54,037 bases of DNA from a virus (taxonomy: Duplodnaviria; Caudoviricetes): the IMG/VR virus record IMGVR_UViG_3300023297_000011, positions 1-54,037 of that record, one strand, 5' to 3'. Below are positions 1 through 54,037 of the stretch, one piece after another; position 1 is the stretch's first letter, and each line of letters begins with the position of its first letter. The notes beneath the pieces are model-generated. The model did not search any database and had not been told where the DNA came from. It saw nothing but the letters and a program-made list of their open reading frames with translations. The position numbers and the translations under genes are program-made.

Positions 1-165
1 GCCACTGTTTTGGTCGCCACTGTTTTGGTAGCCACTGTTTCGGTCGCCACTGTTTCGGTCGCCACTGTTTCGGTAGCCACTGTTTAGGTCGCCACTGTTT
101 TGGTCGCCACTGTTTTGGTAGCCACTGTTTCGGTCGCCACTGTTTAGGTCGCCACTGTTTCTAAT
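1..165. repeat. 15-bp tandem repeat gccactgttt(t/c/a)ggt(c/a), about 10-11 units
   Basis: Directly visible; only unit positions 11 and 15 vary. Confidence 0.98.
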
Positions 166-480
166 TCCAGAATTACCTCCGCCAGTATTTGCTAATATTA
201 AAAGTTCGTTCCACGTAATTTCTTTAATTATTGTTATTTTAGAACACACACATTTGTCGTCTCCTTTTTTGATATTGCCAAACATCTCAACAAGGGCAAT
301 TTTGTTTTTGGGGTCAAATGAATAATAATTAAAACAATCAGCAATTTTTTCACAAGCATGAAATCCAGAATCACACAAACCTATACCGCCATTGTGTGTA
401 TATGTTTTTCCAATCTTGTACTGAAATTCTCTACATTTCCAATTAGCATTAAAAACTTTATAAGCTGTAATCTTTTTCAT
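1..480 (-). CDS. N-terminal part of a pentapeptide-repeat (G-D/Y-R/Q/L-N-S) phage protein; runs off the left edge and continues at 54037..53590
   Basis: ATG at 480; [27 protein letters not shown]...CDSGFHAC is a common phage N-terminal domain; followed by [18 protein letters not shown] repeats; frame open to position 1. Confidence 0.85.
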
Positions 481-497
481 AGTTTTTATTTATTTAT

Positions 498-2432
498 TTA
501 TTCAATTCTTAAAGTTTTGTCTTTTGCTGATACATAAAGGTTAATAACCTGTGATTTAGTTTTTGGAATAGAGGTAACCGCCTCGGCGTTGTCAATCCAG
601 ATAGGAGCTTCAGTATTGAAGTGTTTTGATATCGCATTAATACAATCAATACCTGCCTGAATGGTCCGGGCGTGGTTTAGATCACTCCAAGGGACACCAT
701 TGTATAATAAAGTGCAATCTTCTTCCTCACCTCCATTGACGAGCTTCTTAAACATCCTGAATTTTACAGTTGTGAACATTGAAGCTATTTTAGATTCTAC
801 TAATTCCATGTAGGCTTTATTGAATTGCTCAATCAGGAATTCATCTTTTTCAGAGTTGGCTAGTTCTTGAGAAAGTGTTTTTCTTTGCTCCATTAATTCC
901 TGAATTCTTGCTGCTGCATCCTTGTTGATTTTTGCTATTTGCAAGTTACTATTAACATTGTTGATTTCCAACTGAATATGTTTTCTAACATCATTAAGTG
1001 CTGAATTATCAGCCTGTTCTGGCACCTTTAATGATTCCTCCTTAGCTTGAATTTCTTTTTTAATAGATTGGTACTCTGTATTTGATTCTAAGAGTAAGTC
1101 AATGTTAATTTCAGGGATTACTTCTTTCTCAACTGGCTCGACTGCTACTGACGGGAATAATCTTTCAATTTCTTTCTTGTTCTCCTCGATTTTACCCAAT
1201 ATATTTTTTTGCCTTTCAGCCATTCGAATTCCTTCAGCCTTAATGTTGTTGATTTTTCGAACTTGATTAGCATTGAAATTCTTTTGCATTTCTGCGCGTT
1301 CTTCTTCGATATCACCAGGTTCTAATTCTCGATTACAAGTAGGGCAAACAAATTTAGATTCATCAATTGTTAATACCTTGTCAGTTTCAGTATCATATTC
1401 CTTTCGTTTCTTGTCAAGGTCAGTATTAAGTGAATCAACCTGAACTAAATATTGTACATTTTCCTTTCCAAGTAAATCAATGGTTTGCTGATTAGACTTA
1501 ACGGTTTGGTCAGCCGATGCCCTTTCTCTTTTTACTTTATCAACTTTCTCGTTTTCATCAAACTCAACCTGGTTTTTAACTCTGTGGAGGTCGCGCTTGA
1601 GTCCTGAAATTACATCCAATTTATCAGTGTAGCCTTTATTTAACGTTTTAAATTGCTCTGCCACCTGGAATATGTCATTGTCAGCAGCCTTCAATTTAAC
1701 CTCTAATTTGACTAATTCACCTTTAAGTAAAGTTTCGTCAATCCCTTCAGTGATATTATTGTTATTTTCATCAATCCGGGGCTGAATAGTGGCAAGTTGT
1801 TCTTTAACCTTTCGTTTCTGAGCGTTTAGTTGGTCCTTATAACCTTTAATTGATTTCTTTTCGATGATCTCAACCAATTCTGCAAACCGGTTATCTGTTG
1901 CGGCTACATCGGCATAAGAAATACTACCGGCCATCTTAATAAGCGAGTCTCTTCGTTCGTTCCATTTTAGAACATCATTGAAATAAAGAGGGGATGTTAT
2001 CAGCTTAAAAGTTGTTTCGTTAATAATTTCGCCAATGATTTTTGAGTATTCCTTGTCAGGTTTTGGCACACCATCAACTGTATAATCGGTTGTGTTACCT
2101 GTAAATACAGCACCTTCCTCACCTCGTTTCTTAACCCACTTCTCTTTTAACGTCCGGGTAAGTACCATTGTTTCCCCATCGACTAATAAAACTCCCTCAA
2201 CTTCGTGTTCAATGTCTGATATCTCAACATTATTTGAGTCAAGGGTTTTAATACCAAAGTCTTTTTTATCCTGAGAATTCTTACCAAACAGGAGCCAGGT
2301 GAAGGCATCGAAGATAGTAGTTTTGAACGTAGCGTTATCGCCATAGATATTAGTGATTCCTGAAAAGTTAACCTCAAGGTTTTTAGCACCCTTAAAGTTT
2401 CTTAGTTTAAGTGATTGTAATTTTACATTCAT
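498..2432 (-). CDS. SbcC/Rad50-like AAA ATPase (phage recombination)
   Basis: LRNFKG start, Walker A GDNATFKTT, long coiled coil with CPTC zinc hook, C-terminal IWIDNAE Walker B. Confidence 0.85.
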   Translation of the reverse strand: MNVKLQSLKLRNFKGAKNLEVNFSGITNIYGDNATFKTTIFDAFTWLLFGKNSQDKKDFGIKTLDSNNVEISDIEHEVEGVLLVDGETMVLTRTLKEKWVKKRGEEGAVFTGNTTDYTVDGVPKPDKEYSKIIGEIINETTFKLITSPLYFNDVLKWNERRDSLIKMAGSISYADVAATDNRFAELVEIIEKKSIKGYKDQLNAQKRKVKEQLATIQPRIDENNNNITEGIDETLLKGELVKLEVKLKAADNDIFQVAEQFKTLNKGYTDKLDVISGLKRDLHRVKNQVEFDENEKVDKVKRERASADQTVKSNQQTIDLLGKENVQYLVQVDSLNTDLDKKRKEYDTETDKVLTIDESKFVCPTCNRELEPGDIEEERAEMQKNFNANQVRKINNIKAEGIRMAERQKNILGKIEENKKEIERLFPSVAVEPVEKEVIPEINIDLLLESNTEYQSIKKEIQAKEESLKVPEQADNSALNDVRKHIQLEINNVNSNLQIAKINKDAAARIQELMEQRKTLSQELANSEKDEFLIEQFNKAYMELVESKIASMFTTVKFRMFKKLVNGGEEEDCTLLYNGVPWSDLNHARTIQAGIDCINAISKHFNTEAPIWIDNAEAVTSIPKTKSQVINLYVSAKDKTLRIE

Positions 2433-2433
2433 T

Positions 2434-2670
2434 TTAGTCGTTGTTTAAAGGTGGATTTACACTTACCATTTTCATTAGCTCGGAATTCGAGTTTTTAAGG
2501 GCTTCAATAGCTTTTTCAGACTTAGTGATAGTTTCCATCCGGTCATTACGGATATTCTGAAACAATGCAGAAATAATCTCATTCTGATTCACGTTAGGGA
2601 ATTTTAGTATTCTACTGGTCGTTTCTTTTATGAGATCAGCTTGCTCATTAATTACTTTATCGTCTTCCAT
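2434..2670 (-). CDS. hypothetical protein
   Basis: ORF tightly packed in the minus-strand operon. Confidence 0.7.
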   Translation of the reverse strand: MEDDKVINEQADLIKETTSRILKFPNVNQNEIISALFQNIRNDRMETITKSEKAIEALKNSNSELMKMVSVNPPLNND

Positions 2671-2678
2671 TATTATTG

Positions 2679-2861
2679 TTAGTTTATTATTTCTGGTTTT
2701 AGTTTTTTATAGCTCCGCATAAACATTGCAGAGTAGGGTTCTTTCATTTTCTTGAACCTCTTTAATTCGAGTTCGCCAACAAAGCTGCCTGGTGAATACT
2801 CCCCAAAGAAGAACATTGAAAGCCATTTTATTTTTCCTTTTTTAATAATTGGTGCTGCCAT
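2679..2861 (-). CDS. hypothetical protein
   Basis: ORF with A-rich leader, operon context. Confidence 0.6.
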   Translation of the reverse strand: MAAPIIKKGKIKWLSMFFFGEYSPGSFVGELELKRFKKMKEPYSAMFMRSYKKLKPEIIN

Positions 2862-2878
2862 TGTAGTAGTTTTTTAAT

Positions 2879-2907
2879 AAAAGGGTAGGCTCCTTACACC
2901 TACCCTT
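2879..2907 (-). terminator. intrinsic terminator-like hairpin
   Basis: aagggtagg/cctaccctt 9-bp stem with T-run on the minus strand. Confidence 0.55.
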
Positions 2908-2915
2908 AATAGTAG

Positions 2916-3038
2916 TTAATTGAAAATAATAATTAAGATTACTACGAATACAAAAACTATTAATAAGCCTTTGATTAAATTTTCAGCGTCTTTTTCTGAT
3001 TTTTGTTTCTTCTCTGAATTGTAATAAGGATGTTTCAT
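2916..3038 (-). CDS. 40-aa membrane peptide (not in ORF track)
   Basis: MKHPYYNSEKKQKSEKDAENLIKGLLIVFVFVVILIIIFN*; single C-terminal hydrophobic helix. Confidence 0.55.
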   Translation of the reverse strand: MKHPYYNSEKKQKSEKDAENLIKGLLIVFVFVVILIIIFN

Positions 3039-3070
3039 AATATCTTTGTTTTAAATAAACTTCAAACATA

Positions 3071-3380
3071 CCCCCGAATCGCTCCGGGGGCTCCAATTAC
3101 GCTGCTACTTTAGCTTCATAACCGAAAATATTTACTGTTTTGCCTGTTATGGCTGTTAACCCTCCGTTATACTACTTCCCTGCCTGTCAAAAACCAGTCA
3201 GCCCCGGAAGTATAGTTTTGTTTATTGCGCCATGTCCCATACTAATAGAGGAGCTACAAGCAACCTAACTATACTCATTTCTAATCGGCACGACTAAAGG
3301 CGATCACTAATCAATCCTTTAGCTTAATGTGGAGCTGGCGGGATTCGAACCCGCGTCCAAACAGTATTTCAAATAACATC
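3071..3380 (-). ncRNA. ssrA: circularly permuted (two-piece) tmRNA: acceptor piece 3380-3330, intervening segment 3329-3206, coding piece 3205 to about 3071
   Basis: Acceptor piece ends GGACGCGGGTTCGAATCCCGCCAGCTCCA. Coding piece starts GGGGCTGACTGGTTTTTGACAGGCAG. Acceptor stem GGGGCTG/CAGCTCC has G3-U70 and A73; P2 pairing CAGGCAG/CTGTTTG and ATAAC/GTTAT. Tag frame 3144-3097 after ATAACA reads GKTVNIFGYEAKVAA*; ends in a GCGA-tetraloop hairpin. Confidence 0.9.
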
Positions 3381-3389
3381 AAAAGGTCG

Positions 3390-3486
3390 TACCGGATAAG
3401 GGATTGAACCTTATTAGCCCATAGGTTTAGGATTTTGCCAGTGTGATTTCTCTCCTGGGACTTATCCTTTCCTACTGCTTCCGGTG
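3390..3486 (-). ncRNA. tRNA-like element (acceptor stem and T-arm; long irregular hairpin in place of D/anticodon arms)
   Basis: ACCGGA...TCCGGT-A stem; T-arm TAAGG-TTCAATC-CCTTA; nested TAGG/CCTA, AGGAT/ATCCT, CCAG/CTGG helices. Confidence 0.6.
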
Positions 3487-3506
3487 GGTAATAGAACTAT
3501 AAAAAA

Positions 3507-3675
3507 CAATCTGCCTTGCCAAGGAGTAACTAGATTAGGCTGTCTGTAAAGACCATGACACTAATTTCATTACTAATCCATCTAAACTATCACTTCGGCT
3601 TATGAAATAACCATAAGGTGCTTCGAGAACCCATTAACCCAACTTTATTCGTTACTGTTTAGCTTCATCAGATTG
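3507..3675 (-). ncRNA. candidate structured ncRNA (~170 nt)
   Basis: Closing CAATCTG/CAGATTG; inner AGTAAC/GTTACT, GGATTAG/CTAATCT, CTTATG/CATAAG; possible pseudoknot CTAAAC/GTTTAG; no ORF in the track. Confidence 0.45.
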
Positions 3676-3688
3676 AATCTTCAATATT

Positions 3689-3925
3689 TTAATGAACTTT
3701 TGCTATCCTTCGTTTTTTAGCCAACCTGTTTTGTTGGGCATAGTTCATTACTGTGTGCTTTCTTGGTACAAATTCAGGATTGCCGCCACCCATAAATACT
3801 TGATGTGTTGCCATGCCATTTGCAGATTCTGCATTCATTCCTCCGACCATAAACATAGCCATTAACATTTTAAATAATCCTAATTTAGGATTTCCTGTTT
3901 GTTTTTTAATATTACCTGATTTCAT
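3689..3925 (-). CDS. hypothetical protein with basic C-terminus
   Basis: ORF with A-rich leader. Confidence 0.65.
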   Translation of the reverse strand: MKSGNIKKQTGNPKLGLFKMLMAMFMVGGMNAESANGMATHQVFMGGGNPEFVPRKHTVMNYAQQNRLAKKRRIAKVH

Positions 3926-3958
3926 TTTATTATAAATTTACATTAATAATTTCTTTTT

Positions 3959-3989
3959 AAAAGGGAGGTTATAGTTTTCCTCCCTTTTT
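3959..3989. terminator. bidirectional terminator-like hairpin
   Basis: aaaagggagg/cctccctttt stem. Confidence 0.6.
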
Positions 3990-4024
3990 AGGCTTAATCA
4001 ACTACTTGGCTCTTCTCTCTACTT

Positions 4025-4891
4025 TTAAGCCCTTTTTTTATCTTGCAAAAATTGCCTCCAATTATTTTTTATAAAATACCTACCCTTACGTTCGACTAAA
4101 ACACCCCTTTTGATTGCTTCATTAAAAGTTGTCACAATCATAGCCCTACCTTTCTCTGTCCATCGCAAGGTTATTTTAGTGCCTGTTTCTCCTGTATTGG
4201 TATCTTTTATGTAGGTATGAGTATGTGGTTTTGCGTAACCATGCCCCTGAAATTGTGCAGTTAATGAATATTCTTCGCCTGTTTTACGAATGATTTTAAG
4301 CTCTTTTAGTAGCCTATTTAAAATAACGGCAGACATATTAAGTTGGGATGCAATTGTAGTTACTGTATGTTCAGAATTGGCCTGCAATACACTTTCGCAG
4401 TATTCAGCCTTAGGTGAAAGTTCGGCGATTGCTGTTTTATCAATTTGTGTTTGAACTAAAAGCCTTTCATTTTCTGCCCTCTCTTTTTTTAGATTTGTGG
4501 CAATCTCAATTAATAAATCAGGATTATTGGCGATATTTTCTAAAGTATCAGTAGTGGCAGTCAATCCGTGTTTTAATAATTCTTTGACATGGTTGTTGCA
4601 CCATAAATAAAATTCAGGAGATAACCATTGTGCAAATAAAAGCATGGCATCTTCTTGCATCCATGTGCCGGGATTATTGCCGCCATTCACAACTCTCACA
4701 ATATCAGCCAATAGGCATTTTTGCCCACTGGCAATTGCATGAATCAATGTATCTGACTGCTCAGTTCTTAACCAATCTTTAGGTGTTTTGCCGAATGATT
4801 TAGCCATTTCGGTAGCATTAGCCATTACCTTACCATCATTATTGATAAAGGTAACAAATGAATTATTAAATTTATAGGCTATTTGTTTCAT
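4025..4891 (-). CDS. KilA-N / ANT(KilAC) antirepressor-type DNA-binding protein
   Basis: VMANATEMAKSFGK..DWLR..GTW..FAQWLSPEF (KilA-N); PKAEY..TVTTIA..LRWTEKGR (ANT). Confidence 0.9.
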   Translation of the reverse strand: MKQIAYKFNNSFVTFINNDGKVMANATEMAKSFGKTPKDWLRTEQSDTLIHAIASGQKCLLADIVRVVNGGNNPGTWMQEDAMLLFAQWLSPEFYLWCNNHVKELLKHGLTATTDTLENIANNPDLLIEIATNLKKERAENERLLVQTQIDKTAIAELSPKAEYCESVLQANSEHTVTTIASQLNMSAVILNRLLKELKIIRKTGEEYSLTAQFQGHGYAKPHTHTYIKDTNTGETGTKITLRWTEKGRAMIVTTFNEAIKRGVLVERKGRYFIKNNWRQFLQDKKRA

Positions 4892-5115
4892 GGCAATGTG
4901 ATTTTTTTAGTTTTAACAGGGAATAATTCTTGTGCCGACCGTCCAGGTATAATACTTGCAATTACCTTGCGCTTTATGACAGGCACTTGTCGCCAATCCG
5001 AAACATAATGAGCTGCCCTGTTTTCAGATACAAGGCACCTTTCTTTAACCCTTGCGCGAAACCATCCTTTAGTATTAGCATCCGGCAGTTTTTTATAATA
5101 TTCAGTTAAATTCAT
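4888..5115 (-). CDS. small putative DNA-binding (Cro-like) protein
   Basis: Size, basic composition, overlaps the antirepressor start. Confidence 0.5.
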   Translation of the reverse strand: MNLTEYYKKLPDANTKGWFRARVKERCLVSENRAAHYVSDWRQVPVIKRKVIASIIPGRSAQELFPVKTKKITLP

Positions 5116-5188
5116 GTTGTTTTTTTAAATGTTATTTTGACACAAATTAAGCATAAAAATTCCACTAATACAAGCGTTTTTATGTGTT

Positions 5189-5383
5189 TTATAACACTTT
5201 TACTGTACCTGACAAGAAATTCAAGAGTTTTTCTAGTGTGCCGACCTGAATATCTGTCTTCCCATTAAGGAACTGAGATATTGCAGCTTCCCGGACACCG
5301 GTTTCTTGTGACATTTTTTTGTTTGTAACATTAGCCCGTTTTTTAGCGGCCGCAAGTTGTTCCCTGAAGTTTATTTTATTCAT
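5189..5383 (-). CDS. XRE-family helix-turn-helix regulator
   Basis: TNKKMSQETGVREAAISQFLNGK..TLEKL HTH pattern. Confidence 0.85.
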   Translation of the reverse strand: MNKINFREQLAAAKKRANVTNKKMSQETGVREAAISQFLNGKTDIQVGTLEKLLNFLSGTVKVL

Positions 5384-5385
5384 GT

Positions 5386-5760
5386 TTAGTTTTTTATAAT
5401 TGTTATGTTTTCAAATTTATCAATGTAGTCGTTTTCTCCAACCAGGAAATCTATTTTGCGATTCCACCGGCGATTCATTAAATCATTCACAACCCATTTG
5501 CCGTCGTATATGCCTCTTTTAGTTCCTGAGACGATTAATGTGTCACCAAAAGCATAGAACTCTTTCAAATCCCTTGAAATCGCTATCCAGCGATGTTTTA
5601 ACGGGTCGTTTTCATCTATTTTTTTACAACTGGCTGTAATTAGCGGCGTATCGTCGCACTGGTTTTCAACTGGATGGTAGCATGTGCCCGTTACATTTAT
5701 TTCATCCTTGTTTTTTACTGTTGAAAAACTAAGGAATAGTATTAGTAGTTTTGTGTTCAT
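5386..5760 (-). CDS. 3D-domain (double-psi beta barrel, cell-wall associated) protein
   Basis: TGTCYHP..QCDDTPLITAS..WIAISRDL..FGD..VNDLMN.R..KIDFL; hydrophobic N-terminus. Confidence 0.75.
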   Translation of the reverse strand: MNTKLLILFLSFSTVKNKDEINVTGTCYHPVENQCDDTPLITASCKKIDENDPLKHRWIAISRDLKEFYAFGDTLIVSGTKRGIYDGKWVVNDLMNRRWNRKIDFLVGENDYIDKFENITIIKN

Positions 5761-5796
5761 TTTTTTTATGGGCTCAATTGAGTTTTTTACAAAACA

Positions 5797-5982
5797 TTAT
5801 GCTTCCATTAATTCAACTATTTTTTCACCTATGAAAGTAAGCATTTGATTTGCTGTTTCAGTATCTCCCGAATCATGGGCTAAACTACATTCAGTCAATT
5901 TTGGCTCAAGGCAGTTATATAATTTCCCTCCCATTCCTTCTACGAATAGGTAAACTAATTTAAATTGTGTTTCGAATTTCAT
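5797..5982 (-). CDS. hypothetical early protein
   Basis: ORF track, operon context. Confidence 0.6.
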   Translation of the reverse strand: MKFETQFKLVYLFVEGMGGKLYNCLEPKLTECSLAHDSGDTETANQMLTFIGEKIVELMEA

Positions 5983-5986
5983 ATCT

Positions 5987-6226
5987 TTATTTTTTATGGT
6001 TAGCTGTTTTCATCCAGAACATATCAACATTATAGAATAACAATCCGGCTTTGTTTAACTGATTCACAACCAACTTAGTCATGTTTAACAATTTCTTTTG
6101 GCTCGTGCCATTGTCCTTGGCTAAAATTAAAACATCCAACATTTTTTTACTTTGTTTTGATTTTGAGGACCAGTCATTTTTATCAACGGCCATTCCAATT
6201 TCTAATAATACGTCAGATAGTAACAT
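5987..6226 (-). CDS. hypothetical early protein
   Basis: ORF with AACCATAAAAA leader. Confidence 0.6.
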   Translation of the reverse strand: MLLSDVLLEIGMAVDKNDWSSKSKQSKKMLDVLILAKDNGTSQKKLLNMTKLVVNQLNKAGLLFYNVDMFWMKTANHKK

Positions 6227-6312
6227 GTTTTTTATTTTTTATGGTTAATACACAGCCATTTAAAGCCGTGTTTCATTCATTTAGAAATCGTCAGTTAACC
6301 TGTTTTTTAGCG

Positions 6313-6591
6313 TTAAAGAAGTTCGAAAATGTGTTCACCTGTTGAGTTATCAAAGTAATATTGATTTTTATCAACAGTCAAATAAAATATATTAGTTGCT
6401 GATTCAGAAACATACTGAATTTTTACATTTGCATATTCTTTGCTAGGGATAACAATTTTAGATTCTATTTGATTAACTGTTGTTTGTTTGCTAAAGTCAC
6501 AAAAACTAACTGCAACCTCTTTTGCTTCTTGGAAGTTTGCAACCTCTATTATTGTAACGTAATTTCCGTTAATAATTAAAAATCTTTTCAT
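6313..6591 (-). CDS. hypothetical early protein
   Basis: ORF with A-rich leader. Confidence 0.65.
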   Translation of the reverse strand: MKRFLIINGNYVTIIEVANFQEAKEVAVSFCDFSKQTTVNQIESKIVIPSKEYANVKIQYVSESATNIFYLTVDKNQYYFDNSTGEHIFELL

Positions 6592-6595
6592 TTTA

Positions 6596-6769
6596 TTAGT
6601 TTTTTATAGTTGTTTTTTTACCGTTCGGTTCTGTTAAAATAAGACTGTTTTCTAATTGTTCAACTTCAATATTATTCAACTGAATGAATGTACTAAATAC
6701 GGTCTGGTGCCATTCTGTTAATGGATTTGCCGATTCAATAAAGCTCTTTAATTCTGAAACTGTTTTCAT
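6596..6769 (-). CDS. 57-aa hypothetical early protein (not in ORF track)
   Basis: MKTVSELKSFIESANPLTEWHQ...KTTIKN*; same leader type as neighbours. Confidence 0.6.
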   Translation of the reverse strand: MKTVSELKSFIESANPLTEWHQTVFSTFIQLNNIEVEQLENSLILTEPNGKKTTIKN

Positions 6770-7021
6770 TTGATTAGTTTTTTATGGTTAAATAAATATC
6801 TTAAACCAGGACCCGCCGAAAGTCTGAATAAACCAGCCGGAAAAGGTTAAATTATCGTCGTAAAATGAAATTTGAATTTTAATGTTTTTAGAATCAAAAT
6901 TTATATTTTGCTCTAAATCTGTTAAGTATATTTCTGGCATAATATTATTTTTTAAGGTTTGAACTGGAGGGCTGAAATAAATCCAACCCCGCCGGGCTTC
7001 TCGGCTTAATCCCTTAGCACC

Positions 7022-7249
7022 TTAATTTTTATTAATAGTTTCGTAAACTGAATTTACAAACTCTTTTTTTGTGTCTCCTAATCCGCAAAAAGTGCCAAAT
7101 CCCTTGCTATTAAATTCCATTGCGCCAGGTAAATTTGGGGTTGCTTCGAACTTTCTACCATCAAAGTCAAAATTAAAACTGAATGAATTACCATACAATC
7201 TTTTAACTCTTGTTTCTTTTTTGATTTGTTTTCTGGTTAAAGTTTTCAT
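7022..7249 (-). CDS. hypothetical early protein
   Basis: MKT start with AACCTAAAAA leader. Confidence 0.65.
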   Translation of the reverse strand: MKTLTRKQIKKETRVKRLYGNSFSFNFDFDGRKFEATPNLPGAMEFNSKGFGTFCGLGDTKKEFVNSVYETINKN

Positions 7250-7659
7250 TTTGTCTTTTTTTTAGGTTGATAATTAATAAATTTCACTTTGATTGTTTTT
7301 TAATTCACTAACCTAGTTTTTTATAGCTAATGAATGATATTTAACACATTATTTTTACATTTCATTTATCAGGTTTTTTAAAAACAGGGGCAAATGACCA
7401 ATTTAAACCCCTGAAACAAAAATGAAAACCTATATTATAGTCTTTTAAATTCCTTGCAATGGTTTTTTTCTCCTGTCATCCTTAATTCAATATATGGCTT
7501 ACTAATTCCATAAGTAAATTTTGTCATTTCATCAATAAATGCGCCACACGATTCGTTTGTTCCGCACAATGAAATTGAATATTTTTTACATCTGTCACAA
7601 ATAGTTTTCATGGCTTAATTTTTTAATGTTTTAAGTTGTTAACCGTTGGGGTTTTATAA

Positions 7660-7908
7660 TTACATTTTTATGTAATACGTATCGTTTGAAAAGGTTACTT
7701 TTTTTATAACTGCCTTTCGATGTTCAAGCGGATTTTCTGATATTAATATTTGAAACCCGTTTTTATTATCTGTCATAAAAATACACTTAAACCAATTTTC
7801 AAAACACGGGCCCAGATTGTGTCCTTTTTTTTGTGCTAATATTCGAACAAATTTCTCTTTTTCGAGCATTCTTTTTTCGCTAATATCTTTTAAATTAACT
7901 GTTTTCAT
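7660..7908 (-). CDS. hypothetical early protein
   Basis: MKT start with AAACCTAAAAAAATAATATT-type leader. Confidence 0.65.
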   Translation of the reverse strand: MKTVNLKDISEKRMLEKEKFVRILAQKKGHNLGPCFENWFKCIFMTDNKNGFQILISENPLEHRKAVIKKVTFSNDTYYIKM

Positions 7909-8031
7909 AATATTATTTTTTAGGTTTAATAAATTTTATTACAATTCTTACATATAATAACAAAACACCAACCAAAGGGCAAAATATAAAGTTACGATCC
8001 CGACATAGTTCTATATTTACAAGGAATGAAA

Positions 8032-8442
8032 TTAATAAATTACCAAATAATCTTTATTTAATAATTTATCATTTTTTTGATTATAAAATCCGGTTGGATG
8101 GATTAAATTACGCTTGCCATTACAATCAAAATATTTTATCATACCGTTTGGGCAAATTTTAACAATAGGTTTTTTATTAATTCCAACGTTATTAAAAACA
8201 CTCTGAAGGTGTGAAGCATCCCCGAAATGTGAACTACTGGCGCCACTGTCTTTGTAAGATATAGAATAAAAATAGACATTGCCAGTATTAATACTTTTAG
8301 CTTGGATAAAAAACCAGCTACGGTTGGTATCAAATATATTTAAAATTTTATTATATTTTTCATTTACATAATCAAGTAAAAAACTTTTACCATCCTTATT
8401 AGCTTTATTATAAGCAAATTCATGTAATTTTAAATTTTCCAT
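8032..8442 (-). CDS. hypothetical early protein
   Basis: 136-aa ORF with AAACCTAAAAAAC leader. Confidence 0.7.
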   Translation of the reverse strand: MENLKLHEFAYNKANKDGKSFLLDYVNEKYNKILNIFDTNRSWFFIQAKSINTGNVYFYSISYKDSGASSSHFGDASHLQSVFNNVGINKKPIVKICPNGMIKYFDCNGKRNLIHPTGFYNQKNDKLLNKDYLVIY

Positions 8443-9213
8443 CTTATTTAGTTTTTTAGGTTTAAAATTTAGTACCCTGTTAAATAGTCAATATTTACAT
8501 CACTTTATTTTCAAGTAATTAAACAGGGTGAAAGGTTATATTGCCAACATGAATAACAAGCCGATAGCAGCGCAAATAATCCCAGATAAAACACATATTG
8601 CAATTTCTTTAAAATTTAGTTTCTCGGTTTTCATCTTATTTAGTTTTAATTATTAAACATCTTATACTAACAAATTCCCGGCAAACATCTAATAGATTTG
8701 TTACGGTTATGCGGTTGTTTGTCTTCTGATTGCCGCTAAACAGGTGGATAATTACCCTTATTTCAATACTTAAAAGTACTATATTTAGTAATAACCTACA
8801 ACTATTTAGCCAACTATTTTCACCCGGAACCGGTCCTAATTGTATGTTTAACAACACATTGTTAATAAATCAAGACTATGAAAATATTATTCTCGATAGA
8901 TTTTAACTATATTGCAATATGAAAATGGTTCTTACAAATGTTCCTAATTGGCTGGTTTGGCTTATTTTAACCGGAATTGCGTTAACTGTTTTCTGGTATA
9001 TTATAAAATTGTGGTGAAAATAAAAAATAAAATATCGGTTAATGAGAACGTCTTGAGAACATCAGGATTATTCAATATTAGCCAAGGAATAAAGGTAGAT
9101 TTATTTGAATTTAAAAAATTTGCACAAAATTAAGATACAAAGAACACTAACAAAGTAAAGGGCAGGCACGCTATAGCATATAAGCCCTGCCAAGTTCTTC
9201 AAATCAAATTACA

Positions 9214-9417
9214 ATGGCACAGAGTAAAGAGTTCAGTTTAAAAAATAATATTAGTTTAATTATTTCCATTGCCAGTATTGCGGGTTGGATATTCGCCGCC
9301 GGCATATTCTACAGCGAAGTGAAGCAAACAAAGAAGATTGCAGAACAAAATCACCAGCTTTTAATGGACCAACAACAATTGAACGGCAAAATTATTCAAT
9401 TTATAAAAGACAAATAA
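9214..9417 (+). CDS. small membrane protein (one TM helix plus coiled coil)
   Basis: ISLIISIASIAGWIFAAGIFY hydrophobic segment; first plus-strand gene. Confidence 0.65.
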   Translation: MAQSKEFSLKNNISLIISIASIAGWIFAAGIFYSEVKQTKKIAEQNHQLLMDQQQLNGKIIQFIKDK

Positions 9418-9421
9418 AGAA

Positions 9422-9892
9422 ATGAAAATTTTTGCAACCATATTAATTTTATTATTCGCCTTCACTGCCAATGTTCAGCAGGATACAACAAAGGCAAAGG
9501 AACCCATAAAGAAAATTACTCCGGAACAGTTAATGAAAATACATTCTAATCAAATGGACTCTTTATTAAACAAGTCAAAGGAAAACAAAAAATCTATGCC
9601 ACAAAAAGAAGATACTCAAACCAAGCACCAGGACCAGGCAGCACAGAAATTTAAAAACTTTCAACGTGCATACAATGCCCGCATAGCATACGAAAAGAAT
9701 TGTTTGTTAAAATACGACTTTCCCCACTGGATGAATAAGAACAGTAGTCCGCCCAAACCAGGCGAAACAATGAAAGATTATGCTATCAAGTACAAAACCA
9801 CAGTTAGGGAGATGAAAGATTGCGAAACAGCCGCAAACAAGACACTACAGATAATCGAACTATCCAATCAATCAAATATAATTAATTCATAA
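9422..9892 (+). CDS. putative secreted protein
   Basis: MKIFATILILLFAFTANV-QQD signal peptide-like N-terminus. Confidence 0.7.
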   Translation: MKIFATILILLFAFTANVQQDTTKAKEPIKKITPEQLMKIHSNQMDSLLNKSKENKKSMPQKEDTQTKHQDQAAQKFKNFQRAYNARIAYEKNCLLKYDFPHWMNKNSSPPKPGETMKDYAIKYKTTVREMKDCETAANKTLQIIELSNQSNIINS

Positions 9893-9913
9893 AGCCTAGT
9901 AAAATTTAAAGAT

Positions 9914-10435
9914 ATGGTAGCAAAGAAAGGCGATAAGCACCCTAACCACGTAGGAAATCAATGTTGGAAGATGCGTACCAAATCAGGAAGGGATAAACTG
10001 TTTTCATCTACCCCTGAAGGAACACAAGCCTTTTTGGACTTATGTAATGAGTACTTCCAAAAACCCCGCCCGCAATGGGTTAAAAAGGAATTCATTAAAT
10101 CAGGACCAGGAGCCGGAACAATTATCGACATAGAAATAGATGCACCTTATACGATAGAAGAACTATGTCAACATTTACAGATTGATTCAAGGACTTTTCG
10201 CAACTATAGAGGGGACGAAGCGTATAAAGAATTTTTTCCAATCTTCACGTATGTGGACGACATAATTCGCATAAATCATACTCAAGGAGGATTGTTGAAT
10301 TTACTTAATCCTATGTTGGTTAGTAGAATACAGGGATACAAGGACCAACAGGATATTACAAGCGACGGCAAACAGATCACCCCAATAATCAATGTGTCAA
10401 ATCCAGACATTAGCAACATATTGAATAAAGGATAG
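9914..10435 (+). CDS. terS: terminase small subunit-like protein (P22 gp3 DNA-packaging family)
   Basis: GNQCWKMRTKSGRDKLF..EYF..PYTIEELC.HL.I..TFRNY..LNP.LVSR..GYKDQQDITSDG. Confidence 0.75.
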   Translation: MVAKKGDKHPNHVGNQCWKMRTKSGRDKLFSSTPEGTQAFLDLCNEYFQKPRPQWVKKEFIKSGPGAGTIIDIEIDAPYTIEELCQHLQIDSRTFRNYRGDEAYKEFFPIFTYVDDIIRINHTQGGLLNLLNPMLVSRIQGYKDQQDITSDGKQITPIINVSNPDISNILNKG

Positions 10436-10467
10436 TTTTTTTTCATAGGTTTAGTTTATAGGTTAGA

Positions 10468-10498
10468 GCCCTGGTTATTCATTTAATCAGGGTTTTTT
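10468..10498 (+). terminator. intrinsic terminator
   Basis: gccctggtta/taatcagggt stem followed by T-run. Confidence 0.7.
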
Positions 10499-10728
10499 GT
10501 TGCTTATTGCCTATCTGGTTAACAATAACATGAAAATAGCGTTATTTCAATAATGGCTTATTATCAGTCGGTTAGTATCATTCCTGCACGGGGTAAACAA
10601 ACTATCTATTTAACATTTACACATAGTCAGTAAACACACGAATACAGTATCATTATGCTATATTATGTCACCTCAAAAATAGGCCTGACATAGTGACAAT
10701 TTATGTGTGGCCCGCATAAGGGCTCATG

Positions 10729-10759
10729 TTGTGTAATTAAATTATTATACTTACATTTG
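10729..10759 (+). promoter_or_regulatory. putative Bacteroidota sigma70 promoter
   Basis: TACATTTG (-7 TAnnTTTG) at 10752-10759 with TTG about 20 nt upstream. Confidence 0.4.
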
Positions 10760-10908
10760 CAGATAGGACAATTATAATTAAAGCACACCTCCGCAACGTG
10801 CTGATAACGACATATGATGCGCCTATTGTGTTTGTTCTACTTAACAATATTAAACACAATGTATATTATAAGACAAACAAACTATATGATAATTTAAGTA
10901 ATTGAGAC

Positions 10909-11271
10909 ATGATGTATATTGAGCTAGTGCCGGGGGATATAACTGTTAAACTGAAGGAATTGAAAGGAATCTATTTTGTTTATTCACTGATACACAATAA
11001 AGAAGTGGTTTATGTTGGCTGCTCCAGGAATATATATAAACGATTCAAAGCGCATCGATACCATAAACCTTTCGATAAGATAGATATGTTTTCAATGGCT
11101 ACACAGAAGCAGGCCAAGATAAAAGAAAGGGAACTAATCGTTAAACATATGCCGCGACTCAATGGTAATGGTAAGCATTCAAAATGTACCGTTATTCTAA
11201 ACAGTGAGCGATACAGATCAGTGTCTTCATTAGAACTAAAGTACGTTCACTCATCTATACTCAATAGGTAA
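10909..11271 (+). CDS. GIY-YIG nuclease family protein
   Basis: FVYSL..VVYVGCSRNIYKRFKAH..E..LI..P.LN. Confidence 0.8.
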   Translation: MMYIELVPGDITVKLKELKGIYFVYSLIHNKEVVYVGCSRNIYKRFKAHRYHKPFDKIDMFSMATQKQAKIKERELIVKHMPRLNGNGKHSKCTVILNSERYRSVSSLELKYVHSSILNR

Positions 11272-11750
11272 GCCGTACCATAGCACCACTACCCCCCCCC
11301 ACCCCTAAAAATAATAGCTTTTATTCCTATGCCTGGGTATTATATAATTGTCAAAAGGTAATTCGACTACACAGCCAAACCCAATTTCACCCCCATGGGC
11401 TTCATCCCGCAACCCCCTATATCCTCCCCTTGATTTCCGGCACCGTTCTACCTTTTCTCATACTTATCTCACCTACGGGGCTAATTCGACCTCCTTTAGA
11501 ATGTTTGATAACATTTATTTGGTATTATTGGGATTGGGAATAATTTAAATGAGTGCATGTATTTCCCTGGAACATGTTTGTTTGAAATTTGCCGCCGACG
11601 GCTCTGCCGTGTATTGGTTTACTGAGTGGGGCGGGAATATTTTTTCTTAAAGTATTGGAATTGGTTTAAATATATTGTAGTTTTACGGGGTAATGCAACA
11701 AAAGACTATGGATAAGCACAAGAAAATAAAGATTGGCATTATCGGAAGCC

Positions 11751-11933
11751 ATGCCTGAGATACTCGAATACATGGAATCAATATTTAAGGAAACAAGGTG
11801 GCCCTTCTTCTCCTTAATAAAACTCCGCGCGAAATTTGGAGAGGGAACCGTTCAGGAATTGGATAGCCTTTTGAAAAAGGAGATTGTTCGAAGGAGGGAA
11901 GGGTGTAATTGCGTATTAGTTGAATTAACTTAA
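11751..11933 (+). CDS. small hypothetical protein (possibly winged-helix)
   Basis: ORF 11733..11933; ATG start at MPEILE likely. Confidence 0.5.
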   Translation: MPEILEYMESIFKETRWPFFSLIKLRAKFGEGTVQELDSLLKKEIVRRREGCNCVLVELT

Positions 11934-11937
11934 TGCT

Positions 11938-12237
11938 ATGAAAATACTACTATTTGTACTATTCTTACTCGTAAGCATAAGTATTAAAGCACAATATGAC
12001 TCTGTTGCCTACCTTGTGGTAACAGAAAACCCACGTACCATCCGTTCAGATACACTACATAGTATCGATTCGGTTAATTACCTAGTCGAATACATATTTG
12101 GGGTGCCAGGAGTTGGGAATATACTTCATTATTCAGACTATTTTGAGTTAAGAAGCTGTGGTGTTGTTATTTATTGCGAGAAGAAAAGGGTTGTTTATAA
12201 TAGGAGGGGCAGGATTAAACTAAAACGAATAAAATGA
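11938..12237 (+). CDS. putative secreted protein, paralog of 13700..13993
   Basis: Signal peptide MKILLFVLFLLVSISIKA-Q; shares DSVAY..DTLHSIDSV.Y..SDYFEL..YCE..YNRRG..KLKRIK. Confidence 0.75.
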   Translation: MKILLFVLFLLVSISIKAQYDSVAYLVVTENPRTIRSDTLHSIDSVNYLVEYIFGVPGVGNILHYSDYFELRSCGVVIYCEKKRVVYNRRGRIKLKRIK

Positions 12238-12950
12238 ATAAGTTCAAAAATTGGTTACTCGCTATTAGGTATAGGTATTTTAGGTTATTTGCTAGTAGGA
12301 AGAATTTTTCCGGCAAATTGCTTTATGAAAATAATTTTGATTCATTGTGGGGGCTCAAAGTTCACCACAACGAGTTCTACAACCATAACGATGTTTGGTT
12401 TGATTCAAGGTATGCCTATATCAGTAAAAATGGGTTAAATATAGAATGTGTTCATAATCCTGTAACTCATTCGAACTGGCAGTTTACCAATAAAAAAGTT
12501 AATTTTAAGTCCTGTATGGTTGAAACTGTATTCTCAATGATTTATGGAATATGGGAAATAGAGGCAAGACTTTGCGATTCATGGCCCGCAATATGGCTGC
12601 TTCGAAAAGGCGGCATTATTATTCCTGAAGTGGACATTATGGAGGTTATGCACGGTTATTTCAAGCCGGCAATCCATTACTGTACTCCTGATAATAAAGA
12701 TGGCCATGCAAAACACCAAGCAGCTAGTAAAGTGTGCAAGTACGATGAAAAACTTCATAAATTCGCCTGTGAATTACTGCCAGGAGGTTACAGGATTTAC
12801 ATAGACCGGATTTTGGTTGTGGATTTCAAAGATAAACATCCTGAGTTCACTTCCCCTGAACCCTGCTATCTGTTATTGAACAATGCAGATACAGGCGGTA
12901 ATAATAACACCAAAATGGTTATTGAATCAGTTAAAGCATATAAAAACTAA
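12234..12950 (+). CDS. glycoside hydrolase family 16 protein
   Basis: YGIWEIEARL..WPAIWLL..PEVDIME (ExDxxE catalytic motif)..H.F..YID..YLLLN. Confidence 0.8.
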   Translation: MNKFKNWLLAIRYRYFRLFASRKNFSGKLLYENNFDSLWGLKVHHNEFYNHNDVWFDSRYAYISKNGLNIECVHNPVTHSNWQFTNKKVNFKSCMVETVFSMIYGIWEIEARLCDSWPAIWLLRKGGIIIPEVDIMEVMHGYFKPAIHYCTPDNKDGHAKHQAASKVCKYDEKLHKFACELLPGGYRIYIDRILVVDFKDKHPEFTSPEPCYLLLNNADTGGNNNTKMVIESVKAYKN

Positions 12951-12953
12951 ATT

Positions 12954-13445
12954 ATGAAAAAACTACTATTTATTATTGCAGCGTTGTTAATCACAATGAT
13001 TACTCCTGCACAGACAAAACAAGATTACAAAAATTACATTGAGTATTGTAACACTGAAACGCCGGACACTGTTTGGCAAGTTGGTAACGTTAAAACAAAA
13101 CTGATTCCGGTTTATTCTGATTCAGGAGAGTTGATTAAATATTCTTACGGGAATACTTCCGACACGGTTTGGGTAGATGTTGAATGTAAAAGCCATTTGG
13201 TAGATCATGGAACATACAATTATACTTCAACTGGTATTATTTTCAACGATTGGGGTAATTCATCGCTTACATATGATACGATTAGTAACTGGCGTCCTGG
13301 TCCTATACTCAGTAGTATGATTGACAACCAACATCAAACAGATATTAAATACGAAGTTAAGCGTAAATATGTATGCTCAGTAAAGAACGAAAAGCCAAGC
13401 CGTGAAGGATTTTATATTTGGAAATGGGAACAAATAAGTAAATAA
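12954..13445 (+). CDS. putative secreted protein
   Basis: MKKLLFIIAALLITMITPA-Q signal peptide. Confidence 0.7.
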   Translation: MKKLLFIIAALLITMITPAQTKQDYKNYIEYCNTETPDTVWQVGNVKTKLIPVYSDSGELIKYSYGNTSDTVWVDVECKSHLVDHGTYNYTSTGIIFNDWGNSSLTYDTISNWRPGPILSSMIDNQHQTDIKYEVKRKYVCSVKNEKPSREGFYIWKWEQISK

Positions 13446-13446
13446 G

Positions 13447-13668
13447 ATGATAACAGTAATTCTCGAAAAGAAAGGCAAGAAGAAGATAATCGGAAACCCG
13501 GTTACAACTTGTGAATTACTAGGTGTTTGTCCCGAGACTATCAGGAGATGGTACCGGGCCCGCAAACTGGTAGTAATTAATGGATATAATGTATCTTTTG
13601 ATGTCGTATTCCTGAATAACTGCAAACAATCTGAAAATCAGGATGAAGAAAGTTCACCAGAAGTGTAG
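13447..13668 (+). CDS. small HTH DNA-binding protein
   Basis: TTCELLGVCPETIRRW MerR/excisionase-like HTH. Confidence 0.6.
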   Translation: MITVILEKKGKKKIIGNPVTTCELLGVCPETIRRWYRARKLVVINGYNVSFDVVFLNNCKQSENQDEESSPEV

Positions 13669-13699
13669 TGAAATGCTAGTAAAAGTAATACAAAACAAG

Positions 13700-13993
13700 A
13701 TGAGTAAATTATTATTATTGTCATTATTGTTCATTAGTTTAAATTCAATAGCTGATTCAATTGCTTATTATATTGTAATTGAAACACCGCATTTTATTTG
13801 TACAGATACTATGTACAGTATAGAATCAGTTGATTATTTTGTAGATAGGATAACCGGAATATCGGGAATAAGTTGTATCTTTAATCATTCAGACTATTTT
13901 GAGTTAAAAGTTTATGGAATGATTGTTTATTGTGAAATGAAAAAGATAACATACAATAGGCGTGGGATAATGAAGTTAAAACGGATAAAATGA
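13700..13993 (+). CDS. putative secreted protein, paralog of 11938..12237
   Basis: Start at MSKLLLLSLLFISLNSIA; clear similarity to the 11938 ORF. Confidence 0.75.
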   Translation: MSKLLLLSLLFISLNSIADSIAYYIVIETPHFICTDTMYSIESVDYFVDRITGISGISCIFNHSDYFELKVYGMIVYCEMKKITYNRRGIMKLKRIK

Positions 13994-14331
13994 CATACGA
14001 CACTTGTATTCAGTACTTATTTGCCCTGGCATTTATCCACATATTAATTTACATGACTACATTAGACAATAAAAGAAAATAATAATACAAAACAACTCTT
14101 TCTACTTTTAAAAGCAATGACAGATAAAAAGAGGGGAGGTGATGAAGGGGTTGTTTTATTAAATTGTCAGTTAATCGTTAAATGATTGAATCGGGGTATA
14201 TTCTGCCCACCATAGCGGGCCCCGATTATATAAACTATTAAATTTGTATTTTAAATAAAGATTTAATAACTTGCAACTTATGATACTTGTTTTAATTATA
14301 TCAACAGTATAAACTTAATAAATTAAACAAA

Positions 14332-14892
14332 ATGAACTGGGATAAAATAAAACGAAAATACCCAAAGGCTTTTGAGCTATTTAAGAAATCGTATCAGCTT
14401 CGTGAGGTGGTAATAGGTACAACCATTGTTTTATTTATAGAAAACAGTGCTGACAGGCTAGAATCAATTGATAAGACAATAATAAATGAATTTGTATTCA
14501 TAAATAAAATACGGGAAACCGGAAAACATAAGTACAGGAAGGCATTCAAGGCTATTAATGACAGTTTGGAAAATCAAGAAAGAATATTAAATCAACTAAT
14601 AAGGGCTGCAAGTACTGCACAAGGAACGCTTGAATCGTTTTATTCTAATTTTTTCGGAAGGGATAAAATCACAGTAAATAATTTAAACATAACCGGAATA
14701 GACATAAGTGTTCCAAATCTAAATGTGCCTAAATTACAAGAAGGAGTAACGTTCATCGAATTTATAGAAATGTTTGGATTAAGGGATAAATATATAACAC
14801 TAGACTCAATGTCCTCAAATACAAGCCACAACAGGCAACCGAACGGATTAATGAAGGGTACTATTGAAAATGTTAATTTGAAAATACATTAA
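14332..14892 (+). CDS. hypothetical protein
   Basis: 186-aa ORF, A-rich leader. Confidence 0.7.
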   Translation: MNWDKIKRKYPKAFELFKKSYQLREVVIGTTIVLFIENSADRLESIDKTIINEFVFINKIRETGKHKYRKAFKAINDSLENQERILNQLIRAASTAQGTLESFYSNFFGRDKITVNNLNITGIDISVPNLNVPKLQEGVTFIEFIEMFGLRDKYITLDSMSSNTSHNRQPNGLMKGTIENVNLKIH

Positions 14893-14896
14893 GCAA

Positions 14897-15100
14897 ATGG
14901 AAAGCAATGTGGACGTAATAAAACAAAATAAAGATAAATTGGAAAAGGATATAAAAGCCCTTTTAGAACAATTTATAGAATACAATGGAATGTGTGATAT
15001 TAATATATCTTCACAGTTATCGTATAATCACCCACCCCACGTTAAAAAGAAAATATTAACCGGAATTGAAGTAGAAGTAATTATATCCATATATCAATAG
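14897..15100 (+). CDS. hypothetical protein
   Basis: ORF in operon. Confidence 0.6.
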   Translation: MESNVDVIKQNKDKLEKDIKALLEQFIEYNGMCDINISSQLSYNHPPHVKKKILTGIEVEVIISIYQ

Positions 15101-15263
15101 TATGTAGCGTAATGAAATTACCGTGTATCCCTGACTTTGTAGGCTGCGATGGTGAGCATTGGAGTGATGACTTTTTAAAAGTACATTTAGATATGGCTAT
15201 CAAGGAAGAAAGGTATGAATATTGCGCTAATATAAGGGATGAAATAAAAAGAAGGGAAAAATA

Positions 15264-15731
15264 ATGGCATCTTATACAGAGAAACAAAAGACTAAATTAG
15301 TAAACACTATATGTAAAGAGGTGGCTGGTGGTCGTTCTCTTAGGTCTGTATTGAGAGATGAGAACATGCCGTCTAATCCTACGTTTAGTAAATGGATGAA
15401 GGATAGCAAACAAAGACTTTTACAGTACACATGTGCGCGTGAGGATAGAGCAGATTTCATATTTGAGCAGATACTTGACATCTCAGACAGCCAAGAGGGT
15501 GACATGATAACACTGGAGGACGGTAGGGAGGTTGTTAACCACGATGTAATACAACGGGCTAGATTAAGGGTTGACTCTCGTAAATGGATGCTTGGTAAAA
15601 TGCAGCCTGCAAAATATGGTGAAAGATTAGACGTACAAAGTTCAGATGGTTCAATGTCGCCAAACACAGGACTGGAGGGCAAAACATTTGAAGAGCTATA
15701 CCAATTAAAGTATGGCAAAAAACCAGAATGA
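15264..15731 (+). CDS. terS: terminase small subunit (Sf6 gp1-like)
   Basis: ICKEVAGGRSLRSVLRDENMPS..QY..ARE.RAD..I.D..IQRARLRVDSRKWMLGKMQP.KYGE; overlaps terL start. Confidence 0.9.
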   Translation: MASYTEKQKTKLVNTICKEVAGGRSLRSVLRDENMPSNPTFSKWMKDSKQRLLQYTCAREDRADFIFEQILDISDSQEGDMITLEDGREVVNHDVIQRARLRVDSRKWMLGKMQPAKYGERLDVQSSDGSMSPNTGLEGKTFEELYQLKYGKKPE

Positions 15732-17170
15732 TTTTCGATTCAATATTAAACATAGAATTATCAAGAAGGAATTTTTGGGAGTTCTGCAATACGCTTGAAC
15801 CCGATTTCTACAAACCCGACAGAAAACATTTAATAACCCTATGTAATATCCTAGAATTATTTTACTACAAAAAACTACTAAAGCCAGACGGTGACGCATT
15901 CACTAAGCTAATGGTAAGGATGCCACCACAGCACGGTAAGAGCCGTACGCTTGTAAATTTTACTAAATGGATACTTGGCAAGAACGTTAACGAACGCATA
16001 GTTACAGCGTCCAATACAGATTCACAAGCAACAGACTTTTCAAGGTTTACCCGTGACGGCATAATGGGCATTAAAAACCTGCCAGAACAAATAGTTTATT
16101 CGGATATATTCCCAAATACAAAATTAAAGAAAGGTGATTCAGCAGTACAGAAATGGGCCCTACAGGGTCAACACTTTAATTATTTGGGAGTAGGTGTAAA
16201 TGGTTTAGTTACTGGCAAGGGTGCAACGCTTAGAATAATGGATGACATTGTTAAGGGTGCGGATCAGGCGTTAAGTGACACCGCAATGGATAAGTTATGG
16301 ATTTGGTTAACAGGAACATTTTCTAGTAGGAATGCCGCTGAAGAAGAAGAAGTAAGGGAAATATTTTGCGCTACACTTTGGGGTGAACGTGATCCACAAT
16401 ACAGGCTACAGGAAACTGAAGGTGATGAATGGTACATATTATCAATGCCAGTTTATGATTCTGAATTAGATGAAATGTTATGCGAAGACCTTTTGTCAAA
16501 AAAAGCATTTGTAAAGCTAAAGGCTAGGATGCTGGTTGACTCAAGGACAAAGGGTATATTCTATGCTAATTACATGTGCGAAGCTATTGACGACAATGAA
16601 GCCAAGGCATTCCCTCGAAGTTCGTTAAAGTTCTACAAATACCTACCAACCAAAACAATAAACGAAAACGGAACCGAAAAAGAAATACCGCAAGGATGGT
16701 TGTTTTCCTTTATAGACACAGCCGATGAAGGAATGGATAACTTCGCAATGCCTATATTTAGGGTAATAGGCGACCTTGTGTATTTAGTAGACTGTATATT
16801 TGACCAAGAAAACCTAACAATACAATTAAGTCAGGTAGCTAGCAAGCTAAAAGAGCATGGGCGGTTTGGTGAAATAGTAGTCGAAACAAACTCAGCGGGG
16901 GCGTTTTTTAAGCGTACACTAGAAGATAACCACCCAGACACACCTTTCTTTGGGCAGTGGTCAAAGGCTAACAAAATGGCTCGTATACTTAGTTATGCGG
17001 GTATTATTAAACTATACTACCGTTTCCCTGAAAATCCAAACCCAAATGTTGAGCGATTTATGAAGCAGGTTTACCGATTATTAAAGACTTCGAAGAAAGA
17101 AGATGACGCTCCAGATTCTTTGGCTGGTTCTGCCATGCACTTAGAGGCACAATATGAGATGTTTAAATGA
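15728..17170 (+). CDS. terL: terminase large subunit
   Basis: MPPQHGKS Walker A, IMDD Walker B, RNase H-like FIDTADEG.D..ETN..DDAPDSL. Confidence 0.95.
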   Translation: MIFDSILNIELSRRNFWEFCNTLEPDFYKPDRKHLITLCNILELFYYKKLLKPDGDAFTKLMVRMPPQHGKSRTLVNFTKWILGKNVNERIVTASNTDSQATDFSRFTRDGIMGIKNLPEQIVYSDIFPNTKLKKGDSAVQKWALQGQHFNYLGVGVNGLVTGKGATLRIMDDIVKGADQALSDTAMDKLWIWLTGTFSSRNAAEEEEVREIFCATLWGERDPQYRLQETEGDEWYILSMPVYDSELDEMLCEDLLSKKAFVKLKARMLVDSRTKGIFYANYMCEAIDDNEAKAFPRSSLKFYKYLPTKTINENGTEKEIPQGWLFSFIDTADEGMDNFAMPIFRVIGDLVYLVDCIFDQENLTIQLSQVASKLKEHGRFGEIVVETNSAGAFFKRTLEDNHPDTPFFGQWSKANKMARILSYAGIIKLYYRFPENPNPNVERFMKQVYRLLKTSKKEDDAPDSLAGSAMHLEAQYEMFK

Positions 17171-17282
17171 TAAATTGTGTCAAAATGTGCAAATAATATT
17201 AAATAATACGGGGTTATAGTTAAAATTATTGTGTCAAAATATGCAAGCAATAAAATAAAAAACATGATTAATGTCATTTTTA

Positions 17283-17313
17283 TTTGAAATGTTGTTTTTT
17301 TAAAATATCTTTG
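17283..17313 (+). promoter_or_regulatory. Bacteroidota sigma70-type promoter for the portal/head operon
   Basis: TTTG (17283-86), 19 nt spacer, TATCTTTG (17306-13) matches the -33/-7 consensus. Confidence 0.7.
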
Positions 17314-17331
17314 TACAAACATGTTTAGATT

Positions 17332-18669
17332 ATGGCTAATTGGTCATTTAGGAGTTTATTTACAAAGTCTGGTATAAATTTGAGTAAGCAGGGGTCTATG
17401 TCTGCTCAACTCTTAGTTGATAAGCCAGCATGGTTAAAGCTATCCAACGCAGCCGATCTAAGGGAAGCAGTGGAGAGCAACCCTGTACTATACGGTACGA
17501 CAATGATTATCTCACAGTCTGCTGCTAACGGTAAGAAGTACCTAGTAGACAACAAGGGCAACGAGGTATCGTGGGATTCAAACAAGGCGGCAGTTAAGGC
17601 AGCACGTCAATTATTCGTTGACAATCCAAATCCAATACAATCACAGTCAGAATACACGGCAGAACGCTATTATATGCTGCCTACATTTGGAAATAATTAT
17701 GTTCAGATGTTAAACGGGTCCAGTTTTGACACAGATATTCTCACCACTAAAACGTTAATGAATCTTAATAGTGAGTTTGTTGAACCAAAACAAACAGGAA
17801 AGATATTCGACCAGATAAGTTTGGAGGGTATTGTATCTGAATATGCGCTCACTAATTATAATCCCGTTAAAATATTCGAAACAAGAAACATAATTCATTT
17901 TAATGAGTTAAATGTGTCCGGTGTTGGTAATTCAATAATGGGTACATCGAGACACACATCATTATCCCTGCCAATTGAAAACGTTCAGAAGGACTTTGAA
18001 GCAATGAACGTTATCCTGAAGTCAAAGGGCATGCAGGGTATAATAAAGACCAGCTCAAAAGATGGGATGGGTACACAAACGCCTGTTAAGCCCGCAATAA
18101 AGAACGAAATAGATACAAAGTTTGCCAACGAATATGGATTACTAAGTGGGCAAAAGCAATTTTTAATAGTAAATGCAGATATTGAATTTATAAAAACCAT
18201 ACTTAATCCTGAAGAAATGGGTATTTATAAAGATATGGTTGCAAACGCAATGATAATTTGTAATGTCGTTGGTGTTCCATATGATTTATTTAAGCTAAAT
18301 GCAGAAGGAACTACTTTCGAAAATCAAATTCAGGCAGAAAGAAGGATGTATCAGAGTCGTATAATTCCGATGGTCAATAATGATGACCAAATATATACAC
18401 AAAGATTAAAACTAAGGAACTACGGGCTAGAATTAAGAACATCATTCGATCATATTGCGTGCCTACAGGAAAATTTCAAAGAAGAGGCTATGGCTCTCAA
18501 TATGAATGTTAGGAGTGCAGAGGCTTCATATAATAATAATATCATTACATGGAATGAGTATCTGGGCATAATGGATAAAGACCCTGTTTCTGGTGGTGAT
18601 ATTTACAAATACGAAAGGGATAAATCAATAAATCCAAAACAAGATGAAAACACAGAAGAAGTTAACTAA
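17332..18669 (+). CDS. portal protein
   Basis: Follows terL; FGNNY, IIHF, G.SR..L, GVPYDL..TFENQ pattern of HK97-type portals. Confidence 0.85.
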   Translation: MANWSFRSLFTKSGINLSKQGSMSAQLLVDKPAWLKLSNAADLREAVESNPVLYGTTMIISQSAANGKKYLVDNKGNEVSWDSNKAAVKAARQLFVDNPNPIQSQSEYTAERYYMLPTFGNNYVQMLNGSSFDTDILTTKTLMNLNSEFVEPKQTGKIFDQISLEGIVSEYALTNYNPVKIFETRNIIHFNELNVSGVGNSIMGTSRHTSLSLPIENVQKDFEAMNVILKSKGMQGIIKTSSKDGMGTQTPVKPAIKNEIDTKFANEYGLLSGQKQFLIVNADIEFIKTILNPEEMGIYKDMVANAMIICNVVGVPYDLFKLNAEGTTFENQIQAERRMYQSRIIPMVNNDDQIYTQRLKLRNYGLELRTSFDHIACLQENFKEEAMALNMNVRSAEASYNNNIITWNEYLGIMDKDPVSGGDIYKYERDKSINPKQDENTEEVN

Positions 18670-18739
18670 GGAAGAAATTAAGAAGTTTAGAAAGTTTAAG
18701 CAAAAACAATTTGATAATAAGGAATTGATTAAAAAGTAG
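18644..18739 (+). CDS. 31-aa basic peptide (not in ORF track)
   Basis: MKTQKKLTKEEIKKFRKFKQKQFDNKELIKK* fills the gap between portal and the next ORF. Confidence 0.45.
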   Translation: MKTQKKLTKEEIKKFRKFKQKQFDNKELIKK

Positions 18740-18743
18740 GGTT

Positions 18744-19004
18744 ATGAATTTAGGAATAATTAATATATCAGATACGTTGATGCACCAGCTTCGATTGAAC
18801 AAAGATATTGATATGTTCAGGGTATTGTATTATGAGTTTTTTCCATGTGCAATTAATTACAATCAATTCGATAGGATGTATGAGGTTTTGGGATATTGTA
18901 ATGAATTTAAATCAGTAATAGAAGGAGAGGTTTATCCAGTATATGAAGCAGTATTTACTGAAAAGGATGGAATAGTTACGGTTAAATTTAAAATGATATT
19001 ATAA
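18744..19004 (+). CDS. hypothetical protein
   Basis: ORF coupled (TAATG) to next gene. Confidence 0.6.
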   Translation: MNLGIINISDTLMHQLRLNKDIDMFRVLYYEFFPCAINYNQFDRMYEVLGYCNEFKSVIEGEVYPVYEAVFTEKDGIVTVKFKMIL

Positions 19005-19825
19005 TGGAATATATTATAAAACAGTTTCCAGATAAAAAATTCAGTACAAAAATGGATCAAACACGATTCATTAAGGAGAATTTTGATACCATGAAGCAAA
19101 TCAAAATGACTGAATACAAGACGAATTCGCATGGTATAATTGAATCTATTAACAAAAAAGAATTTGAACCCGAAATTGAAGACATAACTTCTGATATTAT
19201 TTTAGTTAAGGCTGTTATTAATTCAACTAACATTATAGATAGCCATTTAGATTTACATATGGCTAAAATATGGAATAAGACAATAAAAGATAATCCATTT
19301 TCATATCACTTAAAACAACATGAAGCAAAGTTTGAGAGCGTAATATCAAACAAAGCAAAAAGCTATAACGAGAAGTCGAATTTTAACAAATTGGGCTTAG
19401 ATATTGACTTTGAAACAGTCGCAAATATAAATGAGTTTACATTATCAAAAGATAAAATGCCATTTATGTTTGATTCATACGTTAACGGAGATGTTACTCA
19501 GCATTCAGTAGGTATGATGTATGTTAATATAGACATGGCTTATTATGATGAAGATAGTGAAAAACAAATGGACTTCTTTAATGAAATGAAAGCCAATGCA
19601 GTTAATCCAGATGTGGCAGATGAATATGGTTATTTTTGGGTAGTATATGAAGCGAAAAAAAGAGAGGGTAGTGCTGTTGTATTTGGAAGCAATAGTGTAA
19701 CGCCAACATTGTATGTTAAAAATTATGAGCCGCCCAAAAGCACTCAGAAAGCAATAGAGCCGTCAGAGGACACTCAAAAACGTGAAATTTATATTAATTA
19801 TTTAAAAAATTTTAAAAATGGATAA
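19004..19825 (+). CDS. putative prohead protease
   Basis: Between portal and capsid; IDSHLDLH..H..QHSVGM..EGSAVVFGSN..TP. Confidence 0.65.
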   Translation: MEYIIKQFPDKKFSTKMDQTRFIKENFDTMKQIKMTEYKTNSHGIIESINKKEFEPEIEDITSDIILVKAVINSTNIIDSHLDLHMAKIWNKTIKDNPFSYHLKQHEAKFESVISNKAKSYNEKSNFNKLGLDIDFETVANINEFTLSKDKMPFMFDSYVNGDVTQHSVGMMYVNIDMAYYDEDSEKQMDFFNEMKANAVNPDVADEYGYFWVVYEAKKREGSAVVFGSNSVTPTLYVKNYEPPKSTQKAIEPSEDTQKREIYINYLKNFKNG

Positions 19826-21230
19826 AATTTGGATGAAAGACGGCAAATTTACAGAATTGTCCGAAGATCAAATTAAAGGTCTTACAAACGAACAATTACC
19901 TGTTTACATGGCCGATCAAACAAAAAGCGAATTGAAAGCGATTGAAACCCGTATCACTAAGCTTGTGCATGACTCAGAAAAAGGTGTATCACAAAAAACA
20001 CTTGAAAATGAAGTCGCTGGTATTAATAAAGCTATTGCCGATAAGCTCGACAATGCAGGTATGGCTACACTCAAAGAAAGTGTAGATAAATTAGTTGTTG
20101 CTGCTTCTGATAATGCAACGGCAATTAAGGCATTAAACGAAAAAGGTGTTGCTCAAAAATCAGACGCCCCTAAAACATTCCGTAAGGCTATAGAAGATGC
20201 CATTATGGAAAAGAAAGATATATTAACCGAGAAAAATGACGACAACGGTAAACGTTTATCGTTAAAAGACTACTTTACAGAGAAGGGAAATAAAAGTACA
20301 CCTATTTTTACAACAAAAGCAGTTGATTTTCTTGAAAGTAATATAGTACAAAGTGAAGTTAGTTTAGTTAGACTAACAGAACTTGATCCAAACAGGGTTA
20401 GTATTCCTTTGACAATTTATCCACATGTAATGGAATGGATGCCATCAAAAGGTATTACACGCCCCTACATGTCTGTATTGGTTGTTTATGATTACACCGA
20501 TGGTGCAGGAACTAAAACAGAAGGATCAGCTCCTGGTCAATCAAGTTTCTTACTTAAGACTGTTGAATTTAAGGCATTTTACATTGCTACTTACGGAACT
20601 TTATCTGATGAAACACTAGACGACCTTCCAGAGGTATTAGATGAAATATCAATTGTTTTCCCCGATAAGATTTTGGATAACATTGATGGTCAGATTTTAG
20701 GTACCGCTGGTGATGATTCAAGTGCATTGGCTGGTTTGTTTACAGCAAACAAACATACTGATTATAGTGGTGCTTCATATGCCGCTTCGATTAAGGGTGC
20801 TAATATGATTGACCTTATCGGAACAATGGTACAGCAAGCCGAAACAAACAAATATCCGCCTGATGCTATTATAATGAATCCAGCAGAAATAAAAATTCTC
20901 ATGGAATTAAAGGATTTATTGAATAATTCAATAAGTGACCGTAGAATTTCATTTGATACATTTGGACGTCCAGTATTTGTGCAAGGGTTAAGGATTTTTA
21001 AATCAACCGCAATTACCGCTAATACAATGGCAGTTGTTGATTCTAAACAATTAATAATTGGTAAGCGAAAAGAGATGACAATGGAAATTGCCTATAATGG
21101 AACTGATTTAACAGAAGGACAGAAAACAGTTGTTGTTAAAGTCCGTGTTGCTTTTGCTGTAAGGGATAAAGCGGGTGTTATTTATTCAGATGACGTGGAT
21201 ACAGACTGGAACGCTTTAGTTGCTGTATAA
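19818..21230 (+). CDS. major capsid protein (HK97 fold) with N-terminal scaffold/delta domain
   Basis: EG..P.S..VEFK..IATY..LSDETLDD..ILG..G..L.GL; IIMNP; GLRI. Confidence 0.9.
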   Translation: MDKIWMKDGKFTELSEDQIKGLTNEQLPVYMADQTKSELKAIETRITKLVHDSEKGVSQKTLENEVAGINKAIADKLDNAGMATLKESVDKLVVAASDNATAIKALNEKGVAQKSDAPKTFRKAIEDAIMEKKDILTEKNDDNGKRLSLKDYFTEKGNKSTPIFTTKAVDFLESNIVQSEVSLVRLTELDPNRVSIPLTIYPHVMEWMPSKGITRPYMSVLVVYDYTDGAGTKTEGSAPGQSSFLLKTVEFKAFYIATYGTLSDETLDDLPEVLDEISIVFPDKILDNIDGQILGTAGDDSSALAGLFTANKHTDYSGASYAASIKGANMIDLIGTMVQQAETNKYPPDAIIMNPAEIKILMELKDLLNNSISDRRISFDTFGRPVFVQGLRIFKSTAITANTMAVVDSKQLIIGKRKEMTMEIAYNGTDLTEGQKTVVVKVRVAFAVRDKAGVIYSDDVDTDWNALVAV

Positions 21231-22720
21231 TGAAGAGGTATATATTATTATTCATATTGATTGTTGGAGCAATGATCAATATGGCCGCAGATAGAGATAA
21301 CCTTAGAATCAGTACGGGATATACAATGTTAACAAGACCATTGGTATTAGATGCAAGTGATACTATTAATGCGAGTGACACTATAATTTTTACTGTCACT
21401 AATTTACAAAAGTATTCACAAACGCAAGTCGTTACCGTTGGGTTGACTGATGTTTCTGGTACTCCAGATGTAGAGGTATCTTTTTATGGTAGAGTGACAG
21501 CCACAAGTGATTGGACAGAAATTGGAACAGCTATTGACTGGACAACTACCGCTAATGATGGTAGTATTACGGCAACAACTCCGATTAACTACAATTACTT
21601 AAAGGTTGAATTTATCGCAACCGGTACTACTCAACAAACGAAGATAACAACCTTTGAGGTAAAAACTGCCAATGCTTATGATATTCCTGCAAATTCAGGA
21701 ACATTAACTATTGCAAGGAAAACGGCTGGTGCTGTTACTATCACATCAAAAGACAATGATGCAAATGCAGCCACTACTTATAGGGCAGGAGGAACAGGAG
21801 CATTAACTATTGGTGCAGGCACAGGAACAACCGCAATTACATCTAGCGATTGGGCAATTGACGCAACTGGTGCAATGACAGGAATTGGAGCTATTACGGC
21901 TGATGGACTTGTTACTGCTGATAAATTTAAATTCGAACATGTAACTAGTACTGATGTGACTGCATTACCAGCATATTTTACTGAAACATTAAGTGGCACA
22001 TTTGGGGCCGCTGGCCCCGGATATGGCATGACTGTTTATTCAAAAATCGTAGGTGCAAATTTAACTGCTTCTGATTCTTATGAGGCGGCAATTACTGGAG
22101 TATATGCGATTACTGGCACAAATGCAAGCACATATCCAAAGGCTAGTGTATTAGGATGGATCTTAGATAATACAACTACTGCCGATGGTGCCTTTGTGGC
22201 TTTAATTGATGGAGATACACAGGTAACACAGGCTGGTGCCGCCTATGCGGTTAGGCATCTGAATAGCACTCCTACAAGTGGATTCGGTTATGGACTGGAT
22301 TTATATGGTGCTGCAATCGGAGCCTATGATGCTGTTTCATATAGGACTGCTGATATTCGTTTAGTAAATCAGGAAACAATTACTAATGAAACTGATGGAT
22401 ATATAAGTATGGGGACAGCAAATGTTACTGCTGCTACATATAACTTTGTAACGGCTGCTCAATTAACCGAGACAGTAACTGATTCACTTGTTATTGTTAA
22501 TGCTTCAATCCCAGCCCTAGTTGCAGGATTAGAATTAACATTTGTAGCTGAAGCTACCGTAGCTGGCGCCACAACACTTACATTAAATGGTGTTGTTAAG
22601 GCAGTTTTTGAGGCTTCTGATATTTCTGAATTAGATTCAGCAGATATTAGAGATACGCAAGTTGTAAGAGTTGTTTATGATGGTACACAATGGCAACAAA
22701 TATCTCAATCTGGTAACTAA
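21230..22720 (+). CDS. T/A/G-rich structural (head decoration/fibre-like) protein with signal peptide-like N-terminus
   Basis: Translationally coupled to the capsid gene; beta-rich composition; MKRYILLFILIVGAMINMAA. Confidence 0.6.
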   Translation: MKRYILLFILIVGAMINMAADRDNLRISTGYTMLTRPLVLDASDTINASDTIIFTVTNLQKYSQTQVVTVGLTDVSGTPDVEVSFYGRVTATSDWTEIGTAIDWTTTANDGSITATTPINYNYLKVEFIATGTTQQTKITTFEVKTANAYDIPANSGTLTIARKTAGAVTITSKDNDANAATTYRAGGTGALTIGAGTGTTAITSSDWAIDATGAMTGIGAITADGLVTADKFKFEHVTSTDVTALPAYFTETLSGTFGAAGPGYGMTVYSKIVGANLTASDSYEAAITGVYAITGTNASTYPKASVLGWILDNTTTADGAFVALIDGDTQVTQAGAAYAVRHLNSTPTSGFGYGLDLYGAAIGAYDAVSYRTADIRLVNQETITNETDGYISMGTANVTAATYNFVTAAQLTETVTDSLVIVNASIPALVAGLELTFVAEATVAGATTLTLNGVVKAVFEASDISELDSADIRDTQVVRVVYDGTQWQQISQSGN

Positions 22721-22962
22721 TGGGAGCAATTATAACAAGAACAGGGGTTAATGTTTCAGGGGAACAAGCAAAGGTTTGTGTTAATATTGGTATTGCTAAA
22801 TGGGAACAAGACATTGAAGAGATACTAGTTTTAACAGCAAAGAAAATCGCCGAAAGGATTAATACTTGTAAAACTGTTGAAGAATTGCAAGTATATAAAT
22901 CAGATAAAAGGCAAGTAGCCAAATTGGCTTATGGTAAAAAGTTAAAAGAACTTAAACAATGA
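22720..22962 (+). CDS. hypothetical head-module protein
   Basis: Coupled ORF. Confidence 0.6.
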   Translation: MGAIITRTGVNVSGEQAKVCVNIGIAKWEQDIEEILVLTAKKIAERINTCKTVEELQVYKSDKRQVAKLAYGKKLKELKQ

Positions 22963-23534
22963 GTTTAATTGATTCAACATATTTTATAGGTCGAATAGCT
23001 TTACCAATAAAGAAGTATGATTTGATTGCCGATTATATTACACGGTATGAGAATCAGATTATTTATAAGCTATTTGGATACACATTAGGAAATCTTATAA
23101 TCGCTTATAATATTTCAACATCTCCACAGAGGATTAAGGACATTGTGGAGGGCAAGGAATATACAATTACTGATTATTCTGGTGTTTATATGCCAACGTT
23201 TGGCGATGTAACTATAAAATGGAATGGATTAAAAAACACTCAGCTAGTTTCTTTAATTGCATATTGGGTATTCTATAACTATTGTTTAGAAAATCAAACA
23301 AACATAACAGCAGCCGGAGGCATTGTGCCTCAAGTTGAAGATGCTATTAATGTTGGATTTGCTGAAAAAGCAGTATTTGCATATAGAGAATTGACACTGT
23401 TATATGGTTATCGAGGACAATTATCAATAGAACCTAGTTGCTTTAATTTTATGTATGAGAATTATGAGACTTATCCAGAATGGATATTTGAAAGTATTGG
23501 AGTACCAGGCGATGTTAATATTTTTGGGATATGA
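22959..23534 (+). CDS. putative head-tail adaptor
   Basis: Position; LIDSTYF..YE..LFG.L..KWNGL..SLIAY.VFY. Confidence 0.55.
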   Translation: MSLIDSTYFIGRIALPIKKYDLIADYITRYENQIIYKLFGYTLGNLIIAYNISTSPQRIKDIVEGKEYTITDYSGVYMPTFGDVTIKWNGLKNTQLVSLIAYWVFYNYCLENQTNITAAGGIVPQVEDAINVGFAEKAVFAYRELTLLYGYRGQLSIEPSCFNFMYENYETYPEWIFESIGVPGDVNIFGI

Positions 23535-24046
23535 CAGTAGCAAATAAAAGGATATTTACGGATGTGTTTGGGGACATTATCACAAATGTTCGTGCGGAAT
23601 ATGATATAGTGAATACTCCGAAAGCTACGCCGTATTATTTATTTGGTCAATCATTAGCTATTAAGAATGAGATTATTGAAAAAAAAATAACAGATCGTTA
23701 TCCTTTAATAATTTTAGGAATTGATAGTGATTATATTGAAAGGGATATTAACAGAAGGCAGTATGAGGTATCTTTTAATTGCTGGATAGTTGATGAAACA
23801 AAAAAAGAATGGTACACATCGGATCGGTTTGAACAGGTTTATGCGACAATTTTATTTCCAATTTATAAACTACTAAAGGAGAAAATCGAAACTTCTGAGT
23901 ATGTTGATGATTTTGGAATACAGGATTTTCAACCCGAAGTGAGGCTTTTCCCTTACTGGGGTAGTTCTAATGAACAGGTTTTATCCGATCCGTTGGATGC
24001 TTTAGGAATTAAAATAAATAATTTATTAATAAAAAACAATTGTTAA
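23531..24046 (+). CDS. putative tail terminator/completion protein
   Basis: Position before major tail gene; YPLIIL motif. Confidence 0.5.
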   Translation: MTVANKRIFTDVFGDIITNVRAEYDIVNTPKATPYYLFGQSLAIKNEIIEKKITDRYPLIILGIDSDYIERDINRRQYEVSFNCWIVDETKKEWYTSDRFEQVYATILFPIYKLLKEKIETSEYVDDFGIQDFQPEVRLFPYWGSSNEQVLSDPLDALGIKINNLLIKNNC

Positions 24047-24047
24047 A

Positions 24048-24965
24048 ATGAGTTGTAAACCGAAATATTACGTAGGAGCTGGAGGATGCAAGGCACTTCC
24101 TGACTCTATAGAAGGGTTGCTGTTGCTCGATAAGGGGCATGCGACATTAACAAAAGTAAATGCAAAATTAAACACAGGGCTTACGGGGCTTAAATTACTT
24201 GTCGCCCCTGCTACTGTAGGAGCTATTGAGGGTTGTGTTTTGGATTGCCGAAATGGTGTTGAGCCAAGCGGTGGTGAGAATGAAATAACACAATCTAATC
24301 TTAATTATCCAAAACTAACAAATGTTTCGGCTATAGTTTTAGATGTGTATGCCGATATGAGTTGGAACGACTATGTCAATTATTTCGCTTTTGCAGATCA
24401 AACTATGGAAATAGGATTAATTGATGCAAAAGGTAATTTAACAGGCACAAATGCAAGTGCATTAAATTTTACCGGATTTAGGGGTAAATTATACCTTGAT
24501 AAAAAGATAGCTCCAATTGGTGCGGATAAGATTAAATCGTATCATTTTCAAGTTATTTTCACAGACATGGAACAATTTGGGTCTAATACTGAAATACTTA
24601 CAACTTCTTACGGGGTTGCAGAGGTACTTGAAGATATTAACCCAGTCGGGGTTGACATTTCTGTTAAAACTGCAACTTCTGTTGCTGGATTAACAGTTGT
24701 TAAAGCGGTGTTAAGAAATACAACTACACCATATGCTGGATTTACAACTGCTGATGAATGGAATGTATTAAGTGCAGAAGAAGATGTTGGTGTTACCGTT
24801 GTTGTAACAAGTTTCGCAAATGCTGCTTTAGGTGAATATAGTTTAACCTTGGCAGATGGTGCCGCTGCTGTATGTGGAGGCGATGTTATTATTCAAGGAT
24901 CAAAAGTATCAACTACTATGACGTATTTGTCTCAGCCATTAACCATACCACATTACTCTGCATAA
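24048..24965 (+). CDS. putative major tail (tube) protein
   Basis: Position, size, beta-rich with Ig-like C-terminus. Confidence 0.55.
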   Translation: MSCKPKYYVGAGGCKALPDSIEGLLLLDKGHATLTKVNAKLNTGLTGLKLLVAPATVGAIEGCVLDCRNGVEPSGGENEITQSNLNYPKLTNVSAIVLDVYADMSWNDYVNYFAFADQTMEIGLIDAKGNLTGTNASALNFTGFRGKLYLDKKIAPIGADKIKSYHFQVIFTDMEQFGSNTEILTTSYGVAEVLEDINPVGVDISVKTATSVAGLTVVKAVLRNTTTPYAGFTTADEWNVLSAEEDVGVTVVVTSFANAALGEYSLTLADGAAAVCGGDVIIQGSKVSTTMTYLSQPLTIPHYSA

Positions 24966-25144
24966 TGAGAGTTGAGGGAATGGATATACCTAAAAGTCTC
25001 GGGGAAAAAGACTTTAAGTGGTTTAAAAAGTTCTATAAAAATTTTATGGAAATTCATGTAACTACACCAGTTGAAGATGTGTATGTTATGTTGGGAGGCG
25101 TATTGCCAAAGAAAAAAGAACCGAAAGGGAAAAATCCTGAATAA
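24965..25144 (+). CDS. 59-aa hypothetical protein (start MRVEGMD)
   Basis: TAATG coupling to the tail gene. Confidence 0.55.
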   Translation: MRVEGMDIPKSLGEKDFKWFKKFYKNFMEIHVTTPVEDVYVMLGGVLPKKKEPKGKNPE

Positions 25145-25146
25145 AC

Positions 25147-25172
25147 AAAAGGGGTGGTTTTATGCCCCTTTT
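25147..25172 (+). terminator. terminator-like hairpin
   Basis: aaaaggggt/gcccctttt stem. Confidence 0.55.
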
Positions 25173-25187
25173 ATAAAAACTAAACAA

Positions 25188-25544
25188 ATGGATAATATTG
25201 TAGCACGAATTGAAAAAGACTTAATAACTGAAAGGTTTAAGTATTTAATGACAATGCCAAGTCCTTTGAGGTTACAATTAAAAAGAATAGAAGACAAAGT
25301 GTTCAAGTTATGGAAACTGGACACTGTTTATGTAGGGCAAATAAGGATTGATTGCTTCGATGCTTGTGCTAATAGCAGGTTAACACTTAATCAGTTGGAG
25401 GATGTTATTTTAAAGGAAGGCGAGAAATTAACTAAATACCCTTTCGATAAGGCATTGAAAAAGATAGTTAGATCAGCAAATAGGGCTAACAGAAAATCAG
25501 CATTTAAAACAATTGGCAAATTAATTAATGGTAAGGCTTCATGA
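25188..25544 (+). CDS. hypothetical tail-module protein (start MDNIVAR)
   Basis: A-rich leader aaaactaaacaaATG. Confidence 0.6.
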   Translation: MDNIVARIEKDLITERFKYLMTMPSPLRLQLKRIEDKVFKLWKLDTVYVGQIRIDCFDACANSRLTLNQLEDVILKEGEKLTKYPFDKALKKIVRSANRANRKSAFKTIGKLINGKAS

Positions 25545-25965
25545 CATACGGATAAAATCAAATACTTTTGTGGCGAACATGAATGTTAATATCGCTTTAT
25601 CTATCCAGTCGGTAGAAAAAGAATTAGTTGACGAGAATAGAAAGCAAATGTTACAATCAAAAGATTCTGAATTTAATCCATTAATGCACGGAGGCACCGG
25701 AAGCGAACTATTAAGCCCGGCATATGCTAAAAGGACAAGGAAACGAACGCCAAATTTATATTTATCAGGTGATTTTCAAAAGGCAATGTTCCTGGATGTA
25801 AATGAGAATAATTTAACATGGTTTATAAACAGCGAAGACGACAAGGCAAATCAATTAGTAATCAATTACCGGAATATATTCGGGATTTACAATAAAGATT
25901 ACGCAAAGACAATAACGGGATTAGCATTTAGGCGAAGATATAGAAGATTAGTATTAGGAAAATGA
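25528..25965 (+). CDS. putative neck/tail completion protein
   Basis: NRKQM..Y..K..PNLYLSGDF..IFGI pattern. Confidence 0.55.
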   Translation: MVRLHDIRIKSNTFVANMNVNIALSIQSVEKELVDENRKQMLQSKDSEFNPLMHGGTGSELLSPAYAKRTRKRTPNLYLSGDFQKAMFLDVNENNLTWFINSEDDKANQLVINYRNIFGIYNKDYAKTITGLAFRRRYRRLVLGK

Positions 25966-26609
25966 TAAAAAAATACTGGGAAATAAAAATTAGGGAATAC
26001 AATATCATGGAAAAGACTGGTATTGTAAGTCAATTTCGTAAATGGTATAATCCTTTCCCGGTTAAATATTTCACAAAACAGATAGATAGGGAATTAAAAC
26101 TTTTAAGTGAAAAAATAAACTCAACATTTGGTGATAATGAAAAAATGAAATTTGAATCTTTATTATGGCAGGTTAAAAGTCTTAATTTAATAAATGCAAT
26201 AAGATCAAATATTCTAGGAATATCAAATATTTTAGGATTAGGGACAAAATTAAAAGTATTAACAGAAAATCATAAAAGGCGTTTAAAACGAAAATTAAAG
26301 TTTAAAAACACAAACCTTTCAACATATATTAAAAACATAAAAAAGCTAACTGGAATTGAAATAAAAGAATTAGTTGATATTGATTTAGCTAATGAATATT
26401 TACAATATAAAATTGACAAGTATAATGAAATGATGCATAAACAACAAAAAAATGATTCAGTTAAGAAAGTTTACTTGATGAATGTTGTTGTTAGCATATT
26501 CACATATCTAAATCAAACTGCAAATGTAGAATTAACAGTATTGGAGTTTATTGATTTTCGCAATAGTGCAGTTGAAAAAAGCAAAAAAGAAAAAGTAGAT
26601 AATGGCTGA
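25962..26609 (+). CDS. hypothetical protein (possible tail assembly chaperone)
   Basis: Immediately upstream of tape measure gene. Confidence 0.5.
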   Translation: MIKKYWEIKIREYNIMEKTGIVSQFRKWYNPFPVKYFTKQIDRELKLLSEKINSTFGDNEKMKFESLLWQVKSLNLINAIRSNILGISNILGLGTKLKVLTENHKRRLKRKLKFKNTNLSTYIKNIKKLTGIEIKELVDIDLANEYLQYKIDKYNEMMHKQQKNDSVKKVYLMNVVVSIFTYLNQTANVELTVLEFIDFRNSAVEKSKKEKVDNG

Positions 26610-29577
26610 AATTGCTCAAATATTTAATACTAATGAACCGAAAAAGATAATTGCGGTAGATAATGCTTTGATTAAGACTGATAATTCTGTACTTAAAATA
26701 ACTGAAGATTTAAACAACTTAATAAAAACTCTTTCTAACAATAAAATTGGATTAGAAGCTTTAAATAAGGCTTATGAAAACTCAAAACAAAAGGTAATAG
26801 AAATAGACAAAGTTTCAAACAAACAAATAGAAATAGGGAAACAGCTAACAAGGATCGAACAGGAGCGGATAAAATTAAGAAAACAGCAGCAACAAACCCT
26901 TACAAAAAGTTTAGTTGTAGAAGAAAGAAGCAATGTAATACTTCAAAAAGGTAAATTACTTTTACAACAACAAACAAAAGAATTAAAACTATTATTAGTA
27001 GCTAAAAGGGCACAGCAAGGCAGCACACAGCAGTTAAATGCCGTTGTTGCAATATTAAACAATAGATTATCAAAGGTTAATCAAACAACGCTAGACGGCA
27101 AAAAGAAGGCTGATTTATTGCGATCTTCAATTGATAGGTTGAATAGTAGGATAACAGCTCAGGGAACTGCAATGTCGAAGCAGAAGCGCAATATAGGAAA
27201 TTATACGTCTGCGTTGGCTGGGGTTGGTACTAAAGCAAAAATGGTTGCTATGCAATTTGCCGGAGCTTTAGGATTAACAAGTGTTGTATTTCTTTTTGTA
27301 AATGTATTGAAAAATGCCTTTGGCACAATTAGGGGTTTTACAAAAGAGAATGCAGTATTAGCTGGGGTTTTAGGTAAAACACGAAAAGAAGTAGAACAAT
27401 TAACAGAACAGGCAGTTAATTTAGGTAGTGTTTATCCTATATTAGCTTCTGAGGTAACCAAATTACAAGTTTCTTATGCCAGATTAGGTTTTACTCAATC
27501 CGATATAATAAATTTAACAGAAGCCACTATTTTAGGTTCTATAGCATTAAATTCAGAACTGGATAAAACGGCGACACTTGTTGGTGCAGTTGTTAAGGCT
27601 TACCAAGATCTTGGTACTGCAGATGCAAGTAAAATTATAGATCAACTCACAAGAGCTACTCAAATATCAAGTCAGAGTTTTGTTACACTTGAAACAGCAT
27701 TGCCTAAAGTTGCTGGGGCAGCAAATGCTTTAAATGTACCACTTTCTAAAACATTGTCATTGTTGGGTATAGCTCAAGATGCAACACTTGATGCTTCTAT
27801 TGCAGGAACTTCATTGAGAAATATATTTTTAGAAATAGCCAAGAAGGGAATAACACTGGAGCAGGCTTTAGGACAAATAAGAACAAGTTCCAATAGACTT
27901 GTGACTTCATATGATTTATTTGGCAAAAGGGCTGCTATTGTTGGGTTGGCACTTGCTAATAATATTGAATTAATAGATACTTTCGATACCTCATTGCAGA
28001 ATGCAGGAGGAACAGCAGAAAAAGTTGCTAAAGAACAAATGGAAACACTTGATGGCTCTATATTAAGTGTTGCTAGTTCGTGGGAAAAATTAATCCTTGG
28101 GTTTAGAGAGAGTGAGGGATTTTTAAGTGCATTTTTTAAAAGCCTAGCATTGTCTCTTGATATAGCTTCAGATAAATATCTAAATACTATTCAAAAAGTT
28201 ATAGCTGGCACTGGTGTAGAGGAATTATGGGGCGCTCCAATTAAAAAACAACTAGCATTTCAAAAATGGGCATTGACTAAAATTCAGAGCCTTGATGAAG
28301 AGAGTATTCAGATGCTTATTGATAAAAATAAAAAATATATAGAGAAAGACAAGGAATTTGAAAAAGATTTTATGTCTGCTGTTGATTTTAGAATAAAACA
28401 AATTGAAAAAAATGAAATAGAATCAGAAAAACGTAAGAAATTAGCAAAACAACAGGCTGAACTTGAGAAAATTGCACTTGAAAAAGAAGCAATTGCAAAG
28501 CGTGAAAATGAATTGGAAATTGCAGCAAAAAAGGAAGCTGATATTGAGAAAAAATTATCTATTGAGAAAGAAAAACTAATATTAAAAGAACGTAAACTAA
28601 GGCTTGAAAACGCAGAAGAACGTATTGATTTAGATCAAGAAATATTTGACGAAGCTGAAAAGTTTATTGATGACGAATTAAAACTAATTGAAGATGCTGC
28701 TCTTGAAGAAATAGACATAGAAAAAAATAAAAACCAAAAAATATTAGATAATGTAAAGGAATTTGCTGAAAAAGAAAAAGAAGTTGATAAAGAATTATTA
28801 GATGCTAAAAAGGAAACAGCCATTGATGGCGTGAATACTCTTTTTGCATTAGCCGAGGGTTCTTTTAATAAAAAACTAGAACGATTAGAACAGGAAAAAC
28901 AAATTGAGCTATCAAATGACCAATTAACAACAGAACAGAGGGAAAAACTTGATGCTGATTATGAAATAAGAAGGCAAAAAATACAACAGGAAAAAAAGAA
29001 CGCTGATAAAATACAGGCTATTGCTGAAATAGGAATAAATACGGCAAAAACGGTAGGTGCTATTAAATTGAAAGTATTAGAAATGAAAGCTGCAGCCGCA
29101 TTGAATCCGCTATTATTACCACTTATTCCTATTGTTGCTGCTCAGATACCTTTTGCTATAATAAGCGGTGCATTATCAGCAGCAGCAGTGGCAGCATACG
29201 AAGATGGGACAACAAACGCACCGTCTGATTTTGTTGCGGGTGAAACAAAAAATGGAGGATCAAAACGTGAATTGGTTGCAACAAGGTCAGGACAGGTTTA
29301 TTTAGCCGAAAAGCCAACTAGGTTTAAAGGAAATCAATTTAAAGGCGCAACTGTATTTAAAAATGAAGATACTGAAAAAATAATGTCACAAACCGATCAT
29401 TCAGGATTTGGTCAAAGGACAATGACAGACGAACGTATTTTAAACGGGCTTAGCTCGGTTGAGAAAGCAATTAAAAACAAACCTATTCAAATAGTTGACA
29501 AAGATTACAGAACAATAGGATTACAACAAAATAATCATAGAGAAATTTATTTAAATAGATTAAGATACGGTAAATGA
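26602..29577 (+). CDS. tail tape measure protein (TP901-like core)
   Basis: RNIGNY; L.EQA..LG..ASEV..L..ARLGF; AGTSLRNI; DLFGKRA; GTAEKVAKEQMETLDG; long coiled coils. Confidence 0.9.
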   Translation: MAEIAQIFNTNEPKKIIAVDNALIKTDNSVLKITEDLNNLIKTLSNNKIGLEALNKAYENSKQKVIEIDKVSNKQIEIGKQLTRIEQERIKLRKQQQQTLTKSLVVEERSNVILQKGKLLLQQQTKELKLLLVAKRAQQGSTQQLNAVVAILNNRLSKVNQTTLDGKKKADLLRSSIDRLNSRITAQGTAMSKQKRNIGNYTSALAGVGTKAKMVAMQFAGALGLTSVVFLFVNVLKNAFGTIRGFTKENAVLAGVLGKTRKEVEQLTEQAVNLGSVYPILASEVTKLQVSYARLGFTQSDIINLTEATILGSIALNSELDKTATLVGAVVKAYQDLGTADASKIIDQLTRATQISSQSFVTLETALPKVAGAANALNVPLSKTLSLLGIAQDATLDASIAGTSLRNIFLEIAKKGITLEQALGQIRTSSNRLVTSYDLFGKRAAIVGLALANNIELIDTFDTSLQNAGGTAEKVAKEQMETLDGSILSVASSWEKLILGFRESEGFLSAFFKSLALSLDIASDKYLNTIQKVIAGTGVEELWGAPIKKQLAFQKWALTKIQSLDEESIQMLIDKNKKYIEKDKEFEKDFMSAVDFRIKQIEKNEIESEKRKKLAKQQAELEKIALEKEAIAKRENELEIAAKKEADIEKKLSIEKEKLILKERKLRLENAEERIDLDQEIFDEAEKFIDDELKLIEDAALEEIDIEKNKNQKILDNVKEFAEKEKEVDKELLDAKKETAIDGVNTLFALAEGSFNKKLERLEQEKQIELSNDQLTTEQREKLDADYEIRRQKIQQEKKNADKIQAIAEIGINTAKTVGAIKLKVLEMKAAAALNPLLLPLIPIVAAQIPFAIISGALSAAAVAAYEDGTTNAPSDFVAGETKNGGSKRELVATRSGQVYLAEKPTRFKGNQFKGATVFKNEDTEKIMSQTDHSGFGQRTMTDERILNGLSSVEKAIKNKPIQIVDKDYRTIGLQQNNHREIYLNRLRYGK

Positions 29578-31781
29578 GTGAGTGGTTAAATAGCAAAGAG
29601 TCGAATACATATCCTCCGTACAGGTTTAAATTAGTTAATCCTGAGACCGCTCAATTCGTAAATCTTGGAGTTGATAGCGAACCTTTAGAATGGGCTAGTG
29701 GTATCATCGAGCTTAACCGTAGGATTAAAGTAGGTGGTGTATTTACATCCTTTGCGGTTAGTTCATTAACGTTTATAAAAGAAGGTGCTAACTTTGTCCG
29801 GTCAATCTGGACAGAAAAAGAATTTAATGGTAAATGCGATCTTCATGTATATTGGTTTAAAAATTCAACCCGTGACTATGTGGAGTTTCCGAGCAGCTTT
29901 GCCCTCAACTTTGCAACATGTAAACCTAAAAAGAAAATAGGTAAAAATGCAATTGGTTTAAATATAGAAGCAATTAATAGTGACGTGTTAACGAAATTAG
30001 ATAATCGTAGCGATACTGATGTAGACGTAACCAAAACCACAACAATAGGAGGCGTTGACATAATTGATTACGGAGAGTCAGGAGCCGGGTTTACATATCA
30101 GGATTTACGAAAGAATATAAACTTTCCTGCCTATACAATTATCAATTCAACTCAATCAAGATTGCCAAGTTCTGCTGATGGTTCAACGCTTCCAAGATTG
30201 TCTGGGCAAATATCTTATTGTTCTGTTCCAGTAAGAACCGTATTATCTGACTTTGATGAAATTGGCGATGTTGTACATGTGACAAGAAAAACAAGTTTAG
30301 CTGATGTAAATTCTATTTTTGATACTGCTTTAGTTGATTATAGTTTTACTTTTTCGTATTCAGTTACGGTAAACGTTACCGATAAACATTCAGTAAACCC
30401 ATGGACTTTGAAATTAATAGAAACCGATTCTTTGGGTGCTATTGTTAACGAAAACGTGTTTGATTCATTTGGAACCATTAAGCAAAATTACTTTTTATCT
30501 GGAAGCAGTACTGTAACTATATCTGCTGGCAATTCATTTAAGTTTGTTATTGAGGTTGGAGATTATGCGGATATTGCCGCCGAACTTGTTTATTATCAAA
30601 CGCAACTTTCACCATTTACTGAATATTATACAGAGGCATTTTTTAAACAAACTGTAGCAAATTCGGACGCAGCAACAACCGAATCATTTCCTTTGTACGA
30701 GGCTTTTGAAAGGGTATTACAACATAACCTAGACGTTCAATTTCCTTTCTATTCTGAATATTTAGGCCGTCCAGAATGTGTTTATAATTTGGATGGTGAT
30801 ACCTATGCAACCGAAAGCCAATTAAGGCACTTTAATGTAATGTCTGGTCTAAATGTAAGGGGTTTAGCTTTAAGCAATAATGACAATCCTTTAGCAATAA
30901 ATTTTGATAAACTTTATGATTCTTCAAGTTCAATACTGAATTTAGGAATGGCAATTGAAGTTATTGATGACTTTACCAGGGTGCGGGTTGAAGAATACGC
31001 TCACTTTTTTGATGATACTGAAGTATTGGATATCTCCGCCAGAATATCAACATACGATATTGAAAGCGAAGCAATGCCAGAACTTGCTTATTTTAAGGTT
31101 AAATCAGGATTTAAAGATTTTGATTACGAAGAAATAAACGGGCGGGGTGAGTATAACACCGAAGCTTTGCATACTACTATTATTGAAACAGACACTGAAT
31201 TTGATAATGTTTGCGATTTAAGAGGTGATACAAAAGAGTTTATAGATCTTCTTACTAGTCCAATAATTCAGGACGGTACAAAAGATGAAAAATCAGATAA
31301 TGATATTTTTATTCTTAAAACTCAGGAAGACGGCGATGACTGGAAACCGGAAACAGATGAAAATATAGCTATTAATAATGATACCTCAATATTCGGTGTT
31401 AATTCAATGAATTTATATATTACTCCTTTACGTAATTTAATAAGGAATAGTTGTAAAATAAAAGCATCATTAACAAAATTCCTAGCTAGCTATGTGCGTT
31501 TTCAAACCTCTAAAAAATTACAAACACTTGAAACAACAGGAGAGGGTGAAACGTGGACAGAGAATCAAAATGTACTGGTTGATGATTTAAACGACCCAAT
31601 TTACAAACCGATAAAACATACAGTAGAATGCAAATTTACTTATGATGATTTTGTTTTAATTCAGGCTAATATGTTCGGTTTGATTCGTTTTTCATCTACG
31701 TTAACCGGATATTTATTGAACCTGAAGAAAAAGAACAATGAAGACAAAGCAATAATAACAATAATTGAAAAATATAGCTAA
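29574..31781 (+). CDS. tail tip/hub structural protein
   Basis: Follows tape measure gene; 735 aa, beta-rich, acidic. Confidence 0.6.
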   Translation: MSEWLNSKESNTYPPYRFKLVNPETAQFVNLGVDSEPLEWASGIIELNRRIKVGGVFTSFAVSSLTFIKEGANFVRSIWTEKEFNGKCDLHVYWFKNSTRDYVEFPSSFALNFATCKPKKKIGKNAIGLNIEAINSDVLTKLDNRSDTDVDVTKTTTIGGVDIIDYGESGAGFTYQDLRKNINFPAYTIINSTQSRLPSSADGSTLPRLSGQISYCSVPVRTVLSDFDEIGDVVHVTRKTSLADVNSIFDTALVDYSFTFSYSVTVNVTDKHSVNPWTLKLIETDSLGAIVNENVFDSFGTIKQNYFLSGSSTVTISAGNSFKFVIEVGDYADIAAELVYYQTQLSPFTEYYTEAFFKQTVANSDAATTESFPLYEAFERVLQHNLDVQFPFYSEYLGRPECVYNLDGDTYATESQLRHFNVMSGLNVRGLALSNNDNPLAINFDKLYDSSSSILNLGMAIEVIDDFTRVRVEEYAHFFDDTEVLDISARISTYDIESEAMPELAYFKVKSGFKDFDYEEINGRGEYNTEALHTTIIETDTEFDNVCDLRGDTKEFIDLLTSPIIQDGTKDEKSDNDIFILKTQEDGDDWKPETDENIAINNDTSIFGVNSMNLYITPLRNLIRNSCKIKASLTKFLASYVRFQTSKKLQTLETTGEGETWTENQNVLVDDLNDPIYKPIKHTVECKFTYDDFVLIQANMFGLIRFSSTLTGYLLNLKKKNNEDKAIITIIEKYS

Positions 31782-32962
31782 TGTTTACAAGCTCTAAAAT
31801 AAATAGCGTCACTTTTAAAAACCTCGATGGTGGGTATCCTAACAAGTGGAATACTTTACACGCTGACAGGAAACAGGCTGGATATACTATTATAGAATAT
31901 TGCCAGCAGTTTAATTATGGCGATATTATTTATCTTCAGTTTACTTCTGATGTGGCAACATTACCAACTTTAAATATTTTTATTCCTGAAATACAAACAC
32001 CAATAACCGGAACTTTAGTAAGTAGTTATACTGGTTTAGATAACAGGTATTTCTTTGATTTTGAGGTTACTCTAGGCGCAACGTATTACGACAAGAAAAT
32101 AACATTTACGTGTGTTCAGGGGGCTAATACATTAACCAGTGAGCCTATTTATTGCCGTGACTTAACAGAGGATATTGCAGACGGTAAAATAAGGCGTTTG
32201 AAATATACCAATTTAGATAGGAACGAAAGCGATTTATCAGATTATTGGATTGACTGGTCTGAAGTAGCCTTTATGTATTTCTATGTTGAAGCGGTTGATT
32301 TGGACCCGAATGACTCAGATTCTATTGAAATATTGGAAGGATCACAAAGCAAAACTATTATTTCAGCTAACTATTATAGCGGGTTGACATTTAATACAGG
32401 GGGTATTCCTGATTATCTAGCTACAAAAATAGGAATAATAAGCGATTTAGATGTATTTGAAATGAACGGGCTGCAATACATCAAAGAAGGAGAAATCGAA
32501 CAGGAACGATATGGTCAGAGTACATCTATTCAATGTTCTTTAAAATTAACTCAAAAAAATGAGGTTGGTTTAAATGTTGATGATTTAGGAATAACAAATA
32601 CAGATACAACTATGGCAATAGTACCAATTCGAAATACAGGAGTAACAACAGCCGGGGCGGTAATAGAAAACCCTGAAGGTTATATGTTACATTCAATATT
32701 TATACGACACGCATTAACGAGCGCAGCAGCTACGGCGGTAGTAACAATTGGAACTACCTTGGCTGGTACTGATTTGATTGACGCAATGCAAGGAAGCATA
32801 ACGCTAGCCTCTTATCCCTCAACCGGAAAGTTTAAGGGATATTCAAGGCACTTTTTAAAGAATCCAGATGCTGCAAGCAACGTTTATATAGCTGTTTCGG
32901 GAACCGGTGCAGTAATGGACATAATTATAAACTTCGATACTGTTATCGATACAACATCTTAA
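31781..32962 (+). CDS. tail structural protein
   Basis: Position and composition. Confidence 0.55.
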   Translation: MFTSSKINSVTFKNLDGGYPNKWNTLHADRKQAGYTIIEYCQQFNYGDIIYLQFTSDVATLPTLNIFIPEIQTPITGTLVSSYTGLDNRYFFDFEVTLGATYYDKKITFTCVQGANTLTSEPIYCRDLTEDIADGKIRRLKYTNLDRNESDLSDYWIDWSEVAFMYFYVEAVDLDPNDSDSIEILEGSQSKTIISANYYSGLTFNTGGIPDYLATKIGIISDLDVFEMNGLQYIKEGEIEQERYGQSTSIQCSLKLTQKNEVGLNVDDLGITNTDTTMAIVPIRNTGVTTAGAVIENPEGYMLHSIFIRHALTSAAATAVVTIGTTLAGTDLIDAMQGSITLASYPSTGKFKGYSRHFLKNPDAASNVYIAVSGTGAVMDIIINFDTVIDTTS

Positions 32963-32964
32963 AC

Positions 32965-35900
32965 ATGAAAAAGATACTAACATTAATATTGATTTTGTTT
33001 TCATTTATAGTTTATTCTCAGGAAGAAGGGGAAAACATAAATGTTGATTTAATGAAACTTAATAATGCTATTTATGGAAATAAATCAGGTGGCATTGATA
33101 CCGTAATTGTGGTTAATGCCGATTCAACAGGGCAGTTTAAGTATAAGAACATGTCTGACCCCGCCGTTGATTTGGATGGTATAAATTTACGTACACTGGT
33201 TGCTTATATTGCAACGGATGGAGGTTGGGATTCAGTTGTATTCAACTCCTCAGACGGTTATTTGCGAGCCTATTTAAGCGGTTCTGTTGTTGATTCTACG
33301 AGTATTGATGATAGGTATTTATTATTAAGTGCAGCCGGAGATACCGTAAGAGCAAATCTTCCTGATATTATTGTTTCAGACGGAACAATACTAGACAAAT
33401 CAATAAGTATATTCAAGGGAACGTCTGGAGATACCATTGAATCTTCGAATATGTTAATTGATGGTATTGGAAATATTTTGCCAACTATTGCAGATTCATT
33501 TGAATTAGGTAGCGCTACTAAGCCTTTTAAGGATGCACATTTTAGAGATGTAAATGGTGTTCCTTTTACTGCAAGGCAACTATCCAGGTTGCACCGAGAT
33601 TATTCGGAAGAGGCAGCAATATTACCTTATACTATATCAGAAAGTACTTCTGGAGGTGTATGGACAATTACATTAACGGAGGTAGAAAGTAATGGTTTTT
33701 TAGCATTTGTGTTAGATGATAAAACCTTATTCAGCATAGGTTCTACTATGAGTGTTAATGCAACAGCTGTGGCTGGAACGGATGCAAGCCCTAATACTGT
33801 GTATGTGTATGTTCAAAATGATGGTAGTGATAATCCTGAATTAGTTGCAACGAATACTAGTCCCGAAGGAGTTGTTATACATGCTCATGTGTCTAACTAT
33901 AAGGTTGGTTCGGTTTCAACAAGTTCTACTAAAATTTATGGTAAATCTGATGCTGTAATTGAAATGTATAAATTAGCCTCTAATATTTATCATAGAACAT
34001 TTTATCAAGGTCCTATATATTTTTCAGGATTGACACAAGTTGTAACTTCTACAGATTTAACTATTGGTGTAGGTTCTTATGAATCCATTTTTGAAACAAT
34101 AACAACAACACAGAAGCAAGTAACAGTTGATAGTTTATTTTTTGTTAAAAATGATGGGACTTATTCTACTTTAAACGATTTTTCTTTTGATGTAGAATAT
34201 TCAGATGGTGTGGCTATTGCTGATGGTAAATTCTTTAATGTTGTATTGGGGGTAATGGAAAATGGAAATACAAACATAATGGCATTAGTTCAGAGTGGTG
34301 GTTCCGAAGAATATAAGGATTTTAATAAGGCTTTTGAAGATAAAAAAAATCAAACAATATATAGGCCAACGGATGCTTTTTTAAAGAACTTATTCGTATC
34401 TGTATGTCGAATAATAGTTAAGAGAGATGGTGTTAATTATGTATTACAACAATTTGATGATGGGAATTATTTTTACGATTTAAGAAATGAGTCTGGTTCT
34501 GGTGGAGGTTCTAGTTCAGCAGCAAATATAGCTGACGGGACAGTTGATGACCAGTTAACTACATGGAATAATACAACTGGAGAATGGGAACCTATTTCCA
34601 GAAGTGCAATACTATTAACTGGATTCGATTCAACAGGATTTGAAGTAAGCCAAAGCCAAGTAGTAGGATTAACCGATAGTTTAGATTTAAAGCTAGATAA
34701 AGATGCGGTGGGGGATTCAATAACCAATAATCCTACTGTAATAGCTAATTCGGGGTTAACTTTAGACGATGTAACCACAAATGGAGATGTTACTAGTAAT
34801 GGGATAGACGTAGGTAGTGTTTCTATATCAGGAGCAAATATTAACACAGGAGGAACATTAGGCAATGTGGCTTATTTAGATAATGCAAATGCGTTTACTG
34901 CCACTGGGACTACTAGTTTTTTGGGGCGAATTAGTCCATTGAGCATTGTGACAGGCAATCAGATAGTGTCCACCGCATCAGGATTAAATGTTGCGAATGT
35001 GTTTAATGCTACAGCCAATAATGGGGCAGGAAATCAATGGGGTACGCTTCAGTCTATAATGAATACGGAATCGGGTCAATCAACAGTTAACGAGCTTGAT
35101 GGCATATTGACTTTGCTAAATCATTATTCTGGATTTACATTACCGACATGGAGAGGCGTTGAAACAGGGGGTGCTTTTGTTGATGGTGTTGGTTCCATTG
35201 TTAATTATGCATATGGTCTGGATGCAAATTTACCAACAGTAACCAATAGTGGAAGTGTAGGAGTAGCAGCAGCAATACATATTGCATCACAATCGACATC
35301 TGGAATAACTTCACCGTATGCGATATTGAGCCAACAAACAGCACCATCATTATTCTCAGGTAATTTATATCTAACAAACAATACTGGGAATAATTCATCA
35401 TTTGGGACAACAAATGATTATACGAGTATTACTGCATCTACAAACGGATTTCAATTAAAAACAAATAGAGATACAACCGTAATATATACCGATAGTTTAG
35501 GTGTTACTACAATCGGCAATACAGAAACTCATGGACTCAGCTTGACTCCCAGTCTAATTATTAATGGAATGGGATTAGATAACGGATCATCGGAATCTGG
35601 TAATTATGGTGGATTGCTATTAAATGCCAATAGTAATTATTCCGGTAGTGCAAGAAAATATTTAATAACAAATGCTTATGCGATTAATAAGTTTGCTATA
35701 ATAAGAAGTGCGGATGCTTCGACCTACCCTGCACTCGGAGTCGGTGGAGCAATATCTTCGGGAACAGTTGATTTTGTAATAGACAATACCGGCAAAATAG
35801 GACTCGGTACAATCGCCCCGACAGCCAAAGTCCACATAGCAGCAGGAACAGCCACAGCTTCAACAGCACCTTTTAAATTCACAAGTGGAACAAACCTCAC

Positions 35901-36231
35901 AACAGCAGAGGCAGGGGCATTTGAATACGATGGAGCAAAACTATACTTCACACCAAGCGGAACGACAAGGGAAACTGTGGCTTATGTAAGTGATATAACA
36001 GCAGCCACCCACACCCATGTATTTAATGAAACGCCCTCTGGAACTATTAACGGTTCAAATACAACATTTACTTGCACGCAAACATTTACTGCAAATTCAA
36101 GTCAGGTGTATTTAAATGGGCAAAGACAAGTATTAGGATTAATGTACACCGAAAGCACGAATACAATCGTTTTCGAGGCGGCTTACATTCCGATTACGGA
36201 CGATATTTTGAGAATTGACTTCATATATTAA
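32965..36231 (+). CDS. tail fibre-like protein with N-terminal signal peptide
   Basis: 1088 aa, S/T/G-rich; GKIGLGTIAPTAKVHI, EAGAFEYDG..LYFT, FNETPSGTINGSNTTF..VYLNG.RQ modules; MKKILTLILILFSFIVYS-Q. Confidence 0.7.
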   Translation: MKKILTLILILFSFIVYSQEEGENINVDLMKLNNAIYGNKSGGIDTVIVVNADSTGQFKYKNMSDPAVDLDGINLRTLVAYIATDGGWDSVVFNSSDGYLRAYLSGSVVDSTSIDDRYLLLSAAGDTVRANLPDIIVSDGTILDKSISIFKGTSGDTIESSNMLIDGIGNILPTIADSFELGSATKPFKDAHFRDVNGVPFTARQLSRLHRDYSEEAAILPYTISESTSGGVWTITLTEVESNGFLAFVLDDKTLFSIGSTMSVNATAVAGTDASPNTVYVYVQNDGSDNPELVATNTSPEGVVIHAHVSNYKVGSVSTSSTKIYGKSDAVIEMYKLASNIYHRTFYQGPIYFSGLTQVVTSTDLTIGVGSYESIFETITTTQKQVTVDSLFFVKNDGTYSTLNDFSFDVEYSDGVAIADGKFFNVVLGVMENGNTNIMALVQSGGSEEYKDFNKAFEDKKNQTIYRPTDAFLKNLFVSVCRIIVKRDGVNYVLQQFDDGNYFYDLRNESGSGGGSSSAANIADGTVDDQLTTWNNTTGEWEPISRSAILLTGFDSTGFEVSQSQVVGLTDSLDLKLDKDAVGDSITNNPTVIANSGLTLDDVTTNGDVTSNGIDVGSVSISGANINTGGTLGNVAYLDNANAFTATGTTSFLGRISPLSIVTGNQIVSTASGLNVANVFNATANNGAGNQWGTLQSIMNTESGQSTVNELDGILTLLNHYSGFTLPTWRGVETGGAFVDGVGSIVNYAYGLDANLPTVTNSGSVGVAAAIHIASQSTSGITSPYAILSQQTAPSLFSGNLYLTNNTGNNSSFGTTNDYTSITASTNGFQLKTNRDTTVIYTDSLGVTTIGNTETHGLSLTPSLIINGMGLDNGSSESGNYGGLLLNANSNYSGSARKYLITNAYAINKFAIIRSADASTYPALGVGGAISSGTVDFVIDNTGKIGLGTIAPTAKVHIAAGTATASTAPFKFTSGTNLTTAEAGAFEYDGAKLYFTPSGTTRETVAYVSDITAATHTHVFNETPSGTINGSNTTFTCTQTFTANSSQVYLNGQRQVLGLMYTESTNTIVFEAAYIPITDDILRIDFIY

Positions 36232-36246
36232 TAAAAACATAGGAAA

Positions 36247-36660
36247 ATGAAAACATTATTAATTACAATAGCAATACTTTTTAGCCTAGGGCTTAACGCT
36301 CAGGAAAACTACAAAATTTCTCGTTACGAACAAACAGGAGAACAGTTATTTATTTGCATTAACTCAACCGAAGTTCCTGTTTACATCGAACACTTTTTTA
36401 CAGAAGGAGAAAAGTCAACTCCTGATTCAATTAAGGTAACAATTGAGGGGTTATTAGCTGAATTGGAAATTAAGGCAGATGCTTATGTAGCACCTGAGCC
36501 TTTGCAAAACAAGATAGTTGAAACTAAGAAATTTTCTTTTTCTAAAAGGAATGTTGCCACAAAAAAGGCAAAGAAGATAAAAGAAAAACTAGCTAAGAAT
36601 ATAAAAGAAAACCCCATTAAAGAGGTTAAAAAAAATAACAAAAAAAGCAATAAAAAATGA
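36247..36660 (+). CDS. putative secreted protein with Lys-rich tail
   Basis: MKTLLITIAILFSLGLNA-Q signal peptide. Confidence 0.65.
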   Translation: MKTLLITIAILFSLGLNAQENYKISRYEQTGEQLFICINSTEVPVYIEHFFTEGEKSTPDSIKVTIEGLLAELEIKADAYVAPEPLQNKIVETKKFSFSKRNVATKKAKKIKEKLAKNIKENPIKEVKKNNKKSNKK

Positions 36661-37970
36661 AAAAATTAATCACGATATTATTTTTATTGATTTCGGTTTA
36701 TGGGTTTGGTCAAGCAGACGGGAAACCTCGCTACGACCAATTAAAACCTATTCCGGCGAGTCACGTAACGGAATTTCAAGATTCCGTAAATACAAATGCA
36801 AATGTAGTAGCTAATACGGCAGCAAGGCACGTTGCTGTAACAACCGCTGATGTCAATAACATAACAGTTACTGGGCAGGAACTAAATACAGGGAGCAATG
36901 TGCCTTTATTGAAATCTAAAAATACCTTCGTTGATGACAATACTTTTGGAGTTCCAGATACCGCAATAAGACCATTAGAACCACAAGAATTAACGATAGC
37001 TACTGGTTTTTATCAAACAGGTAATATATTCAAACCCTTGGCGGATGGTCAGGTTTCTAAACTTGGCGTATATCCATCGTCTGGAGCATCTCACACAATT
37101 AACTTATATAATCAGGCAACAGAAGTAAAAATAGCAACAACAACAATAAGTTCTGCCACATCTGACGAGTGGAACTATCAAGCTATTACTCCGGTTAATA
37201 TATACAAAGATTCGATATATATTGTTGCTGCTGAAATTGCAGGGAATTCAGCGAAAGGAGGTTATGCTAATTTAGATATAGGTGATTTAATACACGTATT
37301 TTATGGTGTATATGGGAACGATGGTTCGATGCCAACTATTTCTGGTGGCGGTTCTAGTATTTATGGAGCAGATATTGAATTTACAGCAGATATAATAACA
37401 ACCACCATAAAAGGGATACTTGCTGATTCAGACGGCGATGCAGGAATACCTGGACAAATATTTTCAAGCACTATAGATGGAACTAATTGGATTGATAATG
37501 AGCTTGGCGATGTTACTGCTGCATCTGCATTTGGCACTGACAATAGAATGATAATAAGTGACGGAACAGGGAAAGGCGTACAAGCAACAGGAATAGAAAT
37601 TGATGCTAACGATAATGTTTCTGGTATTTCTGAAATTGAAGCAGATAATGTAATACAAACACACCAGACATTAACAGAAACAGCAGGAGCATCTACTATG
37701 GATTATACTTCTGGAAGCGATGCAACAATAGTTATAGATGAGGGAACCACATTAGCTATTACTAATACAACCACAGGAAGCACTGGTCAAATAATAGTTA
37801 TCCAAGACGATGCTGATGATGATGATATTATAATTACGGTGTCTGGTGTTTCTGTAGAATGGAAGGGCGGTTTAAAGGAATTAACAGATACCAATGCAGC
37901 GGTAGATATAATAACATATAAAAGAATTGGTTTTTATATGTATTTAACACTTGATTTAGATTACAAATAA
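36657..37970 (+). CDS. fibre/adhesin-like protein (DUF4082-like domain) with signal peptide
   Basis: GNIFKP.ADGQV..LGVY..INLYN..WNYQAI.PV..Y.ADIEF; MKKLITILFLLISVYGFG-Q. Confidence 0.6.
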   Translation: MKKLITILFLLISVYGFGQADGKPRYDQLKPIPASHVTEFQDSVNTNANVVANTAARHVAVTTADVNNITVTGQELNTGSNVPLLKSKNTFVDDNTFGVPDTAIRPLEPQELTIATGFYQTGNIFKPLADGQVSKLGVYPSSGASHTINLYNQATEVKIATTTISSATSDEWNYQAITPVNIYKDSIYIVAAEIAGNSAKGGYANLDIGDLIHVFYGVYGNDGSMPTISGGGSSIYGADIEFTADIITTTIKGILADSDGDAGIPGQIFSSTIDGTNWIDNELGDVTAASAFGTDNRMIISDGTGKGVQATGIEIDANDNVSGISEIEADNVIQTHQTLTETAGASTMDYTSGSDATIVIDEGTTLAITNTTTGSTGQIIVIQDDADDDDIIITVSGVSVEWKGGLKELTDTNAAVDIITYKRIGFYMYLTLDLDYK

Positions 37971-37983
37971 AAATAGCAGGATA

Positions 37984-38199
37984 ATGAAAATATTAATAAT
38001 AGCAGGAATACTAATTGCGATAATCGCCGCAACTTATGTAAGTGTTAAGTTGTACCCATTTAGGAGTTGGGTTTTTGAGAATATTATAGATTGGTTTGCA
38101 AAGAATAAATTAATAACAGCCGCAACGACAGTTATATTATTTGCCGTTGTGTCATTTATATTTTTTATGTATGGATTATATTCACATTGCATTTTATAA
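37984..38199 (+). CDS. two-TM membrane protein (holin candidate)
   Basis: Two hydrophobic helices; lysis-module position. Confidence 0.55.
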   Translation: MKILIIAGILIAIIAATYVSVKLYPFRSWVFENIIDWFAKNKLITAATTVILFAVVSFIFFMYGLYSHCIL

Positions 38200-38340
38200 T
38201 AAAAAGTTATAATTTAGTAATAATTTAAAATTTAGAGTTATGCCAAGACCAGATGATCCGCCGGGAGGCTTCGAAGAACCAAAAGAAGAATCAGCAACAG
38301 CATCAGAAACAAAAAAAACCAAAAAGGAGAAGAAGAAAAA

Positions 38341-38694
38341 GTGATTAACGCACGAAACATATTTGGGCTAGTTCTAATTGTTCTTTTTGTGATATATGAT
38401 TTGTTTCATATTCACGGGAATAGCTTTTGGGCTAGTTATTATTATGTGACGTGGAATTTAATTGGAATTTATGCATTTAGATATATTTTAAAATCAAGTA
38501 AAGATAAATTATTAAGGGTAATAATGAAGATATTTATGGGGGTAACTGTCTTCGAATTAATTTTAAATACATACTCATTTTTTAATATTGAACGATTTAG
38601 GGAATTGAATCATACAAAAGAATTAGGATGTGCAGTTGTATGTTGCGTAATAATATTTTTAATATACTCACGGCATGAAAGAATGGTTAGATAA
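38341..38694 (+). CDS. multi-TM membrane protein
   Basis: About four hydrophobic segments. Confidence 0.6.
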   Translation: MINARNIFGLVLIVLFVIYDLFHIHGNSFWASYYYVTWNLIGIYAFRYILKSSKDKLLRVIMKIFMGVTVFELILNTYSFFNIERFRELNHTKELGCAVVCCVIIFLIYSRHERMVR

Positions 38695-38947
38695 TACGCC
38701 CGCTTTAAAGTGGCTGTTAAACTTGGTGTCAACTTTATTGGTAGCACTAATAATATTTTGGGCATACGGAATGCGTGGGTCTAAAAAAGAGCTGAACGAT
38801 AAGATTGAAAAAAAAGCAGATGTTTGCTATGTAGATAGTCAGAATACGAAACAGGATAAAAGAATATCCGAAAAGGCTGATAAATCCCTCGTTGAAAGCA
38901 TGGACTCAAAACTTGATTTAATTTTAGACAAGTTACAGAATAAATAA
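38675..38947 (+). CDS. TM plus coiled-coil protein (holin-like)
   Basis: One TM helix; coupled to endolysin. Confidence 0.55.
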   Translation: MKEWLDNTPALKWLLNLVSTLLVALIIFWAYGMRGSKKELNDKIEKKADVCYVDSQNTKQDKRISEKADKSLVESMDSKLDLILDKLQNK

Positions 38948-39372
38948 TGGGCGACCTAAGAGACAGTTTAAGGCACGATTTAAAGAAAGGTGAAGGATTA
39001 CGTCTGTTTCCATACAGATGTACGTCAGGAAAGCTAACAATAGGATACGGAAGGAATTTACAAGAACGTGGGATAACAGAATACGAAGCAGATTACTTGT
39101 TGAGTAATGATATTGACGAATGTATTGAATCCATGAATGTAGTATTAAGCTACTTCTATGATTTGCCGGACAATGTAAAATTAGTTCTTTTGAATATGCG
39201 GTTTAATTTAGGATTAAATGGATTATTGAAATTCAAGAAAACATTATCATTAATCGAAATCGGTAACTACAAAGAAGCCGCTAAGGAAATGCTAAACAGT
39301 AAATGGGCAAAGCAGGTAGGCATAAGGGCAATTGAATTAAGTAAGGTATTGTCAAAAGAATCAGATAAATGA
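38947..39372 (+). CDS. endolysin, GH24 (T4-like) lysozyme
   Basis: EGLRLFPYRCTSGKLTIGYGRNL..NMRFNLG..L.FKK..AAKEMLNSKWAKQVG.RA. Confidence 0.93.
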   Translation: MGDLRDSLRHDLKKGEGLRLFPYRCTSGKLTIGYGRNLQERGITEYEADYLLSNDIDECIESMNVVLSYFYDLPDNVKLVLLNMRFNLGLNGLLKFKKTLSLIEIGNYKEAAKEMLNSKWAKQVGIRAIELSKVLSKESDK

Positions 39373-39622
39373 AGTTTATTACAGATATATTGCGATTATA
39401 CTGGAGGAATAGAAAAATTACCATACCAGCAACAATTGATGCTGCAAGGTGGGTTTATGGTAAAAGATTCTGGTTTAAAAAAAAGTGGAATGCAATCTTT
39501 AAAAAGAAAATTAAACAGCAGTGAAAATTATATTGATAGCACACTATTGCTTAAGTGCAAGAAAAGCATTAACTTTAAGGCAATTAGAAAATTAATTAAT
39601 AATTTATTTAAAAACAAAAATC

Positions 39623-39982
39623 ATGGCAGGAAAAGAAGGAACAGACCAGTTAAAAAAATTAGTTAAAAATGCAGTAGACTATGCACTGCAAGTAAAAAAG
39701 GCAAAATCAGATGATGGTAAAATATCCAAAGCTGAATATCTAGGATTTGTGGATGAGGCAATTTCTACATTAACAATTGTTTCTGGGTTTGGAAAACTAA
39801 AGGCAGAGATACTTGATTTTTCAACAGAAGACGGCAAAGAGTTATTGAACTACACTATCGGGCTTGGTGTAATTGGAGATAAGGCAGAGATTGTTATCAT
39901 AAATGCAGTTGAGGCAGTAGAAACCATGATTGGTGTGTATAATAATAATATAGTGCCAATAATAAACGTATTTAAAGACTAG
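39623..39982 (+). CDS. hypothetical lysis-module protein
   Basis: 119-aa ORF with A-rich leader; DDGKIS motif. Confidence 0.65.
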   Translation: MAGKEGTDQLKKLVKNAVDYALQVKKAKSDDGKISKAEYLGFVDEAISTLTIVSGFGKLKAEILDFSTEDGKELLNYTIGLGVIGDKAEIVIINAVEAVETMIGVYNNNIVPIINVFKD

Positions 39983-40008
39983 GTTTTTGTTTTAGTTTAG
40001 TTTTCATC

Positions 40009-40035
40009 GGGAAGGTTTTTAAACTTTCCCTTTGT
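40009..40035 (+). terminator. terminator at the convergence of late and early operons
   Basis: gggaaggttt/aaactttccc stem plus T-rich tail. Confidence 0.7.
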
Positions 40036-40037
40036 TT

Positions 40038-40337
40038 TTATAGTAGATACTTTTTATAATCCAGCGGCAACCTAAACATTTCATCAACTATATATTTCAT
40101 TTTGGTAAGCTGGACAAATGAAACATTCGATTTCTTATAATTTATTGCTTTCCTATTTCCATTTTTGTAAATTTTAAGTTGCTTGAAATTAGTCGTTCTT
40201 TTTTCATTAAAATGTGGTAGTATAAAAAGATTACCATATTTATCTGCAACTATATTTTTTAATAAAGTATATCTCACATAAATTATTAAATAACTAACAA
40301 TACTTAAATTTTCCTGTATATTCACTATGTCAACCAT
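40038..40337 (-). CDS. hypothetical protein starting inside attC0
   Basis: ORF passes through the attC0 left arm (ENLSIVS). Confidence 0.6.
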   Translation of the reverse strand: MVDIVNIQENLSIVSYLIIYVRYTLLKNIVADKYGNLFILPHFNEKRTTNFKQLKIYKNGNRKAINYKKSNVSFVQLTKMKYIVDEMFRLPLDYKKYLL

Positions 40338-40373
40338 TTTGAGTAATTAAGGGAATTTAGAAAGACGTTAGCA
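40292..40373 (+). repeat. attC-like site 0
   Basis: aactaac..ttaaattttcct...agggaatttag..cgttagc. Confidence 0.55.
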
Positions 40374-40374
40374 A

Positions 40375-40617
40375 TCATATTGCCTTATCATTGTGGTGAT
40401 ATTCACAATTGGGGCAATATCCGTCACATTCGTTCTGTCTGTAATCTTTTCCAGCATGGCAATACGCCACTTCGTTATTGCTAACAAGGTGCATAGAAAA
40501 TAATTTTACTATCCTATATGCAGTATCAGCCCATAGTTCTTTATGCAAAAACTCACCTTGTTCTGCATTTTTACTCATCTCTTCCATTATTATTGTAACC
40601 ATTTCTTCTTTTGTCAT
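40375..40617 (-). CDS. cassette 1 protein (Cys-rich C-terminus; start MTKEEM)
   Basis: Starts inside the attC1 loop; KLFSMHLVS encoded by the attC arm. Confidence 0.7.
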   Translation of the reverse strand: MTKEEMVTIIMEEMSKNAEQGEFLHKELWADTAYRIVKLFSMHLVSNNEVAYCHAGKDYRQNECDGYCPNCEYHHNDKAI

Positions 40618-40677
40618 TGTATTTAATTTTAGTATTTCAATTCCGTAAAATAAAATTCTATGCACAGACCGTTAGCG
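40479..40677 (+). repeat. attC-like site 1
   Basis: tgctaac..gtgcatagaa...ttctatgcac..cgttagc. Confidence 0.8.
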
Positions 40678-40914
40678 AGCATACTTGAAGAATATATCAC
40701 CATAACATTTTTTACATACCGTGCCATGTTTCTTTTTGTGGTGTAATGAAGCAGTATTAGCGCAAGTACATTCGCTAACAAAGTCTATATTTAAAAGTTT
40801 AACTACCCTCTTAGCACCATCTATAAATGCTTTTTCTATTTGGTAGCTATTCCTTTCAATTTTGTTTTCTTCAATATACTGCTCTGCTTCTTTCTTAATT
40901 CTTTTAATATTCAT
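40672..40914 (-). CDS. cassette 2 protein (zinc-finger-like C-terminus; start MNIKRI)
   Basis: Stop codon is the TAA of the GTTA crossover; KLLNIDFVS from the arm. Confidence 0.7.
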   Translation of the reverse strand: MNIKRIKKEAEQYIEENKIERNSYQIEKAFIDGAKRVVKLLNIDFVSECTCANTASLHHKKKHGTVCKKCYGDIFFKYAR

Positions 40915-40965
40915 TGTCTTATCATTTAATCCGTTAAACTTCAAAACATAGACAGAACGTTACAT
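40773..40965 (+). repeat. attC-like site 2
   Basis: cgctaac..gtctatatttaaaagtttaac...gttaaacttcaaaacatagac..cgttaca. Confidence 0.8.
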
Positions 40966-41006
40966 GCAATTTAATATTTAATAATTGCCTGCGCACTTTT
41001 GCTTTT

Positions 41007-41717
41007 TCAAAGCAATTTATATTTAAAAAGCTTTTCCCTATTAACCTTTTTTACATTGCCATTAGCTACGTTTAGCCCATTCCTTAAGTCTCCTTCCCAA
41101 ACACATTCAAAATCATCAGGTGCGTTATATTCGCTCACAAAAACTTTATGTCCTCTATCGCTCATTTCTCTACACCATTCCCAAAAGTCAGCATGGTCAA
41201 AATCATTTTTATATTTAGTCGTCCCTTCATATGGTGGGTCGCAATAAATTAAAGCTTTGTCTGTATTTAATGGCAATTCTCGATAACTGTAGTTTAACAA
41301 CTTAACATCTTTTATTTTATCACTTTGCTTTAATGCGTTCCTATACGCTTCGTTTATATAATCTCTTTTGCCCATCTTATCTCTTCTCCACCCACCTAAC
41401 CATTTTCCACCATAACTAAATGCAAATCCAGCATATCCTTTATGTTTATAATCGTCACTTTTTCTTAATCCTTTATATTCAGCTTCGGTAAATTCTGTTT
41501 TGTCTTTAGGTAGCTCATTTACACAATCTCTAATCGTAATTAAAGCATCAATAATATGCGGGTTTATATCTGCACCTATCCTTTTACCTTCTACTTTATC
41601 AATCATATTTCCACCGCCTACCATTGGCTCAACCCAAGTCATTTCAGGTGCTCTATGTTCAAGCATTATAGGCAGTATATACTTTGCAATCCTATTCTTA
41701 CTTCCCATATATTTCAT
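41007..41717 (-). CDS. DNA adenine methyltransferase (Dam/D12 class), cassette 3
   Basis: MKYMGSKNRIA, EPMVGGGN (motif I), IYCDPPY (motif IV), VFVSEY. Confidence 0.92.
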   Translation of the reverse strand: MKYMGSKNRIAKYILPIMLEHRAPEMTWVEPMVGGGNMIDKVEGKRIGADINPHIIDALITIRDCVNELPKDKTEFTEAEYKGLRKSDDYKHKGYAGFAFSYGGKWLGGWRRDKMGKRDYINEAYRNALKQSDKIKDVKLLNYSYRELPLNTDKALIYCDPPYEGTTKYKNDFDHADFWEWCREMSDRGHKVFVSEYNAPDDFECVWEGDLRNGLNVANGNVKKVNREKLFKYKLL

Positions 41718-41805
41718 AAAAAACCCTCCCTATTTTTAATTTTTTAGTTACGTTCATTTAATTATCTTTTGTGCTTATTGTCGCTACGTTTCATACAACC
41801 ATACG

Positions 41806-42045
41806 TTATAAACAACATTGCTCACAATAAATGCAATTAACTTCCTCTTGTGGTGTATTGTCGCCTATAAGTATTTTCCCTGTCCCTGCACAGTGTTCGC
41901 AATGCAGATTTATAACACAAGGTATATTTAATGCTTGCATTATCTTTTCATAACAGTCTGTCAAATTGCAGTTGCTCTGTTGTAATCCTTTTTCGTAAAC
42001 TTCAAACAATATATTTTCAATAATCTTTCTCTCAGGTCTTTTCAT
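41806..42045 (-). CDS. cassette 4 protein (CxxCxGxG..CxxC zinc finger)
   Basis: Stop in GTTA crossover; LNIPCVI from the arm. Confidence 0.7.
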   Translation of the reverse strand: MKRPERKIIENILFEVYEKGLQQSNCNLTDCYEKIMQALNIPCVINLHCEHCAGTGKILIGDNTPQEEVNCIYCEQCCL

Positions 42046-42097
42046 TTAATCAAATTTTTTCGGTTAATTGCCACTATTCTTACACGAGCCGTTATAG
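41910..42097 (+). repeat. attC-like site 4 (inner arms poorly matched)
   Basis: ttataac..ggtatatttaa ... ttcttacacgagccgttatag. Confidence 0.6.
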
Positions 42098-42433
42098 CAA
42101 ATGGAAGCTATCACTTAGTGCATTTGTTTCCTTTAGTTTTTCAAACAACGTCTCTGCAATTTCTACTCTTTGATAATGTTCCGCACAAGTTAGCGAAGCC
42201 GCAGCACCTATCATAAAGTGCTTAATGCGTTCAGCTTTTCCACTTGCAATAACATTTTGTAAATTGCAGTTGCTATCGCTTTTTTCAGTACCGTTCACTT
42301 GCTCCTGCTCTCTTAGGAAAAGCTCAGCTTTATTCTCAACTCTTATTCTAATGTTGTGGTCATAATCATTTTCAACCATCCACATATAAAAGTCAGTTAT
42401 TAATTTACGTTCTTTTTTGAAAGGACTTTTCAT
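42092..42433 (-). CDS. cassette 5 protein
   Basis: Stop in GTTA crossover; CNLQNVI from the arm. Confidence 0.7.
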   Translation of the reverse strand: MKSPFKKERKLITDFYMWMVENDYDHNIRIRVENKAELFLREQEQVNGTEKSDSNCNLQNVIASGKAERIKHFMIGAAASLTCAEHYQRVEIAETLFEKLKETNALSDSFHLL

Positions 42434-42523
42434 GATTTCGTTTTCTATTTTGGTTATTCAACTTTATTTGTTCTAATCAAATTCATCGGTTAATTAGCAA
42501 CGCAACATACGCCAACGTTACCA
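42247..42523 (+). repeat. attC-like site 5
   Basis: caataac..tgcagttgcta...tagcaacgca..cgttacc. Confidence 0.7.
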
Positions 42524-42533
42524 CATCAGTTTA

Positions 42534-42827
42534 CTACAGGTACTGCCTACATACACCACATTGCAGTCTATTATTGTAACTTAACCGCCTTTGCGAGTGT
42601 GGGTGCTTGCAAACCGTCACTTCGCTATGGGTAACACGTTGTATATTCAAGCTGCTTGCGCTCTCAGGAGAACCCTTCTCCGCCCACTCTTTTATAATAA
42701 CATCTTTTGCGTCTGACAGTATTCTAATATCATCTAATACCGAACACACTTCTTCGAATAATTCACAGCCTATTTTATCTTCGAGCATAGTCTGTATTGT
42801 TTCTACTCTTAAATTAATTCCCATCAC
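42534..42827 (-). CDS. cassette 6 protein (CxH..CxxC C-terminus)
   Basis: LNIQRVT from the arm. Confidence 0.7.
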   Translation of the reverse strand: MMGINLRVETIQTMLEDKIGCELFEEVCSVLDDIRILSDAKDVIIKEWAEKGSPESASSLNIQRVTHSEVTVCKHPHSQRRLSYNNRLQCGVCRQYL

Positions 42828-42905
42828 ACTTGTATTTGATTTATATTCTCGTTTCTAATTTATCGGTAATCCATCAGCGGTCAAAACAAACACAGGTCGT
42901 TGGAG
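42629..42905 (+). repeat. attC-like site 6
   Basis: gggtaac..tgtatattcaagctgc...gcggtcaaaacaaaca..cgttgga. Confidence 0.6.
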
Positions 42906-42927
42906 CTAATTGCGCTCGCATCATAAA

Positions 42928-43170
42928 TCATTTTGGCTCCTTTTGAAGTCCGCATATATCACAACTACCATTCGGTGCGTAAGCCGCCAATATTCCACAT
43001 CTACAAAATGATTTACTGGCTCCCTTTTCGGTATTTACATTATAAACCTTTTTTAGCTTCGCCTCTAATTCTTTTACTCTTTTTTGTAGGCTATCAAATT
43101 CATCAGAAGTTGAGCCAGTATCAAAATACTTATTACCAATTTTTCCAAATAATCTACCGTGATATTCCAT
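42928..43170 (-). CDS. cassette 7 second protein (coiled coil plus Cys motif)
   Basis: ORF track; lies in the cassette body. Confidence 0.7.
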   Translation of the reverse strand: MEYHGRLFGKIGNKYFDTGSTSDEFDSLQKRVKELEAKLKKVYNVNTEKGASKSFCRCGILAAYAPNGSCDICGLQKEPK

Positions 43171-43188
43171 TGTATTAGTTTAAAAAGT

Positions 43189-43356
43189 TTATAATTCCCA
43201 ATCCCGACAATTAGCTCCAGGTATATTTAAAATTTTTAACTGCTGTTTTAAACTTTCATTTTCTTTGTATAAATTGGAGCAAAACTTCTTTAGATTTTCT
43301 ATTTGCTCATCTTTTGTTAGTGGTTTATTACCTCCGCCTGTTGTTACTTGTACCAT
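43189..43356 (-). CDS. cassette 7 first protein, 55 aa (not in ORF track)
   Basis: MVQVTTGGGNKPLTKDEQIENLKK...KILNIPGANCRDWEL*; starts in the attC7 loop. Confidence 0.6.
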   Translation of the reverse strand: MVQVTTGGGNKPLTKDEQIENLKKFCSNLYKENESLKQQLKILNIPGANCRDWEL

Positions 43357-43411
43357 AATATTCGTTCATTTAATCCGTTAAAAATTCAAAACATACCTGC
43401 GGCCGTTACAA
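43208..43411 (+). repeat. attC-like site 7 with deleted R'' AAC
   Basis: caattagctcca-ggtatatttaaaatttttaac...gttaaaaattcaaaacatacc..cgttaca. Confidence 0.7.
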
Positions 43412-43417
43412 CCCATA

Positions 43418-43789
43418 CTAATCAGCTTTTATCATAGATTCATGGAAGTGGGTTGACCAGTCATTTGTGCCGCATAAATAATATTTAGGATCTTCGTGGT
43501 AATCTTCAACTTCTGCTTTTTGCCAAACACAACCCACTAGTACTCTTACTTTTTGACCTTTTGTAAAAGTACGGGTTGTAACACGTGCTATATTCAAGCT
43601 ACCGCTTTCTTCATCATTGGGCTTGCTTTCACACGTTCTCAATAACTTTATTTCTTCCATTATTTGCATCATTTCTAAATTTGCAGCATTCTGAATTGAT
43701 ATACTGCTTCCATGTGAATAATTATAAGAAGCAGTATTTAATTTTTGCTGTAATTCATTTAATATACTTTCCCTCTCTTCGTTTTCCAT
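43418..43789 (-). CDS. cassette 8 protein (SH3/KOW-like C-terminus)
   Basis: LNIARVT from the arm; FTKGQKVRV. Confidence 0.7.
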   Translation of the reverse strand: MENEERESILNELQQKLNTASYNYSHGSSISIQNAANLEMMQIMEEIKLLRTCESKPNDEESGSLNIARVTTRTFTKGQKVRVLVGCVWQKAEVEDYHEDPKYYLCGTNDWSTHFHESMIKAD

Positions 43790-43860
43790 TGTATTTTATT
43801 CTAATAAATTTATGTATAAGTTTTGATTAGTAGTCTGAACATAGCACAACACCGTTATGG
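43576..43860 (+). repeat. attC-like site 8
   Basis: ttgtaac.cgtgctatattcaagct...agtctgaacatagcac..cgttatg. Confidence 0.8.
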
Positions 43861-44163
43861 CTAATTGCCAATAACCTTTTTCAGCATATAGTGCTTAACC
43901 CATTTTACTCCTGCTCTTACTCCTTCTGGCATCCATACACCTTCTGCTATAGATGACATAGAATTATCATAACTACTTGCTTCTGCTTCAATTTCCTTAT
44001 CAGAAGGCAACATAGCCATAACATCAGCTATATTTAAAAGTTTAACTGTCACCCTTACAGCTTCTTCTACTAATCTCAAATCTTTTCCTATAAGTTCATT
44101 CCCTGCATTTATGAACTCAGTTTTTACATTATTTTCTAATTGTTTTAATTCTGATTTTCTCAT
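43861..44163 (-). CDS. cassette 9 protein
   Basis: KLLNIADVM from the arm; LPSDKEIEAEA..GVKW. Confidence 0.7.
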   Translation of the reverse strand: MRKSELKQLENNVKTEFINAGNELIGKDLRLVEEAVRVTVKLLNIADVMAMLPSDKEIEAEASSYDNSMSSIAEGVWMPEGVRAGVKWVKHYMLKKVIGN

Positions 44164-44215
44164 AATATTGTAGTTATTAATCCGTTAAACTTCAAAACAT
44201 ACCTAAACGTTAGGC
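44016..44215 (+). repeat. attC-like site 9
   Basis: ccataac..gctatatttaaaagtttaac...gttaaacttcaaaacatacc..cgttagg. Confidence 0.8.
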
Positions 44216-44226
44216 ACAATATTTTA

Positions 44227-45093
44227 TTAATTTTGCCCTCGCTCTTTGGTTTTTTCAAAACCATTTAGAAAAATATCATCGTCAAACTGTTTTAATCTTT
44301 CGTGTGTTATTTCACAATATTCAGCACTTAATTCACTACCAATCCACTTTCGTTTGTTTAGTATAGCCATTTTAGCAGTCGTTCCACTACCCATAAAACA
44401 ATCATAAACTAAATTTCCCTCATTGCTCCAACTTATTATATGGTCGTTTGCAAGTTGTTCAGGAAATATTGCAGGGTGTTTAAATGCAATCTTGTCTTTT
44501 GTGCTATTTTGGTTTCCTCTTGGCAATTCCCAAACATTACTCTTTACTCTTGTGTTGTCTTTTCTTGCTCGTTCCTTTCTTGTAAATCCATTTGTATTGT
44601 CAATTCTTTTTAAGCTGCCATCAACTTGTCTTTCTCCACCAACACCAGTTTTATTTTTTTGTCTTTTTAATGTTCCTTCTGTCTTAGGTTGTCTTAATAA
44701 ATTTACGGTTTTTGGTTTTCCTTTGCTAAACACAAACATATATTCAAAATCTTGGTAATATCTAACAACATCAGGGAAAGCACAAGTTCTTTTATAAATC
44801 ATTGTATCGTGCAAATTAAATCCTGCATCTTCTACAAACAATATTGCAGTTTTAAAACTTGTTAGGCTTTCACAATAGTTTTTAGTCTTATCATTTACAA
44901 CCCAAACAACAATTCCACCTTCTTTTGTAACTCTATAAAGTTCTTTTGCTATTTCTTTTAATGGTAGCGTAAACCCTTTGTATGTTCTGACATCGTCATA
45001 CGGTGGAGATGTTACTGTCAAATCAACAAAATTATCAGGCATTTTTGCCATCGTTTGTAAATTACTCTCGTTATATAAATAATTTGTTTTCAT
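44227..45093 (-). CDS. N4-cytosine/N6-adenine DNA methyltransferase (beta class), cassette 10
   Basis: VTSPPY (motif IV) before HPAIFP..VYDCFMGSGTT (motif I). Confidence 0.93.
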   Translation of the reverse strand: MKTNYLYNESNLQTMAKMPDNFVDLTVTSPPYDDVRTYKGFTLPLKEIAKELYRVTKEGGIVVWVVNDKTKNYCESLTSFKTAILFVEDAGFNLHDTMIYKRTCAFPDVVRYYQDFEYMFVFSKGKPKTVNLLRQPKTEGTLKRQKNKTGVGGERQVDGSLKRIDNTNGFTRKERARKDNTRVKSNVWELPRGNQNSTKDKIAFKHPAIFPEQLANDHIISWSNEGNLVYDCFMGSGTTAKMAILNKRKWIGSELSAEYCEITHERLKQFDDDIFLNGFEKTKERGQN

Positions 45094-45142
45094 ATAATTA
45101 AAATTTAAAAAATTCCTCCCTAAAAAATTAAAAAATACAGAT

Positions 45143-45206
45143 GCCTAACACTGCGTCATACGTAAGTTTGTGAAAAACAAACCAACGCATACACTTCACG
45201 TTATAA
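45143..45206 (+). repeat. attC-like site 10 (compact, 64 bp)
   Basis: gcctaac..cgtaagtttg-tgaaaaa-caaaccaacg..cgttata. Confidence 0.75.
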
Positions 45207-45530
45207 ACAAGGTGGCTTAATTCCTGCCCAATGTGTAATACCTAGTCTTTGTTTACCGTAGGGCTCATCCCACCAACATTTTTTTGCATAGTAGCATATC
45301 CTAGGTTCTTTATTATATCCGTAACAATAGTATGGTTTGTTTTTTGGTGGTGTCTCATCTTTGTCCGCCACCCAGTTAATAACAACAGGTAAATTTAATT
45401 TTTCAACCTCACTTATGTGGTATATATTGGCAAATGCTATTAAGTCGAAGTATGTATATATTCTTCGCTCTTTTGGTAATTTACTGCTAGTTAAAAACTC
45501 TTGCTCATTAAAGAAATCTTTTGCTTCCAT
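45201..45530 (-). CDS. cassette 11 protein (DUF551-like C-terminus; start MEAKDF)
   Basis: WV...PP...ITHW..I..P; stop in GTTA crossover; KLNLPVVI from the arm. Confidence 0.7.
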   Translation of the reverse strand: MEAKDFFNEQEFLTSSKLPKERRIYTYFDLIAFANIYHISEVEKLNLPVVINWVADKDETPPKNKPYYCYGYNKEPRICYYAKKCWWDEPYGKQRLGITHWAGIKPPCL

Positions 45531-45582
45531 ATTGTAGTTATTAAATCGGTTAAAAATCAAAACTTACCAAAGTGCGTTGTGA
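45377..45582 (+). repeat. attC-like site 11
   Basis: taataac..ggtaaatttaatttttcaacc...ggttaaaaatcaaaacttacc..cgttgtg. Confidence 0.75.
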
Positions 45583-45657
45583 ATCAATTACCTCAGCTAC
45601 GCCAAAAGGCTTGCTAATTAATATCTATCTTACTAACCTCCATTTTTAAAACGTTTT

Positions 45658-46332
45658 TTATCTTCTAAAGCTTTCGCCTTTGAACTCAATAAAGTTGAAC
45701 ATCTCATTAAATCTATCAAGTAAAGCATTGTCAAAACATTTCAATTCTGAAGGATGAAAATTACTGGTAGCATGAGTAATGACTTTTTTCTCCTGGAACA
45801 TCTCATATCTCACCATTATCATTGAGTTAACTACATTTTGAATATTAGTACCGTAGTACTTTTCATCAAGTTCTTTTCCGAATTCGTTTATACATAAATG
45901 GAAAGGCTTTTTGTCTTCTTTATTCCTTCCGTATTTAGCCAAGTTGCCGTTATCTTTATAATGTTCTGCCAGTTTTTCAATAGATGTTATTCCGTACCCA
46001 TTTGGGCTAAATGGAAAGCATCTTGCTAAAAACTTACTAAATATTTGCATTGTAATAGTTTTTCCTACCCCGTACACCCCGTAAAGGTATATTCCTTTAT
46101 TTAAATCCAATACGTGTTCATTCCCGGTGAAATACATAAACAGATTATTGAAAATAGCTTTTAAATCTTTTGTCAATTCAAAATCATTCACAAGGTTATT
46201 TGCAATTTCCAAAGTTTTTTGTTTTAAACTAATAGATGTTACTGGATCAGGTTTCCAAATTTGGCTTTGCATAAATGTCAACTGTTTTGAAATCTGGTTT
46301 TTGTCCTGTATTATCTCCGATATTTTTTTCAT
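45658..46332 (-). CDS. DnaC/IstB-like ATPase (helicase loader)
   Basis: GIYLYGVYGVGKT, LCINEFG, THATSNF, LDRFNEMF..FKGESFR. Confidence 0.8.
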   Translation of the reverse strand: MKKISEIIQDKNQISKQLTFMQSQIWKPDPVTSISLKQKTLEIANNLVNDFELTKDLKAIFNNLFMYFTGNEHVLDLNKGIYLYGVYGVGKTITMQIFSKFLARCFPFSPNGYGITSIEKLAEHYKDNGNLAKYGRNKEDKKPFHLCINEFGKELDEKYYGTNIQNVVNSMIMVRYEMFQEKKVITHATSNFHPSELKCFDNALLDRFNEMFNFIEFKGESFRR

Positions 46333-46966
46333 CTTCTTTATTTTCGTATTTTCCTTCTAATATTTTTAAGAAATTCGTAGGGTTAAAAATCCAATCAAAA
46401 TCAGATTTCCATTTTCTATCATTATCACCGCAAAGAAATTTAGATTCTCCAGCTTTTTTAAATACTTTTATTATTGTTTCTAAATCAAATTCTTTAAACC
46501 TTGCATTAATATGTTTTTTTCTTTCATCTGAAAGTTTTTTAATTTTGCTTAATTTGTCACAATAAAAATGAAAGTGATCTACTACTTCTTTGTAGTTTAT
46601 TATGTTTTCATTAACAGTTACATTATCATTATCATTATCACTATCATGTTTTTTTCGCTTTTGTTCGGTTTCTAATAAACCCATTGGGTTATTTTGCTTT
46701 TGTTCGGTTTTCTTTGGTCTACCACCCTTTGCTCCGTTTGTCCTATTTGTATCAACCTGATTTTTATATTTATCTAAATCCCTATTTAGCGTGTCTTTTA
46801 TATTGGCGAAAACTGCATTTATTAAAATATCTTCAGTGATTGGATCCTCATCGTTAACGTATGAAAAGATGTGTTTTATTAATTGCCCAGCCTTATCGTT
46901 TGGCAGTGCATCGAATGTGCTTTTCCAATTAACGTAAGCAATAAATGATTTTTTGTCTTTTGCCAT
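46247..46966 (-). CDS. phage replication initiator (DUF6291-like N-terminus)
   Basis: KSFIAY..W..L..AGQL..N..NGAKGGRP; DNDNDN linker; W..DFDWI..NFLKILEGKY. Confidence 0.8.
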   Translation of the reverse strand: MAKDKKSFIAYVNWKSTFDALPNDKAGQLIKHIFSYVNDEDPITEDILINAVFANIKDTLNRDLDKYKNQVDTNRTNGAKGGRPKKTEQKQNNPMGLLETEQKRKKHDSDNDNDNVTVNENIINYKEVVDHFHFYCDKLSKIKKLSDERKKHINARFKEFDLETIIKVFKKAGESKFLCGDNDRKWKSDFDWIFNPTNFLKILEGKYENKEDEKNIGDNTGQKPDFKTVDIYAKPNLET

Positions 46967-46968
46967 AA

Positions 46969-47640
46969 CTAATCAAGTGAAAAACTTATTTTATCAGTAT
47001 CATCATTAAATTGCATCGGCATAATTAAAATATCAACATCACTTATGGTAAAATTACTGCCATGTGCCGCTGATTCCTGATAAGTTAATTCTATTGTGTC
47101 TGATTTAAGTATTTCACAAATGCGTATAAGGGGCTCTATCTTATCAAAATAAAATGTACTATTCCCTATTTTAATTATAGATTTTGGATCAGTAATTAAT
47201 TTTCCAGTTGGAACTTCTCTGGATTCTGATTCCAATCCACTCCCGTCACATACTGGACATTTGGCTTCAATATAATAATTCTTACCATTGTAACTATAAT
47301 CCAATTCAATTTCACATTCACCACAACACGCCCCGCAATCTAAATCCTCTCCAATTGTTTCATCTATCTTGTCTAATTTAGATATTTTGGTCACAAAATT
47401 TTTAACATTTATTGATAAAATTGATTTTGTTTTTTGTGGTATGATAATGACAACATTTTGTGGATCGTATTCTGTCAATATATGAATATCACCAACTTTG
47501 TCTTTATTAATATAGCACATTCTATACGCATCTGTTCCTATGGCATAGCTATTGGCTAAAAATGGTCTATTCATCCAGTCCCTAATTTCATTATCTGCAT
47601 CAGCAAATAGTCTTAATATTTTTTCATACTTATTTTCCAT
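46969..47640 (-). CDS. sliding-clamp-like fragment with zinc-finger insertion
   Basis: GTDAYR and C-terminal ILIMP (clamp-like); CxxCxG..CPVCDGSG. Confidence 0.5.
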   Translation of the reverse strand: MENKYEKILRLFADADNEIRDWMNRPFLANSYAIGTDAYRMCYINKDKVGDIHILTEYDPQNVVIIIPQKTKSILSINVKNFVTKISKLDKIDETIGEDLDCGACCGECEIELDYSYNGKNYYIEAKCPVCDGSGLESESREVPTGKLITDPKSIIKIGNSTFYFDKIEPLIRICEILKSDTIELTYQESAAHGSNFTISDVDILIMPMQFNDDTDKISFSLD

Positions 47641-47677
47641 AATACAATTATTTTGTAAATTATTAATAAATAAAAAA

Positions 47678-47830
47678 TTACACCTTTATAAGTGTGGTGC
47701 TTAAAACTTTTTTAATTCTTTCTTTCGGTATCTTCCCAGATGAAATATGATTATAAACCGTTTTTAGGTTCATACCATGTTTTTCCGAATATTCCTTTAC
47801 TGTTATGTATTTTACTTCAATCAAAATGTA
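47678..47830 (-). CDS. small HTH DNA-binding protein (start uncertain)
   Basis: YITVKEYSEKHGMNLKTVYNHISSGKI. Confidence 0.6.
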   Translation of the reverse strand, partial: YILIEVKYITVKEYSEKHGMNLKTVYNHISSGKIPKERIKKVLSTTLIKV

Positions 47831-47928
47831 AATTTTAAAAGTTAAATAAACCGGGTTAACAGCCCGGTCTAAAATAGGTGTAAAAATGGTGAACAATTTT
47901 CGCTGCATCAAATATAAATAATAATTAT

Positions 47929-48621
47929 TTAATTTGTTGCTATTTCATTTTTATATTCATCAAATTCACTTTGATCGAATACCCAAACCCTCTTTTTTAG
48001 TAGGTATTTAAACGTCTTACCAATCAGCAGAAGATTAAACCTGTCGAATTTATACCCATTTTGCTTGTACAAACCTTCAGCTTTATCTAGGTCATCAATA
48101 TACTGCTGGCCGTGACGGTTAATTAAACCTTTACGATAATTCAATAGATCACCTGATTTAAAATGATTACTAGAAGTACTTTGTCCATGAATATTACTTA
48201 CCCAAAACCGCATTCCATTATGTGTACTTGTAGGAAAGAAATGCCCGGCATCATGTATAGAGCCATTATCACTGATTGATTTTCCATTAAAACATTCATT
48301 ATCCCTTTGTCTGATATATGGATTACAAAGATCGTCTTGGATGTGTTTAATCATTCCGCTAACATCTTTGTCCTCCCACTTCGTATAAGCCCGTTTCCCG
48401 CCTTTTGTATTTTTAGTGGCATACTTGCCTGTTTTGAATGACGTTGATTCCTTTTTGGTGTACATGGTACTCTGTGCGAGCAATTTTTTATTATTCTTGA
48501 TACGCAAACAATCAGGATGCAGTTTTGACTTAATAATTTTAGTCCTAAAATCTCTTATAGGGGTGAATTTCTTTCCACATCCACAACTACAAGTTATTTG
48601 GCCTTCTATAGATTTTTTCAT
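47929..48621 (-). CDS. ninG: NinG/Rap-like recombination endonuclease
   Basis: NPYIRQRD..DAGHFF...RF..NIHGQ..N.FKSG.LL.YR.GLI.R.G. Confidence 0.75.
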   Translation of the reverse strand: MKKSIEGQITCSCGCGKKFTPIRDFRTKIIKSKLHPDCLRIKNNKKLLAQSTMYTKKESTSFKTGKYATKNTKGGKRAYTKWEDKDVSGMIKHIQDDLCNPYIRQRDNECFNGKSISDNGSIHDAGHFFPTSTHNGMRFWVSNIHGQSTSSNHFKSGDLLNYRKGLINRHGQQYIDDLDKAEGLYKQNGYKFDRFNLLLIGKTFKYLLKKRVWVFDQSEFDEYKNEIATN

Positions 48622-49135
48622 GTTTAATGGTTTTATCAAAAATAGACATTATAAAATATTCTTCGAACAAAGGGGTGAATTTTTCCCTGAATGGCCTATT
48701 TGTATTAAAAATATTAATAACTGTCTTGCAGGAGTGCAAAATAGTAGCATGGTCTTTGTTGCCAATTTGTGCGCCGATTTGTGAAAGGCTTAATGTAGTT
48801 GTGTGCCTAGCAATTGCCTGCGCTATCTGCCTGGCTACTACAATTTCTCTTTTATTTGTTTTTTCTCCTATTTTATCCTCTGGAACTTTTGTGTAATAAG
48901 ATACTCTTTCCAATATGTCAGCAATAGTTATTTCTTTCGTACCATTCTTAATTTCAATTTTAGCGAGCCTTTCTTCAATATCGGGTATAAGGCTTCCACA
49001 TTCTTCCTCATTATTTGATTCAAAGGATTTTATGCACCCTAAACACATTGGCCCAAGTTCATAATTTAGCGAAGTTTCTTTACCACATATTATGCAGTTA
49101 AGAATAAGTTTAGTTTCTACTGTTTGTATTTCCAT
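48587..49135 (-). CDS. protein with DnaA domain IV (Bac_DnaA_C) DNA-binding domain (start MEIQTV)
   Basis: KREIVVARQIAQ..LSLSQIG..GNKDHATILHSCK. Confidence 0.85.
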   Translation of the reverse strand: MEIQTVETKLILNCIICGKETSLNYELGPMCLGCIKSFESNNEEECGSLIPDIEERLAKIEIKNGTKEITIADILERVSYYTKVPEDKIGEKTNKREIVVARQIAQAIARHTTTLSLSQIGAQIGNKDHATILHSCKTVINIFNTNRPFREKFTPLFEEYFIMSIFDKTIKHEKIYRRPNNL

Positions 49136-49159
49136 TGGTATCTTATTAGTTTTAATTTG

Positions 49160-49204
49160 TACCCTGCCAGAGAATCGAACTCCGGCTTGTACCATTTACA
49201 GGGT
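49160..49204 (-). ncRNA. 45-nt tRNA-like minihelix (7-bp acceptor, 5-bp T-arm, 13-nt linker)
   Basis: ACCCTGT-AAATGGTACAAGC-CGGAG-TTCGATT-CTCTG-GCAGGGT-A. Confidence 0.65.
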
Positions 49205-49962
49205 TATTGTTCGATTATTACCAATTCAGGCGCAAGTTTCTGAATATCTTTTTTCTGCTCATCAATAATAGTGTCTCGGACATCTGAAATAATGTCGTTA
49301 GCTTCCGGGGAAACAAGTGTAACAGAGTAATCTGAAGGACTAACGTACACTTCTACTTCGATTTCAACTTTTTTCTGCCCTTTAAATACAGGCATATTGA
49401 GTTTAAAATCAGCAGGTACATTACTTGCAATTACCCTCTGAGCAACCAACTGCCGGAAATTACCTTTGTTGTCATCGGCTTTTTCAATTTCTGTTTCAGC
49501 CTTAATCTTAACATTTGCCAATTCCGATGAAAGTTTCATTGCAATTTCCTTGTCTGAAAAACAACTCCGGTTCATTTTAATAAATTCCGAAAGAGCTTTA
49601 TGTCCCCAACATTCGCCAGTGTTTATTTTCCACTTCAAAAAATCAGGATGTTTTTCCAATTTTCCTGTTACATGCCCTTTTAAAAACGGGTCTGTTTCAT
49701 TAAAGACTAAACTAACAGTCATTTTGTCCCTGTCGATTAATACATGGGCTTTTCTTTGTTCTACATTATTACCAGGAATATTTGCAATACTGAGATCAAA
49801 ATTTGTTTGGATGGTCCTTATTTTTAACCAATTTAAAGCAGAATCAATGTTGCCATCAATTTTGATAGGATTTGGTGCCTTTGCGTTCAATCCATTTTTA
49901 TGGATAATAGTAACTACACCATCTATGTTACTCACAATATTAAAAACTTCTTGATTTTCCAT
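49204..49962 (-). CDS. conserved hypothetical phage protein (DUF2303-like)
   Basis: LSEFIKMNR.F..P.DFKLNMPVFKG pattern. Confidence 0.6.
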   Translation of the reverse strand: MENQEVFNIVSNIDGVVTIIHKNGLNAKAPNPIKIDGNIDSALNWLKIRTIQTNFDLSIANIPGNNVEQRKAHVLIDRDKMTVSLVFNETDPFLKGHVTGKLEKHPDFLKWKINTGECWGHKALSEFIKMNRSCFSDKEIAMKLSSELANVKIKAETEIEKADDNKGNFRQLVAQRVIASNVPADFKLNMPVFKGQKKVEIEVEVYVSPSDYSVTLVSPEANDIISDVRDTIIDEQKKDIQKLAPELVIIEQ

Positions 49963-49964
49963 AG

Positions 49965-50393
49965 TTAATTGTCTGTTCCGGTTTTGATAGCCATGTGAAT
50001 AGTTGGGTTTTGAATTTCCTCAACATTTGCAGGGCGGGTTTTAGTTTCAATCAATTCGCCTTTGTTGTTGTAGAAATAAGCCATGTTATTCTCAATGTAT
50101 TTATAAAGGGTTCCTTCGATTTCAATAAAACCCTGGCGCACTTGCGAAGAAAGTTCTGAATGAATTCCCTCAAGAGGTTTTAATTGCTCTTTAAATTGGG
50201 ACATTACGTCTTTCTTCTGTTCAATAATATCGTCCATTTTCAGGCGATTAGAGGTAAACTCGGCTCTTGCATTACCAAGTTCTTTTTCAGATAATTTCTC
50301 GTAGTATTTTTCTTTCACTACGCTGTCCGCTGTATTCTTCAGGTATTCCAACCTCTTTTCAGGCGATTCATTTGGCATTAAAAATTTATCCAT
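49965..50393 (-). CDS. hypothetical coiled-coil protein
   Basis: ORF in operon. Confidence 0.7.
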   Translation of the reverse strand: MDKFLMPNESPEKRLEYLKNTADSVVKEKYYEKLSEKELGNARAEFTSNRLKMDDIIEQKKDVMSQFKEQLKPLEGIHSELSSQVRQGFIEIEGTLYKYIENNMAYFYNNKGELIETKTRPANVEEIQNPTIHMAIKTGTDN

Positions 50394-50417
50394 TGTTTTA
50401 ATTAAAATATTAAGTGA

Positions 50418-50837
50418 TTATTTATAGTGCAATTTTATTTCTTCTTTATAACGCGACAATAAGCTCCTGTACCAGTCTAATTTGTGAGTACACGAACGAT
50501 TTAATCTCTCTGCCATATCAACCAGCCATGTTTCGTAAACACAAGCTGACCTTATGAATTCTTTTTGAACGGAAGCCGACAAAAAAGTACCTTTCATTTG
50601 TTCAATTAACGTCACAAGAATATCAGATTGTAACTTTTCATTGAGGTGGTATTTTGCATCGGCCAATAAGGTGCCAGCCCTTGATAAATATGTTTCGGTA
50701 ATATTTCCTATTGCCTCGATTTCATCACCGTGGGCCTGTAAATCGGACGGTGAAGTGCTTAATGTTGTTTGAAGGTAAGAATCTATTACAAGTAGTTCTT
50801 TTTCGATCTTATGCTTTGGTGTGATAAAGTCATGCAT
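50418..50837 (-). CDS. hypothetical helical protein
   Basis: ORF in operon. Confidence 0.7.
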   Translation of the reverse strand: MHDFITPKHKIEKELLVIDSYLQTTLSTSPSDLQAHGDEIEAIGNITETYLSRAGTLLADAKYHLNEKLQSDILVTLIEQMKGTFLSASVQKEFIRSACVYETWLVDMAERLNRSCTHKLDWYRSLLSRYKEEIKLHYK

Positions 50838-50850
50838 AGTTATAGTTTAA

Positions 50851-51111
50851 TTATCCAACCGAACTTACATAAGCCAGGTTATAAACATTATATTTTTTAC
50901 CGGTAATAGCGAACATAAAATCAATCTCTGATTTGTTTGATGAAGGAACAAAAATAATTGGTAGTTTGTATTCTTCAATTGCATGTTCTTCAACAGTTTC
51001 GTTCTTCTTAAAATAATCATTGAGGGACTTGATTAAAATATTAAGATAATCCTGGCCCAGTTTGTAGATTATCTTGGGCTTGTTGCGTAGTGAGTACCTG
51101 AATTTATTCAT
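50851..51111 (-). CDS. hypothetical protein
   Basis: Overlapping ORF in operon. Confidence 0.6.
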   Translation of the reverse strand: MNKFRYSLRNKPKIIYKLGQDYLNILIKSLNDYFKKNETVEEHAIEEYKLPIIFVPSSNKSEIDFMFAITGKKYNVYNLAYVSSVG

Positions 51112-51454
51112 TTGTCAAATGGTATTTACAGACAAAATCTAATTGTTCTAAGAAATCAAAATCTAATTGTTCTAAGAAATCAGGTAGTTCGGCATCATTA
51201 TTTAACTCTCCGAATTCATCTTTTATATACTCCCTAAAATCTTCTTCTCCTAATCCATCGCCACAACAATCATCAAACATTTTTAATTTACTAGCGATTT
51301 CTGCACATCTCGTATGATTCTTCCACACATAAATTGCACCATCATTTTTCAGAAAAGATCTGTCATATAACTCTTTAATCCTAATAATTCCCCCACACCA
51401 ATCACATTTATGCTCTTTTTTAGCTTTAGGGTTTGTCTTTGATATTACTTCCAT
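51104..51454 (-). CDS. zinc-finger hypothetical protein
   Basis: KAKKEHKCDWCGG.I..Y..H..C. Confidence 0.7.
   Translation of the reverse strand: MEVISKTNPKAKKEHKCDWCGGIIRIKELYDRSFLKNDGAIYVWKNHTRCAEIASKLKMFDDCCGDGLGEEDFREYIKDEFGELNNDAELPDFLEQLDFDFLEQLDFVCKYHLTNE
51133..51182. repeat. perfect 24-bp tandem duplication
   Basis: caaaatctaattgttctaagaaat x2, encoding DFLEQLDF x2. Confidence 0.95.
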
Positions 51455-51456
51455 TT

Positions 51457-52188
51457 TTAAAAAGGTTTTAAATCAATATTAACTTCCAGCCCCTTTTCGG
51501 CAATAAATACCTGTTTACCTGTATGGGCTATTATTTCTTGTTTAAATTGCCTGGCGTTGCTGTTGGAATCGCTTAAATGAATCAAAATAATGTTCCTTAC
51601 TTTAGAAAGGTCGTTTGCTGATAAAAGTTCCTTACAAGTGCTGATACTCATGTGGTTCGTAATTATCCTCCTTCTTACTGAAGGGTGGAGGGTTTTATTC
51701 TCAGCTAGGATATGCTCACAATAATTTGCTTCAATTATTAATGTGTTTAGTCCTGGAAATTTAAACTCAGAGTAAAAAGTATCAGTTAAAAAAAGCACTT
51801 TTCCACATTCAGGATGTTGAATTAAGAAACCCAAAGGCTGCGCGGCATCGTGTTCGATTTTAAATGGCATTATTGTAAATCCTCCAAGCTTAAACTGTTT
51901 TCCATGTTCACATAAATAAGGACTAGAATAAGAGGAAATATTCAAAGCCTTTATTGTTCCTTCGGATGCGTAACAGTCAATTCCTTCGTTTAAATACTGA
52001 TTGATGTGCTTGGAATGGTCCCCGTGTTCGTGAGTAAAAATTAACCCAACAATTTTACTTACATCAAAATCCAAGGCTTTCTTAACATCCTTAAACCTGA
52101 TTCCGGCCTCGATAATGAGACATTCACTGTCAGATTCAAGAATGTAAGAATTCCCCTTTGAACTACTACCTTGGACTTTTAATTTCAT
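51457..52188 (-). CDS. MBL-fold metallo-hydrolase (start MKLKVQG)
   Basis: GSSSKGNSY, THEHGDH, HDAAQPLGF, TDT, IEANY, HMS, LIHLS. Confidence 0.9.
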   Translation of the reverse strand: MKLKVQGSSSKGNSYILESDSECLIIEAGIRFKDVKKALDFDVSKIVGLIFTHEHGDHSKHINQYLNEGIDCYASEGTIKALNISSYSSPYLCEHGKQFKLGGFTIMPFKIEHDAAQPLGFLIQHPECGKVLFLTDTFYSEFKFPGLNTLIIEANYCEHILAENKTLHPSVRRRIITNHMSISTCKELLSANDLSKVRNIILIHLSDSNSNARQFKQEIIAHTGKQVFIAEKGLEVNIDLKPF

Positions 52189-52189
52189 C

Positions 52190-53059
52190 TTAAAATCCCC
52201 TGTCCTTTTTTTCAATTACAATCTTCATACCTTCCTTGGCGGCAAATTCATGTACTTTTGCGCCCAATAAATCACTGCGAGGAATATTAAATGTTTCAGA
52301 GATAAAATCCCTGGCTTTGTCAAGAGTTTCGAATTTTGATTCCTGTAGTTCTGTTTCTATTTTAGTCTCAGGAGCTTTAGCGGGCTCCGGATTACTGGCT
52401 TCGGGCTCTTTTTCAATATCAATTGTGGTTTTATTTGCATTTTCCTTTTTTAGTTCCTCAAAAGCAACATCTTCAATCTGCCTTTCATCTGCCGTGTACA
52501 TGGCTCCAAGTTGTGAAGGGAAAGCTTCTCTGAGTGCCTGAACTTTTGCAACCTTAGAAATCATTGTGCTTTTTTTATCGTTCCAAGTGGATTGTTTTTT
52601 GTCGTATTCATCGAGTGAAACTCTTGAAACTACAGGGAATTTACGGTCTGAACGATATACTTTCGCCCATCCTCCTACAAGCTTGTCACCTTCTAGCTTA
52701 AAACAACCCTCCAGTTCTACAACTTCCCCTTCACGAACAATAATAATACCTCCCTGAATGCCATCGTACTTGTCACAAGCTTCAGCCCGTTTCATTAAGG
52801 CCTCCTTGCTTACAATCATTTGTGCCGGAGCAGTCCCAAATTTTACCAAATAGGCTTCATTCAAGAATGGGTTAAGCTGATTGTATTTACAAATTGAAAT
52901 AAATTGGGTTAAGTCCTGGTCAGTTACTTTCCCCGTACCTTTTGTAAGAAAATTCCTTACAATTTTATACGATAATGTAACTTCCTGTCCTGCGACAGCA
53001 TAAGTAACTTTTGCTCTACTTTCTTCCGAAGTTACGGCCGGTGTGTTTTGATTTGCCAT
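52190..53059 (-). CDS. bet: Bet/RecT single-strand annealing recombinase
   Basis: F..ICKYNQLNPFLNEAYLVKFG..LVGGWAKVYR..V...EY..W...TMI.KVA.VQALREAFP. Confidence 0.9.
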   Translation of the reverse strand: MANQNTPAVTSEESRAKVTYAVAGQEVTLSYKIVRNFLTKGTGKVTDQDLTQFISICKYNQLNPFLNEAYLVKFGTAPAQMIVSKEALMKRAEACDKYDGIQGGIIIVREGEVVELEGCFKLEGDKLVGGWAKVYRSDRKFPVVSRVSLDEYDKKQSTWNDKKSTMISKVAKVQALREAFPSQLGAMYTADERQIEDVAFEELKKENANKTTIDIEKEPEASNPEPAKAPETKIETELQESKFETLDKARDFISETFNIPRSDLLGAKVHEFAAKEGMKIVIEKKDRGF

Positions 53060-53061
53060 GA

Positions 53062-53346
53062 TTAATGAGTTGATGGGTGAGTTACTTTATATTCATATTT
53101 ATTATCTGCTATTTTAGCAAAGCGGGTAAAACCATGGGCAAAGTGTCCTCCAAACCCATTTTTTTCAATGTATTTAGCTCTGTCTTTTTCATCAATAGCT
53201 TTATCCAGATATTCGGTGCAAAACTTTTTAACATCGAATTTGCTGTTTTCACTTTCAATTATGTAATGGTAATATCCATCACCATAAGCCCTTCTTTGCC
53301 CGGCTTCCTTTGTTTCTACTTCAAATTGATAATTCTTTTTTGCCAT
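53062..53346 (-). CDS. hypothetical protein
   Basis: ORF in operon. Confidence 0.65.
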   Translation of the reverse strand: MAKKNYQFEVETKEAGQRRAYGDGYYHYIIESENSKFDVKKFCTEYLDKAIDEKDRAKYIEKNGFGGHFAHGFTRFAKIADNKYEYKVTHPSTH

Positions 53347-53348
53347 GA

Positions 53349-53558
53349 TTATTTTGAATTAGTATTTATTACTGTGTATAATTGCTTGGTTTCAATAAGG
53401 TTAACAATAATCCTAAACTGCATTGAAAGAAGAATTGCAAAGGGTTTAATTCCCCAATTTTTTGTATAAAACGAGCGTCTTTCAAGAGCTAATCTTACAA
53501 TATCATTTGGATTTGTTATGAGTTCTCCTTTTATGCAATTTTTTGATAGTTTTTTCAT
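53349..53558 (-). CDS. hypothetical protein
   Basis: ORF in operon. Confidence 0.6.
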   Translation of the reverse strand: MKKLSKNCIKGELITNPNDIVRLALERRSFYTKNWGIKPFAILLSMQFRIIVNLIETKQLYTVINTNSK

Positions 53559-53589
53559 AATTCAATCCTTCCATTCTTTAGTGTGGGCA

Positions 53590-54037
53590 TTAAAACTTTA
53601 TTCCGGTTATATTTTTAAATACTTTTGAATTAAAATTTGGAAGATTTTTAAACAGATCCTTTTGTTTATCTTCAAGAGTTTCCCAAAGATTAGCCCATGC
53701 CTCTTTATAATCAAATACCTTAATATACCCTTCGGTTACAAATGCTTTTGGATTTTCTTTCTTCTCTGCGTCTGTCATATTGTTCCATAAAATCCATTTT
53801 GTTACATTAAGGTTTTGCGAAAGATAATACACATCTGAGTTTTCCCATTCGGCCCATGTAATGTCTGATTTTTTATTGAATATCAGAATTGTATCTTCTC
53901 TTTGCTTATTGCAGAATACGCCACTGTTTAGGTAGCCACTGTTTAGGTCGCCACTGTTTTGGTCGCCACTGTTTTGGTAGCCACTGTTTCGGTCGCCACT
54001 GTTTCGGTCGCCACTGTTTCTGTAGCCACTGTTTCGG
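53590..54037 (-). CDS. C-terminal part of the pentapeptide-repeat protein begun at 480
   Basis: Repeat frame continues into GVFCN..IFNK..W..MT..EK..P.....GY.KV..YKEAW..LPNF. Confidence 0.85.
   Translation of the reverse strand, partial: RNSGYRNSGDRNSGDRNSGYQNSGDQNSGDLNSGYLNSGVFCNKQREDTILIFNKKSDITWAEWENSDVYYLSQNLNVTKWILWNNMTDAEKKENPKAFVTEGYIKVFDYKEAWANLWETLEDKQKDLFKNLPNFNSKVFKNITGIKF
53920..54037. repeat. 15-bp tandem repeat (8 units), same family as 1..165
   Basis: 53950-54037 matches 1-88 with two mismatches, consistent with circularity and an assembly break inside the repeat. Confidence 0.95.

Follow-up and report, generated by a model that had tools for sequence, protein, structure and literature searches.

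The segment from 40.3 to 45.6 kb of the window (the whole 54,037-nt stretch of viral DNA analysed here) is probably an orphan integron-type cassette array (CALIN) in a phage, in which a recombinase of its own is absent from the record, the native enzyme of its relatives is most probably of a short Xer type, and the array is partly decaying. About 11 small gene cassettes and 12 proposed attC-type sites lie here between the virion/lysis side and the replication genes (Table 1). Each cassette is one self-contained minus-strand gene unit, and each site consists of a cassette-specific R arm ending in TAAC, a short spacer, an imperfect 16-21-bp stem, a loop, the returning stem, a spacer, and GTTA with the next R arm. 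Phage arrays of the integron type are an already known kind, as phage CALINs were published in 2023 (PMC9892861). A preliminary description of the window had proposed such an array without integrase, served by a host integron integrase; the array type, the R pairs, the core boundaries and the strand asymmetry held up, whereas five of the 12 hairpins are weak or decayed and the host enzyme is no longer the favoured partner.

Table 1. Sites (S) and cassettes (C) of the array. z, arm pairing (plus/minus strand where two values are given); fold z, whole-site folding energy; R1, match to the R1 site model.
Feature	Position	Strand	Description
S1	40295-40370	-	TAAC-A and C-GTTA cores present, arms weak; z +0.6/+0.4; fold z +1.0; R1 13.2 bits, E = 2; loop holds start codon of gene 40038-40337; array end nearest virion/lysis side
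C1	40368-40671	-	gene 40375-40617, 80 aa, Cys-rich C-terminal part; R pair 40367-40375/40477-40485, run 9
S2	40482-40674	-	193 nt, 21-bp arms; z -7.6/-8.2; 135-nt loop with ribosome-binding region, start codon and ~44 codons of C1 gene
C2	40672-40959	-	gene 40672-40914, 80 aa, Cys-rich C-terminal part; R pair 40671-40678/40772-40779, run 8
S3	40776-40962	-	187 nt, 21-bp arms enclosing 5' part of C2 gene; z -8.0/-7.8
C3	40960-41805	-	D12-class N6-adenine DNA methyltransferase 41007-41717, 236 aa; Pfam PF02086, 3e-14
S4	41746-41808	-	upstream of C3, decayed: left core GTTAC, arms unpaired; z +0.1; fold z +1.27
C4	41806-42091	-	gene 41806-42045, 79 aa, Cys-rich C-terminal part; R pair 41805-41812/41909-41916, run 8
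S5	41913-42094	-	both cores, weak arms; z +0.7
C5	42092-42517	-	gene 42092-42433, 113 aa
S6	about 42440-42520	-	right half alone recognisable; z +0.8; R1 partial match 42495-42520, 11.1 bits
C6	42518-42899	-	gene 42534-42827; R pair 6 nt (42517/42635)
S7	42632-42902	-	weak arms, right core GTTG; z +0.8/+0.4
C7	42900-43405	-	two ORFs: 42928-43170 (80 aa), 43189-43356 (55 aa); R pair 42901-42912/43208-43219, 12 nt, 12/14 positions match
S8	43216-43408	-	193 nt, 21-23-bp arms, left core TCCA for TAAC; z -6.5/-8.6
C8	43406-43854	-	gene 43418-43789, 123 aa; R pair 43405-43414/43573-43582, run 10, 13/14 positions
S9	43579-43857	-	279 nt, 18-bp arms; z -3.5/-5.5
C9	43855-44209	-	gene 43861-44163, 100 aa; R pair 43854-43863/44013-44022, run 10
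S10	44019-44212	-	194 nt; z -3.6/-5.9
C10	44210-45200	-	N6/N4 DNA methyltransferase 44227-45093, 288 aa; Pfam PF01555, 3.3e-42; R pair 44209-44216/45142-45149, run 8
S11	45146-45203	-	58 nt, canonical size, gene-free loop; z -2.0/-2.7; R1 26.3 bits, E = 0.004
C11	45201-45577	-	gene 45201-45530, about 110 aa; R pair 45200/45383, 8/9
S12	45380-45580	-	~200 nt, right core GTTG; z -3.0/-4.0; array end by replication genes

The seven inverted pairs quoted in the preliminary description are all present as written (40367/40485, 40671/40779, 41805/41916, 42901/43219, 43405/43582, 43854/44022 and 44209/45149), and we detected two weaker pairs besides, those of C6 and C11; for C5, no R partner was found. 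A perfect run of at least 8 nt from the GTTA core was present in six of nine cognate start/end pairs and in one of 90 non-cognate pairs, the C7 pair being left out of the six because its match is offset from the core. Whole genes lie between the R arms, over distances of as much as 889 nt here and ~1.8 kb in another contig (G002). Around C10, the pair encloses the whole 867-nt gene, and its extended arms are 889 nt apart; a local RNA hairpin would be no explanation for this. The complementarity between the start of each cassette and its own end would be what excision of a circle and its re-insertion leave behind, with presumed circular intermediates and a crossover presumably inside the GTT/AAC core.

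The right end reads C-GTT at all 12 sites and the left end TAAC-A at nine; the exceptions are S4, S6, which has no left core, and S8. At seven of the 12 proposed hairpins (S2, S3 and S8 to S12), the arms pair better than in 200 shuffles of one arm (z between -2.0 and -8.0 for the plus strand, between -2.7 and -8.6 for the minus strand), whereas at the five weak sites (S1 and S4 to S7; z +0.1 to +0.8), they pair no better than shuffles. Minus-strand folding gave the long-range stem of S3 in its minimum-energy fold as well as the S11 hairpin, but whole-site energies were no better than those of shuffles, being ordinary in AT-rich DNA (z -1.3 to -1.4 for S11, -0.6 for S3 and positive for three weak sites).

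The plus-strand A-C mismatches that had been described for sites 2 and 7 are more widespread: counted over all seven strong stems, mismatches on the plus strand are A.C in 11 cases, C.A in one and G.T in one. This ratio of 12 to 1 argues that folding takes place on the minus strand, which is the sense strand of the genes. An RNA role would also be compatible with the G.T (G.U) pairs conserved on that strand.

Six sites span 187-279 nt, well above the usual attC size, and have coding sequence in the loop; the loops of these oversized sites enclose the gene start and about 45 codons. The window is rich in this gene-in-loop class of site, unlike the recombinase-linked platform of its relatives.

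Scanned in full with strict geometry, the window yielded four plus-strand sites, which all lie in the array, and five minus-strand sites, four of them in the array. The R1 model, which was built only from sites in other contigs, matched S11 at E = 0.004 (Table 1), and six of its eight best window matches were on the minus strand inside the array. Beyond the window, the strict scan gave 269 matches vs 8 in shuffles (772,768 bases). We collected 357 distinct sites, whose sizes fall into classes near 85-94 and 115-129 nt, and contig G002 has ~42 consecutive sites, mostly with 9-10-nt cassette-specific R matches. An alignment of 46 sites has double changes at 17 of 18 stem pairs and one G.U pair kept in 44 of the 46, although these sites were chosen for having a stem and the count is not independent proof of structure. 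Moreover, S10 with its edges (44016-44213) is 94% identical over ~200 bp to a site in contig G001, where the copy is joined to an unrelated C-terminal module; the identity runs from CCATAAC to GTTAG and stops exactly at both cores. The geometry and R boxes in hundreds of other sites, this match ending at the cores, and a published IntI1 assay (see below) provide independent support for the integron-type reading. The site family is large and located in phage contigs, apparently those of Bacteroidota phages.

The preliminary description had recognised no tyrosine recombinase, and this is borne out within the record, which covers 76% of the genome, so that the missing 24% might still hold such a gene: PF00589 had 0 matches in six frames, and tblastn with two array-linked recombinases gave nothing better than E = 0.33. 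In 80 viral contigs that encode a short Xer-type recombinase, the sites are concentrated directly upstream of its gene, with 391 there vs 12 downstream. At least two sites were detected at 59 of the 80 loci vs one of 80 after shuffling, and, where the upstream sequence extends for 3 kb or more, at 49 of 54 loci; the last site is at most 1 kb from the gene in 49 of 52 loci. The enzyme has 267-298 aa, its best NCBIfam match is NF040815 (177 and 206 bits, under the cut-off of 220), and it lacks the IntI-specific segment; its alignment to TIGR02249, the model of IntI, is split in two and leaves out positions 205-239 or so. In addition, the cultured phage Freya_10 has 4.9 kb more than Freya_1, in a block directly upstream of the integrase gene and bounded by ..CAAC| and ..TAAC|. 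These sequences make a short Xer-type tyrosine recombinase at the sense-downstream array end, rather than a canonical IntI, the most probable native enzyme of the site family; this link is an association, and the published assay concerns IntI1 on a P12002L site. Our literature search found no paper describing a phage integron-like platform with an Xer-type recombinase, and PMC9892861 does not mention one (0 occurrences of 'Xer').

Because neither the sense-downstream end of this array nor any other part of the recorded 76% of the genome encodes a recombinase, the assembly of the array may date back to an ancestor, or a co-infecting or resident relative may have provided the recombinase in trans, a host IntI being a less probable source. 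The array is now in partial decay, with five of its 12 sites degenerate. Both the enzyme that acted on this array and any continued activity are matters that we infer. Continuing acquisition, deletion or reordering of cassettes in this phage is conjectural; no recombination event was observed in it, and we found no close relative of the phage for a comparison of gain and loss.

The cargo consists of two orphan DNA methyltransferases and small proteins without assigned function; Pfam returned no family for the gene products of C1, C2, C8 and C11. The C3 methyltransferase is 50% identical in amino acids to gp54 of Polaribacter phage P12002L and 53% to a cassette in another contig (L177), and homologues of the C10 enzyme sit between such sites in many contigs. 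The methyltransferases plausibly protect against host restriction.

A canonical IntI of the host could instead service the array in trans, recombining folded bottom strands at G/TT. IntI1 recombined P12002L_attC2, from a phage that carries this site type, into attI1 using the bottom strand only (PMC9892861, section 3.4), and IntI-bearing hosts are plausible, since in a sample of 401 genomes from the phylum to which a Polaribacter genome belongs, 113 encode a full-length canonical IntI (TIGR02249 above cut-off). We nevertheless regard this partner as unlikely: the site family is linked to the Xer-type recombinase, which has no IntI-specific segment, and the cassette genes run antisense to the orientation that is canonical in integrons. 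Moreover, the search for the same arrays in Bacteroidota chromosomal integrons was negative, as 12 stretches of 20 kb around six canonical intI genes had no array of this geometry (0-5 matches per strand, in an ungapped stem scan that may miss classical short-stem attC); the five matches near one intI gene (L228) are another repeat and a terminator. That the hairpins are RNA elements (terminators, or processing and stability stems) of a polycistronic early transcript, with the complementarities as by-products, is very improbable. The wobble asymmetry does favour the transcribed sense strand, the sites lie between genes, and attC sites have been regarded as weak terminators (PMC9892861); however, two terminator-like sites were found vs 2.2 expected, neither at a site, the R pairs enclose whole genes, both position and polarity link the sites to a recombinase gene, and insertions of blocks at the AAC core distinguish cultured phages.

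Inversion by an invertase, as in Bacteroides promoter and intragenic inversions, would fit the 18-21-bp repeats that flank ~135-nt segments with gene 5' ends and the 8-12-bp repeats that flank C-terminal modules. Yet in silico inversion of the C-terminal module led to a stop within 5-11 codons in all five cassettes tested, each repeat pair has its own sequence except for the 4-nt core, PF00589 detected no invertase of the tyrosine type in the record, and inversion does not account for the chain-like repeat layout; we therefore give it almost no credence. Promoter-stem-loop elements of T4-type phages are a model for shuffling by homologous recombination, and recombination between repeated promoter/stem-loop sequences without a site-specific enzyme would agree with the similar arms of S3, S8, S10 and S12 and with the promoter-like T-rich motif in the arm upstream of each gene. 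This mechanism is highly unlikely here, because it offers no route to complementarity between the first and last bases of a cassette and leaves the fixed polarity beside a recombinase without a cause.

Promoter-stem-loop elements of T4-type phages and Bacteroides invertons resemble the array in that structured elements recur between the genes of a hyperplastic accessory region and that inverted repeats flank promoter-containing segments, but neither yields the cassette-specific end complementarity or a link to a recombinase at one end, and the inversion test was negative. The sedentary chromosomal integrons of Vibrio have homogeneous attC repeats. With integrons the array shares cassette starts complementary to their own R'' box, the AAC/GTT core, an imperfect and strand-biased hairpin, and related sites attached to unrelated cargo; in recombinase-bearing relatives, moreover, the enzyme gene is at one array end, pointing away from the top-strand direction. 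It differs in that the window is without IntI and the enzyme linked elsewhere is without the IntI-specific segment, in R arms of 8-14 nt rather than 7, in many oversized sites, and in cassette genes that are antisense in the phage array, so that a common promoter beside the recombinase cannot drive them. Recombinase-linked phage arrays have the same site geometry, cassette-specific R arms and methyltransferase cargo as the window, which is missing their recombinase.

Qi et al. reported in 2023 clusters of attC sites without integrase in virulent phages, including P12002L, whose CALIN encodes two methyltransferases and of which two sites were tested (PMC9892861). In P12002L, the same TAAC..GTTA sites with an R pair flank gp54, the homologous methyltransferase, and the complete genome has no PF00589 match; the published sites are presumably those detected here, given the paper's statement that the CALIN has two methyltransferases. 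P12002L and the window thus both have hairpin-bounded cassette arrays, no integrase, DNA methyltransferase cargo and the same kind of flanking genes (NinG and replication genes). Compared with the two tested P12002L sites, the window has ~12, of which six enclose a gene start; the window adds an orphan array whose oversized sites take in the 5' end of each gene.

The window contains an ORF for a large terminase and therefore derives from a tailed phage; its completeness was rated at 76%, and ORFs are open at both ends. From ~40 kb on, genes are encoded on the minus strand, and a Pfam scan of the right, replication-side flank of the array detected an AAA ATPase, a DUF6291 protein, NinG and a protein with a DnaA C-terminal domain. 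Sequence of the window was present as assembled contigs in 24 source runs from salt-lake and marine metagenomes. No match was obtained when positions 38000-48000 were compared by megablast with 50,697 phage records, and a search for close relatives using the protein encoded at 45658-46332 returned only relatives of 31-35% identity, at one locus in viral contigs and two in metagenome contigs. The host is probably a member of the Bacteroidota, because the nearest methyltransferase matches are in Polaribacter and Cellulophaga phages and because of the taxa that carry the recombinase family linked to such arrays.

The array is a real feature, and its interpretation in the preliminary description was right in part. 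On the plus strand, each unit starts with GTTA and 4-10 cassette-specific bases, continues through the cassette body to a TAAC-terminated stretch that is the reverse complement of the starting bases, and is followed by a 2-3-nt spacer starting with A, a 16-21-bp imperfect stem with a loop, and 4-7 nt ending in C before the next GTTA. All seven cassette-specific R pairs (start bases complementary to the end of the same cassette) quoted in the preliminary description were found in the sequence. In an all-against-all comparison of cassette starts and ends, perfect matching over at least 8 bases from the core was present in 6/9 cognate pairs vs 1/90 non-cognate pairs. One R pair spans the entire 867-nt methyltransferase gene. 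In accordance with the R'' and R' boxes of attC sites (RYYYAAC and GTTRRRY), TAAC is present at nine of the 12 left ends and C-GTT at all 12 right ends; the strict 7-mer consensus fits some sites only.

Of the 12 hairpins proposed earlier, seven were upheld in that their arm pairing was much better than in 200 shuffled sequences (z -2.0 to -8.6); the remaining five were not distinguished from the shuffles (z +0.1 to +0.8), and in three of these the predicted fold failed to form. The five decayed sites suggest relaxed maintenance of the array. The folding energy of whole sites did not separate them from shuffled sequences in this AT-rich DNA (z -0.6 to -1.4); because the thermodynamics are not distinctive, the case for the sites rests on arm pairing, geometry and comparative data. 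The strand asymmetry noted earlier was confirmed: mismatches in the plus-strand stems are A.C or C.A 12 times vs G.T once, and thus the minus (gene-sense) strand can form G.T pairs at these positions. The minus strand also folded better at six of the seven strong sites. Three sites share a conserved A.A mismatch at one stem position. No Rfam family matched in the array region, and no attC model of Rfam fired.

Every cassette contains a complete minus-strand gene. In six sites of 187-279 nt, the loop comprises the upstream region of the gene, its start codon and ~45 codons; one stem arm is translated, and the reading frame passes the TAAC core into the cassette body. The non-translated arm lies ~30 nt upstream of the start codon, such that hairpin and coding constraints overlap. 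The cassette bodies frequently correspond to short, Cys-rich C-terminal parts. Two cassettes encode DNA methyltransferases (PF02086 and PF01555), and the other cassette proteins match no Pfam family. A scan for sigma-70 promoters was at chance level, with 29 matches vs 27.6 expected, and the arm motif has only a loose fit to the -7 promoter motif of Bacteroidota.

Features located in the window and in related loci
Feature	Source	Coordinates	Strand	Description
Permuted tmRNA	window	3097-3388	-	RF04321, 73.2 bits (gathering score 47), E = 3.3e-12; sole Rfam match in the window
KilA-N + ANT protein	window	4025-4891	-	Antirepressor, 288 aa; same length as the cassette methyltransferase and unrelated to it
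Large terminase ORF	window	15728-17170		At most 37% identity to any cultured phage
Sense-downstream end of array	window	40295		Abuts an uncharacterised 99-aa gene, followed by plus-strand genes
Translated arms nearest the cassette body, six sites	window	40482-45580	-	Fixed frame; ..KLLNI..V motif in 5-7 proteins
Offset R pair	window	42901/43219		12-nt match, offset from the core; seventh pair beside the six of nine
Site shared with G001	window	44016-44213		94% identity, which stops at CCATAAC and at GTTAG
R box with strict 7-mer consensus (example)	window	45143-45149
Site found by model R1	window	45146-45203	-	58 nt; 26.3 bits, E = 0.004
Contig loose ends in metagenome runs	window	45145 and 45151
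Sites flanking gp54	P12002L locus	5843-5898 and 6687-6744		8-nt R pair (geometry scan)
Long array	G002 (L106-L114)	77.7-114.9 kb		~22% of the contig in one array; several cassettes duplicated; methyltransferase and recombinase at the array end
Tandem palindromic repeats	G136 (L228), Bacteroidota chromosome	19354-19530		~86-nt repeats adjoining a canonical intI; sequence unlike the phage sites

The preliminary description had also recognised no tyrosine recombinase in the window, and we obtained the same result: PF00589 had no match in the window, and a tblastn search with the recombinases linked to related arrays gave a best E value of 0.33. Both ends of the array lie within the contig, and neither adjoins an intI gene. 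In the flank Pfam scan, which on the left extended to the gene at 40038-40337, next to the plus-strand genes at 38341-39982, the right-flank genes included no recombinase and this left-end gene matched no family; also, no recombinase lies within ~1 kb of the sense-downstream end, the position that it occupies in related arrays. No candidate for the attI site, which with a common promoter belongs to a complete integron, was identified in the window. As the enzyme is missing at the 40295 end and everywhere else in the record, assembly of the array probably took place at an earlier time or in trans.

Beyond the window, this site geometry is common. A strict geometry scan of the window and 100 fetched loci gave 269 matches vs 8 in shuffled sequence. 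Among 80 viral contigs encoding a homologue of the 288-aa methyltransferase, 31 had at least one gene-oriented site vs 3/80 after shuffling, and the sites frequently flank the methyltransferase homologue directly. The 357 distinct sites collected across the loci fall chiefly into the size ranges 85-94 and 115-129 nt, and a smaller group of ~190-205 nt resembles the sites in the window. An alignment of 46 diverse ~87-nt sites has an 18-pair stem with double changes in 17 pairs and one G.U pair in 44/46 sites; as these sites were chosen for having the stem, the independent information is the conserved wobble and the fixed spacers only. Model R1, a covariance model built from sites of other contigs, recovered a window site, and six of its eight best window matches lie on the minus strand within the array. 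When viral contigs were scanned for exact copies of an 18-nt arm motif, 17 single matches were obtained, all of which, except that at locus L011, were apparently chance matches in AT-rich sequence.

A long array was found in contig G002 (169,658 bases), which contains ~42 consecutive sites over 37 kb, with R matches of 9-10 nt in most consecutive cassettes. The phage status of G002 follows its IMG/VR and CheckV labels; among its 10 largest ORFs, PHROGs matches comprised a tail-fibre-like protein, RtcB, an HNH endonuclease and a transposase, and neither a capsid protein nor a terminase.

One window site is 94% identical to a site in a recombinase-bearing array in contig G001, but the C-terminal modules attached to it are unrelated between the two. 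In chromosomal integrons, near-identical attC sites are common to unrelated cassettes, and the sharing between G001 and the window resembles this situation. Because the shared site carries an N-terminal coding module, modules may be swapped at both cores; this 200-bp module is the one observation that points to module shuffling.

Among the array-bearing contigs examined, two have a tyrosine recombinase directly after the array and three do not. The two array-linked recombinases (267 and 298 aa) are 45% identical and have the catalytic residues. The best NCBIfam match of both is the XerA-type NF040815, with 177 and 206 bits (cut-off 220), while the integron integrase model TIGR02249 matched in two stretches only and skipped positions ~205-239, where the IntI-specific segment lies; alignment with the solved IntI4 structure was also split in two stretches. 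The segment that is missing from the Xer-type enzyme is believed to enable IntI to act on single strands in folded form. We fetched 80 viral loci with relatives of these recombinases (56-100% identity) and found at least two sites in 59/80 loci vs 1/80 after shuffling. Sites were upstream of the recombinase gene in 391 cases vs downstream in 12 (0.88 vs 0.023 per kb). Moreover, at least two sites were present in 49/54 loci with at least 3 kb of upstream sequence, and the last site was at most 1 kb from the recombinase gene in 49/52 loci. By contrast, 20 bacterial-genome loci with recombinase relatives (31-63% identity, one being a 38-residue match) had 0-2 sites each and, on this shallow, pattern-based search, the array-linked clade was therefore encountered mainly in viral contigs. 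A search of open-access full texts and preprints returned a paper on phage attC clusters without an integrase and nothing on phage arrays beside a Xer-type recombinase.

Members of this recombinase family (~38-43% identity), annotated as "integrase", are also present in the cultured Polaribacter phages Freya, Danklef and Leef and the Cellulophaga phage Ingeline, and cassette differences at the cores were compared in the cultured Freya phages. Freya_10 and Freya_1 are 99.9-100% identical on either side of one point, at which Freya_10 has an extra 4.9 kb. This block lies immediately upstream of the integrase gene, starts after ..CAAC and ends with ..TAAC; the sites within it have YAAC/GTTR cores and share the geometry described above. 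In both genomes (loci L218/L219), a 144-nt element comes after the insertion point, and its 17-nt arms (15/17 paired) enclose the start codon of the integrase gene; this element may be the attI-like site of the system. In the accessible part of the Freya-phage paper, the integrases are read as a sign of temperate life, and the word integron is not used.

Most likely, by analogy with integrons, the sense strand would fold, a tyrosine recombinase would cut within the AAC core, and cassettes would exit as circles and enter beside the recombinase gene. Such a mechanism would leave a footprint in which the first bases of each cassette are complementary to the R'' box of that cassette. This footprint was observed, as were the polarity, the association with the enzyme and, in Freya, insertion at the core; the chemistry, the intermediates and the identity of the enzyme are inferred. 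It is possible, if somewhat doubtful, that the array is part of a phage equivalent of the integron that has yet to be described and is operated by a short Xer-type recombinase, in which the site has been co-opted as gene sequence and the cores re-assort N-terminal or promoter modules with C-terminal modules.

Four of the 24 runs (metagenomes X10, X11, X21 and X23) were compared with positions 39000-47000. In the short, low-depth pieces from these runs, neither joints at paired cassette cores nor strand-changing joints were listed. At the skips from ~44265 to 45100, each side spans a mere 27-38 letters and the content in between is undefined. In X21, a marine run, the summed contig depth over 44073-45407 was 65-369 vs 0-13 in most other bins. 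In view of this depth and the contig loose ends, the methyltransferase may adjoin other sequence elsewhere; the depth also suggests that relatives of the cassette are abundant in other genomes of the X21 sample.

Alternatively, as originally proposed, a canonical IntI of the host could serve the array in trans. Full-length IntI above the TIGR02249 cut-off is encoded by 113/401 genomes of the sampled phylum, that of the Polaribacter genome G006, and is thus common there. Also, according to the accessible part of PMC9892861, IntI1 works on a site of Polaribacter phage P12002L, recombining P12002L_attC2, the only such site with a published assay, into attI1 with the bottom strand only. However, arrays of the same geometry were absent within 20 kb on either side of six canonical intI genes, and statistically the site family is associated with the Xer-type enzyme. 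We consider a host IntI improbable as the partner.

The hairpins could also be elements that function in RNA only, but no terminator-like match was obtained at any site and the R pairs span genes. Homologous shuffling of promoter stem-loops could redistribute the genes but would not create complementarity of cassette ends. Cassette-specific end complementarity is not predicted by IS200/IS605-type or REPIN-type single-strand elements or by Xer/dif modules, none of which was retained. Invertons were rejected as well, as inverted C-terminal modules closed in silico within 5-11 codons in 5/5 tested cassettes.

Integron cassettes are a main bacterial route to accessory genes, and the part of phages in it is only starting to be described. 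The window shows that a lytic-type phage can give 5 kb to cassettes, including two anti-restriction-type methyltransferases, without an enzyme of its own, and by its sites it belongs with a far more extensive family that has a different, smaller recombinase beside the array. If the Xer-type enzyme does the work, recombination of folded-strand cassettes would not be a monopoly of IntI, and phage accessory regions would be assembled site-specifically, beyond illegitimate or homologous recombination alone. Moreover, the oversized coding sites provide a concrete test of loop tolerance in attC-type sites, and module re-assortment at two cores, if true, would be domain shuffling driven by an enzyme.

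Compared with integrons, the recombinase gene of the related arrays resembles intI in that, with respect to the attC top strand, it precedes the array and is directed away from the cassettes, whereas the cassette genes point towards the recombinase; in the window, every cassette gene runs opposite to the canonical attC top strand, with its start region inside its own site. The attC length of ~57-141 nt fits only the site recovered by model R1 and those weak sites that measure 63-81 nt, while six sites are of 187-200 nt and two of 270-279 nt. On the minus strand, the spacers of the window sites are 2-5 and 1-3 nt, which fits the sense-strand geometry of the Xer-linked family (TAAC, 4-5 nt, stem, loop, stem, 1-2 nt, GTTA). 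With sites called by our own geometry scan and model R1 instead of IntegronFinder/HattCI models, the window has seven sites with significant arms in an array with cassette-specific R boxes and no recombinase, and thus corresponds to a cluster of at least two attC sites in a row with no intI nearby (CALIN). Such clusters have a precedent: the accessible part of Qi et al. 2023 (PMC9892861), in which a term search gave no mention of Xer-type enzymes, describes 17 integrase-free attC clusters from phages, and that of the virulent phage P12002L "encodes two putative DNA methyltransferases". The D12-class methyltransferase of the window is 67% identical to P12002L gp54 in DNA and 50% in protein. PF00589 had no match in the complete genome of P12002L, and an array of this site type without a recombinase is therefore already in print for a fully sequenced cultured phage. 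In total, we conclude that the window contains a further recombinase-less array, and that what it adds is the size of the array, the antisense orientation of the genes, and oversized sites that also serve as gene starts.
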